DNA from: Tubiluchus corallicola
Taxonomy: Eukaryota; Animalia; Priapulida
Assembly (NCBI GenBank): GCA_030141605.1
Contig: JAQGDQ010000036.1
Location: 930,001 to 994,000, forward strand
Length of the DNA stretch: 64,000 bases
Reading direction: 5' to 3'
How positions within the stretch are numbered: position 1 is the first letter of the stretch; the number at the start of each line of letters is the position of its first letter. Positions 1 through 64,000 of this stretch are shown here, in pieces. The notes under the pieces are model-generated. The model saw nothing but the letters and a program-made list of their open reading frames with translations, did no database searches and had not been told where the DNA came from. The position numbers and the translations under genes were made by a program.

Positions 1-3000
1 AGTGCATTATAAACAGGTTATCGACGCGAATCTAAGCATACAATGATACGTTTAACAATCGGCCAATACCATAATTTAAGTACTGTAGTTATGGATTCCT
101 TCCTGGGAACTTTGTTCGAATGTTAAATCAAAAAACAAATGTGAAAACGAAAAAATTTATCCCAACTATGACTATAGTTTAGTAATTTATAAATTACATT
201 AACAAAATTACTGATTTTATTTTTGTTTCCATTATTCTAGCTCTCCAGGGCTGCTGGTAACATGCAGCAAAGAATTAGAAGTTTGTTAATATCAATGATT
301 TACTTGTAACCTACTAAAGCCATGACTGGCAAGTTATCGTTGCCATATCCATTATCGTTTGGATATACCATAGTATAATAAGTGATTATCTTAAGGACTT
401 TCCTCCCTTTCCATCAACCCAATATATTTTATGTGATGGTCACCTGGTGTCTGCAAGTACATATTTTCTCAGTATAAATTTTAATAATAACTTACTTATC
501 CCAAGTATAATGGCCTGGGCCAATTCCTGTATCAGTACCTCATCTAAAAAGCCCAGTTCATGCTGAAGCCTTCATGGTGTTTTCTTAAATAACCTCACAG
601 ATTAAAACTATTATGACATCAGACCTGCAATACAGATGTGCACATTGCTATCTTGCGATTATAATGTTCTCCCTTCAAGTGTGTATTTTAATCTTAACGA
701 AAAATTCAATAATCTCACTAGCCCTGCCCAGCCCAGACAAAAGCACCTCTCTTTTAACGAGTAATGATATAAGGAGAACAGAAAATTGTTTGTGACATGA
801 CTGGCAACAGCTTATAAATTAAACATAATTGCAGCTCATGTCTTTCGAGCCTCGCTGTTACAGCAGCCTACAGGTAGGTTGAAAGCAATCAATGTTACCT
901 ACAGCACTACACCATGATCAACGCTCTTATTGCATACAGCTACAGATTAAGCTTTAAATACGAAAGAGGACAAGCTTGATGACATAATTGCAATCGATAA
1001 TCGTTAAAGCGGCTTTTTGTTTTTGTTTTATAGTATTTTTGAGTTTTTCCTATCGTATGGATGATGATGCCACGGGGCTAACTAGCAGATTAACAAAGAT
1101 ATGGTGAAGGCTATTGTGGCTAGATAATTTCTGATCTAAAAATAATGGCCCAGATAACAAAATCCCTACAAACTAAAACTGATGCAGTTATTATTTCAAG
1201 ATTCATCCCCTATATCCTTCAATACAAATTTAAGGATACATTAGCGTTAGCGCCTTCTGAGGAGGGTACAACAGAAATTTTTGGATAAGGAAGAACGCAA
1301 CTAGTAATTCTATTAAAAGCATGGTAAGTAAAATGACCAAATAGTTTTTACAAATTCCAAAAATAAAAAACAATTTTATTAGTAACTTTTATAAACATAA
1401 ATGCTTAATTATATTAGTTTACAGATGTCATGTAAAGCTTACTTTGTCCTTCGAATCTTTTGATAATTGTTTCAATAAAGGTGTTACGAGGTGCTACATG
1501 CCCTCTCCGTATACCTGGCATGGCTGAAGTGCACTCTGTGTATTATTCTTGACGTGCTGTTGCATAAGTTTTGTGGCATTGCCCCTATAACAGGAATGAA
1601 ATTTAGTCATAAATAAGCGAAAATTATTCATTTATTCATCTTTTTTTAATCAGTAATATGCATAGTCACCCAATCCTATTAACAGAAAACAATGGGCCAT
1701 AATAGATCAAGAAACATTCGTCTGAATTACCGAAATGAAGCCTGATTAGAACAACTATCTAAACTTACATAACAATGAATATTGCCACCCGTATTTTGCA
1801 CTTAAATTAACCTACGTGTTTGATCGAAAAACCAGAAAAAAGTAGTACTACTTTTCAAGTCTTTGGTAGAATTCGGTCCTGGAAATGGACCCACAACCAC
1901 TCATGGAAATCAAGCACGCTACGCAGAGCTGTTACTGCAATTATGGAAATTGTGCATATCGATCCAGATTCACAGCCATACACCAGCATAACTTATATAC
2001 CTTTCTGATCTATATATGCCCGCCAAACCACAGTGATGTTTCTTAACACAAACAACAACACAACACACGTGGCAGCATTTTAACATTTATATTTCACTCT
2101 TGCCTATAATATTTTTCTCTTTATAATACTCGCCATCACCAAAAGAAGGCCAAATTGCTACATAAACTATAAATGTAAGTTGGCTGCGTTTACATTGCCT
2201 CCGTAGTTTTTTCGTGTGTGTGCCAGGATAATCGAGATACACAAATACTTCACGACGAGAGATTTTCCTCAAAGAGAGACTCAACTCTGGTTAAGTAAAA
2301 TCTGATCATTTTGTAGTAATTGCAAAAGATAGATACATACATGTATATTGTAACAAACTTTGAACTTGACGAAACTTGGTTTAGATCTTCTGCAGTTTTT
2401 TACTTTCTTTACAATATCAACATTTACACGTCATTCCTTTGTGGCTCTAGGACCTCTGGTAGGCCCTTTAGCATCATAGCCCCGGGCCAAACGGCTCATC
2501 TGTGGCTACCCCCCTCCCTCGTCCTCGTTCTAAAGTGGCCACGTAGGGAGTTAGCGACAGCCCATCTTCGATGGGAAAGAGATGACCAAATTAGACCGAC
2601 AATAGGCTTTTGCAAGATTTCTGTCGACTGAATTGAGTTCACAGGCCAGATGAGACTGCTGCCCTCCATACAAGGTTAATGAATTTACATTTTGTTTTTT
2701 TTTTGTTTTATTATTATCACATTCAGTACAATATAATGACATTAAGCACACATTGACATCAAAATTATTACGTCATACTGTATTAAATTGTTATGTTTCA
2801 TACACTATCGTTATCATAAAAGAATAATTGTACTTCATTGGGCTAGAGAAGCAAAGGCTTGTTTCTCTAGCCCTCTCTTGTATAAGCCCAGTATGGATGA
2901 GTGAACAACAAAAAAAAAGAACTGGGAGAAAGGTTGATCACACAGGAAGGGTATAAGGATGTGTTACATTTATATTTACATTCTATAACAATCCGGGGTC

Positions 3001-4101
3001 GAAATATTTTATTTTTTCTGCGGAACACTGTTTGCCTTGCCAAAATAAAAATGAGCAAATGAATTTTCATGCAGAGCAATAATCTGTTTTTACTTTGCCT
3101 AGCTTTTATGCTGAATAATAATTAATGTAATCATTTGTGATGTGAAGCATAAATATGACTACTTTCTTATAGCTTATGACTTATGTATTACAACTGAGCG
3201 TGCATTTAGGTAGTAATTATTATAGGAACCAATTACAGCAAACCCTTTTTTATTCTGTCGTCTATTTTGGGTCAACCACAATATTTCAATTTAAAACACG
3301 ATCAATACCCATACATGTACGGTATTACTGGAAATTCATAGAAGTTTGAAAAACTTTTACGTACACTATAAACAGTCAAACAATGTGCTTATACAATATA
3401 AGTACATTAATACGTCTACTAACCTCGATCACTTGGGTGGTCTTTTTGGAACAATGGCTAATCAAACACCCCTTCTGTTACAAAACACTAAATTTTCACC
3501 AATACATTTTCTTCAGCGTTTGAAACGACCAAATCCTAAAATGTACTCGCAACATTTTTATGAAAGTTCACATAATTACGTCGCTAAAATCACACCACAC
3601 TATTACCACTGTTCAACACGCACGGACTAGCTTAGCAAACTAACTGAATCAAAGCTAAATTGGATCAATGAAAGGATCTGTGAAAATGGGAGCAGCCGCC
3701 CCACCTATTGCGCAAGCACGGAATTGCAATGAAAACACAAGCCTACACTATTATTAATTTTATGTGGAACGGTTAATACAGTGTAAGTGGTTTTAGTTAC
3801 TTTCTAAACAATCATGCAGCAAAATGAGGTACCCATTTGCACTGTATTAAAGCACTCTATCCGCCCTGTTGCAACTGGTAAACGCTCAATATTGTAATAT
3901 CAAAAAATTAACGCTTGTAAATAACAAATAATGTGACAAAATTAACAAAAAATATAATAAAAAACTAATGCAATGTAAGACTCCCAAAACGCGTAATGTA
4001 ATAACCTGAAGTTGAACGCATATTGTACGTAACACCAAAAAACACATACTGTAATGACAAAATTCTATCAATTCTCAGTCATAATGTTATAACGTTATAA
4101 T

Positions 4102-4105
<4 letters not shown>

Positions 4106-4183
<78 letters not shown>
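4106..4183. repeat. (CT)n microsatellite
   Basis: Read directly from the sequence. Confidence 0.98.
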
Positions 4184-4186
<3 letters not shown>

Positions 4187-4587
4187 GCTGACATGTGGAT
4201 ACTTTATTAAAAATTAACGTGACTGATGCTGTGAATTTTGCTTTACTGGTTATACTAAATAATAAGCCTAATAGTCGAACAACGAATACTACTTCAAGTT
4301 AGATACCTGTGCGTAGGCTTACTAATGTATTGAGACACATTTTCTGATTTCACCATGTAACATAATAGTGTTCTAGAATATTACGCATGGTATTGACAAA
4401 CCATATGAGAAGTGTCTCAGGTAAAATTAACTCGAAGTAGTGAAATAACACCATAACCCTTCCAAACAAAGTAAGGAAACGCACCATTCCCACATATTCA
4501 GCACTACGCCCACTAGAATAGATATGTAGTTTTTGGATTATCGGTTTCTTGTAGTGTATGTTCACCCTGCAAAACCCTAAGTTTGCA

Positions 4588-4752
<165 letters not shown>

Positions 4753-5445
4753 TATCAAGATGTGGCCGCTCATGCACGCACGTGGAATTGGAAAGAGCAC
4801 TCGGTAGCTCGCCAGACAGAATGGGCAAGCTCTCTTTTTTTACCAGTCTTAGTTTTGCGCGATACAGTTGCAAATCTGAGAAAAGATTATTTTTAATTTG
4901 GCGCGCATGTTCTCTAATAGTGCATATCAGTCATAGTACTAACTTGCATAGCATAGCAAAGCAATGATCTTTGCAAAAGCTCACTTTATTTTCGAAATCC
5001 ACTCTGCTTTTTGCAAGTGAGGTAAATTAAGTCTGTAATCATTGTATATGTGATTTTCTACTTTATGCGGAAGAAATGGTAGGCTAAGATTAAGTGGGGG
5101 GGGGGGCTAATAAGGTGACAAAGCGGAGGACTTAAGTCATCCTAACGTTTTGAGATTCCAACTGCCTTGCTGAATCTGATAGTTGCACTCCGTGATCCTC
5201 TGTTTGTAATCTACGTTTCAGTCAGTTTTTACTGTCACTCATGAGTTAGAAAAATAAATGACGATGGAAATTTAGTGAAAACTCGAGATTTTATTTTAAT
5301 AAAAATTTATTTAGTAACATCATCTAAATAATTTGTTGTACAAGCACATGTATCTGAACTATCGTTGTGCGCTGCATCTTCACACAGGACCCTGTTGTGA
5401 ACGAGCACTGTGCTCAACCAGGTTTATCCTGCTTAAAGATTTATG

Positions 5446-5592
<147 letters not shown>

Positions 5593-6220
5593 GATAGATG
5601 ATTCCTGCGTGTCAAACCGCTTTTTTCAAATCAGTAAAGTTTAATTACTATACATCTAAAATTACAAAAAGTCGTCGTAAAAACTTGAGTTGGGATATTG
5701 TAGTGTCACACTTACTTGCATGTAGGTAGTTATCTTACTTGTCTAGTTGACATTTACATCGTGCTAGAATGCTAAAATGACCACAGACAAGTGCCCTCTA
5801 CTATCCAACCAAATGTGAACTGAAGCGCTAATTTCTTAACAAGATTGTAAACTACTTGTAGGATTATGTCTGGAGTGAGATTCGCAACAAAAGAAGTGCC
5901 AAAAAATGCATTGTTTACTGAAGGAGTCATGTCCACTTCTCCACCCCTTGTTTTCTTGGCAACTGGTCGACAAGGTGCCAGGCCGAGGCCATTGAAGATA
6001 CCAATGGTGTAATAATTCCTCCTCCTAGATAATTGGGATCATAAACACTCAGCAAGATTTGTTAACACCTGTATTGTGTTGCTAGATTGGAATCGACGGC
6101 TGCAGCAGACAGTTACAGAAGACTTGTTCCATGTGGTACCTAGATGAACTCACGCACATTATATTTGGGAGAAAGCAAACCATCAGACGTTCTTTCTTAA
6201 TCGCTTTCTTGAACTGAGAA

Positions 6221-6442
6221 ATGGATATGAAAATCATTTTCTTACTAGCTCTTTTAGAGTTATGTGCAGCACAAGGATACTTATGGAACTGGGCATGGAC
6301 TAATCCTGTAAGAACGGACGACAGAGCAGACAGAGAAGAAACTACACAGCGAGATGCAAAGCACTTCCACGAAAGGAATATTCATCGTTCTTCGGACCCA
6401 GCCAGCAACAGAACAGAGAGAAAATTCTATAGCGTTTACCAG
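6221..6442 (+). CDS. DKK3: Dkk3-like exon 1 (signal peptide and N-terminal region)
   Basis: ATG at 6221, hydrophobic signal peptide, CAG|gtataa donor, phase 0. Confidence 0.8.
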
Positions 6443-8827
6443 GTATAAATTATTGTAAGCATTATTGTAGTTACTTCCATAACAGAATCGCAATCTTTTG
6501 ACATTTAAAAGCAATCTACGAACATTTGCATTATGTAATGTGATTCATCGAATTAAGTTAGGGCATTTTAAGACTCTTCTAAGAAAGAGTTTAAAAAATC
6601 GGATAAACAACAATAATAATAGTAATAATAATAAAGAATAATAATAAATAAACGTTTGATTTCCAATAAGATTCTGCAAGTATTGCAGAAGCTTATTTAG
6701 ATACATTTATTGCCTGCTTTCTTAATCAGTAATAATCGTACTAAAATTAAAATAACGTTGGCAAATTGAAATAATTTATATCGTTGTTAGAAACCTTGCG
6801 AAAATGACAAGAGTTGTGGAAAAGGAAAATACTGCGACAAACACTACGGTACTTGTGAGCAACACAAACCGTTAGGAGTTTTATGCAGGAGAGATGGGCA
6901 TTGTCAAAGAGGGCTGGAATGTGTTTTTGGAAAGTGTCGACATAGAATACCCGAAGGATACCTAGGTAAGCATTTAGCAGTAAACACCAGACTACCAAAC
7001 GTATTCTTGAGCAAATTATTTCGATAAATAGTTTTGTTAACTACAAATATTAAGGCTGTCCACATGATATAGGAATCATGTTGTGCATAGGAAACCCCCG
7101 CAGGGATTACATCTATGGTTATAGGAAGGATGCATGGCTTCCCATAGGCAATGGACGAGAATCCGCAATGAACTTTTTTATCATACAATTCAGCATTCTG
7201 CAGTCGGGAACCAGCACTCAGTGGCATACGACTATATGATGTAAAACAGTTGTGTTCATAACGAAGGCGTTTTAACAGACGGCAGAGGACTGAGAGGAGT
7301 CACGTTTGGACGCGTTTACATCGTTCCCCAGCGAGAGAAACAGTTCGTTGAAAGAGCGTATGTAGTATGTACACAACTAAACCAGGGTGTAAACCAACAT
7401 CGCCTTGGAGGCCTGGCTTGGAATTCCACTGCTTGCTCCAACTTTGATCGGGGCTTAATACAATCAAAGTATTAAAACACGTGTGAAGAAGTGTCATTAA
7501 AAATATAATTACTGATTTTGTTCAAGCCAAATGCACTAAATCTATAGATTCATCTATTCATATTAAAGTCATTCAGATTTTGAAAATACAGTTATTGCTT
7601 TCATTACAGACTATAGTGAGAATTACAGAACGCTTGCTTTAACAAGTTGGGTATAGCCGTGTTGTCGGGTATTTCGCCAACCAAAAAATTGCAATTTTGC
7701 AATCGGTCATTCAACTTGGTGTTTCATCGATCTCGTCAACTCAGCAGTCAACCAGCTAAATATCATCCAGCCGACTGATAAGCAAATAGCTTGCTAACCG
7801 GTTAGTTAACCAGCCAAGTACCAGCCAACTATAGGCTAGACGACATGCATTTTGCTGTCAGCTGACGAACTAGACAACAAAAAAAACAGCTATTTGTCAG
7901 CCTGACTTGCTAACCATCAATCAATCATGCCAAAAGACCATTAACCAAGGAAGCAATTAACCGACTAACCGATTGACCAACAACCGCCCACTCATTAATA
8001 TCTGAAGTGATTGATAATCAGTCAACCAATTAACAAACGCAACCAAATAGCTAATCAGTTGCCCGAATTAGATCTTTAATAGCTCCCAATAACTTGTCGT
8101 AGGTATAGGCCTATATCAGCATGTTTTTTTTATAAAATCTTTTAATATATATTTTTTAATTGTAGAAGCTCGTTGTAAACATGATAGTGATTGTGGACCC
8201 AACCAATGTTGCGCCAAACAACATGGCGAACGAGTCTGTAAAGCCAAACTTGCAATAGGAACAAAATGCTATGTTCCTGATGGAGGAGTGGACTACAGTC
8301 TCAATCAGCTTTGTCCATGTGAATCGGGCTTAGTGTGCAAATACAGGCCAAGACAGAAACGACGAGAGTGAGTAAAAGTTTCTCATTTCTCAGCTTACTT
8401 ATTCACCAGTTTTATTATTTTGAGAATCCTGCACTTAATAGTTAATGCGAATGATACGATTGTAGGCCTGCTTAACCCATTTGGTATAAAATTACTGTCA
8501 TCAGAACAATACATGGTTTATAAAAATATAATGCAAGTTTAAAAACAAAATTCGCCTTTAAAATAAAACTTAAGAAGATTTTATTGGTAAGCAGGTTTCA
8601 TTCAGTAAGACTTCTTTCATTAATATGGTTTTGGAATATATGCTTGAATGCAGATATAAACTTGAAAATTACTCTTTAATATTTCACCAGTTTTACAAAG
8701 AGTACTGACTTGTGCTCGAGGCTTCTAAAAGCTTTCCTCACAAGCTTTTTTTATTTTTGCTAGGGAGGAGTTCGAATGGCAGTTTTGGACAGACTACGAA
8801 GACATGAGATGTGTTCCAGCATTATGA
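6221..8827 (+). CDS. DKK3: Dickkopf-3-like secreted protein, 4 coding exons (6221-6442, 6791-6965, 8166-8367, 8764-8827), 220 aa
   Basis: Signal peptide MDMKIIFLLALLELCAAQG. GT-AG introns in phases 0, 1 and 2 give one open frame of 663 nt. Cys-rich domain 1 is CENDKSCGKGKYCDKHYGTCEQHKPLGVLCRRDGHCQRGLECVFGKC. After a short linker, the colipase-type domain 2 is CKHDSDCGPNQCCAKQHGERVCKAKLAIGTKC...LCPCESGLVC...MRC. Two Cys domains joined by a short linker is the Dkk3 arrangement. Orthology was assigned by recalled similarity only. Confidence 0.8.
6791..6965 (+). CDS. DKK3: Dkk3-like exon 2 (Cys-rich domain 1)
   Basis: gttgttag|AAACCTTGC...TACCTAG|gtaagc; translates KPCENDKSCG...CRRDGHC...CVFGKCRHRIPEGYL. 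Confidence 0.88.
8166..8367 (+). CDS. DKK3: Dkk3-like exon 3 (Cys-rich domain 2)
   Basis: ttgtag|AAGCTCGTTGT...CGACGAGA|gtgagt; translates ARCKHDSDCGPNQCC...CPCESGLVCKYRPRQKRR. Confidence 0.88.
8764..8827 (+). CDS. DKK3: Dkk3-like exon 4 (last Cys and stop)
   Basis: ttttgctag|GGAGGAGTTC; translates EEFEWQFWTDYEDMRCVPAL* and supplies the tenth Cys of domain 2. Confidence 0.82.
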
Positions 8828-11800
8828 TCTCGCACAGTTCAAGTTCTGTTTAAATTGCCTGTTTTGGTGTTATGATTACGTGATAAATATTTATTATGTT
8901 ATAAACCTGTTTAATTAATGTTAAGGTTTTGTATCTAGCAAAGTGTGTTCTTAGTCATTCTGCTACTTGCTTGGCTGTTAAAGCAGCCTATATTCAAAGC
9001 ATTGGTAGGTCAATGAAGAAGAATCTATCAACTTCCAAATACTCCAAACTACTAATGTCACAAAACACTTATTTGATGTGTAGTACCAAAATATTTTTTA
9101 ATCACACGATTTGCTGACAAATCTCTCCCCAGGAAAAATGTTAGCAATTATAGTTTATACTGTAATGGCATGTTGCCTGATCATGTTATTTTAAAGTGTA
9201 ACCGTTACTTAGTCATGTACATAAAAATGTAAAAATGTAAATAAGAATATAATTTACAATAGACAACTTAATTCTTCATTTTACGTAAAATCAAGCAGAT
9301 CGGTTTCGTGTTTAACAGCTATTTTAAAAAAATTTCCACGAGCGCACAATGTGGCTACAGATCTTAAAAAAATCTTTGAGTTCACTTTACTGAACGCATG
9401 GACACTTTACTTTGAAGATCGAGTAATTGAAGACATATTAAAATTGATTAACATCACAGGTAAATCAAATACAGATTCAGATCAGATTAATTCTAGTCGA
9501 GTTACAATCTGGATGTTACAATTGCAAAAACAGCAAAAATAAACATCAACAGAAAAATCCAGCTTGGAAGACTTAATTAAGAGCGTTTATAAAAAATAAA
9601 AATGAAAAACACTGACAGTTCGTTTGTTTTACCTTAAATATCGCCTTATTCATAATAGCCACTTTATTCATCATAGCCAGTTTATTCATCATAGTCACTT
9701 TAAACAGAAATTACACATGGGAATAAAATACAATTATTATAAGCAAGCGAGTACACATGTACATGTACACATACACATGTATCAGAAGAAAGTAAACATG
9801 ATACCTAAATCACACAAAATCAGTGCCAGGCTTCGCATAGATAACAGTTCACAAATATTTCTAGACCTAACTCATTTCCAACTTACAAAAATTTCTTCAC
9901 ACTAAAAATAAAATTATATTGAAGAACTTACAAATGTATGTAGACTTACATGCTTTTTGACATAAGATGAAAATCACTATTAGAATATCAAGTACAACAA
10001 TGCACAAGAACGATTATATACATGTCATGATGAAGTGTATTATACTTCATTTACCATTTTAAAACACTTCACGCTGTCAAAAACTGACAAATCTTATTTC
10101 AATTTTTAGTAATTTTTAAGAGCTTTCTGGCAATATAATAGGTCGAAATTTACACCATGCAATTACTACAATATCATTAGCAGCTTTTATAAAGACACGA
10201 ACATTAGTAACTTTGTTTAAGATTTGGACAAAGTGATTATAATAAAATGAAAAGTGCAATATTTACATACATTTACGATAAGCAAACTGCATACTTAGTT
10301 GTATGGAAAACACTCCAAGAATTTTTAATTTAAACAAGAAAATGATAATTATCATAGATATTTTGTAAATCTGAGATAGAATGAAATTTACAATAGTATA
10401 ATCTCAAAAATCATCACACGAATCATTACTTTATTAGAAAGTAAATCAAGGTTATTTTAGAATGACACGATTCACTAGTAGCCTTATTGTAAAATTTACA
10501 CTTCAGTAATTATTAAAAGAAATACATAGTACAATCGTAAACTACAAATAATTATGCCCCTATCATAGCAGCAAGATTTATCACAAATCAGTAAAAAGAA
10601 TTCCAAGTAAAATGAGCTCTGGAAGTTGTCTCTAGACAAGATAGATGGGTTTATTATATTTGTAGGTAGGTTCACAGTAATAATGCAAATACAGTATAAT
10701 TACTAACACCATAACAGTTATGATGAAATATTGACGAAATTAGTCAGTCACATTTACAATATTTTAATGTTACTCTTTAAGTGCACTGTCTATGAAAATT
10801 TGTACACTTACACAGAAACAAACAAGAAACCAGCCTCAAATGTTATTTAAAAAGAATAAAAAGAGCTACTGGAAATCACGAGAGCTTCATCTTAAATGCT
10901 TGAAATAAATAATTGAAGTAAATGGTTTTTTCAATAATTGAAATATTTTTTGAAAAATGACAAAAGAAAGTTTTATGTGCCGACTGCAATGTAATTAAAA
11001 CTGCTGACTGAATTAGCAGTGCTGACACATACAATAAAAATTCTCTAAACAGTCATTTACTACAAAACTTATGGTTGCAAAAATACCTGAGAAATTTATT
11101 GAAGAAATGTTCTTCAAGGAATGCTTCTCAATAAGTTTGTAAGTGAATATTATGCAATTTCAAACAGTTTTTTTAAAAAATATGGCACAGACATGGCAAA
11201 AATAGATACAGCATTTAAAAAAAGCAAGAGCTTGCCTAACCTGACTATACTGCACTAATCTGGACAAATTTCACTGTGTATGAAAGGGCTTTTAATTCAA
11301 ATCCCGTCATTGGTAACTAAACCTAAATGGCACACACGTATTATTAAATACTGAGAAGCAAAGTTTAAGCTCAAATATTTTGAAATTGGTCTGTGAACTG
11401 ACTCCAATTACAAAACGTCACAAGTTACAATCTATAAAAACACAACACATTATAAACAATTCTATTGATCCCAGTTTAACAAATAATTACTTTATCTGAA
11501 ACAAGTATCATAAAATCATTATAATTTCCTACAATATTTCCTAAAATAAAAGACAGACAAAGTATACACAATATTTACAGCTAAGAAAATAGCATCATGT
11601 TCGTGGGCTCTCATATAAATTACAAGCAAATATAATAATACATAACAGTTTACACAAAAATGCATGCACTCTATGAACAATTTAAAGCCAGTTTAGATAT
11701 GCACAATCAAATTTTCACACAAGCAGTACACTTACTGGTGCCACTTAAATATAATACAGAATTAATACTGATGAAAACTTTTAATATATCTTTACTCAGT

Positions 11801-12994
11801 ATAGCATATTGAAAAAGGCCTGACAAAATGTCAATTTTGTTACCAAATCACAACATGTTATAATGTAGACAGTGTTGAGTTGAATGTGTGCTGTACATAT
11901 TTAATTAATGCCAGATATATTGAATGGTTTCTTTACAAAAAAAATAACAGTCTGCACTCTTCCAGTTTTACAAATGGTTTATAAGTTACTCTAGTATTTT
12001 TTTTAGAAAAAAAACAAGACTGTGAAAGTTCTCCATTTTAGGACTAAAATTTCCCCAGTTTTAGAATGATATGGAAACACAGCCTTAACGGAGCAAAAAA
12101 GCACTTGGTTACATACTCTGCATCGTTACTAAACATAGCAAATTATATGTATATGTCAGCATGTATCATTACAGTTATGTATGGCCAAACTTAAGAATGA
12201 AGGCACCTCAACTGAAAACAGTAGCAACGACGCAATTAACAATAACAAACTGTATTTAAAAAAACTTTCTCATTAATCCCGATTACAAAAAAAGTTTATT
12301 TCGTAATACTAAATATTGGCTTATTGCACTACATACCACATTTTCTACAAATTTTACCAATTCCCACAAATTTTTTAATTGCTGAAATGAAATCACTTTT
12401 TATTTATGTACTATTTTAATGTTTACTTCACAAATTATTATGGTACAATGAATCAGCTTCATATTTTCTAAAAACTACTTATTTCAGTCTTCACATTTCC
12501 CCCAACCTAATCATCAAAATAAAAAACAAGCATTTGAGAACTTACCAAATTAAAAGTTACGTAGTACATAGGTAGCAAGTTGACAAATGTTATAAAATGT
12601 GATTCTTACACATAATCACAATTTTTTTGTATACAACAGCAATTAATTTTTAAAGGCTGAGCTCCAAGTATTATCACCATTGCTATAAGTGGCAAACCTG
12701 AGCATGATTCAGACTAGAAATTCTAATCAGTTATATGTAATTGCTTTCCCAAGAGCACAGAAGCAACAGCAATACCAAGAAAAGAATGTTATTATGCTAT
12801 ACTAGCAGATTAACTTGCTAGTTAAATTGGCTGCTGGCAATTTATAATAACATCAGTAATCAGTCAACAGCAACATAAGATTTGAATTGATTTCTACACT
12901 GATAGTTCAAGTATCATCGGCATCTTTGGTTGCCATTTTTAAACACCCATTCATGTTTCAGTGGTGTTGAGCATTTCAAGGAATCCAGGCACAA

Positions 12995-13147
12995 TCAGCG
13001 AAGATGGTTGTTTGTTTGTTTTGGCTTACTGTTTAACTTGCCATCAATATCATTGTGACTGGTAGCGATCTTTTTGATGTTCTGATTTTCTTCTGGCTCA
13101 CCAGATGAAAGTTCCTCATCAGACGAACTTCGGTCGTCCTTTTGTAC
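12995..13147 (-). CDS. CERS: CerS last coding exon (acidic tail)
   Basis: ttaaacag|; translates VQKDDRSSSDEELSSGEPEENQNIKKIATSHNDIDGKLNSKPKQTNNHLR*. Confidence 0.9.
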   Translation of the reverse strand, partial: VQKDDRSSSDEELSSGEPEENQNIKKIATSHNDIDGKLNSKPKQTNNHLR

Positions 13148-16100
13148 CTGTTTAACATGGATTAACAAAAGTTAATAATTAAGCCGAAGCAGCTAAAAAA
13201 AGATTTTCAACAATAGCGATGACTTTAACTGAGACAGCAAACTTAAGAACACAATTCATGTGCACTAAACTAGTGGCAGGTACAGTATAAACTATGACTT
13301 CCAGTGTTTGTTTGTTTTAACTGTAGGCCTACATATACCACTGCTAACCTGTATACCTAGCATACAAGTACGTAAGTTTTTACATTGACTTTAGCATCAA
13401 TTATACATTTTTACTTAATTTTATTATGTTAGCTTTCATAATTATTGCAAATTTATGGCATAAATGGTTAACTAACATTAATATGACAAAAATGCATTTG
13501 GCTAACTTTGATACAGGTCTCAGATTGTACTTTGACAAAGTCAATGGTAAGTCTTTGTCAAGACAGTGTTTAGGAAAATTGACTTTAAAACTATCATTGT
13601 ATCGTCAAAACTTTCAACTCATTGCTGTAATTATGTGCATAAAACATTCTTGTTAGAATGTTTACCTTTAAAACTCATCAAAGTGCTTATCCTACAGGAA
13701 AAGATTAAAAATTCTACATATTTATAACTGATATCACATCTTGTAACAGAGACATTTCAAAGACATTCAGTAAACATTCAAGAATCTAAGTTCACATAAC
13801 ATGGCAAATTTAATGTAAATTTCTATTTAAGAAGTTTTATCATTCATAATAAATACTACTACCTTACCTTGAATAATAAAGATACTGGCAACCTAATTCA
13901 AAAAACTCCGACTACATGGAAAAAAATAGCAAGTTTCCAAACTGTATTGAAAAATTCATATAAACTTTTGGTTTTCTGTTTTGCATTTGGTCAAAATATT
14001 TGACTAAGGATGCAACAACACTATTTGGAATTTTTTCATAGCTAAGCGTCTACATAAGAACAACATTTAGATTATTCCTATTTTCTACTTTTCCTTATAT
14101 AATTCTACATACTATCTATTTTTCATTTACTACACAATTTTTAGTTCAGCACAACATGCAAACAGACAATGAAGCTTTCAAAGAACCCAAGTGTAATCTT
14201 TTTACATTTTCATAAATATAGATAGCAGTCTGAAAAAATGTGTTAAAAACAACAGGTTGACACTGATATAAATTTTATGCAAAACTGCAAAGAAAAAAGG
14301 CAATTAAAGTTGGTAGCACTTACAGAGAAAGGGCTCTTATTTTTGAAGTCATCGCAAATCATTAAATGTACACAAGTAAAACTGATAAAAAATAATGTTC
14401 ACTTATATAGTCCTTTTCATCGAATTTCGAAATTTTCATAAAAACTCCTGAGAACTCTGAAAGCTTCGTACAATACATAAATACGCCGCAGATTCATGAA
14501 GAGTTTGCTGATAGATTCACACTGGGTTCTAACAAGTGTTTTCTTTATAGCAAATAGGCAAAGGATTAGACAAAGGGAGTGATACCAATTGCCAATACAC
14601 CTACAAACGTTTTCTTCTCTATTCTGTTGAATGTTACAGCCTGATAGTAAAATTTACGTAATTGATGGTAATCAATAATTTAGGTTACACGTTTTTTACT
14701 TATGCTATTCAAGTTGATTGCTTTAGCACAGAACTAAAGCCAGGCTATTTTGAATAGACTAATTTTCAAAAATTATATTTTTGTATATTTATGAATCACA
14801 AGTGGCATTGTATGCAGTGCTAGAGCATACCAAACAGGTTGCATGTCAAGCAGAATTATTGTGACCAAGCATTGATCCCGGCCCTAAACTTTTCTTTCAC
14901 TGGTTTCTTGCTATTTTTTGGGGGTGACCAGGTCAAAATTGACCCTACTAATACGAATTAACACTCGCCAATCAAAGAAAACAGCTAGCATTGTATATTT
15001 AAGGTTTAAAATATTATCAGGCTGGCATTCAACAAGTAAATTAATTAATTAAAGTAATTAGACACATTTTATGACACAATAAAATGTACAGTTAAAAGTA
15101 TACTCATGCATTGTGCTGCTACAACCGAGAGGCTACCTGTATTACTGCCAGAAGTACTTTAGAACCATGCTTTTTTGATAGACATCCGTTGAAAGAAAAC
15201 TGATCAATAACTGCTGCTGAGAAGAAATAGGCATACATTGACGGAAAGGCAAAATAAAATGATTTGTACGATAGACGCAACACGACAAAAATATCCCACG
15301 ATACACGAAGTAATGCGAGCATCAGTGACCACTATTTTCATGAAGCAGATTCATGCAGAAATAATAATAAATTTAGCCAGATGTGGAGCGATGTAATGAT
15401 AAATGCGTAACTTCTGTGGAAAGTGAAAACAAGGCGAGGCAGTGTAACAGGGTAGCAGCACAATACATGCATGAAGCTCATAATTTCATTAGCCTCAATT
15501 AGTTAGCATCTAAAAACAACCAGTCTACTGGCACAAAATTAAACTCTATGTCAAGGTCAATTTATGCAGAAATACTCTGTTTACGCCAAAAGCGCATTTT
15601 TAGCTTGTTATATATAAAAGTTGCAATGGCAAATGTTGAGGAAGTTCTGCGGAAGGACAGCTAAGGGAAAAAGAAACAGCACAAACTGCAAGCACAAGAC
15701 AGCATTGACATCTACCAGCTAAAACTCAAAACAAATGCAGTATCATTTTGCTTTGCTATTCTGTACCATATTAAAGGAACAGCAGTCGATCACACCACCA
15801 CAGTACTGCCAACACCACAGTAAGAGTCAGTGTTCTTATTTGAACCTGCCCTAGTGTAAACATGCTGAAAAAAGCTGCATTCTTCACCAAGTAAAACATT
15901 CCCTTAGCATTTGTCTCACGTCAAAGTTGTTCAAAAGGGTCTTACGATCATTTTATAAATTACATTTAAGAACATTCAAAAAATAGTTTTCTATAGAAAA
16001 TGCACAGATCATCTTTGCACTGGCATTTGAAATATAAAGTACTGCCTAGTTTTGCATAACAATTTCTGATTGTGGTACTGACAGTAAGGTGTGATGTTAC

Positions 16101-19100
16101 ACTCAATCTACCTTACATACCTGACCGGCTACGGTTGCAACATAAGCTATTTTGCATATCATATAGAACCATACTAAGTGGAGTATTTGCAGGAGAAACA
16201 GGAGAGCGAGGAAAAGCATTCGTGATTTGAATTCTCCAATGATGACATGAGCTTCAAACATGACTGTGCGTAATATCCTGTAGGGAATGGAGGCAAAATT
16301 TATGAGTAATTAGGAAAGATCGGCATACTGTAAAGACTTATGCAGTAAGCATTTCCTGAAGTCATGGATGTTTTTCTAAAAGCAAACAAGCTGAGCACAA
16401 GCTAGGAATCACATGATAGCACAAGTTTTCTGAAGGAGAATACAAAGACAGTGCAAGGTAGAAGTCAGGAAAAATAGTTTAGTTTAGCAAAATAAGTGCA
16501 AACAAAACAAATTAATTGCATAACTTCATCGTGATATTTAACAACATGTCATAAGGCATTAGTATAAGCGCAATTAAAAATTTATGCAGATGAGTTATTA
16601 TGAGGCATGCATAATTATTATGTGCAAGAGAAGACATGTGACATTTAGCCTTATAGTAAATTAAGCTTTATTGTAAACTAAAGCAAAAAATGAGTCCGTT
16701 AATCATGTTCTTGTTGCACTGGTAATATAAAATCTATGCTCATTCAAACAAAGTATTGATCAAGCTTTCACCCTAACAACCCAGTATCAAGGACAATGCC
16801 ATGTAACTATACTGTACAGAACAACTTAGTGTGTGGGTGCACCATCCAATATTTAAGCACATGTACCAGTGAATGGATAAATATTGATCCCAGCACAAAG
16901 CCCACACTGAAAGCTACAAAATGGAAAAGTGTTCTAAAAGCACATAATTACGTTTTTATTATATTTGTTCATGTGAACTATACAGCGTAAAGTATTAGCT
17001 AAATAGCTGCATTATATTCTAATAGCAAAAATTATATGAAAAATAAGTATTTAAGTGAAAAAGTATTGTATGTCATGAGAAACAAAAAATATTGAGGCCA
17101 TTATAAATCGAGTAATTTTATTATCCCTCTATTAAACTGGTGTATTTCAAATCCTTGCCTTGGAAACAAACTGTTCCACTAGCTGTCACACTTTTTAGCT
17201 ACAGCAAGTTAAATTGCATTGTAACACCAGCCTTATGAAGTATTAGCTTGTGCAGCAAATAAACTGAAATAACACATTGCATTTTAAAAAATGGCATGCA
17301 AAGATACTGTACTAATACACACATAACAGTTAAATAAATGGACAAATACACATTGACAAATGGTTGTAACAGCAGTAGATAATGCGGACATGATCAGCAG
17401 ATTTATCTTGAAATCATCTGTTCTCCAAGATGCAGTAGCCAGCACGGTGGTTGGCGGCACGGTACATGATAAACAGTACCTTCTCCAGAGGCCTACCTTT
17501 CCAAATCGAACTGCCTTAACAGCTATCGCCATAATCATTACGAACCAGATGATATGCAATATTTGAAGGACAACCAGCAGGGCATTGTAGACAATATAAG
17601 CCGAGAATACAGACATGTTGAGCAACACGTGTGCAACGGTCAATGCAAAATATAGAACCCTACAGAAATATTAAATAGCATATCACATATATGCACCATA
17701 TGGCAGTAGTTACTAACGTATTACATGAAAACTCTCAAATGTTACACCAGACCACAGTTTCAACATTTACAATAAAAAACGATGTGTAGTTATTATTCAC
17801 AATTTGAGTTTATGCATTTCCAAAAGTCACATGCAAATTAAGTAAAGTGACTGTCAGTCACTGGCAAGTGGAGAATTATTAGTTACATGATATTTAAAGT
17901 AATATTATAAAACTTACGGAAGAAAAACATGTTATCCCATTTCATTACACAGAACACGTGCACTATTAGCAAAAATTAGCATCTAGCAGTGACAACCAAA
18001 AAGCATGCAGTAATCTTAAGACAGTGAAATAAGGTTGGAATGAAGGAAAACATTCAAGATAACAACGAATAATAATAAAAAGCTAAAGAAAACAATGACA
18101 TGCCACATTACACCATTTTTTAAATTTGCCCAAAAAACAAATTGCTTGCATTTTTTTGCAGTTTTTTACCAATTTTCGCTAGGAAATGAAAAACTAAAGA
18201 CATAGATAACGCGAATATGTTCATAAAATCTGCAAACATGACTTGAAGCCCAATTACCAAACAATTAGCACAATCATTTGAACTTCAGGAAAAACTAAAC
18301 ACATCAGCCGTAAAATACATAAATAAATAAAACCATAAACAAATATTTACATTAAACTTTACTGTGCATTACCATGACCCAGGTCGTGCATTGGTACAAT
18401 TATCTATTAAAACATTAATGACAATATAAAATTAATAACAGGCAATGACAAATATAACAAATTACTTAACTCTATACCATTTTTCAAGCAAAAAGATGTA
18501 GTTAATTAAAAATTAATGACTGTCGTAAAAACAAAAAATCAATTTAAAAAATTTGAAAATTTTTTAGTTTACTGATACAGTTATTATTGCAGAATATTAA
18601 TTTACGTTTTAAAGAATCAGAAGGTCCCAGATGTAATTTAATTTTATAATTTAAATTATTAGCAATAAAAATTGGTAATGCATATTGCTATATAAATAAA
18701 AAATTTTACCTTACAGGGAAGATGACTAATCGAGTGATGAACCATACAACCGTGAAAATGATAAACATTAGATCACACAGTTTGTCCAAACGACAATATT
18801 TGGCCATTTTTGCAGCCTAAAAAGGAAAACAATATTAGCACATACTTTATCTACTAGTAGACCTATACTGTGCAAAAATAAGAAAGGAGTTGCATTGTAT
18901 AGGCTGTTATCAATGCAGTAAGAAAGAACCTAATCGGTGCAGAAGTGCCAGAGTACCAGTTTTTGAGTTTTCTGAATAATTTTGCCTAAAAAAGACCAAA
19001 TCTATATTTCTAGTAACCCAGCCGAATCTGGATGCAATAAACTCATTATTTGGTGAATTATTTATTAGTTTGTATTCTTTTAAACCTATCAAGGTTACAA

Positions 19101-22100
19101 AGAAAGTTTACTTTTGGAACTGCATAAATTAAACGTTGTGATAAATAAATATCACTTTCTAGCTTTATATTAATTCTAAGTCACATTATTGTTAATAGTT
19201 CAATAAATATTTTGATGTGGTTTAGCTTTTTATTTGGTATAAAGCCCCAGTAGGAAAGAAAAATGAAGACAGCATTGAAGAAACAATACTTGGAAAACTA
19301 CACAGTTTTTTGTTATTATCTGTGCTAAGCGGTTGACTGATTCAAAGTCAAACTAAACCTTCATTTAAATATAAGCTCTTACAACGTATTATGTTACAAT
19401 GAAAACCAAACTGAAATAATTTTACCATAACTTACTGCTAAATTTGTTTTGTTTAATTTTTTGTCCTTCGTTGTTTATGGTAATAAATTTGAACACCTGC
19501 CATTTTTTCATTAAGCGAGACGAATGACGTAATCTGTCCACTACGGAGTGAATTTTTTTACACGTGAGTACAACTTAATAACCTTCGGTTGCCATGCATT
19601 TGCATAAAGAATGCGATAAATGTTGTGTATTTTATGGCTTCTTTGCTGTTACTGTCAAGCGGATATATAGTCTAAACACTGTTTCACTACATTCATGAAC
19701 TTCTGGCTGTTCTGCTGACGTCCACTTTCTTGGGCATCGCGAGCTTTTATAGCCTCTGCACAAATCTTTGGATGTTTGTAACTGAAGTGCTGAAATAGAT
19801 TTTTTATTGAACTCATACTACACTGACTTCTTTCTGATACTGTCTGCAGATGGGTGTGTTGGTAAACGTCTTTCCAGTAACCAGACTTGTTTTAAATGGA
19901 AGTAATTCCAAATACAGATTTTAGCACCAGACTTTCTAACAGTAATGAAATCAAATTCCACTAGCTCTTTTTTGCAAAATAGTGTGCAGAATACTCAAAA
20001 CTTCATCAATGTAGTATGAACACTTGATATTAACTAGGTAGTGACACAATACACGTAGCTTTCTTGCACCCATTATGCATGGTAGGTTGGTTGTTTCTAT
20101 ACAGAACAATTGTTAGGTGATACATTGGTAATTATAATGATCAATTCTATAATACACTAATGAAACTTGAAATTTATTTTCAAACTGCACAAGTGATTTG
20201 GAAATCTTGGTAAAGCTTAGATTATTCAGTAGCGACGCCCCACCCGTAATGCAGTAGTCTTACCTCATCATACTGCAGGGGCTGCAGAAACAATCAGTTA
20301 TTAATGTACAATCGAGGAGTGGAGTAAAGGCTATTGAAACAGATTTAAATGCATCACGTATTGAAATTTTAGGACTCAGATAAAGAACTGCGACAAATGG
20401 AAACTAAACCTGTGCGCAATTTTAAATACCGTAATTATATTTTTTCACAATGTACATATTTACTATTTACCAGCTATCCTAACATAGCTCCACCTGTGCC
20501 AGACCCAAGTACAAACGCAGTCAACAATTTTGCTTCCCCAAGGCATCCATATTTTGAAGGTGATAAATGACTTATTTCACACTAACAGTGATTAGACTTT
20601 TGGTTAACTATAGAAGCTTTGTGTGCAGATTACGTAATTCTCGCGCACTTGTCAAAGTGGTGAAACAAGGAGGACTTCACGACAATATACACATTCTACA
20701 TGTACACGTTCTAAATCAGAGAGAAAATCGTAACTTGTTTCATTTATGATATTGTTTTATATTAAATTAACTATAAATTCTTTGTGTAATCATAATAACA
20801 TGTCAAAAAAATCTCATTGTCTGTTGGGGTTGTATAGGCCTTCAAATGTATTACTTGTATCACTTACAGAGTCAAGACACTAAACACTTTTAGCTTGCTA
20901 ACTATTGTTTAGACTGATATCAGCAAACCTAAAGAGTGATGATGGCTATCTGCCAATGAGATTTATACTTATGACCTTTTCAGTACAAAAATGTCAGAGC
21001 AAAATGTTATGCAACTGACCTCCATCCAGTAATCAACAGCATCGTGTATAACAAGCACCAACGTTCCAACTCTTATCATATTGCCAGACCACGAGAACCC
21101 CAATAATAATAATGTACATATATGATGAACAAACATTTGCCAGAAATCCTATAAAAAAAGTAAATATTTTTAACATACAACTGCAAGACACATTTAAAAA
21201 ACACATCCATCTATTAAATATATATATATATATATATATACTGTTACTGCTGTAGGTGGTAAAATTAATGCATTCTAGGAAAGTAAAGGAATATGGCATG
21301 AAAGCCCCGCACAAGAGTTTCCTACTACAACTACTATTAATAATAATTATACTACTATTGGCTCCTTTCAGCAGCATGCAGGCTTAATTTGATGGTGTTC
21401 ATACCGATTATAAAACCACAAAACACCAGATAATATTAGTAGTTAGTAGTGGCAGCACATGTGTTAAGGCATATTGATCTGCGCGCTGAAGTTAGTTTGG
21501 CACCCTAGGTCCTGGGAATTCAGTAAGAATACTCACTTTTCTTTTCACATCCAAGAACTGGGAGAATGTCAACGAAAGATAAAAACCCATTTCAATCATG
21601 TAGTACCAATAAACTTCACTAGATAATGGCTGAAATGGAAAATCTAGCCAACAGTACGTTGTATCCCAAAACCAAGGTTTCTGCAAAAAAAATCACATAA
21701 ACCAAGGTTACTTTGTGTATGACTGTGTAATACAATTTAAAATTTTACACATTGCATCAGTTACAGTAATTAATCCGTATTTTTTACCTACAGCTCTATT
21801 CAGCCACAAATTTCACTGGATGTAATTTATATGCCATAAGCATAGTAAAACAAAAATTAAACAAAGCAAGCAGTATATTCAGAATCTGTAAAATCATCAT
21901 ATTTGTGTGTATAATGACTACTTAAAGAAACTGATATTAAAAGAAAAAAATTATGGATACTTACATCCCATAATATGGCAAGTCCATATATAAAAGCTGA
22001 TAGGTAGTACGAAAATTTCCAACTGCAAAAATTAGAAAGAATGACAGCCATTCACATAAAAAACAAAATAAAACCAAAACAATATGTACAAAACATTAAA

Positions 22101-25100
22101 CGTGCTTTCCATAAACCGCAACCTAAAATATCATTGTATCAGGGGAGTAGCTCACTGCTGAGTAGTTAGTGTACATGACTGACTATAATAGTTAAGTAGG
22201 TGGGTTAGGCATCGAGTTTGGTTAACACTTAGAAGCTATGCATTAAAAAATATGAATTTCTCTAAAGACTGTGCAAAAATACCCATTTTAAGTGTTTGTT
22301 TATTTAGAAATTTGGTAAATATGCAAACTTTATAGTATAACATTTTGTAGACTTTTTTAAGCCCTAGACTATAATTTTGTTTATAATGATTTGGCTATGT
22401 ACGGTTGTCTAAATTATAGGCAAAAACTCAAATTTGCAAAAAATAATCCACACTTAAACAAAATATACAGCACACAGCTTTGATGTTTCAGCTAATTTCT
22501 CTGCTGCATTGAAATAACTCACATAGTGCCTATTTGCAAAAAAAATACAAAAAGCAGGATGCGCAAAATTTGGCCACTAGTTGAACTTTTCTAGAGAAAT
22601 GACCTTTTTGGGCATATTGCAAAAAGTTACACTACACCCTCTACCCATATTCTTCCAGCATGGTATATGCACGGTATGCATTCAACTTCTTTATTTGGTG
22701 ATTAGACAAGTTCTGTCATGTTCTTCCAGCATGGTATATGCACGGTATGCATTCAACTTCTTTGTTTGGTGATTAGACAAGTTCTGTCATGTTCTTCCAG
22801 CATGGTATATGCACGGTATGCATTCAACTTCTTTGTTTGGTGATTAGACAAGTTCTGTCATGTTATTTTACAACTTATCCATGTTACCGGTATCATGTAT
22901 GGCATCTACAGGCTTTCCTAGAAGCACCTTTATATTTGTTTACTAAGGATCGCACATGCCATCAGATAGCTTTTAAAAGTGTACTAAATGGATTGGTGAC
23001 TGTTTCTGGACAATTTTGCTTGACCTACTACCTCCAACTATTTATGTCGTTATAGGAGGCTGAGTAGACATCTGAACATGGCTGCTACAAGACACCTTTC
23101 CCACTTTAATGTCATCTAGAAGATTATCTTGGAATGTTACCATCCCACCACAACTATTCTATATCAGTACAGCAATAGCCCGACACAGTCGCTCAATTTG
23201 CTGTTGGTAAATGACAATGGCAGTAAATGAAACAGTTCAACAAGAATTTATTAATTGTTTTTTCAAGTCTGATAATCATTTAAATTATTAATAAAATTTT
23301 AAAGGCTTCCTTGTTCAGTTGTTTGGGAATTCAAAAGTTGAAATTATTCTAAAATCATGTAACTGAAAATTTCCTCCCCATGTTAATTCAATTTTTTTAA
23401 CTAGAAAACTTTTCAATAAATTTGAATAATGTGTGCACATAATTTTAGACAGCACAGCGTCATCTTTCTGCTCTACAGCTCTGTTTGGAAAGATTTGAAA
23501 TATTACTTAAAATATAAGATTTGATAAGTAGCAGTACTTCATCCAACACAATACTCACAATACCACATATGTACTATGTATGTTAGTAAACCAACAAGAC
23601 AAAAAAGCTGGTTTTAAATATCTTCTACTGTTTGTACAAAATGGTGCTACTGTTAATATCATTATTTAAGTTTTGTATTTAAAATCATAACATTTGGTAT
23701 AGTTTGATAATACTCACAAGCTTTCAGTAAATTTTCTTAGAATGCTTGGACGGTCTTGATTCCGTCGCTGACGAAACCATCGCTCTATCTGTCGTGCAGA
23801 CAAATCAAGTTGTTTGGATAAACCGACGACTGTTGTATGATTCGGCTTTGCACTTTTTCTATATGCAGCTTCTAGCTGTGGGTTTGCTGGTGCAGGTCGT
23901 TTCTTTACATCTTTTAAGTCAAATAGTTGTCCTACCCAAGTTGCTATAGTACTGAAACAATTAGTAAAGACTCAGATTATACTTGCTACCCAAATCTGAC
24001 AGATACACTCATCAGTAAGTGAGTGTGCGCAACTGCTGAGTTATAACAGCGGCAACAATACTTGCAATATATCAGATAATGGCAGTTTCAGACAGTACTT
24101 CCAAAAACTGGGACAGATGCTCTGTCATTTGATCAACTGCAGACACTGTGTCCTTCTCATGTTTCACATTTTCCACTGCCACTGCAATGACTGCACAGAT
24201 TATATCGGATCCTTTTATACATTTTAAATGGAGCTTTCACAATTTTGCTTATTTGGGCAAAAAAAATTAAGATAAAAGCTAGTTTTATTTTTGATTTTTT
24301 TTCTTGTTTCTTGTTGAAGTAGCACTTGCTTAATTACTTTAATTACTGATGCAGCCTAAAACAATGTAATATGCATCTAATACAATTCTTGAAATGTTAC
24401 ACACTCATGATGCCGAAACAATTTATTTATAAGCTGCATGCTGACAATCTGGAATTATATGTCTCTTGTTTAGTGACACTGAATCATTTATTAGCAAATG
24501 CTATAAACATTTTATTGTTTGGTCTGCACATTGACAGCTTCTACAGCTGCTCATAAATATGCTATACTACGGTTGGGACACGGCATTCCTCAATTACAAT
24601 AAACCTTAAATGGGGTTACATTGTCTGCTAACAATAATTATAAAGACAACAGTTTGTTTAAACTTAAACTTTTCTAAACATTGTAAAGATTAAGTTGCTA
24701 AGGTCAATCATTTTGTAAATGCGATTTTTTGCTGTTTTTATACAAAGTATAAAAATGCCAACTTGATAATTGTATGGCAATTTAGTCACCTCATTATGGG
24801 TTCATATTTCACATGTACGTTACTTGCCTGTTGTAAACTTTGTACTTTTAACTACCTGAACAGATTGCGTATCTTAAATTTGCAACCACTCTAAGCCAAA
24901 TGAATAATTTTTGATTTTAACTGATTTATAAAACATGCCATAAATTAGTAGATTTGCCATTTGATGATCCTACCCACAATTACAAATTTTTTAAGCATTA
25001 TTTAGATTAGGTGTATAAACTTACAAATATTCTTTTGTAGAGTAGTTCCTACCTCTAATGGTCTTAATCATGGCACGTACAAGTATCGCCAGGTTCTGCA

Positions 25101-28100
25101 CAAGACTAGAAAGCTGCGACTTTTTAAGCCATTATTAATTATTGCCTGAAAGCTATTTTTACTTTACTGCAGTCTCTCCGAAAAAAAAAACTTTACATAC
25201 AAAGTTATATTACTTGGCATTACGCTTACCTGTTTGTAATTAACTGGAGACTCAAGTAATTGGAAAAGAAAATTCTTAATAATTTAAAATGAATAATATG
25301 GTCAATGGTAAAGTGGTACTGTATCGCCATCCCAGTGTGCACTACTGACTTACCAAAAAACACATTATTAATCTTGACAAATAAAGCAATTTATACTTTT
25401 TTTGCTTATTGAGGGTAGAGTGTACATGTTAGACCAAGAGGGAACAGCGACTAATGCTCATATTATTTTTAAAAACTTCACGCAGTATTATTTAAACTTG
25501 CTTCAAACGATTCACCGGTAAAATGGCCGCACCTAATGGTCACCGAGAAACTTTAAATTTACAAGTTTTATACAGTGTTACCAGTGGCAGCACGTAGCTA
25601 AAATTACATAAAATTACTGGGGGTGCTGCTTTAGAAAATTTTCAGTCATTGTGTTAATACTGTGTAAAACGAAACAAACATATATAATTTTAATGTTGTA
25701 GATACGTTTGAAAATCAGGTGTTGAATGGCTTCTTTTCTCAACTGCAACTTTCTCATGGAGAGACAACTGTGAAAAATTAAGCTGTTGTACTTCACGCAG
25801 AACTTATTTCTTGGGAATGCAAGGCGTTCATTATTAAATAATTTATATTTTGAGCACACATGCTTAATTTACTCTTTATCACATCTAAGAATATGATGAT
25901 ACATGGTAAGCACGTGGCAACTGTTACTGTGATAGAGACAGTACTTTTCTACCTAACAGCAGATGCTAGCATACAGCGTGTTATCTCAGACATGTGCGAA
26001 TGGCCGCATGCGCACAACAGCCAAACACTATGTTGCTTGGGCTGTAAAGCAAATTGTACTTCCCTCACATGTTCCAGTTCCACACAAGTATAAAAAAAGG
26101 CTAAACGAAAAAACTTATTATATTGAATTTTATCGATGATGATGCGTGAAAACAGGGGGTGCTGCAGTACCTATACACGAGCCCCACTGAGCGTTACTGC
26201 TAATGCAAACTCTGTACGCAAATAAGGCAGCAAATAGGGGACACAAAATTTCAGGACGAATTTTAAAAGCTTTATTTAGGAAGAGTGTTTTCTTGTGCTT
26301 TAAGTTTCTGCATTTAACGATGGAATTTTTACTTTTAGTTAAAGCACAAGAAAACCCTCCACTTACATAAAGCATAAAAAATTTGTCTTGAAATTTTATA
26401 TCACTTACATACTGCCTTTTTAGCATGCAGGGTTTGCGTCGGCAGTAATGCTGTATAAAAGTTGTAAATTTAAACTCCCGCGATGATCGTTAGGCGCAGC
26501 AATTTTTATGGTGGATCGTCTGATACAAGTTCAGATAACATTGTGTGAAGTTTGAAAAAATAATCAGAGCATAAAATTACCTAAATTCGTAGCACACATG
26601 TTACTAACTAAGTAAAATTTTAAATTACTGTGTCTTGTGAATAAGATTAAAAATATGTTTTTGCTTAGTAAGTGGCGAACCCTGGAGGGTGAGTCAGCGA
26701 CATTTTACCAATTGGCACGAACATTTTAAATTATTATTTCTAGTTACATAAGTCTTTCCAGCAGGTAAGCGAAATGCTAAGCAATACAGATTTGCATGGA
26801 AAGTTTTTTGGGACATAATTTAACATTGCCTTTTCTTCCCCTGATTTACGTTTGCGTAGGTGACGTCAAGTAATAGCGCCGTTGAAACAGTATTGCGGGG
26901 GACTTAAAATGAAAACAAACAAAAATTCCTTTTAACGGTACCCCTTTTCTTGTCCTTTAAAGCATATGTTACAAGCAATGAGTAAAATTTAAACATTTTA
27001 TAAAATTTCTAGCCATTTAATGCAACACGTGTAATTTTGGGAAAAGTGTGAAATGAGTCTTTTTGGTGTGACTTTTCCACACTACCTACAAGCTTTATAT
27101 AATAGTTAGAATTTATATAACATAATGTAGTGACTTTGGCAAAATGTAACATGAACATAATTCGTGTGAAATAACACTCTTCCTAGACATTTTATACATT
27201 ACCTAGGCACTGTATCACGGAATGCACAGAACGACTTAATCATTAGGGCTGTGGAGTCGAAGTCAGAGTTGCTAAAAATTAGAGTTTTGGAGTCGGGACT
27301 TAGGAGTACACTTACTGTTAGAGGAGTCAGTACGAATAGATAAACTGACTGGAGTTACTTTGAAATTTTAAAACAATTACACCTAATTGTTATTAGATAT
27401 GTTATTAGATTGTTATTAGATTGTATATTAGATCACGCTAAGTAAATGTCTCAGCAAAAGTGAACTGCCGATTGTTGATGCTTAGGTGGCCCACGCTAAG
27501 TAAATGTTTCAGCAAAAGTGAACTGCCGATTGTTGATGCTTAGGTGGCCGCTTCTTACCCTGAGCAATTACAACATGTTGTTAGATACTTGTTGTTATTA
27601 AAAATATTTACACTATGTTTCAATTTGTTTATATTTGCAAATATCTGTGAAAAATTACCAGACAAGTATCAATTTATAATTACATGTATTATCATAGTTG
27701 AGGAATTCAACTTTGTCATAATTACCTTTTCTGGGAAAAATATTTCAGTGACATATTAACACTATTAGTGCTTATTTAGGCCTAGTAATTTTTTACTCAT
27801 TGGGTCATTGGCCTGACAAATGTCTGACAAGCAGAACCATAACACACAGGCATAGCTATATCCATTGAGACTCAAATTCGGAGAGCTTTAGCATAAGGAC
27901 TAGCCTGACAATTCACTTGGTAGTGATGAAATGCCACTGTAGCTAAATATGAAGAGTACTACAAACTATTATTTAAAGGCAGGAGTCGGAGTTGGAGTTG
28001 GGACTCCTAAAATCTTAGGAGTTGGATCTTCAAAAATTTTAGGAGTCGGAGTCAACAGGCGGACAGATCCTCTAAAATTCTGGGAGTCGGAGTTGGGAGT

Positions 28101-30166
28101 TTAATGTACCGACTCCACAACCCTGTTAATTAGTATATTAAATTAAGGAAGCAGCCCAAATAAGATGGTGGTGAGTTCATTGTTTTATTAGCAACATCAC
28201 AATCTCTGACACGCTACTCAAATCAGGTGGACCACGTTCTACACCTGGAGGCTGGAAGGCCTGCTTTCCAACAATTATACTTCTGAAAAAGGGGTGGAGC
28301 ATCAAATAGGAACAGCTAATTTGGCCTTTGGAAACAAAGATCTAAATGAATTTTATGGTTTATCAAGCTGCCATCTGTTGAATCTTGCTCTACAAGGCTG
28401 CAAAACTAGAGTCTCAATTTATTGCAATTTATCTATCAAACAGCTCAACTTTTCCCAACAGCAAGACCTTTCCTTAAGCACTTACAACTAGCACATTACC
28501 AATGAGCATACGGACATGTAGACATTCACCATTCTCTAAGGCTTAAAGTAATACTGCCGCACATATAAAATGCCTAGGAAAATTGTGTCAAGAACAACTG
28601 AACATTTATTTTATTTTTACATTAACTGCAAAACTACATTCAATAAAGTGCGTAGAAAAAGTAAGCACATAAATTATCTAAGAATTTCATGCTTTGTCTA
28701 GACTAACTTTTGCATTAAATATAACACATAGGAAAAGTGTATAAGGTACTATTTTATGTAATTAGTACCTGGTTTGCTTGGACACTTAATAAAATGCCCA
28801 GGCATAGTACAGTGTACTCCTTTCACACTTTGCCTGTAACATATCTAAAATAATATCTTATACACTTTTCCTAGAAGCATTATACAATGCAAAAGTTTGT
28901 CTAGTCAAAATACGTAATTCTTAGGTAATTGATGTACTTTTCCTAGCATTTAACAGAAATGACGAAGAAATTTTAGTTAATGTAAAAATAAAACAAATGG
29001 TCAATTAATCTGATATTATTTTTCTTTTTGAATTTAATGTCAGTTTTATCTGATGGGTGTGTGAATTTGAATGCCTCAACGTCCTTGCAAATTTACGTGG
29101 TAAATACGTTCTTTTCTCTTGTTTTGAGAAAGTTCCAGTGTCGTTCCTCTTCAGTGGTGATATTGATCACTCAGGAGGCCAATTCTTGCATGAGACACAC
29201 AGTGGCACAGATGGCATTTGTGACTTTTTGAGGGGTGCAGCTGAGCCTGTCGAATGTCGAATGTCAATGTTGCCGTCATTTCTTTTTTCATCTTAGAATT
29301 GCTGGGATCTACTGTAGATGATCCCATGCCTGCTGGATTGTTGCTGGGCTTCTTTATCAGATGTTTTGATTTAGATGTCTGTTTATTTGAAAGTGGTTTT
29401 TAATTAGTCTTTGTAGTGGTACGTACAAAAAACTATATAGTATATGATAATTTAGTAACATTAAACAGAAAACTAAAAAACAAAGTGTGAAAAATGTGCT
29501 CTGAAAAAACTTAGAAATGTGATAGCTAGCAAACCTTTAATCGATATACAAAATATTTCGCGATTGAGCTTTAAACATTCGCAAAGCTTCAAAAAATTGT
29601 TTTCCTTACTGCTCGGAAATTTGGGATTCTGATCATCGGAACAATATCCACTTCTATTATTTTATTGTTAGTCACTTACTTTGTACCGAATGCTTGGTAT
29701 TACAATAAACATTTAAAAATTTTAAACAAATGTTATCACAACATTTAATTTTGATTATCATCAACACATCACTAAGATAACTGTTGCATCTAGATTAAGC
29801 CAATTTTTTCATTAATGTGTGTTCAATGATGTACATAGTCACGGGAATTGCAACTAAATAACGTTCAGAAAACTCACATAAGTCTAAAGTATTCTACTAC
29901 TACTAATAATGCATTGTTTCCAAGTTTTCAGCTTTGACCACACCCGCGAACATGAATACATGTGAAAATTCTTACCGTTCATATATAACTCGCGTTACTA
30001 TTATGAAAATAGCTACAGGCAAAGGTGTTAGAAGATCACTGAATTCTACATATCTAGTTTCATTTGTGCTTTTAATATCTTCCCATGTCACGTTATGCGG
30101 AAGCCAAAATTTCGGATTCCAAAACCAATTATTTGCATCCCGTATACTATCAAGCACAACAGCCAT
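12995..30166 (-). CDS. CERS: Ceramide synthase (homeodomain plus TLC/Lag1), exons 30166-29976, 23951-23718, 22022-21965, 21680-21537, 21148-21020, 18816-18710, [17659-17497 or 16277-16121], 13147-12995; 392 or 390 aa
   Basis: N-terminal WFWNPKFWLPHNVTWED, homeodomain-like [26 protein letters not shown]...YYMIEMGFY, Lag1 motif RKDFWQMFVHH...VGTLVLVIHDAVD, and an acidic tail KDDRSSSDEE. All junctions are GT-AG with consistent phases. Confidence 0.95.
15789..15819 (-). promoter_or_regulatory. Putative intronic RNA docking site for CerS exon 7a/7b choice
   Basis: Pre-mRNA 5'-UGUGGUGUUGGCAGUACUGUGGUGGUGUGAU-3' is complementary to elements just downstream of both 7a (17445-17470) and 7b (16071-16095). 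Confidence 0.65.
16071..16095 (-). promoter_or_regulatory. Putative selector element B (starts at intron +26 after exon 7b)
   Basis: 5'-AUCACACCUUACUGUCAGUACCACA-3' forms 8 + 16 bp with the docking site (3 G-U pairs, no mismatches within the helices). Confidence 0.65.
16121..16277 (-). CDS. CERS: CerS exon 7b (mutually exclusive variant)
   Basis: ccctacag|G ATA...CAG|gtatgt; 157 nt, phase 2 to 0; translates (R)ILRTVMFEAHVIIGEFKSRMLFLALLFLLQILHLVWFYMICKIAYVATVAGQ. Confidence 0.9.
17445..17470 (-). promoter_or_regulatory. Putative selector element A (starts at intron +27 after exon 7a)
   Basis: 5'-AUCAUGUACCGUGCCGCCAACCACCG-3' pairs across the same docking site with one mismatch, small bulges and several G-U pairs. 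Confidence 0.55.
17497..17659 (-). CDS. CERS: CerS exon 7a (mutually exclusive variant)
   Basis: ttctgtag|G GTT...AAG|gtaggc; 163 nt, phase 2 to 0; translates (R)VLYFALTVAHVLLNMSVFSAYIVYNALLVVLQILHIIWFVMIMAIAVKAVRFGK. Confidence 0.9.
18710..18816 (-). CDS. CERS: CerS exon 6
   Basis: Translates AAKMAKYCRLDKLCDLMFIIFTVVWFITRLVIFPV(R); AG|gtaaaa, phase 2. Confidence 0.93.
19590..19965 (-). mobile_element. Decayed hAT-type transposase N-terminus (BED zinc-finger relic) in CerS intron 5
   Basis: Broken frames read KSGAKICIWNYF, TPICRQYQKEV and SSIKNLFQHFSYKHP, matching the BED finger pattern (W-x-YF...C-xx-C...NL-xx-H-xxxx-HP) with frameshifts and stops. Confidence 0.5.
21020..21148 (-). CDS. 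CERS: CerS exon 5 (catalytic HH of the Lag1 motif)
   Basis: Translates DFWQMFVHHICTLLLLGFSWSGNMIRVGTLVLVIHDAVDYWME; |gtcagt. Confidence 0.95.
21537..21680 (-). CDS. CERS: CerS exon 4
   Basis: Translates [48 protein letters not shown]; |gtgagt. Confidence 0.95.
21965..22022 (-). CDS. CERS: CerS exon 3
   Basis: tttgcag|; translates (F)WKFSYYLSAFIYGLAILWD; |gtaagt. Confidence 0.92.
22650..22864. repeat. 71-bp tandem repeat, 3 copies
   Basis: ttcttccagcatggtatatgcacggtatgc... starts at 22650, 22721 and 22792. Confidence 0.95.
23718..23951 (-). CDS. CERS: CerS exon 2 (homeodomain-like)
   Basis: ttcag|T ACT ATA...; translates TIATWVGQLFDLKD...[35 protein letters not shown]; |gtgagt. Confidence 0.93.
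25582..26189. mobile_element. Non-autonomous hAT-like element (MITE)
   Basis: TIRs cagtggcagcacgt / acgagccccactg; 8-bp TSD agtgttac / agcgttac; second copy at 58723-59271. Confidence 0.8.
26343..26956. mobile_element. TTAA-flanked MITE (Kolobok-like)
   Basis: ttaa|agcacaagaaaa ... ttttcttgtcct|ttaa. The interior (aagttcagataacattgtg...gagtcagcgacattttacc) is shared with 54774-55197. Related termini occur near 26265-26303 and 57030-57085. Confidence 0.65.
27244..28125. mobile_element. Non-autonomous hAT element with GGAGTC subterminal repeats
   Basis: TIRs tagggctgtggagtcg / cgactccacaaccctg; degenerate 8-bp TSD ttaatcat / ttaattag; internal 58-bp duplication at about 27434-27549. Confidence 0.75.
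28590..29010. repeat. Long imperfect inverted repeat (foldback/MITE) in CerS intron 1
   Basis: Nested arm matches: ttttatttttacattaact/agttaatgtaaaaataaaa, aattatctaagaatt/aattcttaggtaatt, ctagactaacttttgcatt/aatgcaaaagtttgtctag, taggaaaagtgtataag/cttatacacttttccta. Confidence 0.85.
29976..30166 (-). CDS. CERS: CerS exon 1
   Basis: MAVVLDSIRDANNWFWNPKFWLPHNVTWEDIK...YE(R); GAACG|gtaaga, phase 2. Confidence 0.93.
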
Positions 30167-30479
30167 TTTCCTTGTAATTGTCTAGTCAATCATTGGTCCG
30201 AGAGATCGTGTCACGCACGCCGTTGCTGAAAACTGCAACGGTGATTGCGCCATCTATTCGCAACGATGTACAATTTTTAGTTTAAAAGAAGCCCATATTT
30301 CCTCGTGTTATAAAGAACCAATCAACACAAAAATCAACACATAATTTATGTACATACATAGATATGCATTTCTTCCTCTGGCTGATGACACTGAGGTGCC
30401 TTTTTGCAAATCATTGTTCAGTTAATATTAAATTTTTTGGCACACATCTGAGGATTCCTCATTGTTGATGGGTCTTCGA

Positions 30480-31530
30480 TAGCTGGCAATGCCAAAAAGT
30501 GGAGGTTTTCGTAATCATACAACAAAGAAGAATTTCACCAAGACCGACCTTAAAGAGCTTACTGTTAGAGGCACATGAGTTCAGCAACTATTCTTGTGGC
30601 TCTTTCTATGAATTTGCACCAAGACCAATTGTGCATGCATTTCTTGTAGGTGACTTGGTGATTACACTGCTTGGCAGTACCCTAAATTGTCTTACTATAG
30701 CTGTGCAAAGCAGAAGCAGTAAGTTCTTATCTAAGTATGAAAAGGAACTTCTGATAAGTTTTGTATTGCCATTTGCTGTTACATTACATTACTTTGAAAA
30801 TTTCAGCTAATTGTCAACCTCCATCACTTTAAGAGAATCTATGTTAAGGTGACCAAATTTCTATCTTGCTTTACGTGAGTATCAAAGTCAGAATGTTCTC
30901 TTCCTGTATGAAGTATAGATCTCACATTTCAGGGGGAAAAACGTATACGTAGTTGCCGTTCATCTGACCACAAACTTGTAAACTATATCGATATCAGACT
31001 GCAAGTTTATCGGGGACTGATTAATTTGACCTCTATAAAGATCTTTGAATTGTCTGGAAAAAGTTTCATGGATTGAAAATGTATCACTTTTGGTAGATAA
31101 TTTATAAAAAGCAAAAATAAAATTGGCGGACCCAACACATTGCCTATTGATCAGTGGTACTCAACCAAGCAAATTCCTTATTGGACCCATTTATCGCACT
31201 AATTGCTTCTCCCCCCCCCCAAAAAAACGCACTGACCCTTTTAGTAATAAATTTAATAACGCCACAGCCAAAAATCTTTTGTCAAGAGGCGCCTGTCTGG
31301 GATTGTATCAAAATCTTTCATGAAATATTGAAGCATCATCACAATTATGTCTATCACCATTTCTTGAAAATTGAGATACAATACCAATTTTCCAGTTGTC
31401 TGGAAGTTCGCTGTTTGAATAAAAATTATGTAACACAAGGGTTGTATTACTGATAGTCTGTAGTTTCAAAACTAGTAAGTATATACATCGTCAGGGGACT
31501 TGTTAGCAATGCTTTCTTAACATCGGATAT
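30480..31530 (-). mobile_element. Old CR1-like LINE reverse transcriptase relic
   Basis: Broken frames read LPDNWKIGIV, DFDTIPDRRLLTK (compare KAFD.VPH.RLL.K), GNVLGP, LFLLFINYLP, MKLFPDNSKIF (compare KLFADD) and IRSSFSYLDK, in the expected order. Confidence 0.7.
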
Positions 31531-32349
31531 ATGAAATGTAATATCTTCTAAAAAGTGCCGGTCATGTGGTTCAAAAATAGCAATTATACTTTTACCGAGC
31601 TTTAATTATTTTCGGGCTTATTTGGTTATAATTGCACTTCATGCCACCGTTATTAACACCTTTGATGCCAGCGTCGTTGGGAGATCGAATAGTACACACA
31701 TGTCACATATTCTATAATAGTGTTTGTAAACTCCATTACTTAATTTTATTGTAACAAAAAGATTAATTTTTATGCTTATTGTTTGATATTTTTGTACATA
31801 CAAAAATTGCAATACAAGTAAATCTTTGGAACAATGTTCAAAGATGTGTAAATATTCAATTCTTGCTTTTACGTAAAATATTTTGTTAGCCAATAAAAAC
31901 TTTCAAGAAGGGATCATTTCAATTTGCTTCTCTCGTTATGCTGACATTAAATTTTACACGTCAACTTTTCTTATACATTTCGTTCAGAAGTATATCTACA
32001 TAGGCTACATGTGCATTTCTCAGTGATCATATGCAACAAATGCTAATGAATGTGCTGATATTTTCAGCCGCATTTATTTGGCAATACTTGAGATTTAATG
32101 TGCGACATTTTTGCCAAAGGGTCATTGTAGACTATCACTCAGAAGTTATCACTCAGTAATTATTGTCAACCTATCTAATAACGAAGAGACGAGTGCAATG
32201 TTGTCAGATGTAGATAGAAAAAGGTATATAGCATAGTGAAGAAGTATAGAAAAAAATCAGTGGACTAAAGAAACAAAGTCAATAGGCAGAATAAGGAAAG
32301 CTTAAATGATAAACACAGAGAGAATAGACATACCTTCTTAGTAGTAACA

Positions 32350-32925
32350 CTGAATAGTGATGACTTACCATTTTGCAAAGTTCAAATTGGATACAAATGG
32401 ACACCAGCTTTAGTTGATTCTGGCGCTGCTACTAACGTAATAGAAATGGCATTTTGCCGCAAATTCCCTGACTTCTTGAAAAAGAGCCACAGCCGCCTTG
32501 TCCACATTTAAGTTTGAATATTGCAGTTCAAAGTAAAGTGAAATTTTTAGGTAAAATTACGTTACCCGTAATGATAGGATCAAATACATTTCACTTATTG
32601 TCTCATATCGCAGAGCAAACTGATAAACTTACAGATAATTATCTGTAAATATGTAAATTTCGTAAATAGCCTCTGAGTTTCATAGTTATGTTAATTTCCA
32701 GTAATTTTGTAATTATTATGGTTCAGTTTTCGTAATATTAGTTGTAGATGACGCCATTTGCTAATATTCAGTCAACCGCCTCCAGTACCGCATTTCTTAT
32801 ATGCAATGCACTTTTTTGTGTACGTAAGTTTTTAATTGGCAAATAAATATAAATCTATTTATCTATCAAACCAGTTATTTTGGGAAATTCATGTTTTCAT
32901 AAATCTGGTGCAGTTTGGGGATAGC
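32350..32925 (+). mobile_element. Ty3/Gypsy aspartic protease relic interrupted by an insertion
   Basis: Reads LPFCKVQIGYKWTPALVDSGAATNVI, then KVKFLGKITLPVMIG...HIAEQTD, and resumes after the insertion as KPVILGNSCFHK. The DSG and ILG retropepsin motifs are both present. Confidence 0.75.
32629..32867 (+). mobile_element. Short retroposed insertion (probable 5'-truncated LINE/SINE 3' end)
   Basis: Flanked by an aaac direct repeat (32625-32628, 32868-32871); ends in aataaa followed by a (tcta)-like tail; removing it restores the protease frame. Confidence 0.6.
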
Positions 32926-33238
32926 TAATTATGCTTTATTAATTGACTCAGATATAATTAGATTGCCATCTACATGGATAAATGTAATCATGATCCAACA
33001 TACTTGGTTAAATTGAGGAGAAAATCATTTTATCCACTACATATTATATTTTTACTGTTAACCTGAAAATAAAATTACATTATTATTCGTAAAACCAAGT
33101 TCAAATGATTAGATGACAAGGACACAAAATTAAGATAAAGGCGCCAAAATTCAATCAAATCGAAGTAGTAGTCGAAGTGATAAATGATATTTAAATTGTG
33201 TAATAAACTAAAGAACATAGCGCAGCAGAGCATACTAA

Positions 33239-33242
<4 letters not shown>

Positions 33243-33310
<68 letters not shown>

Positions 33311-33347
33311 ATATATATATCGGAATATATATATATATATATATATA
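33243..33347. repeat. (CT)n(TA)n microsatellite
   Basis: Read directly from the sequence. Confidence 0.97.
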
Positions 33348-33386
33348 TTCACGCCTGCTTTTCTGTAGTAGTAGGCACATTGCTTT

Positions 33387-34802
33387 TCATGCAACAGCTG
33401 TGACAATAATAAAAGGAATGTCCTCATTTACTGCTGTTTCAATTTCTGGATGTTTCTCCGGCTTAGCATCAATACGAGGGACAGCAAGAAACTGGTGTCT
33501 GGCACTTAGCAAGCGTTGAACCTCGAGTTTCACTACAACTTCATGTGATATACTGTCCTGTTTAATGTCTGATAGTGTTATAAAGCTGTCAGGTTTTTCA
33601 CCAGGATAGCTCATCGGTTTGTCTTGGTCCAAACTGTGTTTGGCAAAAGCTGCCGGGTCTTGCTTTTCCAAACTTCCATTTGCCTCTGCTTCATATATGT
33701 AACAGTAAGGTAGATTCGTCCCCGTTAGTTTGTTTTGCGTGGCGCGCAAGTAGCGACATTGTTGCAGCTCAGAAAGTTCTTTTAAGAATACTTCGTCTGG
33801 AACGTGTTTACCGTTGAGCATTGATTGACCACAGTCATTTATTTTCTCTTGGTTTGTCGTTGCTTGATCTTTGCCTGTAAACACAGCAAAAATTAATCTT
33901 TCACTGCTCAGTCTTACAATCGTGAAATGATGTATATACAAACAAGAAGAGCGAGTTCGCATGCCATGGCTTACAGCTATAGTTTTTTACAAGAAAAAAA
34001 ATTAATATTCTAATAAGAAACTTTTTAAAACACTCTTCTCTCGGAACATTAAAATACCAAAAAAATTGTATTTTATAAAATGATTACCACTGAAAACCTA
34101 TAGGCTGCAATCAGTTTCCAATGCAGTGTTCATACCTCGTTTATGCTGTTCTTTCGTACTGCTTGGCGCTTCATTTGGCATTCTTGGAAGAATTTGTGAA
34201 ACAGGCAGATTGCCTTTCCTCAATAGTTCTTCTACATGACCTTGTCTTCGTCCCTGTTTCTTTGCCTTTTTAACTGTGTAATCGAGGTAACGTTTGATCA
34301 CGCCATCAGTTGTAAATTCAGAACTTAGGCATCCAGCCCAAGCTAATCGACCTCCAACATTTTCTTTTGTGTGGAACAAATGGAGTGGCTCCATGTGCAT
34401 CTGCTCAAAGATATAACCTTGTCTGCTCGGTCTTCTAATAGATACTTCTGTGGTACCGAAATTAATCTGACTCACTTTTGCTTCGTCGTAATTTCGATTT
34501 TCCGTGTCAGACTGACGTTCTGCCTTGGTTTTCCCATAGGACCGCACATCGTGAGAAGCTATGGCAGGCTGCTTTGTTGTCCCCTGTAGGTCTTCGTAAC
34601 TCTTTAGTCTTTCTTCCCAGCGAGTAGCTTCCTTTTGTAACCTTGCAAGTACGCGCGCATGATTGTACTCCAAACGTTCTAGTTTTTTCTCGTGCTTTAC
34701 AATTTCTTGGTTGCCTTTTCTCAGTGCTTTCGTGCTGTTTCTCAATGTCCACTCATGTATCATTCGGAGTCGTTGTGCTGGATCCATATCTTTCGGAGGC
34801 AT
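33387..34802 (-). CDS. Uncharacterised coiled-coil protein, 2 coding exons (34802-34136, 33874-33387), about 384 aa
   Basis: Two long ORFs in AT-rich DNA are joined in frame by CGAG|gtatga ... tgtttacag|GC (phase 1). First ATG is at 34802 (the ORF track starts at a GTG). N-terminal charged helix HEKKLERLEYNHARVLARLQKEATRWEERLK. No family recognised. Confidence 0.65.
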
Positions 34803-35792
34803 ATTCACAATCCTAATTCCGCAAAATATTAAAAAGATAAAATTTCTAAAGTGCTATCGTTCGTTTAAAAATTTATGTAATTCCTTGCCGTCTTGCAAGG
34901 CAAATGTTCGACCACGTATAACCTGCACTTGTTTCGAAGCTATGCGGCTGCTTGCCCGAATGCGCGTAGGTCTATAACACATTAATTTTTAAAAGATTTT
35001 CATTTTCCGTAATTAAATTGCAGGAAATAGATCGATCGGGAACTCAGTTGCCATTAATGAAATCTGTTCTTGGTTAGAAGAAGCCATGGAGCGCCTATTC
35101 TACTGACGGGTTGGGGATGCAGTTTGCAGAGCTACATAGATTTATACATCGGTTTAGTGCTCAGTTTATTTGCTTGTAGCTTGCCACGCGTGCTGGCAGT
35201 TATATTAGGCTTTTAGGTATAATTTCGGACTTTTTCATTCAACATTGCCTGGTCGTTTGCGTTATTACTTAGTAAATCAGCTTACAGACTTATCCATTAA
35301 ACAAAATTCGTTTTCACCCGCAAACTCCCCAAATCCGTAAGTAGGATTTCCTGTTATCATGTATAGGCCTATTTTGTATAATTCTGGGTTCTGTAAAACG
35401 TGCATTTACGGTTTATACAAACATTGCATATTAGGAAAGTGAAACTATCTGAAAAACGTGACATGCAATAAAAAATCGGATGTCGAAAGACATAATAATA
35501 TACATCACCGAGTGGAATGCCTGCATAATTTTTGAAAAACACTGATACTGTACTCTCATCATACAACACTCTGTCTTTATAAATCGACAATCCGACCTTG
35601 TATGGAGTACCCTAACGGCAATCAAATTTGGGCAGGTCCTTCTGCCTGGCAGTCTCAAAATTTAATTGGCTCACTAGTCAGGTAGGGTTTTGAGTAGATT
35701 CTACAAGTTTTTTGCTGCTACGTTAAGCTTCTTTTGTCAGTATTTTTATGGAAGGAACTTCCATGTTCACTGTTCATTGGTTCCTATAGGTT

Positions 35793-36215
35793 GAGCGTTT
35801 GTCAAAGTTTCACTCTGGACATTCTGGAGTCAGGCAGGGTAGACGCTAATTAAACAAATTTTTTTTTGGTTCCTAAAAATCGAACGTTTGTCAAAGTTTT
35901 ACTCTGAACATTCTGGAGTCAGGCAGGGTAGACGCTAATTCAACAAATTTTTCTTGGTTCCTAAAAATCGAGCATTTGTCAGAGTTTTACTCTGAACATT
36001 CTGGAGTCAGGCAGGGTAGACGCTAATTCAACAAATTTTTCTTGGTTCCTAAAAATCGAGCGTTTGTCAAAGTTTTACTTTGGACATTCTGGAGTTAGGC
36101 AGGGTAGACGCTTATTAAACAAAATTTTCTTGGTTCCTAAAAATCGAGCGGTTGTCAACGTTTCATTCTGGACAATTTGTGGTTAGGCAGGACAGACGCT
36201 TATTAAACAAATTTA
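35793..36215. repeat. 88-bp tandem repeat, about 5 copies
   Basis: gagcgtttgtcaaagtttt...gagtcaggcagggtagacgct...ggttcctaaaaatc units start at 35793, 35882, 35970, 36058 and 36146. Confidence 0.93.
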
Positions 36216-36688
36216 CTTTATTTGTGAATTTTCTACTGAAAAGTGCTTCTCTGTGTAAGTTCATTTGTTCAAAGAATGACTTGGGTTAGCAGACACTTTC
36301 TTTAACAAATTAATTTATTAGTTGTCAATTCTACTATTCTGGGTAGGATTTCGTAGTCCTTTATCTTTAGCCATTTATTTCAAGTGTCAACTGGCCTTGT
36401 TTGACCTGTATTAAAAACGCCAAAGCACCGGATAATTGTTAGGAGGCCCGTGTAACTAGCATGTAGGTTCATTACGTGCACCTGGATGCCGATTGACCGA
36501 GTTCTTCAAAATTCAAGTTAAAAACAGGCCCATTGTAAGTAGGCCTATTCTTCTGATAATAAAAAACAAGTTGTCAAGAGACGAAAAATCAGGAAAAGCA
36601 TACAGATATAATTACGTTTTTTTACAGTTTAGTCAATTAATCATTCGAGAATTAATAAAAGCACCTAGGGCTTGTTGTAAGACGGTTT

Positions 36689-36971
36689 GACCAGACGGTT
36701 TGGTCTAGTGGTAAGCGTTCGCTTTCCGTCTGGGAGGTCGTGAGTTCGATACAGCGGCCGAGCCAAAGACTTTAAAAATGGTGCCTGCTGTTGCCCTACT
36801 TGATGCGTGGTATTCAGGGTAAATGTGGGGGTAATAATAGTCTTTGTTATGTAGTTGTAGGTTGTTTTTATAGCAGGCCCAAAAGCTCTTCGGAGCTTAT
36901 GTTAATTGTTGAGCCAAAAAGCCGACGTTAAATAAAGATTATTATTATCATAAAATTATTATTATTATTAT
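36689..36971 (+). mobile_element. tRNA-derived SINE
   Basis: Pol III A box tggtctagtgg (36701), B box gagttcgatac (36742), core ccaaagactttaaaaatggtgcctgctg, then aataaa and an (att)n tail. Confidence 0.8.
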
Positions 36972-37833
36972 AAGGCCTGCTATCCCTAGCTTATAAATTA
37001 TAATAAAAAAATGCACGGTTTTATTTTTCTCAGCAAACGTCAATGCAGATATGAGACTAGAAATTAAAGTGGAAAATAGGAGTAAATGTAAGCAAATCTT
37101 TGCTTTGAGAAAGAGTGGTGCTATTTGTTAGTTTCAAGTTTGTCAGTAAAATTTGGGTTTAATTTTTAGAGCATTAGAAAGTGCTTGCTTTTTTACATTG
37201 TCAAGGCTAGTTTCAACGCTTTCCTATGTGGATGTGATTCCATTATGGGCCCTAATTTCACTACTTTCGTAGGAGAAAATGTTGATTTTAACGGACCTTA
37301 GCCCGTCATCCAATAGATTTTTTTCGCAAACACAATGTTATATTGCCTTAAAAGATTTCTATCCTAGTAGTGCAGTCAGTTTACTAAGTTAATGATGCTG
37401 CTGATGTAGCCAATTTTGTACGCGTTTGTAAAAGAGCACTGTCCATTGTTTTTGTAACACAAGAGCACAGATTACTTTATCCATATTTTAAAATGCTGTA
37501 ATTCATTGAAAAGCTAAATCTTGTACCATTTTTCATTAACTGCAATTATAAACATTGCAAAAGCACCTAAAATGTTACCATAATCATGCTATCCGTATAA
37601 TACAATTTACGTGTAATTTTTAATGTTTGCACAATCCGTATCTAATGAAATTGCAATCATCTTGCATAAGAATCACGTGGATACATTAGCACACTGAGTT
37701 TCGCAAATTTTAGCATTTTTATTTTGCTGCATTTTAGCGATATGACGACGAACGCAGTCGCGGTACTCTTAACACTAATTAGCAAATTAGGCACTGGCTT
37801 TCAAGGAATAAGCTGACAGGTCTTGTTTAGCGC

Positions 37834-38640
37834 TCACATTTTGTACCCAGTCAAACCAATCTTCTGTGACAATCCACCAGACATTTTAATAAACTCATTT
37901 TGCGGTTTTCTGTTAACATGCCACCCTTCACCAATTGTTGATCGAATGTCCACTGGCCAGTTTTGCGACGCGTGTAGGGACGCCCTTTCTTCTAACAATT
38001 TTGCATTGGCTTTTTTTATTTTTTCCAGATCTCTTTGCTTGTGTTGATTTTGTGCTTCGAAAGCAATGCGATTATAGGCTTCGAAAAATTTCACTTGTTC
38101 TCTAACAAACTGTCGCTCTCGTTGCCGCGCTGCTGCTAGTCTTTCGAGTTTAGTATCTGGCGTTGGTTCAGTTGAGTCCTCCTTTGTGTTTAATTCTTCT
38201 GTTCGAGGTGATATTAGTTTTTCCATTCTGCTTACTCCTGGCTCCATAATGTAGGAACTGCTGTACCGATATGGGTACACTGTTTTGTCATTATAATTAT
38301 TCTGTTTATAACCGCTGTTGTTCGAAACTGACATATAATTGGATGAATGCTGTTCATGCATGTTTCTTTTGCTCAATAGTTCGTTATGTTTCCCGGCCTT
38401 TGTTTGCAGCTCCTCGAATCGTTTAGTCATTTCACCACGTCCATTGCGAAAGTTTAGCTCATTGTCTTCTAGTTTTGTCTTCATGCGTCTCAGAAGAAAA
38501 CTCGGATATGACAAGTAGTTTGCGTGTCTGAAAGGTATTGGTGTAGAAGCGCGTTGGGAGTAAAACTCATTAGACCATCTGCCTTCTCCAGAGGTGTTGG
38601 AAGTTTCCCATGAACGATTTGACAGGCTTCGTCGATGCAT
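37834..38640 (-). CDS. Uncharacterised 268-aa protein with charged helical segments (single coding exon)
   Basis: 807-nt ATG-to-stop ORF, non-repetitive, no transposon motifs; helical segments LLRRMKTKLEDNE...KRFEELQ and KLERLAAARQRERQFVREQ. Confidence 0.65.
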   Translation of the reverse strand: MHRRSLSNRSWETSNTSGEGRWSNEFYSQRASTPIPFRHANYLSYPSFLLRRMKTKLEDNELNFRNGRGEMTKRFEELQTKAGKHNELLSKRNMHEQHSSNYMSVSNNSGYKQNNYNDKTVYPYRYSSSYIMEPGVSRMEKLISPRTEELNTKEDSTEPTPDTKLERLAAARQRERQFVREQVKFFEAYNRIAFEAQNQHKQRDLEKIKKANAKLLEERASLHASQNWPVDIRSTIGEGWHVNRKPQNEFIKMSGGLSQKIGLTGYKM

Positions 38641-39177
38641 TAGTTCACACGGCAGACGATCATTTAAATTACTAACGAAAATTGATTACTACAAGCTTAT
38701 CCATTTTCAAATATCACAATTCCGGCGTACGTTATAATTATTTTATATTTTGAAAATGATTTTGATAATCATATAATTAATGTGTTATAATATACTTTTC
38801 TAGATGTGATGTAGTAGGTCTAACGCACGGCAGTCCTTGGTTAAGTAGCTTACGTTGTTATTGCTAGCCTAGAAAAATCGTTTCATGCGTTGTGTAGCGC
38901 CGCCTCCGTTAATGTTTCTTTTAATTAACGGCCAATTACTTAATTGGGTTTCGATGAAGAGGGCTGCATTATTAACTGCTAGCTAGTTCATACGTCACAT
39001 GCAGGCTTGCCCAAATAGTAAATATTTAAAAAAATATAAACACCGACGCCACCCTTTCTCATAAAATTAATAATTAATTTAGATTTGAACCAGTTTCGTT
39101 TTCAGCAATTCGCAGTAGGCTACACATATATAGAAAGGTAAAAATTTGTGATGTGCATTACGAAATGTTAGTACAAA

Positions 39178-39328
<151 letters not shown>

Positions 39329-39904
39329 AGTAACACTTAATAAAATTCACAGTTTCTTTCTATAGCCACAGTAAGCGAATTTCGAAACTCGACTTTTTAG
39401 ATAAAAACGCAAGACAAAAATAAAAAAAACATTTCAGTCTGATCGCTTTAGAAACATTAAACATCAAACCAGCAGACAACATTCTCGACAATTGTTAGTA
39501 AACCTGGCATAAAATGTATAGTAGGTATGAAATTATTTTGTTGTGGCGACAGTATACACTTATTTTTTGTTTTTGCATTTCAGTCGGCTGAATAAACCAG
39601 ACAGAATTATCTTTTTAACAGTGATCTGTATTAATATTATGTCTATGCCATAGTACTATACTACGCTCAGAAGTGCCGAGTGGCTGACAAGCCACTGGCA
39701 CAGTAGTGTCTAGTTTTCGCTAGATAAGTTGCTGAGTTTATCTGTCTTGATGTGCGGTTTTCTTTATTTTGGTATTCTGCTTACCTAATGTCTACAATAG
39801 ACATAACCTTGATTACTATTGGAAGGTTACTACAACATTAATAATATTACTAGGTAATTATATATACATGTTTATATATGGGTTACTTGTAACTCGTTAC
39901 TCAC

Positions 39905-39980
39905 TCAGCTGATTGGCGCTTCCGGTTTTGTGGCGAAAAGCATTGTGGGATCAAGTTGATGTTGGCAGCCATATTTACGC
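39905..39980 (+). promoter_or_regulatory. Probable PIP4K2 core promoter
   Basis: Clustered inverted CCAAT (gattgg, 39911), ETS site (cttccgg, 39919) and a YY1-like motif (gcagccatatt, 39965), about 140-200 bp upstream of the ATG. Confidence 0.45.
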
Positions 39981-40116
39981 GATCATGGTGTGTTTGTGTG
40001 TGAAGCAATAATGTAACAAATTTCGCATTTCTACAAAATAATATTAGTAACGCTTTGATTAAAAACTGCAGTGGCCATCGGTGCAGTGACCTTAATATAT
40101 AGCTGTAAGCGTCATT

Positions 40117-40230
40117 ATGATGGCCACACGAAGTAAGAAAAAGCGCATTAAAACCGTTTCTCAAAAGAAGCGTCTTTTTCGCGCAAATGAACCTTTGCTT
40201 AGTGTCTTTATGTGGGGAATAAATCATACG
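40117..40230 (+). CDS. PIP4K2: PIP4K2 coding exon 1
   Basis: [19 protein letters not shown] followed by the donor |gtaagt. Confidence 0.92.
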
Positions 40231-40618
40231 GTAAGTTAACGAGATTTATATGACGGCATTACATAACTGATGCTTTTTTGTTATAAGACCTTGTTGCACT
40301 TCTAAACTTTAAAGTTTAAGCAGGCTATTTTACATAAAATTTTATAAATATTAAACATTAAATTTATTAAATATAATTTATATAATAATTATTAAAATAA
40401 ATTTCATCATAATTTAAATTTATATATCTGTATATTATATAATTATATGCCTTTCATGCTAGTCATGATGAATGATGACATTTGCCATGATTTCGTTTCA
40501 TAATTACCTACTAGTACTAGTCCACTAAATGACACTATATAATATTAATAATTAATATATATATATATATATCATTATATGTATATCTTAATATCTATAT
40601 ATATCTATATCTATCTAT

Positions 40619-40675
<57 letters not shown>

Positions 40676-43600
40676 TATATATATATATTAAAGAATGCAT
40701 GATAGTGTTTAACAACATGGCTTGTCATTGTTGACAACTGACATGAAACACTCTGATTTGTAACCATTGTTTAAACAACCTTGCGCTGGTTGTGAAAAAA
40801 TCACTATTAAAAATTGGCAAACAAGGATTTAAGTTTTTCTTTATTTTTTCTACGATGGAAACACCTGGTAAAAATTTATATGTAATGTTAGAAAGACAAT
40901 TTTTTGGGCTTTCCAATCATATGCAACATGCTAAGACTTTTCACAGTTTCAGTGATTGATGATGATCGTGAAAAAGTCAAAGGTTAGGTGTACCAGACAA
41001 TGCATTTGTGTACACTTGACAACACCTTGCAGCCCATAATGTTGTAATAGTAACCATTTTAGCAGCTAGCTAGAAGCTTAACCAGTTCATTTTTTCGTGT
41101 TCTCAAGCAAGATCCTGCTAGTAAATCACTCTACACACAGACTAAATGCATAATTAAATAAAGTGTACGTAAAACAACTGTAATTACAGAACTTACAATT
41201 TTGCTTTACCCACATGTCATGTGACGGTTGTAGTTAAGGTGTGTTGCTGTGGTACACTTAAACTTTGACCTACACTACAGCAACTGCGCTAGCGTATAGA
41301 GAAACTGTGAAAAGGCTTATATTAATTTTGATGTGCAACTTGCCGTCATCACTTGAAATAGTCGGTAAAGTAACACATATGCATTAGACTTGACGTGGCG
41401 GCTGGTGGATTGTAAGTCAGTTTTGCTGATTGTTTCTGCTATAGTTTATTTAATATTAACTTCCAGTTGTTGACATTTATGCACAGTATGGACAAGTAGT
41501 CTGCATTCAGATAATGGTAAATGATATACGTAAATGAATGTTCTTCAAAGAGAATGGTAATTAAGTATCATTGCTAGGGCGGGCATTATCACTGGACAAC
41601 ATTCTGTATCAAAATATGACCTTGTAGGATGCCAAGTAGTGCATTAGCTCATGTACTGCATTTGCGCTAAAATGCTTTCTGCTAAATTTGCAGAGAACGA
41701 ATGCGGTACATGAGCAGCCCAAGTACCACATCGGTGATTTCGCTCACACTTTTAACTTTACATTAAGACTTTTGACAAATTTTTAAAAATTCTGTGAAAG
41801 TTTCTTCATTTTATAAAAAACTTCGCTTATTTGCTGATTTGCCATCAGTTTGGCATCATAATGATTACAAGTTTAAAAACGAAATAGATCCTGACCAGCC
41901 TTCATTGAACACAATGGAGTATGCAAAACACTGGGAAGCAAACAGCTCACCAGTCTGTAAACTGATGATGATAAGTCTTTATTAGCGTGTTTTTGCAGGC
42001 AAAAATATCTGTACTAACATTATAAAATTTTACATAGACACTACACAGAGTGAATTCTACAATATTACATTTACGGATTCTGTAATTGGCTTTTCTAATT
42101 TGTGCGTATAACATTACTTACAGTGATATTAAACAAGAAGTATTGAAGTGCGTGACAAAAGTCAAGGTTATTAATGCAGCAAGTTTCCTGTGAGGTAATA
42201 TAAAAATGCAGATAAATTGATATACCATATTATTAAATTCCATTTCAATGTTTAAATCCACAAGAGTTATAATCAGTAATCTCAAGAACTACACAAATTT
42301 CATCAATATTTTACTAAAAATTAATAGCAGGATCTTAAAAGAAAAGGGTCCTTTACAAAGTGGGTTAGTGCCGATATTAAATTTTCATTTTTGGTCCAAT
42401 ACACAAGATTTAAATTTTCATTTCCCAATTCGTGTAGTAGTATATTTCGCCTATTTGCGTCGATTCGAGGACATCGGTGTATCAAGTGTTCTGGTTTCTG
42501 GGCTTCCGTGCCACATTCACAAAGCTCAGCTCTAGCAAATCGAATCTGACTCATCAATTCATTGAAATTTCCCTGTCCAGTCAATAACCTCACTGCTGCT
42601 ACTTCTACTTTTCTTTCGGATTTTCCAACTTTTAAAGTAAGAGTCTGATCTAAATTTTTATGCGACAAATCGGCTGTAGTTTCCCCACGTAGTTGAAAAT
42701 TAGTTTTTAGTTTTTTGCTCCATTTCATGTTTAATTAGGATTGTATATCATTTTGACGGTAGTAAAACACGCTGTGTTGTAACTCTGCCACACGTTTGGA
42801 GCGAATATCAATATTTTTAGTGACTTTCAAGAAGTCTCGTACGTTGTTCATATGTAGCCGAAGTAGATGCTTCCGGTCCTGTGGGGTTGATGCTACACTA
42901 CACATTTTTTCTGTAATGTGGTTTCTAAGAATATCATTAGCACTACCACTTAGAATCTTTAAGAAAAATTTTACTCCTATAATTTTAGCGGTAAGGTCGA
43001 TAGTTGGCAGACAGCAAATTTGTTCTAGAATTTCTCTCGCCGGGAATAAGATGGAACCAGTCGCTGATTTCATGACGTCATACGTGATATCATCGAAGGC
43101 TGAGTATTTTCGTGGCAACCAAGCTGACGATCCGTACAACATTATGGGTAAGATAAGTGTTTTGTATATGAAAACTATGGTCGGTAATCTAAGTCCTGTG
43201 TATTTTCTGCAGTTTTTCTTCACCGATAACCAACGCGACCACACCTTTCTGCGAGTTGCATTTACATGACTTTCAAACGACAATTTTTTGTCAATAGTTA
43301 ATCCGAGAATTTTACTTTTCGTCACATAGTTTAAATCATTACCCCCGATATTTGAATTCGTCAGACAGGGAAACCAGTTTCCTACTAGTATTGCTTCGGT
43401 CTTGTCAGGTTGAGTGTTTATTTTTAAACGCCATTAAAGCATCACAGCACATTTGTGCCTTTAAATAACAAGCATATTGCGAAGTCTCACTAATGTACAA
43501 TGTACAGTCATCTGCATACTTAAATTTTTCTACGTTGAATGACATATTTGTGTACATATCCGCTACATAAAATATGAATAGAAGAGGTGATAGCACAGAT

Positions 43601-46600
43601 CCCTTGGGCACTGCAGTAGTATTCATTTGATAGGTAATAGTCGATTTTTATTCTTACTCGCCTCTTCCTTATGAAGTCCAAAAGTAAAGTGAACAATTTG
43701 CCTGTAACTCCACCAGTATATAGCTTATACAGCATACCATCTTGCCACACACTATCAAATGCTTTCTCATAATTGCAGCACAAGGATATACCAAAACGAT
43801 TTTTGACTAGGTCGTTCTCAATATGAGATAATTGTCTCACCAAATATCGAGTAGTATTGCGCTTAGGTATGAAGCCTTCCTGTTCGATATCTAGTTAATT
43901 TCGTTGCTCAAAGAATCTTCTTAACCGATGTTCAATAAGTCTTTCCACTATTTTTCCGAAGTAGGATGAAATTGTTATTGGTCGGTAGCTGCTAGGATTG
44001 TTGTATGACATTTTATTTTCCTTCCTCGTTAAATGACTTTTTAGAACTGTTCCACGGCCATGACCCTAGTTGCAGACACAGGTTAACAATTTTTAGCATT
44101 GTATGTCTAGCGTTTAATCCCAAATACTTTATCATTTTGGGGTGCAAACCATCCGCATCCACTGACTTGCCGGTTTCTATTGTTTGTGCGATTGCTTGTT
44201 CTAGCTCGATTAATGTAAAAGGACTGCTTAACCAAGAATTTGCTACTTGCTCTCTTTGCATTTGCCTCAGTTTGTTTTCGATTTGTGTTTTATGCTCCTC
44301 ATTCAATTGTTCATTGGCAAAATGATCACCGCTGAACAAGGTGCGGTAGAAGATTTCACATCTCATCTTGTCTTGCATGACAATTTGTCCATTGTGTTTG
44401 AGGCTATCTACTGTGCTTGGTTGTCTATTATTAAAGACTTTCCTCCTATATGTTTTCCAGAAAGAGTTAAGTTTGGTAGATCCAACCAGGTAGATGACAA
44501 ATGACCCTTTAAATAGGTCTATTGTCCCACTGGACACGATACAGTTTTTGCCAGCTCTCAAATATTTCCAAAAAGCCACAATTTAATCAGTTTTTAGCTG
44601 ATAATTTCACTATCTCTCAATTTTGAGAATTAAATTTTTCACAGTCTGATAGACTATTCATTTGCAATCACTCTGACATAAGTTTTATATAAGCCACTGT
44701 CCAACTAACTGCAATTTCACTAACAATTTGCGGAACATAAAATGTACGTGCACATTACAACCCTTCAACACCACCAAAAAACTTCCAAAAAGTCTGTAAA
44801 TGTCAGCAAACAGGGTTTTAACACTTAGGACAGGCAAAAACACCGCAAAATTAATTTGAATAATCCAAACAGTATTGTATACAATATAATTTGTTTTTGA
44901 GCTAGAAGGATGGGGACAGCTTAGCAGCATTGGCCATATAATTTATTATGAAACTTTGACAGTTAAATGGCTTACTATTCCGTATACGGTATACCGCATT
45001 TAGGAGAAAAATTCTGTTGGAGGAAGAGGTAATGAAACGGATCACCTGCCTATTTAGCGAGACAAAATAAAAATGACATACCTTACCAACTGTTTGAATT
45101 GCGCAAAAAGCCGGTTTATTTCACTTCAAAAATATTAACCTCGAAACCAAATTTAATGTTGCTCATCTGACTGGCTCACAATTAATGATTATTTTTTTGT
45201 TGAATGTATAACTTATATTTAATTAATTATTCAAAGTATATTGAAATTTTAAGTCATTATTATTAAATGAACAAGTACAACGGACGCTCCACTAAGGTAA
45301 ACTCGGCTCAATTCCTGACCCTATCTGGTGCACTACTGGGCAGCCCATGTACCACAATTGGTAGATGAGCTTGTCCAGGTACTGCGCAATGCGTTTCATC
45401 GGTTAGTGTGTTACATGGCTCCTGATAGACCTATTGTGTTAAAGGAAAACAGGAAGATTTCCAGATCCTACCCACTTGGAAGTATGGTTTTAATATAAAT
45501 TTTTTTATCTATAATGATGCAAAAATGTTTCTAATACTTCAGTATTAGCTTAGAACCTTAATTAACTGCCAGCAACGGCAGCTAACTTTAATATCACAAG
45601 TGAGCTTAAGTTTTTAATGAGTGTGAAACATTTTATGAGTGTGAAATATGTGTTTGTGGAAACAGAAATTGAAATACAGCACAAGTATATAATGACATGT
45701 ATAATACTCAAAAGTTTGACAAATTTTAATTCAGAAATTCAAAGTTCGTATGCTATTTTTTTCAGACTGACTGATTTCTTTCTTTTATACTGTTTCAATA
45801 TATGTATAACAGGCAATAAATAAATGAAAAATAAAAATAATGCCTGAAATATGTACATCTGTTCTTATGGCCTATTTTTGTACAATGCACTTCCAAGATG
45901 TAGGCGTTACTGCTAATACTCAAAAGTTTGACAAATTTTAATTCAGAAATTCAAAGTTCGTATGCTATTTTTTTCAGACTGGCTGATTTCTTTCTTTTAT
46001 ACTGTTTCAATATATGTATAACAGGCAATAAATAAATGAAAAATAAAAATAATGCCTGAAATATGTACATCTGTTCTTATGGCCTATTTTTTGTACAATG
46101 CACTTCCAAGATGTAGGCGCTACTGCTCATCTAATTTGGAGTGGCGGAATGCGTGCAGCAGTGAAAAACTAACGAGATCCCGTTTCCGCAGTAATAATTC
46201 TTTCACTTAAATCATTCTGAGTTGTCTGTAATCACTAGCCATAGCCACCATCAGTTCTTCATGTCAATGGCCCAGTAAGGATAATTATCCAACATGATAG
46301 TGCTTATATGTAGTTTTCTACAAACCTTTTTATGCTGGACTCAAAGTTATAAAAGGAACCAATCGCTATCCTAGAGTCAAAATCGCAGAACTAGTTTGTG
46401 GCAAAAAGATAAACAGACAAAATGCTAATTAATAAGAAAGAACTAAAATCCTCTTCTAACATAGAAATGAACATTTACCAGTTTGTCAACAGTCATGTAG
46501 TTATATGTATCATTTTGTTTATGCTTTTTAATGATTTATGCTTGTAGGGAAGCAGTATGGCACATGCTACAATGTGTGTTAGCTATTTTTTTGCATACGC

Positions 46601-49600
46601 ATGTGTGCTCATCTCCTGAAATGGCATTACCCATTTTACTGTACTTTGTTATTAATCACTAGTGGTGTATAGACAGTACACTGCAACTAAATACTGTTTT
46701 GCGCTTTTGAGGGCAGTTTAGTAGCTTGTAGAAACACATTTTAAGTCCTTTTTATATGCTAAAATTAGCTGTTGATGGGTCACCTAATGTTATTTGTACA
46801 ACTAGTTGTTCAGCGTTTCCAGCAAAAAAAACTCAAGGATGTTATGTTTCATTAGTTGAAAGCGACTGTGGCGAGTGATTGTATAACTTTACATTTCTTT
46901 CTTTGTTTTTTAAAGTTTGACATTGTAACTTTTTAAAATTTTTCTTAATCAACAGAATAAACAGTCTGGCAAGAGTCATGAAATCAGTAGTCTAATGAGC
47001 ATATATTTTTACATTTTCGCATTTTTTTAAAAAAATGTAGTGTGCCAAAGCTAGGCACTTATCCTCTAAACATAGGTTCATCCAAGTATTATAGTGTATA
47101 ATGTATTCATGATTAGATGGAAGCTAAATTTTGAGTATGGAAACCTAACTTTGGCCCATTAAAAGGTTTTTAAAAAATCAGGTGAACAAAACTAGGAAAC
47201 AAAAGGAGGTGAAAATTTAAAAGCAAGTGAAACTATAATGCTACACTAAAAATCTTCAATGCTATAATGGAGTTACAAGTAATACTACTAGCACTACAGC
47301 TGCTTAAAAACAATGTATAATTTGTAGTATTATGCAGCTAAATCGATTAGACAAGAACTGCAATGTGCAGTAATGCAACATAATGCTGTACAGCTAAATT
47401 TAATTGAGATTATAAAAAGCTTGGTATTTGCCATGGCAGGCACTTAAAACGCGTCTTATGTTTGCTGGAATTGATGGTAGTATCAACACTTGCTTTACAC
47501 TTTCAGGAACATACCAACACTTATCACCAGCCTCCGTCCATCTCCAGTGTAGCCATGAACCGGCTTGAATCCTGTTGCAGACTTCAGTTTCTCCTGTACC
47601 TTCAGAAGTTGCACTTATAATCCCTTAATAAAACTGTGCTAATATTGTTTCAGAAAGTGATCTTGACTAAATTAAAAAAATTGTATTTTGATTTTCGTGA
47701 TTTAACAGCATTTGTCTGCCAGATCTCACCGTCCTTTTGTTGTACAGTATAATCCACTTATTACAATAATATACGAGGCCTGTTATAATGATAACGTTAA
47801 TAATAATAATAGTGAAATAAGGAGGCCTGTTATAATGAGCCTCTGGTTACTTTGAGTAAATTTCAAATTCCCGTCAATTCTTAGGCTTTGATAATGTAGG
47901 CCCCTATTTAAACCTTGCTTACAGTGAGTTCCGATATTTTGAATTTTTGCTCATTATGTGGGAATTTTCTGCGCCTGTGATTGTACTCTCATGCATATAA
48001 TGAGCATGAATTCTAAAATAACAGGCATTTGCCATTTACTCTTTTTTTTATGAAATAGTTGCTGAACAGTAGTATTTATTGAAAGTGTTCTTTTCATCGT
48101 TACGATCATATCAGCCTTGTAAGCTTCATATCTATAATGTACACTTCAAATAAATGACCTCTGCTATAACGAGGCTCGTTCAAATTTTCACGGTGCTTTG
48201 AAACTTGTTGTAAACGAATTATACTGTATTTAAATAATATATGATTGTGATTGGTTTTGCACATTCAAAACTTCAATACAAATGGCCAGAATACACCTGA
48301 AATTATGCTAATGAGAAAAACAGCATGGACTAATGTTAGAGCAGTTTTGGTCAAACAAACTACTCATCCAAAATTTAGGTCATCCTTTAGTATGATAAGA
48401 TATTTCAATCCATCTAATCTTGCACATTTTTCCAGCAAATGTTTTGTAAACTTGTTTCAGTTTTGTGGCAAAGTAAGGAAACTTTGTGGTAATGTATACT
48501 TTAGTTTGCCGTCAGTTTGGTATCTTACGTCTGACACTTACTAAGAGTTCAGCTTAAGACTGTGACAGTGATTTCACTTGGTAAGCTTTACTACAAAAAC
48601 TTACTGGCTACTGCTAGTCTGACAGCCACACCATGTATGCAAGATGTGGCAGCTGCTCAATCTAACCTTATAAATAGTGTAGTTAAGCAGTAGTATTTAT
48701 GTGAATTAGCAAGTTTTAGGTTTCCTGACAGTGAATTGCAACATTACTCTCTATATTTGGTGTAGGCATTTTACAGCTGTCTCTTTTTCCCATCCCATCA
48801 ATGTAATCAATGCTACACCCATTACAAAGCCATTGCAACCTTATTTTCTTATTGATTTGTACTGACATTGCCAAATGAGCCCTAGATTTAAGCATCATTT
48901 TTCCAACATTTGTATGTGGTGACAGGGCTTCTTATCCCTGTTTTCAAAGATGAAATTGCAGTTACTAACTTGAGTAATATGCAGATCGAGAGCACACACT
49001 AGTGCTCTAGTAACCTAAGTCCTAGCGTACTTGGGCCAATACTCTTTCTTGTTGAGTGCTGCTGCAGTATAAAGTCTATAGGTAACCCTGGAAAAAAGCA
49101 TGAAGAATGAGTGCGCATTTGCATTGGCAATTTGCCAGTTATTCCAGAAAAACTTTTATGTACTTGCAAGACTGCAAGAATATGTCGAGCAAAATGATGC
49201 AAAAGAAAGAGGCTCGGGTATTTCACTCAAGGATGTGCATTATATCAAGATCTTGTGTATAAGATTAAAGGAAAGCATGATCCACTACTTAACTTTAGTT
49301 CAAAACAATCTGCATAATAAAAACACACTTTTTTTTCGAAAATCAATTATGTGAAAGAATGATTACCATGGAAGCTTAATTTCACATTCGTGTGGCTAGT
49401 TCTCTGCTGTTACATATATTTTGCCATTCGCCAATTAGATGGACAGTAGCACCTATATCTCAGTGCACAAAAATAGGCGCTGTAACTCTCAGTTCAGAGG
49501 TATTCTATTGTGATGTTTGTACACACGTTCGAGAGCTCATACTTGAGCAAAATGGTGAACTTTAAATTTGAATTTTTAACTTAAAATTTGCCGAGTTTTT

Positions 49601-52173
49601 GTCATACTAACTATTATTATCATACTAAATATTGTACTTTAGCACTGTACTTTAATTTTCACTTTTAGTAACGCGCTCATGGAATGTTTATGCTGTTGAA
49701 AATTATATTCAGTTGTGACGTCATCACTAGTTGGGCTTGCCTGCCATTAATTAAGTTTTTAACCTGTTACCTAATTTCCAGAAATATTTTGGTATTATAT
49801 AGGTGTTAATATGTAATGTATACTTTTTAATATACTTCATAAATGGGGTATGATGTGAAAACCTTCCCGTTTTCCTTGAAATGTTGTTATTTTATGACCA
49901 AAATGTTGCCGTCAACGAAAAAATGTTGATCCCCTTACAATTGGCATAAAACTTATATATGATCAGTGTCTAAAAGACTGATATAAACAATTTGGGTTTA
50001 AACAACATGAGGTAATTACCTCAAATAAACCTTGTGAATAGTAATTAAAAGGTATGCTGTATACTGGATGTTCATCCTTAACATGCATTAATGCTGTGTC
50101 ACATTATAGAGTAGTATTTGGGAAGCTCTTGTAATATAACAGCATAAAAGGTTAAATTAAATAAAAAAATGGCACTAATTACCTTGGCACAGGCAGGATT
50201 TTCAGTATTTTGAAATGGTTTACCTCGCATTGTCTCACAAGTTAGGAGAGACTTAATCCAGGAGTAGATTAATATCCATCATTTTTTTCTGCTGGGAGAA
50301 GCTGATAAATCTCACTCTTTCTAACCTTTCCAGGCACTATACGTCTGCAATACTATTACCCAAGTAAAATGTTTCACTACTATAATGCCTATGTTTTACT
50401 AAATGAATTCTAATTCCAGAAATTTTGTGTGGCTGGAAAAAATAAAACGAATAATGAAAACACACGTTTGACTTTAACTCTGGCAGTATATTTCTCCACA
50501 TCTGTTTTTGAGTAGCCTTTGTTGTACTACAGCAGAAAGTCAGAGAAAAGAAAAGGCTCGCTAACTGGCCATTATGCCAGGTGGACCCCAGCTAGTTGAC
50601 TGACGTTTGCCAACTTGTGTATTGCCTTTGATCTTTGTTGACATAAAAGCACCTCTGTATGATTGTGTAACACTGTGTGGTTTAGTTTTCTTCTTTATCT
50701 CATTTTCATGTGTCACCAACTTACTGATGGACAGTTTATCAACTGGTACATGTACAGTGAATCTGTTTGGTTCAGTTAGCAAATTTTAGTGGACCATTTC
50801 AAGATTTGCTGGTCTAAGTATATCTATAAAACTTGATGCTTAAAAATGTTTTGCGAGAATATAAAAATTTTCAGTAATGCTTAGGTATAGTTTTTTAAGA
50901 TGATACTTGTATTTTTGTTTGGCATGAACACTTGACTGTTGTAAAAGTAATTATGTCTTCACAGAACAACAAAACATTTTCAACGCAGTCAAACAAGATT
51001 GTAAAATGATACTTGTATTATTATATTATGCTGTATGTTATACTGTATATTATATATGTATTATATGTATGCATTATTAGAAAATTTTAGTCTTGGTGTG
51101 TTAATTGGCTGACCAATGTGCATTATTTTTAATGTGCTTATTAGTTTATAATAAATGCAACTAATTTTTTTATTTTTCTTCAGATAAATGAATTGAGCCA
51201 TGTTCATATCCCAGTAATGTTGATGCCTGATGATTTCAAGGCATTCAGTAAAACACGAGTGGACAATCATCTCTTTAACAAGTAAGTGAATGCTGCTAGT
51301 TGGGCAAATTATTTAAAGCAGCCATGGGCTAAATAAATGCCTGAGTTACCAATTATTTGAGACAAGAATCCAGCACACAGTAACAGATAACAATGATCTT
51401 GGCAAATGTAGTTTGGAATGATCCTTAATTACATATTTTATATTAGGTGACTACAACTATATTATTTTTTGCAAAATCAGCATTATTATTACATATAAAC
51501 AGGACTATGAATTGGGGTTTCTGCTCAATAAAGTCCTGCAAAATGCTTTCACAGTACAGCGAATGGCTTCATTTAGAAACCATTGCAAGCTCATACAGTA
51601 CAACTAATCATAAATTGCCTACAAGATTTCGCAGTTTGCATTTATTATTTTTTATTTCAAATGTTTTATCTCATATATAATTTGTTAACCTTGTGGAAAT
51701 GATATCGAATTCACTTTCATATCATAATGACATCTTGCTTGAATAACATTAATTGAGACAGTAAACAGGCTGCAATCTGTAAATTGAGATTTGCAAGGCA
51801 AGCCTTTGTTAGCATGGTCCTGTTAAAAAGAAATTTATAAACAAGTTATCATACAATGGCAAAATAAATTTGATTTACATAACTCATAAATTGTGTAACT
51901 CACAATCTACGTGTAACAATATAATTATCTTTTGCAACAAAATGTACCAAATGTTAAATTGCCTTTGCCTTTAAGTAAGTGCTGACTTGCAAACTTTAAA
52001 AACCAGCCATTTCTTCCTTCTATGATATTGTTAGTGTATGTTTTATGGTTCAAATTGTGTTCCAAATTTTTTTTAGGGAAAATATGCCAAGTCATTTTAA
52101 AGTTAAAGAATACTGTCCATTGGTATTCAGAAATTTAAGAGAGAGATTCAACGTTGATGATGGATATTATATG
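40117..52173 (+). CDS. PIP4K2: Phosphatidylinositol 5-phosphate 4-kinase type 2, 5' part only (exons 40117-40230, 51184-51281, 52077-52173)
   Basis: [38 protein letters not shown] | [33 protein letters not shown] | [32 protein letters not shown]. Very close to the vertebrate PIP4K2 N-terminus, with GT-AG junctions in phases 0 and 2. Confidence 0.95.
40555..40688. repeat. (TA)n-rich microsatellite
   Basis: Read directly from the sequence. Confidence 0.9.
42321..44579 (-). mobile_element. 5'-truncated, frameshifted non-LTR retrotransposon ORF2 (RT and C-terminal zinc knuckle), antisense in PIP4K2 intron 1
   Basis: Reads [57 protein letters not shown] and LLTG.GNF...CECG...EHLIHRC across several broken ORFs. 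Confidence 0.92.
45702..46127. repeat. 212-bp near-perfect tandem duplication
   Basis: taatactcaaaagtttgac...gatgtaggcg.tactgct starts at 45702 and 45914. Confidence 0.95.
47743..48228. mobile_element. Tc1/mariner-pogo-type MITE
   Basis: TA-flanked inverted termini tacagtataatccacttattacaa / ttgttgtaaacgaattatactgta. Confidence 0.6.
51184..51281 (+). CDS. PIP4K2: PIP4K2 coding exon 2
   Basis: tttcttcag|ATAAATGAA...AACAA|gtaagt; contains [11 protein letters not shown]. Confidence 0.95.
52077..52173 (+). CDS. PIP4K2: PIP4K2 coding exon 3
   Basis: ttttag|GGAAAATATG...TATATG|gtaagg; contains [19 protein letters not shown]. Confidence 0.95.
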
Positions 52174-53364
52174 GTAAGGGTGTTTCATTTCATTACAAGG
52201 AATTTAAATTGTAACACAATTAAGATAGATCTTTTATGCTAAGTTTATAAAATATTACATTAAATTACAGTTAGGGGTGTTAAACAATACAAATTTGGTA
52301 ATGCGATAGTTTTTCCAGTGATACGATAACGATATGATGCAAAAAATAAAGTGTTAAAAACGATACTGAAATTCGACAATTTAAGCAAAACAGAAAAGCA
52401 TTATTAATAATTAAAATTATTAAGCGCTTTAGTGTATTCTGTGCTGTTTACTTAAATGATTGCTAGTTATAAAGTACAAGTTTTCTGTGTCTTTATTTCT
52501 AATAAAGAGACATATGATGTCTATCTAATTTTAATTATAATATGTTTTTTATCACACCACAAATATAGACAACTATAAGAGCTAGCTTCACAAATCCTCA
52601 TCTGTCACTATTAGTCGTGGGCCTGTGGTTAAAACCTAATTAATTATATTATTATATGCTCTCAGTATCACTTATCTCTTCTCGGATAAGTTTCTAGAAT
52701 TCTGATAAGGAACTTTGCAAAAATGCAAAGTGCTGGTGCAAATGAAATAGACAGTCTTGCAAAAGCAGCCGTTGTTGTTTGCAGAGCAAGAACTAAAAAG
52801 CCAGGTACACAAAATGTATCATTTGGCATCTACATCTATAATTATCATTAATGTTTACTTCTTTCAAATGTTTAGCGAAAATTGTAGTTGAGCTGTAATT
52901 AGTGTATTTTCGTTTGCATTACCTACAGATGGTGAATGTTTTTGAACCTTCACTAATAAAAGGAAAATGGTTCTGATAAATCCTTGTACTGTTTCTCAGC
53001 CAAGATTTCTGCTAAACAGTCAGTCCAGTCCCTGCTAACGGAGTGTAAGTCACGTGCGAGGTGTATCTATTATACAATGCCATATTTTTGTAGGCAATTT
53101 CCTGATTCATGTACCAATTACGTCTACGACGAAATTGAAACTTTTTGCATCATTGTTGTAATGATTCGTAGCTAAGGAAGCGACGACAGATAAACATATT
53201 GCTATGATAAAAATATTTATCTATGCGAACTGCACATTAACGTAAACTCGTAAAGTGACACTAAAAGTATGGTACAGTGCATTAGGCATCCGCACGTCAA
53301 TACGATTCAGAATGAAGATAACCGTTATTGCCAGGCGATACAAGAAAATGACTTTGCAGACCTT

Positions 53365-53660
53365 TCAAACCAAAGAAACAATTAATTGTAGAAGGAAATG
53401 ATGGTCTAATTACTGATGCTCAACAGCAAACTGAAGCCATAGCAGAATTTTTTCAACGAATTTTTAATGATGAAAATGCACCTGGGGTTAAAAGGACTCA
53501 CTATCCAATGAAAGTTCCATTTACCAAAGAAGAAGTAAAGCATGCGGCAAAATCATTGAAAAATAACAAAAGCCCGGGCACTGATGAATTAAATGCTGAG
53601 TTAGTCAAGTATGGATCAGAAAATTTATATGCAGAAATTGCTGAAGCAATACGTAACTGA
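53365..53660 (+). mobile_element. Non-LTR retrotransposon ORF2 fragment (region preceding RT, RTE-like)
   Basis: Reads ...TEAIAEFFQRIFNDE...[33 protein letters not shown]; ends just before the long (GA)n tract. Confidence 0.8.
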
Positions 53661-53686
53661 ACGAAATACTGGCGAGTTACGTATTG

Positions 53687-54295
<609 letters not shown>

Positions 54296-54773
54296 AATTA
54301 AGAAAAAGCGGGAAGATGAAAGATTTCTTTGTAAAGGAATCTTCGCTTATTGAAACGATTCTTTACTAGCAAAAGTTCACAATGATTTCCACATGAAAGC
54401 CATTCTAAATCGAATTTCCTTTGATATTATTCCTTTAATACTGGTCTATTAAGCAAGAGTTAGCGACATTATCCGATTTCAATTTGTGATTAAACGGACG
54501 ATGATGCTTTCGGTCAGGCTCTGCGAGGTCCCAGATGAAATGGAATAGCCGCGCAAGTCAATTGGTCAGGAGGCGAAGCCTCCTCTTTTTTTAGCCAAGT
54601 CGCCCCACACAAGACGAATGGCACTCGTGGTAAATGAGTACAGTAAAAGGCGAAGTTTCAACTGGAGAAACACATTTTAAACATTTTAATTAATTTGTTA
54701 GTGATCAGGAAAGCAACCAGGAGTAGACATTTTAGACGAAAACCGGCAAAATAAGAAAAAGCATTCAAGTTTG

Positions 54774-55197
54774 AGGACAAGAAGGCACTCTTTGTAAATA
54801 AAGCTTAAAAATTCGCTTTGAAAGTCTGTATTACCATTGGGGCTGCCATTTTAACGAAAAATCGTTTAGATTAAGTTTAGATAACATTGTGTAAAATTTG
54901 AAAAAATAACGGGAACATTTGTAGCGCACTCTTTACTAACTAAGCAAAAGTTTAACAAACCATGTCTTGTCAATAAGATCAATAATGTCTTTTTGGTGAA
55001 TCAGTGGTGCACACTGGGAAGGTGAATCAGCGACGTTTTACCAGGTGACACGAGAATTTTAAATTGTTACGAATTTTCTTCCCCAATTCTTTCAAAGGGG
55101 TTCTTTCTTAAGTCTTTCAAAAGGATAAGCGTAATGCCAAGTAATTTAACTTTGTTTAGAAAATTCTTTAGGATGAAATGTAAGGCTGATATGACCT
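54774..55197. mobile_element. Second, diverged copy of the TTAA-type MITE
   Basis: Starts aggacaagaaggcactc, shares its interior with 26520-26790, and ends cct-taa. Confidence 0.55.
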
Positions 55198-56310
55198 TAA
55201 AGAAAAGTCCAAGCCTTCTGGAAAGTTCGCGAAAAATCTTAGAAGGATTTAGTAATAAAAATATTGTGGCGAGTCGCAGGATTAAACCGTCACGGGCTTC
55301 GTGAAAATGCAGTGTATTGAATGTAAAATTTTGTGGGCCAATCAGAGCTCAGTTTTCTAGGCCAATTTTCTCGAGCGTGCAACCTGTTTTCATAGATTCG
55401 AGGGCAGTGCGTTCTGGGCCATGTTCGGTTTCGGATTTCATTTTGTTTTTCTCTTCTTGGTTGTTGTTATTAAGTCAGTCGTGATTCAGTAATTTTTGGT
55501 TTAACCCCTTGGTTTGCATTTCGCCTCAACGCGTAAGTGTCAGCTGTAAACTGTTGTTAAGTGTTTCATTTTACTGTTTTTCTTTCTTTTCTTTTTTATA
55601 ATTTTCTTTAGTTAACTATGAATCCTCGCTATTATAGACGGCATCACAATATGATAAGCCGTTCGTGTAATTAGTAAAATCAATTTAAATCCGCGATCAT
55701 TTCAGCTTGGAAGCTCCCATTTTGAATCTTCCACCAATGACGTCGTCCATCGGCTGAAGAAAAGCAGCGCACTGTCAAATTCCGTCAGAAGTGAATTAAG
55801 ATTTTACAAAAAATTAGGTAGCTGACTTTGTGATATTTTTGCATGAGCATTAGGCGAGCTGCAGAAGTTTCGGGTTACTTTAAGCAGCGCATGCTTACAG
55901 AAAGTTCCGATGCGCTTACGTAAAGTCACGAAGTCCACCAGTTACGTCACCATTTTCAAGCTAATGACCGTTACCACCACACCTGGAAATTTCTATCCAG
56001 CGGTAAGATAAATTACCTTTATGGTTTATAGACATCGTTTTTCCTGCGTGATAGTAGCAAAATAAACCCAAAGTGCTATATGATTGATTTTGACTTTGAT
56101 TTAACTCAAAATTTCGAACTAGGTTCATAGAATACATAACATACAATACTTGCAAGACATACAATAATTATAACCCCTCCTCCCAACATATACAAATTAA
56201 TACATAAATAAATAAAATAACAGTACAATATAAATATAGTGACGCATTTTACACTCCAGACATAAGAGACCAATGGAGGAAAGTATTAGATAGAAATTAT
56301 GGGTGACAAT

Positions 56311-56640
56311 TCAGGCTGGAAGTATGATATTGTTTACTGTGGATAGTGCTATTGGCTTGTAATTATTCCTGGCTGTAATCTCCTTATTTTTGTCTTTCAC
56401 AATCGGTACAATGACAGACAACATTAGAGAATCAGGCAAAAAACAATGTATGATACAAGCGCTATATAACAGTGATAATACTATTGGCAGCATATGTGAA
56501 GCATACCTAAAATGTTCCGATTTAATTGCATCATTTCCAGCCGATTTGTGCAGAGATAGTTTTGAAATTGCCTCTTGCACTTCTCTCACAGTGAAAGAAC
56601 TCACAGCACTAAATGACTTGTCTTTTCCTTTAATGACTGG
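56311..56640 (-). mobile_element. LINE (CR1/L2-group-like) RT N-terminal fragment
   Basis: Reads FTVREVQEAISKLSLHKSAGNDAIKSEH...LPDSLMLSVIVPIVKDK...NNYKPIALS. Confidence 0.85.
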
Positions 56641-57270
56641 TGAGCAGTGACACTGGCACTGCACACGTGACCAGAACCATGTAGCAAAGCACGCAAACAT
56701 TTCAACTTGAAATGCATCTATGTGGCTTTGACATTACCATTAATTATAGATCGATACATAACCCAAGAGAGGTGGGCACTCAGGCGTGTCACATCAAAGC
56801 AGTTTAGGCAGCCACGATCACAAATCGATCACGGCAGTATGCCCGTGAAGCCTCTAATCAAGGCAGTCGTATTGCCTTTCAAAAACAGGCGAGGTGGATA
56901 AGTTTTAGTGGTTCAGTAACGACGGCGCTAAGATGGAGAAACTACATTAACAGTGTCACAGCCTCACGAAAATTGTTCCTGTAAAAGCAGCTATTACCTC
57001 TCCCTATTAAATTGTGGAAAAATCCTTTCTTAATGCACAAGAAAACACTCTTCACGAGTAAAGCTTAAAAAATTCATCTTGAAATATTATGTCGGAAATA
57101 CATTTCCGAAGTAACAAATTACCAGTTACCTGATGTAAATAAGTGTAGGGAGTATCTAAAAAGTATGTATATAATTAGTTCTGTAGTTCTATTATGCTGG
57201 TACGTAAACAGAAACCTGTCTTAACTTAACCCAACATGCACTAACTGTAGTTAAAGGGAAGTAAAGAACC

Positions 57271-57282
57271 ACAACAACAGCG

Positions 57283-57327
<45 letters not shown>

Positions 57328-58050
57328 GCAGCAACAGCAGTAGCAACAACAACAACAGCGACAGCGACAACAACAACAACAACAACAGCAGCATCAACAA
57401 CAACAACAACAACAATAACAACAGCAGCGGCATCAACAACAACAACAACAGCGACAACAACAACAACAACAGCAGCGACAACAACAACAACAGCGACAAC
57501 AACAACAGCAGCAGCAGCAGCAGCATCAACAACAACAACAACAACAACAACAACAGCGACAACAGCAGAAGCAGCAACAACAACAACAACAACAACTGCA
57601 ACTGCAACAGCAATAGCAGAAACCCAACGGTGATGACGGATGACATTAACCAACAATGACGACAACATCTACGACACCAACACCAACAACAACGCCCCCA
57701 CTGCCGCCAGCGGCAATGACAACGACAACGATAACAGCCACGACAACAATGCGAAAATCACCCACGTCCCCACCCACAATACAACAACGTTGACAACAAA
57801 ACAACAACAACAACAAAAACAATAACAGCAACAGCAACAACTATAACAGCGGTAGGGGCTTCAACAGTAAGAGCAGCAGCAGCTTTGACAGCAACAGTGT
57901 GACAACGACAGCGACAATTACAATGACAACAACAACACCCCCCACCGGTAGCGACAACGACAAAGAGAACAATAGCAACAATGACACCACCAACAACAAC
58001 ACCACGACCATCACCACCATGAAGAACATCAACAGCTACAACTGCAGCAA
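57271..58050. repeat. Complex (CAA/CAG/CGA)n low-complexity tract
   Basis: Degenerate trinucleotide repeat; shares the interrupting motif gcggtaggggcttca.cagtaa with 59835-60290. Confidence 0.9.
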
Positions 58051-58722
58051 CAGCGTAAAAATATTGTAGTTATCTGATCATAAATATGGAATTTTACACT
58101 AAGTGGAAATTACGCGTATTATTGACTACAGTTGGGTCGGTAATATTATTATTATTTTAGTGGCTGAAAGCATACAATATTGTAATTTTATAACAAAGTT
58201 ACCTACCTATGGCTTTCTCCTTTGAGCTTGGTAAAAACTTCGACTTCCATAAAAACATAAACTGGAACATAAACATAAACATATATTGTGTGTTTTCAAC
58301 CGCTTATATTACCCACCTAGCAAGGATCAATGATGCGCGCGCTTTCCACGTGGTGTAACAAACAACACTGCCTGTCACTAATAGGTTCCACACTGAGTAA
58401 AGAGGCGCGTCCTTAACAGTTTCTCTTTTCAACTTGACACGTTGTCATTTCTCCTTCATTATCTCAACCGCCGCATCGCTCTCGCAGCTTCCCTAGTTGA
58501 AGAGTGACTGATTCAGTGCGGCAGAGGAGACTTTCAATTTCAAGGGCGTTAAAGATTCAGACTTTATCAGATTTTGTTACGAAATAAAATTTTCTAAGAT
58601 TAGATGGACTAGCAAGAGTGACAATTAATTTATGACAGACGTTTCATAGAGAAAAGAGAAAGGAATAAATTTAGCTGAGTACCGCCAAAATTTGGTATTC
58701 AGACAATTTTTTCTTTTCTTTT

Positions 58723-59271
58723 CAGTGGCGGCCCGTAGTTAAAATTGATGGGGGTGCTGCTTCAGACAATTTTTAGCCATTCTTTTAATACTGTGTAAAA
58801 CGAAACAAGCATATGTATTTTTAACGTTGTAATTAACAATTGTAATTTTAAACAAACAAACGTACAATAATTTATACGTGAACTTGATAAAATCTTAAAC
58901 AAAAAATGTTTTGCTTGTGTCGAATTAAACTGCCACAAAAATTATGAAAAGATAAATTGCCACAGTTCAAGAATGTGCCGGTACACAGCTTTCAAGCACG
59001 TGACAGCTGACAACAGACTGTGTGAGCGACAGTACTTTCTCTACTTGGCAGCAGACGCTAACACTAGCAGCACTAGCACGTTTTAGAACAGCCAAACACA
59101 CTACTATGGTGGTTGTGAAGCAAATTGTACTCCCCCCACGTGCTCCGGTTCCGCACAAGTATAAAAATGAACTAAAGAAAAAAGACTTATTACATTGAAT
59201 ATTATCGATGATAATTATTGAGTGAAAACAGGAGGTGCTGCAGTACCACAGTACTTATTCTCGAGCCGCCA
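58723..59271. mobile_element. Second copy of the hAT-like MITE at 25582-26189
   Basis: cagtggcggcccgtagttaaaatt...taatactgtgtaaaacgaaacaa...aagcaaattgtactcc...ggtgctgcagtacc...cgagccgcca; the last TIR bases are missing. Confidence 0.8.
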
Positions 59272-59275
59272 ACAA

Positions 59276-59835
59276 TAGGCTGACTACTGTTTCATTGTAA
59301 TAAACAGCTTAAGTATAATTTTATAATCTGCAGAAACGTTTTTGCTGAAAGTTGAAAGTTCTAGTTGAAATGTGCTGTTCACCTTAATTATGGTAAACAA
59401 CAGCAACGCCAGCAGCAGCAACAACTACACTACAACAGCAATAGCAGCAGCGACAGCGACAACAACAACAACAACAGTAGGCTGACTACTGTTTCATTGT
59501 AAGAAGCAGCTTAAGTATAATTTCATAATCTGCAGAAACGTTTTTGCTGAAAGTTGGAAGTTCAAGTTGAAATGTGCTGTTCACCTTAATTATGGTAAAC
59601 AACAGCAACGCCAGCAGCAGCAACAACTACACTACAACAGCAATAGCAGCAGCGACAGCGACAACAACAACAACAACAACAACAGTAGGCTGGCTACTGT
59701 TTCATTGTAATAAGCAGCTTAAGTATAATTTTATAATCTGCAGAAACGTTTTTGCTGAAAGTTGAAAGTTCTAGTTGAAATGTGCTGTTCACCTTAATTA
59801 TGGTAAACAACAGCAACGCCAGCAGCAGCAACAAT
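59276..59835. repeat. About 205-bp tandem repeat, about 2.7 copies
   Basis: taggctgactactgtttcattgtaa...gttcaccttaattatggtaaacaacagcaacgcc starts near 59276, 59478 and 59686; copy length varies in the (CAA)n part. Confidence 0.93.
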
Positions 59836-60083
59836 AAGGGCAGTGAAAATGGCAATGCAACAGCAACAACAACCATGACAACAGCAACAACAATAACAAC
59901 AACAATAACAGCAACAACAACCATGACAACAGCAACAACGACGACGACAACAATAACCACAACAACAATACCGGCAGGGGCTTCAGCAGTAACAGCAACG
60001 CCAGCAGCAGCAACAATAACGGCAGTGAAAATCGCAATGCAACAGCAACAACAACCATGACAACAACAACAACAACAACAACA

Positions 60084-60115
<32 letters not shown>

Positions 60116-60158
60116 AATAACAGCAACAACATTAATTAGCGGTAGGGGCTTCAGCAGT

Positions 60159-60191
<33 letters not shown>

Positions 60192-60290
60192 TACAACAGC
60201 AATAGCTGCAGCGACAGCGACAACAACAACAATAGCAGCAACAGTAACACAACAGTGGCTGCAAAGTCAACAATAACAAATAAACAGCCA
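59835..60290. repeat. Complex (CAA/CGA/CAG)n low-complexity tract
   Basis: Degenerate trinucleotide repeat. Confidence 0.9.
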
Positions 60291-60750
60291 CATCTGTAGT
60301 TAAACAAACAACAAAACACGGCATAGTTGTAGACCTAACAGGCGTGCCATAGAACGATACAGAAGACAGAAACAATGGCGTCACCGTGTCTGTGATATTA
60401 ACTGATTTAATGACAAATTAATTTTAATGCTAACAGTAATTGATTCGACATAGCAGTTTTTCTCGAACGGCGAATCAACAAACGATTCCTTGAAAATTGC
60501 ACGATTCTCGCTATAACTCTGCGCTGCAACAATAACGTAGCGTTTCCTTGCTATCATGCGAAACCATTTTGGGTTTCACACGAAATTTCTCCTGAGATTT
60601 GAGCCAGCTGCGTGTTATGATTACACGTATTATCGATTTTGACAAATCTCGAAGATTTCTCAATGCTTTGGTAGCTATATTCACTACCATTTGGGTAAGG
60701 AAGTTACTATCATATATTATTAGAGTTCAAAAGAGTTGTTATACATTCTT

Positions 60751-61376
60751 ATTTGTTTAAAGGAGTTGCTATAGGTTATCAATTGTTTAGAGGAGTTGCT
60801 ATACGTTATCATTTGTTTAGAGGAGTTGCTATACGTTATCATTTGTTTAGAGGAGTTGCTAGACGTTATCATTTGTTTAAAGGAGTTGCTAGACGTTATC
60901 ATTTGTTTAAAGGAGTTGCTATACGTTATCATTTGTTTTAAGGAGTTGCTAGACGTTATCATTTGTTTAAAGGAGTTGCTAGACGTTATCATTTGTTTAA
61001 AGGAGTTGCTATACGTTATCAATTGTTTAGAGGAGTTGCTATACGTTATCAATTGTTTAGAGGAGTTGCTATACGTTATCAATTGTTTTAAGGAGTTGCT
61101 ATACGTTATCAATTGTTTAGAGGAGTTGCTAGACGTTATCAATTGTTTTAAGGAGTTGCTATACGTTATCAATTGTTTTAAGGAGTTGCTATACGTTATC
61201 AATTGTTTTAAGGAGTTGCTATACGTTATCAATTGTTTTAAGGAGTTGCTAGACGTTATCAATTGTTTTAAGGAGTTGCTAGACGTTATCAATTGTTTTA
61301 AGGAGTTGCTATACGTTATCAATTGTTTTAAGGAGTTGCTATACGTTATAAATTGTTTTAAGGAGTTGCTATACGT
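60751..61376. repeat. 30-bp minisatellite, about 21 copies
   Basis: Unit a(a/t)ttgttt(a/t)(a/g)aggagttgcta(t/g)acgttatc. Confidence 0.97.
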
Positions 61377-61411
61377 GCCTATCATAAGTTAAAAAGTTTG
61401 CTGTATATTAT

Positions 61412-61415
<4 letters not shown>

Positions 61416-61459
<44 letters not shown>
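61416..61459. repeat. (CT)n microsatellite
   Basis: Read directly from the sequence. Confidence 0.95.
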
Positions 61460-61461
<2 letters not shown>

Positions 61462-61829
61462 TCCGTGTTTTGCTCTCTCTTTTGTTCAAATTCTTTTTTC
61501 TTTTTCTAATTGACAGGCATGCCTATTTACTTATTTATACAGTTTGGAATCCTGCAAGCCGGAAAGCAGCATTGAACGACAAGTCCTACTTGCATCTTGT
61601 CGTTGTAACGAGACCAGAACCTGTCTCGTTATGAAGTCATGTCTCAAGATGAGTCGGTGATCCAGCCGAGGTGTTTCTGCAAACTACGTAAGAACTGCAC
61701 ACGAGGCAGGAAGAGCCGAGCACACATACGACAGTACTGATGTTGCTGAAAAAATGTTGCTGCTGTTGCTGACGCGGGTGCTGCTACTGTACCAAAATGC
61801 GACTAACAAACCAGCATTACATCAACTAA

Positions 61830-62232
61830 ATGAAATACTTCTGCCCGAAAACCTTAATATAGCTGCCTTAGGAACTAATGATCTGTTGAAGTTGTTATTA
61901 TTCGGAGGTGAATTTAACTATGTTGCTAACTGAAAAATATTCCAATGTGTACATGACTTTATATTACGTACTAAACGCTTCCAGTAGTTTCTATCGGATA
62001 TAAAATGCATCAGTCTTAAATATTCGTACATTAATATTTTCTAACCATCATTTTCTACTAATGTCTAATGGAATCTTGTAGTAAAATTTGTCAGCTTGTG
62101 TAGTTATAGTCTATTCTTACTGTAAATGTTTTTGTAAATAGTGTATAAAGTCTGTTGTGGTGAGAATCCTAAATCATGTTGTTCAAACTGTCTTATCCAA
62201 TCCTATATAAATTATGTTTAAACTAAACTAAA
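61830..62232 (+). mobile_element. 3' end of a CR1-group LINE (ORF2 C-terminus, 3' UTR and short tandem tail)
   Basis: Reads NDLLKLLLFGGEFNYVAN*KIFQCVHDFILRTKRFQ*, resembling the recalled LLFG...IF..V..FI..TKRF terminus; ends in an (aaact)n tail. Confidence 0.65.
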
Positions 62233-62576
62233 GTCTCAGCTCATTTCTTAATGTGCCTTTTTAAAATTCTTGCTTCCAAAAAGAAGAACTTCCACAGTGT
62301 AAACTTATTAACGGTTATCTTTCATAAACATGCCACAATTTTCCTCAAGATGTACCACGTAAGAAGGCAAAACATTAATCTGTCACTAACCAACGTAGTT
62401 TACAAGTTTCTGTCTGCCTAAGTTAATTTCGGAGAAGTCTACAAGAACAGAAATTAAAACACGACATTCCAGAATATCGATCATACATAAGAAGTGTCCG
62501 GCAGTGATTTCTGCCCACTGAATAGAGGAAGCCAAAAGGGATGGATGAAAATCGAAAACACCAGGAGAAAGAGCAT

Positions 62577-64000
62577 TTGATTTTGAGTAAAGAAGACTGA
62601 TCTTGGTGTCTAGTATTGGGGTTACTCACAGCTTGAATTTGAGTGAAGACACTGATCTTCATGTCTAGTATTGGGGTTACTCACAGCTTGACTTTGAGTA
62701 AAGAAGACTGATCTTCATGTCTAGTATTGAGGTTACTCACAGCTTCATTTTGAGTAAAGAAGACTGATCTTCATGTCTAGTATTGGGGTTACTCACAGTT
62801 TGACTTTGAGTAAAGAAGATTGATCTTCATGTCTAGTATTGGGGTTACTCACAGCTTGAATTTGAGTGAAGACACTGATCTTCATGTCTAGTATTGGGGT
62901 TACTCACAGCTTCATTTTGAGTAAAGAAGACTGATCTTAATGTATAGTATTGGGGTTACTCACAGCTTGATTTTGAGTAAAGAAGACTGATCTTCATGTC
63001 TAGTATTGGGGTTACTCACAGCTTGAATTTGAGTGAAGACACTGATCTTCATGTCTAGTATTGGGGTTACTCACAGCTTCATTTTGAGTAAAGAAGACTG
63101 ATCTTAATGTATAGTATTGGGGTTACTCACAGCTTCATTTTGAGTAAAGAAGATTGATCTTCATGTCTAGTATTGGGGTTACTCACAGCTTGAATTTGAG
63201 TGAAGACACTGATCTTCATGTCTAGTATTGGGGTTACTCACAGCTTCATTTTGAGTAAAGAAGACTGATCTTAATGTATAGTATTGGGGTTACTCGCAGC
63301 TTGAATTTGAGTGAAGACACTGATCTTCATGTCTAGTATTGGGGTTACTCACAGCTTGATTTTGAGTAAAGGAGACTGATCTTAATGTATAGTATTGGGG
63401 TTACTCACAGCTTGATTTTGAGTAAAGAAGACTGATCTTAATGTCTAGTATTGGGGTTACTCACGGCTTGAATTTGAGTAAAGAAGACTGATCTTAATGT
63501 CTAGTATTGGGGTTACTCACAGCTTGATTTTGAGTAAAGGAGACTGATCTTAATGTCTAGTATTGGGGTTACTCATAGCTTGATTTTGAGTGAAGACACT
63601 GATCTTAATGTCTAGTATTGGGGTTACTCGCAGCTTGATTTTGAGTAAAGAAGACTGATCTTAATGTCTAGTATTGGGGTTACTCACAGCTTGAATTTGA
63701 GTGAAGACACTGATCTTCATGTCTAGTATTGGGGTTACTCACAGCTTGATTTTGAGTAAAGGAGACTGATCTTAATGTATAGTATTGGGGTTACTCACAG
63801 CTTGATTTTGAGTAAAGAAGACTGAGCTTGATGTCTAGTATTGGTGTTACTCACAGCTTGATTTTGAGTAAAGAAGACTGATCTTCATGTCTAGTATTGG
63901 GGTTACTCACAGCTTGAATTTGAGTGAAGACACTGATCTTCATGTCTAGTATTGGGGTTACTCACAGCTTGATTTTGAGTAAAGAAGACTGATCTTAATG
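62577..64000. repeat. 55/56-bp tandem satellite, about 25 copies, running off the window edge
   Basis: Unit gagtaaagaagactgatcttcatgtctagtattggggttactcacagcttgatttt, with a 55-bp variant beginning gagtgaagacactg. Confidence 0.97.

Follow-up and report, generated by a model that had tools for sequence, protein, structure and literature searches.

Downstream-docker systems were reportedly described by Yang et al. in 2011 for the Drosophila genes 14-3-3zeta, Mhc, and MRP1. In the available portions of three articles (PMC6071210, PMC4691838, PMC4174434), right-docker systems are represented by exon 5 of Drosophila 14-3-3zeta (IE1, IE2, and IEa), Mhc, and MRP1. As far as its available text goes, the model of Ivanov and Pervouchine from 2018 (PMC6071210) starts from an exon being duplicated along with one arm of an intronic stem-loop, which yields two selectors and one docker, with the last selector forming a local hairpin. 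Here we analyzed a priapulid DNA stretch of 64 kb (the window) that contains a ceramide synthase (CerS) gene with two alternative exons, 7a and 7b. The known downstream-docker mechanism probably has a further instance in this gene, where competing pairings would help to choose 7a or 7b. A literature search, with subscription journals mostly outside its reach and survey supplements excluded, returned no publication on CerS docking or selector elements, CerS mutually exclusive exons, schlank splicing, the CerS of Priapulus caudatus, or priapulid splicing.

The gene is a CerS, closest to that of Priapulus caudatus. Pfam domains PF03798 (TLC) and PF00046 (homeodomain) were both found on proteins P0003 and P0004, with which the window isoforms share 259/392 and 261/390 identities, and human CerS6 matched the window CerS with E = 1e-101. 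The 7a/7b pair itself is already contained in a RefSeq prediction for P. caudatus, where both exon variants are present in the CerS6-like predicted isoforms X1 and X2 (XP_014680864.1 and XP_014680865.1). Exon 7a is identical to isoform X1 at 37 of 54 positions and exon 7b to isoform X2 at 39 of 52, while 7a and 7b share 21 of 54 positions with each other and have equal phases. When aligned to human CerS6, exon 7a was seen to comprise the end of TM6, the TM6-TM7 loop with a 2-residue insertion, and TM7. In the one spliced run (run X2), a contig joined exons 5-6-7a-8 and skipped 7b, with 0 differences in 165 nt at the 6-7a-8 join; 7a was the only isoform seen in this run, and 7b was covered by none of its contigs, which does not argue that 7b is unused. 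Together with the P. caudatus isoforms, this contig upholds the proposal of the initial annotation that 7a and 7b are genuine alternatives, used one at a time, which by homology are tandem copies of each other.

A tree of 30 homologous stretches recovered 7a and 7b as orthologous between the window and P. caudatus, each pair being starred, and left open whether 7a and 7b together form a single clade. On this comparison, the 7a/7b duplication is judged to be older than the split from P. caudatus. Exon 7a showed 0/165 differences to run X2 as compared to 16/373 for three other exons (Fisher p = 0.004), which suggests constraint at the nucleotide level. Run X1 showed 3 differences in 1,771 nt across both exon regions and 0 inside the pairing elements. 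It may be that run X1 stems from the source sample. A search with the 7a peptide gave no match among 19 candidates, and no orthologous locus was found in metagenome contigs.

Table 1. Positions of the CerS exons, pairing elements, and neighboring stem within the window.
Feature	Position	Strand	Evidence or remarks
CerS exon 6 (constitutive, 107 nt, end phase 2)	18710..18816	-	translation, GT-AG ends, run X2 spliced contig
Alternative exon 7a (163 nt, 54 codons)	17497..17659	-	run X2 contig, P. caudatus X1, human CerS6 alignment
Selector A, register of the initial annotation (+27 to +52 from 7a donor)	17445..17470	-	
Selector A, shifted and stronger register (about +39 to +67)	17430..17457	-	
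A', second 7a-proximal dock partner (+110 to +138)	17359..17387	-	
Alternative exon 7b (157 nt, 52 codons; covers the region that 7a covers, at the modal length for CerS)	16121..16277	-	P. caudatus X2
Selector B (+24/26 to +50 from 7b donor)	16071..16097	-	
Dock (31 nt, G/U-rich, 10-nt direct repeat inside), 300 nt into post-7b intron	15789..15819	-	
S2 5' arm	15437..15469	-	-47 kcal/mol duplex
Candidate cryptic/poison exon inside S2 (277 nt, AG and GT ends, two in-frame stops)	15137..15413	-	no inclusion seen
S2 3' arm, overlapping the donor of the cryptic exon	15104..15149	-	
CerS exon 8, coding part (last coding exon, start phase 0)	12995..13147	-	

The dock and both selectors were found with the sequences and coordinates previously given for them, selector A starting at +27 of the intron after the 7a donor, which begins at 17496, and selector B at +26 of the intron after the 7b donor, which begins at 16120. 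Rereading of the sequence also returned the B:dock pairing as it had been annotated, i.e., 8/8 plus 16/16 with 3 G-U pairs. The energy of this duplex (RNAduplex) was -30.3 kcal/mol for the 25 nt first delimited, and -32.9 kcal/mol for the best 30-nt window. It was matched by 17/2000 shuffles of the selector, 7/2000 shuffles of the dock, and 1/300 when the first 100 intron nucleotides were shuffled. Selector B was the top non-self partner of the dock among 63,970 scanned windows (64 kb, both strands), and in a folded ensemble of 2 kb it was the dominant partner, with 24 expected dock pairs. The duplex was stronger on the sense than on the antisense strand (-30.3 vs -22.9). The B:dock pairing is clearly above chance.

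For selector A, the annotated pairing with one mismatch, small bulges, and the same dock bases as B was recovered (22 pairs, -25.5 kcal/mol), but its exact register proved borderline, with an energy matched by 101/2000 and 136/2000 shuffles (p about 0.05-0.07). A register 12 nt further downstream reached -30.3 kcal/mol with the dock, which was attained by 2/300 shuffles of the first 100 nt and 2/225 block shuffles of the whole inner intron, one of these two near the donor. In an unbiased scan that set 238 windows of the inner intron against the complete right intron, the 7a-proximal selector came first (-32.6), followed by a runner-up at -26.4. The A:dock duplex was also stronger on the sense strand (-30.3 vs -17.7), as was every duplex tested. 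A', which pairs with the dock through 24 pairs at -25.3 kcal/mol, took over as chief dock partner once selector B was blocked. With both B and 7b blocked, the expected number of dock pairs with the 140 nt following 7a was 22.1, a value reached there by 0/10 block shuffles (maximum 13.9); counted anywhere along their length, shuffled inner introns captured the dock with 10.5-23.3 pairs, one of the ten exceeding the observed value. A in both registers, A', and B all occupy dock positions 15819-15790, so that, as had been claimed, only a single one can pair at a time. The A:dock pairing appears to be moderately above chance.

It is possible, at a lower level of confidence, that only the B:dock hairpin is real, as a stand-alone stem like the adjoining S2, which is stronger and has no competing role. 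Such a stem would serve intron compaction or aid the 7b donor, the A match would arise where a patch rich in GC and in C/A meets a promiscuous dock, and the choice of exon would go through splice-site strength and protein factors, with decay removing the both-exon product. In line with this, the selector A region has 59% GC as compared to 34% in its intron, the best site remained within the first 100 nt in 91/225 block shuffles, and the first register of A is borderline. The opening cost of selector A was about 9-13 kcal/mol, A and A' ranked 41st and 73rd among 1,018 loci after correction for accessibility, and at equilibrium A obtained 0.01 expected dock pairs vs 24 for B. The G/U-rich dock is indeed promiscuous: one of 6 other donor-proximal 100-nt stretches in the gene (intron 4) paired with it at -30.0 and an intron-6 site at -31.7 over 36 nt, scores about equal to that of A, and 6 background loci in the window outscored A as dock partner. 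On the other hand, A led the unbiased scan by 6 kcal/mol and surpassed composition-preserving shuffles, the donor offsets of the two selectors are equal, and two separate partners lie within 140 nt of the 7a donor.

The reading frame bears on the same alternative from both sides. Joint inclusion of 7a and 7b gives a frame-shifted product with a premature stop 133 nt upstream of the last junction (> 50 nt), and decay alone could therefore separate 7a and 7b if this organism follows the stop-position rule. The product that skips both exons, however, has its stop in the last exon and cannot be removed by decay. Two other ways of exclusion were considered. Steric or U2/U12 exclusion was rejected on account of the long inner intron (1,219 nt, with no branch-like motif closer than 100 nt to the 7a donor) and the ordinary GT-AG ends throughout. 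A donor-masking switch, in which a free selector folds onto its own 5' splice site, was unsupported despite fold-back in short local folds; the change in donor opening cost varied with flank length (about -2 to +1 kcal/mol), and the 7a and 7b donors, when free, showed no more closure than the donors elsewhere.

That all of these pairings are neutral, as leftovers of short inverted repeats or as fortuitous matches without effect on splicing, appears improbable. Stems of the strength of B:dock do turn up roughly once in every 13 kb of strand in the window (B:dock ranked 10th among the 56 loci with -26 or lower), and S2, which leads the local stems on the sense strand of CerS (28.6 expected pairs), is nearly strand-symmetric (-47.0 vs -45.5). 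Yet S2 and B:dock, which no other local stem of the 18-kb pre-mRNA exceeds in strength, adjoin each other directly behind 7b, B:dock relies on G-U pairs and is sense-specific, and neither of its elements has a further copy within the 64-kb window. The candidate exon inside S2 was rejected as a third exon-7 copy (7c): with a weak tblastn match (E = 1.9) and no match to an exon-7 profile of 135 homologue stretches (both P. caudatus ones excluded), it is retained only as a possible poison exon. Known RNA families gave a single chance tmRNA match between positions 12000 and 22500. Lastly, a bidirectional srp-type system with a left and a right docker is very unlikely, for although an intron-6 site (18310-18282) pairs at -24.8 with 16361-16332, just upstream of the 7b acceptor, and by looping out 7a would provide the missing 7a-skipping step, this energy lies inside the scan background (-24 to -26), as do the best inner-to-left pairings in general (-26.4 and -24.8), and no left site is prominent.

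In assessing the docker/selector model, we counted in its favor the exon pair shared with P. caudatus, the spliced 5-6-7a-8 contig, B as top partner, A at the top of the scan, the dock capture near 7a under blocking of B and 7b, the equal donor offsets, the sense-specific duplexes, the lack of differences in 7a, and a layout equal to that of the right-docker model (PMC6071210), which is the known downstream-docker type. Counted against it were the promiscuous dock, its capture by shuffled inner introns, the poor accessibility of A, the undetectable selector homology, and the sufficiency of frame-based decay, as well as the fact that equilibrium folding favors B, yet 7a is the only isoform in the spliced run. 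A', the frame-shift of the both-exon product, the stronger stem S2, and the acyl-chain-length loop in the swapped exon were absent from that annotation.

According to the docker/selector model, the introns after 7a and 7b, each of which has a stretch complementary to one shared site downstream of 7b, likely form pairings that compete in the pre-mRNA, thereby helping to select a single exon. If the dock paired with A or A', about 1.6 kb with 7b and both its splice sites would lie in the resulting loop, which would favor 7a-to-8 splicing. If it paired with selector B, the loop would measure 250 nt, A would be shut out, and 7b would remain exposed. For 7a to be skipped when 7b is chosen, a second layer would be needed, i.e., splice-site competition or protein factors, and decay of the frame-shifted both-exon product would be the likely backstop. 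The layout fits the duplication of an exon plus one arm of an ancestral intron hairpin. Since homology between the selectors is undetectable (131/1000 shuffles scored as high when the first 77 intron bases were aligned), this origin can be read only from the equal offsets (+27/+26).

Mammals vary ceramide chain length by means of six CerS enzymes. In the window, alignment to human CerS6 (PDB 8qz6) placed the 7a/7b exchange in the TM6-TM7 loop region. This loop, according to the available text on the human enzyme (PMC11919693), seals the acyl tunnel and sets chain-length preference. A choice between 7a and 7b may accordingly alter the chain length of the ceramides made, and the likely outcome would be two enzymes differing in the loop that caps the acyl-chain tunnel. 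That the swapped exon encodes this loop is a less expected point than the mechanism, which is known and would be extended to a new gene and to priapulids. A fuller scenario, which we regard as doubtful, is that in one priapulid CerS gene a docker/selector switch swaps the loop of the acyl-CoA tunnel to give two chain lengths, while S2 hides a poison exon and so sets the amount of enzyme. If true, a single gene with splicing guided by RNA structure would do the job of six mammalian enzymes. Two natural isoforms alike but for exon 7 would offer a clean test of the role of the loop outside mammals.

Set beside the available descriptions of 14-3-3zeta, Mhc, and MRP1, the CerS locus shares tandem homologous exons, a selector after the last variant and a putative one after the first, and one docker downstream of the cluster, whose pairing loops out the downstream variant there and may do so in CerS. 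It differs from them in being a CerS gene of another phylum, and in an upstream selector that is joined by a second site, can pair in two registers, and falls short of the local selector in strength. The Drosophila systems rest, in the same descriptions, on cross-species conservation and compensatory mutagenesis, whereas the CerS pairings are predicted from sequence. Its layout is exactly as the model of Ivanov and Pervouchine predicts in its available text, but the CerS selectors are without detectable homology. Like human CerS6 (PDB 8qz6; PMC11919693, available part), the protein combines TLC and homeodomain, and exon 7 spans the TM6-TM7 loop and TM7. Human ATE1 7a/7b, as far as described in the accessible portion of PMC7797038, similarly involves two mutually exclusive exons of an enzyme, competing intronic pairings, and an extra structure module; there R1 and R4 compete for R3, as proven by mutagenesis, whereas in CerS both exons precede the shared site and the competition is predicted. 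The coq-2 switch between ubiquinone and rhodoquinone, in the available text of PMC7434440, likewise ties the splicing of a membrane enzyme to a substrate change. CerS is a different enzyme, and for 7a/7b such a substrate change is a prediction. Finally, while chain length in mammals is a matter of six CerS enzymes, here a single gene swaps the loop through splicing.

Exons 7a and 7b, the two alternative copies of exon 7 in the Tubiluchus corallicola CerS gene, share 21 of 54 positions and have the same phases at both ends. Counterparts of both were identified in Priapulus caudatus (7a in isoform X1, 37/54; 7b in isoform X2, 39/52), these isoforms being RefSeq predictions. In a tree of 34 exon-7 stretches, 7a with isoform X1 and 7b with isoform X2 each formed a starred clade. 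Splicing by script gave proteins of 392 residues with 7a and 390 with 7b, identical at 259/392 and 261/390 positions to P. caudatus ceramide synthase 6-like isoforms X1 and X2, respectively; the next homologue reached only 184 identities. A TLC domain and a homeodomain were detected in the P. caudatus proteins (Pfam). Protein record P0006 (764 residues) contains two whole CerS copies, nearly identical and one after the other, and probably results from duplicated genes being fused into a single gene model. The CerS introns contain tandem repeats (22646-22864, 71-nt unit x3.1, 98% match; 27434-27549, 58-nt unit x2), and 25100-28100 in intron 1 is a high-copy repeat region with several inverted-repeat stems and very high depth in sequence run X1. 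At 8093-8371 (+) a cysteine-rich open frame weakly matches the prokineticin family (E = 0.00036, slightly under the Pfam cut-off); it probably belongs, as an exon, to a neighbouring gene that faces the 3' end of CerS.

Features of the CerS locus and the pairing elements around exons 7a and 7b (energies in kcal/mol)
Feature	Position	Strand	Remarks
CerS gene	30166 to 12995	minus	8 coding exons, all ends GT-AG
Intron 4 site	21472-21443	minus	pairs with dock at -30.0, <=100 nt from its donor; about as good as A; taken as background
Intron 6 site	18390-18355	minus	pairs with dock at -31.7 over 36 nt; about as good as A; taken as background
Exon 7a	17659-17497	minus	163 nt; phase 2 start, phase 0 end
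Selector A, initial register	17470-17445	minus	after 7a donor
Selector A, shifted register	17457-17430	minus	after 7a donor
A'	17387-17359	minus	after 7a donor
Exon 7b	16277-16121	minus	157 nt; phase 2 start, phase 0 end
Selector B	16097-16071	minus	intron after 7b
Dock	15819-15789	minus	intron after 7b
Stem S2	15469-15437 with 15149-15104	minus	-47; 320 nt downstream of dock

Aligned to human CerS6, exon 7 spans the end of TM6 and the TM6-TM7 loop up to the end of TM7, covering the positions of Asn315 and Trp318. According to a cryo-EM study of human CerS6, this loop closes the acyl tunnel and sets chain-length preference (PMC11919693). At 52 residues, 7b has the length seen most often in homologues (71 of 133 aligned stretches), and the 7a loop differs from 7b in sequence and by two extra residues. 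We infer that swapping 7a and 7b would alter acyl-CoA preference, and this predicted chain-length switch deserves more attention than an RNA switch alone.

Direct transcript evidence comes from one contig of run X2, which splices exons 5-6-7a-8 at GT-AG ends and leaves out 7b; 7b lies outside all run X2 contigs, which says nothing on its absence. This contig differed from the window at 0/165 positions in 7a and at 16/373 in three other exon pieces (Fisher p = 0.004), a sequence-level hint that 7a is constrained beyond its protein. Joint inclusion of 7a and 7b places a stop 133 nt upstream of the last junction and skipping of both places one in the last exon, so decay could clear the former product, but not the latter.

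The pairing of selector B with the dock proposed in the initial annotation proved correct on the sequence. Among 63,970 30-nt windows on both strands, selector B was the best non-self partner of the dock (-32.9 kcal/mol; mean, -11.8), an energy matched by 17/2000 selector shuffles and 7/2000 dock shuffles, for a pair picked post hoc. The pairing contributed 24 expected pairs to a partition-function fold of 17720-15700. As a local stem it ranked 10th of the 56 window loci at <= -26 and second on the CerS sense strand; with target-opening cost subtracted, B was 5th of 1,018 loci. The antisense strand paired less strongly (-22.9), which is what an RNA helix containing G-U pairs should show. At 16046-16038 (minus), 25 nt past selector B, a 9-nt stretch repeats the middle of the dock exactly.

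The competing pairing of selector A fared less evenly. The originally proposed register does pair (-25.5 kcal/mol), but at borderline strength, equalled by 101/2000 and 136/2000 shuffles. Moved 12 nt downstream, A reached -30.3 kcal/mol, attained by 2/300 shuffles of intron bases 1-100 and 2/225 block shuffles of the inner intron, which separates 7a from 7b. A scan made without assuming the dock set 238 inner-intron windows against the whole 3-kb intron after 7b, and A region:dock came out first (-32.6; next, -26.4). At equilibrium B won almost totally, with 0.01 expected pairs for A. When B was blocked, the dock paired with A', a site absent from the initial annotation (+110 to +138 after the 7a donor, -25.3), and partly with A. 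Over the first 140 nt after the 7a donor, A' and A together gave 22.1 expected dock pairs; none of 10 block-shuffled introns matched this (maximum, 13.9), and in all 10 some part of the intron captured the dock (10.5-23.3 pairs).

We lean, cautiously, towards the 7a/7b choice being a right-docker switch. Dock pairing with the 7a-proximal region would loop out 7b and favour 7a-8 splicing, and pairing with B would block that interaction and leave 7b open. The other half of the choice would fall to proteins or to competition between splice sites, backed up by decay; the authors of the right-docker model acknowledge the same gap (PMC6071210). The main rival, a lone B:dock hairpin with A matching by chance, seems to us less likely. 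Several results speak against the switch. The dock is G/U-rich and promiscuous, and six background loci in the window outscore A as its partner. After subtraction of opening cost A ranked 41st and A' 73rd of 1,018 loci, and part of A's score stems from its GC-rich region (59% versus 34%). Comparison of the stretches after the 7a and 7b donors detected no homology. The thermodynamic preference for B fits poorly with 7a being the isoform seen, isoform levels being unreadable from one contig set. No orthologous CerS locus was found among metagenome contigs. The two longest run X1 contigs in the window cover the 7a and 7b regions; this run, possibly the source sample, had 3 differences over 1,771 nt, all of them outside the elements.

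Stem S2 is stronger than B:dock and shows that the intron after 7b holds strong stems without a competing role. It encloses a 277-nt stretch (15413-15137) with an acceptor, two in-frame stops and a donor covered by the S2 pairing; the stretch gave no match to the exon-7 profile. The donor region of the stretch resembles the intron start after 7a. The stretch is possibly a poison exon that folding conceals, like those reported for BRD2/BRD3 (PMC10789245), or S2 may be a neutral inverted repeat; an unspliced run X2 contig over 15309-15464 showed 10 differences in 156 nt, versus 19 in 112 in a 3' UTR piece.

The CerS 7a/7b layout would work like the Drosophila downstream-docker systems of 14-3-3zeta, Mhc and MRP1, as these are presented in PMC6071210, PMC4691838 and PMC4174434. 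The two decisive features of that class are conservation and mutational rescue; CerS 7a/7b is a candidate member. According to a human survey, conservation of such structures does not usually extend over long distances, and 60% of clusters shift the frame (PMC5740500).

Follow-up and report, generated by a model that had tools for sequence, protein, structure and literature searches.

A ceramide synthase gene of the priapulid Tubiluchus corallicola carries two adjacent homologous versions of its seventh exon, 7a and 7b, which have equal phases, canonical splice sites and open frames. The reading that we favor, to which we assign a probability of about 0.6, is that this is one CerS5/6-like gene with two ancient exon 7 copies, one of which is likely spliced into each transcript, and that the two resulting enzymes likely accept different acyl-CoA chains.

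A ceramide synthase gene with two versions of exon 7

The gene runs from 30166 to 12995 on the minus strand of the window (the whole 64-kb stretch of DNA that was analyzed). It is CerS5/6-like and has eight exons, all on the minus strand, with two candidates for exon 7. Exon 1 (29976..30166), which holds the start codon and the N-terminal TM1, was placed by its GT donor, its open frame and alignment to the ceramide synthase of Priapulus caudatus, and a contig of run X2 contains its joint to exon 2 (29976/23951). Exon 2 (23718..23951) has AG/GT ends and encodes a Hox-like domain; it aligned with the part of the P. caudatus orthologue that bears PF00046, and models matched the CerS5/6 homeodomain structures (Hox-like domain, TM1-TM2). 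Exon 3 (21965..22022) was defined by its AG/GT ends and open frame. Exons 4 (21537..21680), 5 (21020..21148), 6 (18710..18816) and 8 (12995..13147) are all represented in run X2 contig 10, where exon 4 is joined to exon 5. Exon 5 carries the catalytic HH and the two Asp residues of the Lag1p motif, exon 6 encodes TM5b-TM6 with a conserved Arg and ends in phase 2, and exon 8 encodes an acidic tail and the stop codon.

The isoforms encoded in the window aligned residue for residue with those of P. caudatus at the HH, the two Asp, the TM6 Arg and the TM7 Trp of the TLC domain (PF03798), and H217, H218, D245, D248, R281 and W326 were invariant among 56 homologues. By its TLC and Hox-like domains, the gene product is predicted to be a ceramide synthase of the CerS2-6 type. 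Its C-terminal tail reads DxRS, followed by Ser rather than Asp and then by acidic residues; P. caudatus has the full DxRSDxE, the C-terminal motif of the CerS2-6 type (PMC8789539).

Other features of the window were recorded alongside the gene. Intron 1 contains a high-copy repeat (24671-27925) with a summed contig depth of up to about 9000 in run X1, and tandem repeats of about 60 nt occur at 22680-22860 (three copies) and 35780-36140 (about six copies). Upstream of the gene on the minus strand lie three open frames of 199-283 aa (33387-33986, 34098-34853 and 37834-38685) and, at 42735-44582, two frames that by eye resemble fragments of a LINE-type retroelement.

Exon 7a (17497..17659) is 163 nt long, lies between TAG and GTAGGC, and encodes the end of TM6, a 13-residue luminal loop (VAHVLLNMSVFSA) and TM7. 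Exon 7b (16121..16277), 157 nt between CAG and GTATGT, encodes the end of TM6, an 11-residue luminal loop (EAHVIIGEFKS) and a TM7 without the usual Asn. Each is bounded by GT-AG sites, takes up the frame from exon 6 in phase 2 and hands it on to exon 8 (13147) in phase 0. Joining exons on their coordinates in a script gave one open protein of 392 aa from exons 1-6+7a+8 and one of 390 aa from exons 1-6+7b+8. Inclusion of both introduced a stop 7 codons into 7b (nt 22-24), 133 nt upstream of the last junction, and omission of both shifted the frame of exon 8. The 7a and 7b proteins are 39-41% identical, and each is the other's sole significant match in the 64-kb window (tblastn, E 5e-08; next best, E 0.02). 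They also match the C-terminal end of the Pfam TLC domain PF03798 (E 0.0019 for 7a and 5.8e-05 for 7b, both below the whole-protein cut-off). A search for a third copy found no open phase-2/phase-0 exon of 139-187 nt in five intron stretches of the gene. A preliminary description of this DNA had proposed two intact paralogous exons between exon 6 and the last exon, entering in phase 2 and leaving in phase 0 such that both or neither would break the frame, with 7a two residues longer. Coordinates, translations and reciprocal tblastn agree on the paralogous pair, the joined translations demonstrate the effect on the frame, and the extra length of 7a is that of its 13-residue loop against the 11 residues of 7b.

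Run X2 contig 10 joins exons 4, 5, 6, 7a and 8 across four GT-AG introns, and the junctions 18710>17659 and 17497>13147, which had been put forward for checking, are thus spliced in this contig. It showed no differences from the window over 165 nt at 7a and 1-6 in each of the other four pieces. The RNA nature of run X2 is presumed, though its contig skips four introns. Because the assembly amounts to only 13 million letters, the missing coverage of 7b in this run carries no weight against 7b. A 90-aa protein that is 95% identical to 7a (two residues differ) also continues from 7a into exon-8 sequence. A transcript that included both exons would likely be removed by nonsense-mediated decay, since its premature stop lies upstream of the last junction. 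Exon skipping would escape decay by the junction rule because the stop would fall in the last exon; isoforms of this skipped type are annotated in oysters, one scallop, Ptychodera and one termite.

The best match for 7b among 22 candidates was the CerS6-like isoform X2 of P. caudatus (75% identity, E 4e-16). The cluster to which it belongs had one further member, isoform X1, which is of the 7a type. These two isoforms (XP_014680864/5), both automatic RefSeq models, have 288 N-terminal and 44 C-terminal residues in common, and the difference between them is confined to the intervening segment. Between the window and P. caudatus, identity was 69% for 7a with 7a and 75% for 7b with 7b, compared with 37-45% for the cross pairs; in the N-terminal part common to the isoforms, 209 of 288 residues were identical (73%). 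Both orthologue pairs were starred in two trees. On these comparisons 7a and 7b are each conserved in a second priapulid, in line with the long-term conservation that had been proposed for both. The 6-7a-8 contig, the P. caudatus isoforms and the logic of the reading frame together support mutually exclusive use of the two exons, as the preliminary description had claimed.

The specificity loop and alternative explanations

In alignment with human CerS6, the exon 7 segment covers the last part of TM6 and all of TM7, and the loop falls at CerS6 E290-S300. The primary paper on the specificity loop is reportedly that of Tidhar in 2018. In CerS5, the 11-residue specificity loop is E299-S309 (PMC10122649), and in the cryo-EM structure of CerS6 the walls of the acyl tunnel are formed by TM4, TM5 and TM7, with the TM6-TM7 loop sealing it and limiting chain length (PMC11919693). 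The alignment with CerS6 and CerS5 and the published loop position bear out the earlier suggestion that the swapped segment holds the specificity loop. The catalytic His and Asp residues sit in the common exon 5, outside this segment, and models of P. caudatus X1 and X2 showed the CerS6 barrel fold (pLDDT 87.4 and 86.6; TM-score 0.86 and 0.87, by target length). Inclusion of 7a or 7b would therefore be expected to give an enzyme with the same catalytic core and a different tunnel-capping loop and luminal TM7 half; for 7b in T. corallicola, we infer inclusion from the automatic RefSeq model X2 of P. caudatus.

Conservation within the segment was type specific at one end. Between the two species the loop kept 9 of 12 residues in 7a and 9 of 10 in 7b, compared with 2-4 of 12 between paralogues, and the luminal half of TM7 kept 14 of 18 (7a) and 16 of 18 (7b), compared with 7-9 of 18. 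The cytosolic half of TM7 was not type specific: both orthologue pairs were identical at 9 of 17 positions, and 7b of the window matched 7a of P. caudatus at 12 of 17. Since the loop and luminal TM7 are type specific and the cytosolic half is not, selection appears to keep the luminal end different.

We also examined 245 full-length proteins, 15 of which were not parsed, and obtained 209 distinct homologous segments. Exon 7a keeps the family start of TM7, and its loop spacing, longer by two residues, was found in 2 of the 209. Exon 7b keeps the usual loop length and is without an Asn present in 202 of them. The seven exceptions are five alternative isoforms (P. caudatus X2, Lineus X1-X3 and Lingula X2), a Lingula paralogue and an Owenia protein. 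The preliminary description had placed the divergence in the loop; the loop does differ, but it does not differ alone, 7b lacking this Asn as well.

The 7b loop matched that of coelacanth CerS5 at 4 of 10 positions and that of an invertebrate homologue at 7 of 11. Because the invertebrate homologue is the closer, the likeness of 7b to CerS5 is best read as an ancestral family pattern. Directly after the loop, where the Asn is missing, 7b departs from CerS5/6 and 7a keeps the consensus. The proposal that 7b is CERS5/6-like and C16-preferring is weak in view of the 4/10 loop match, the different TM7 start and the missing Asn, and the chain preference of each isoform cannot be told from sequence. 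That the two isoforms differ in acyl-CoA preference is nevertheless probable, since this loop seals the acyl tunnel in human CerS6. The simplest reading, two active enzymes with different acyl rulers, is likely, and the isoforms would then yield different ceramide products.

Some other property might be tuned instead. The two exons could be exclusive and functional and yet govern the use of 2-hydroxy, branched or unsaturated acyl chains, the sphingoid base, turnover, product exit, or a luminal partner or glycan, an alternative that we consider unlikely but worth weighing. The whole of TM7 is encoded by exon 7, and with it the Trp responsible for orienting the sphingoid base and the proposed exit between TM4 and TM7; the cytosolic TM7 half contacts the sphingoid base and the CoA side (PMC11919693); properties other than chain length could differ because exon 7 encodes this half too. 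The absence from 7b of an Asn kept in 202 of 209 segments, with five of the seven exceptions being alternative isoforms, points in the same direction. The type-specific conservation argues otherwise, falling on the loop and luminal TM7, at the end of the acyl tunnel, and being absent from the cytosolic half. The luminal loop of 7a contains an N-M-S glycosylation sequon (window 17617-17609) that is also present in P. caudatus X1, and its occurrence in both priapulids would suit a role for a glycan. In the models, however, the loop with the sequon is very short and has a membrane helix on either side, a setting that disfavors glycosylation.

It seems to us quite improbable that one of the two isoforms, with 7b the likeliest candidate, is a minor form, or one of weak or no activity, whose role is to modulate its partner within a dimer. 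CerS6 forms a homodimer (PMC11919693), and 7b is without the near-invariant Asn and has charged E, K and R residues at the border of the loop and TM7. Against this, 7b retains the active-site His and Trp of TM7 and is 75% conserved, on a par with 7a, and its P. caudatus orthologue was modeled with high confidence in the loop (pLDDT over block 301-310, 94 for the 7b type vs 80 for the 7a type). Duplicated exons can be retained through divided expression, and the pair could in principle make the same ceramides and be kept only by a division of tissues or stages. This is very improbable, for each loop is nearly constant between species yet unlike between copies, the usual sign of distinct constraints, and in bivalves the loops of one version (v2) are identical at 9 of 10 positions between scallop and oyster. 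It is barely credible that T. corallicola keeps 7b as a relic that is dead or not spliced: direct transcript evidence from this species covers 7a only, but the frame and splice sites of 7b are intact and its identity to the P. caudatus X2 segment (75%) compares with 73% for the common part.

Candidate RNA pairings for exon choice

On the favored reading, in which one gene makes two enzymes of different chain preference by including one exon 7 at a time, a docking site downstream would pair with one of two selectors and so exclude one exon, and inclusion of both exons would lead to a premature stop and decay as a backup. Steric exclusion was ruled out by the 1219-nt intron between 7a and 7b, and minor-spliceosome incompatibility by the donors, which are both GT and do not follow the U12 donor pattern.

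We listed ungapped helices without bias from exon 6 to exon 8. A single intronic site, the candidate docking site D (15105..15126, minus strand), took part in the first and the third best of them, with 15122-15114 common to both helices. The candidate selector Sa (17362..17374, minus strand), 123 nt after the 7a donor, would form a 13-bp helix with D (-20.2 kcal/mol). The candidate selector Sb (15452..15469, minus strand), after 7b, would form an 18-bp helix with D (-29.7 kcal/mol), the top stem of the intron. With the helices predicted in one genome, and D chosen after its helices were seen, Sa:D was matched by 8 of 1000 shuffles and 2 of 92 natural chunks (33 of 200 by a bulge-tolerant measure, which is not significant), and Sb:D by 0 of 200 shuffles and 1 of 19 natural chunks. 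Sb:D was present in both the MFE and the centroid structures (z -2.86). Nine bases of D belong to both pairings, and 7b would be looped out by Sa:D.

A local stem (15790..16096, minus strand), with arms at about 16096-16071 and 15819-15790, begins 25 nt after the 7b donor. It too was present in the MFE and centroid structures (z -2.16; 3 of 100 shuffles); its core helix alone was matched by the top stem in 20 of 200 shuffles. A 156-nt run X2 contig maps to 15309-15464, within the stretch that the Sb:D helix would enclose, and shows 10 differences from the window; it may be an intron fragment or unspliced RNA.

A downstream docking site pairing with selectors after each exon has been described for 14-3-3zeta, Mhc, MRP1 and Dscam 4/9/17 (PMC6071210). 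As in those genes, one site downstream of the cluster is here complementary to sequence after each alternative exon, and the pairings overlap. Those cases are backed by conservation and mutation, whereas ours consists of helices predicted in one genome, one of them statistically modest. As modeled, we give even odds to competition between selectors for the docking site as the exclusion mechanism.

The same swap in other phyla and its significance

We expanded 21 clusters, picked mostly for their "isoform" labels, and compared the 19 species that had at least two records of one gene. The same segment was swapped between identical flanks in 10 of these 19, a proportion that, given the choice of clusters, is no estimate of frequency; exon structure in these species was inferred from the swap boundaries. 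There were two versions in P. caudatus, four in Lineus longissimus (XP_064647647-50), two in Lingula anatina (XP_013382240-2) and two each in Pecten maximus, Argopecten irradians, Saccostrea cucullata, S. echinata, Ostrea edulis, Crassostrea virginica and Magallana gigas. The swap was not seen in the records of the other nine (Mercenaria, Ruditapes, Mya, Mytilus galloprovincialis, Ptychodera, Cryptotermes, Octopus vulgaris, Haliotis rufescens and Physella). Judged by these protein records, no fewer than four animal phyla have the arrangement (priapulid, nemertean, brachiopod and bivalves), a recurrence that the preliminary description had missed.

Scallop and oyster versions grouped by type (v2 clade, 97/87), so the bivalve pair is older than the scallop-oyster split. 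In 53-column trees, constraints that placed 7a and 7b together (p-AU 0.26), the Lingula versions together (0.50) or bivalve v1 and v2 together (0.27) were not rejected, and 7b joined Lingula X2 only at 88/72. Such trees are compatible with either one duplication or repeated duplication across phyla. The priapulid RefSeq pair is orthologous to 7a and 7b.

Several further variants were noted in the same proteins. A second Lingula anatina gene on the same scaffold carries an X2-type segment (P0210 vs P0258), so exon-level and gene-level duplication coexist there. P0093, from Chamberlinius hualienensis, and P0170 each show the TM6 end and loop repeated in tandem, with 26 additional residues immediately preceding an ordinary exon-7 segment; this may reflect an alternative splice of the loop alone in millipedes that gene prediction has read through. 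In scallops the isoforms vary at the N-terminus too, with a choice of two homologous segments in the TM1 region (P0009/P0130 vs P0124/P0127 in Pecten, P0125 vs P0128 in Argopecten). The usual loop length of 11 is exceeded by several residues in P0186, P0203, P0188 and P0195 (a set that includes land and freshwater snails), in P0179 (Lingula X1) and in P0122 (Lineus X1).

Homologous exclusive exons are also found in the metabolic enzymes PKM and KHK, where the exon substitutions affect regulation and affinity; these, unlike CerS, are soluble kinases. Both appear in the human table of tandem-duplicated exons, and that table, in the one supplementary file searched, has no CERS or ceramide entry (PMC8373072). 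A splice event described for human CERS2 is a skip that abolishes activity (PMC7876150). Mammalian CERS1-6 have the same fold, catalytic residues and 11-residue TM6-TM7 loop position (PMC11919693, PMC10122649, PMC9252958), but they vary the loop across genes, whereas in the present case the variation lies between exons of a single gene. A further parallel is COQ-2, whose exons 6a and 6e are mutually exclusive in C. elegans, helminths, annelids and molluscs (PMC7434440). In both systems a pair of internal exclusive exons alters one part of a transferase embedded in the membrane, in scattered invertebrate phyla and not in mammals, with a single or repeated origin. They differ in enzyme family, and the CerS copies vary in length and number (2 to 4). 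The ubiquinone/rhodoquinone switch of COQ-2 is moreover genetically proven, whereas the substrate change in CerS is predicted. Substrate switching by exclusive exons is thus already known, and the CerS case would be a further instance of it.

The preliminary description had supposed the arrangement to be undescribed for CerS. The literature searched, to which subscription papers and bioRxiv supplements did not belong, gave no description of the exon-7 swap in the excerpts seen (cf. PMC12403961, PMC3517309), in line with that supposition, though isoform sets with the same segment swapped (P. caudatus, Lineus longissimus, Lingula anatina, scallops and oysters) already sit in RefSeq as automatic annotation without comment.

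Tentatively, and at less than even odds, these genes may represent a splice-switched ceramide code of many protostomes, in which a cassette of 2 to 4 exons, either ancient enough to unite priapulids, nemerteans, brachiopods and bivalves or repeatedly evolved at one position, would swap the acyl ruler through competing RNA pairings and replace the six-gene vertebrate system; tissue or oxygen state may govern which exon is used, as happens with COQ-2 splicing. In C. elegans, the anoxia responses of hyl-1 and hyl-2 differ according to the chain length of their products (PMC9252958), and a tie of the exon swap to low-oxygen life is speculation. Most of what is known about how ceramide synthases measure chain length comes from chimeras of mammalian enzymes and a small number of structures. 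The isoforms within each pair or quartet agree everywhere but in about 53 residues and thus amount to natural chimeras, on which the rule can be tested directly and which widen the sampled loop space. If the favored reading is true, splicing would determine which ceramide species oysters, scallops and other invertebrates have, in a manner invisible to gene-level expression studies.
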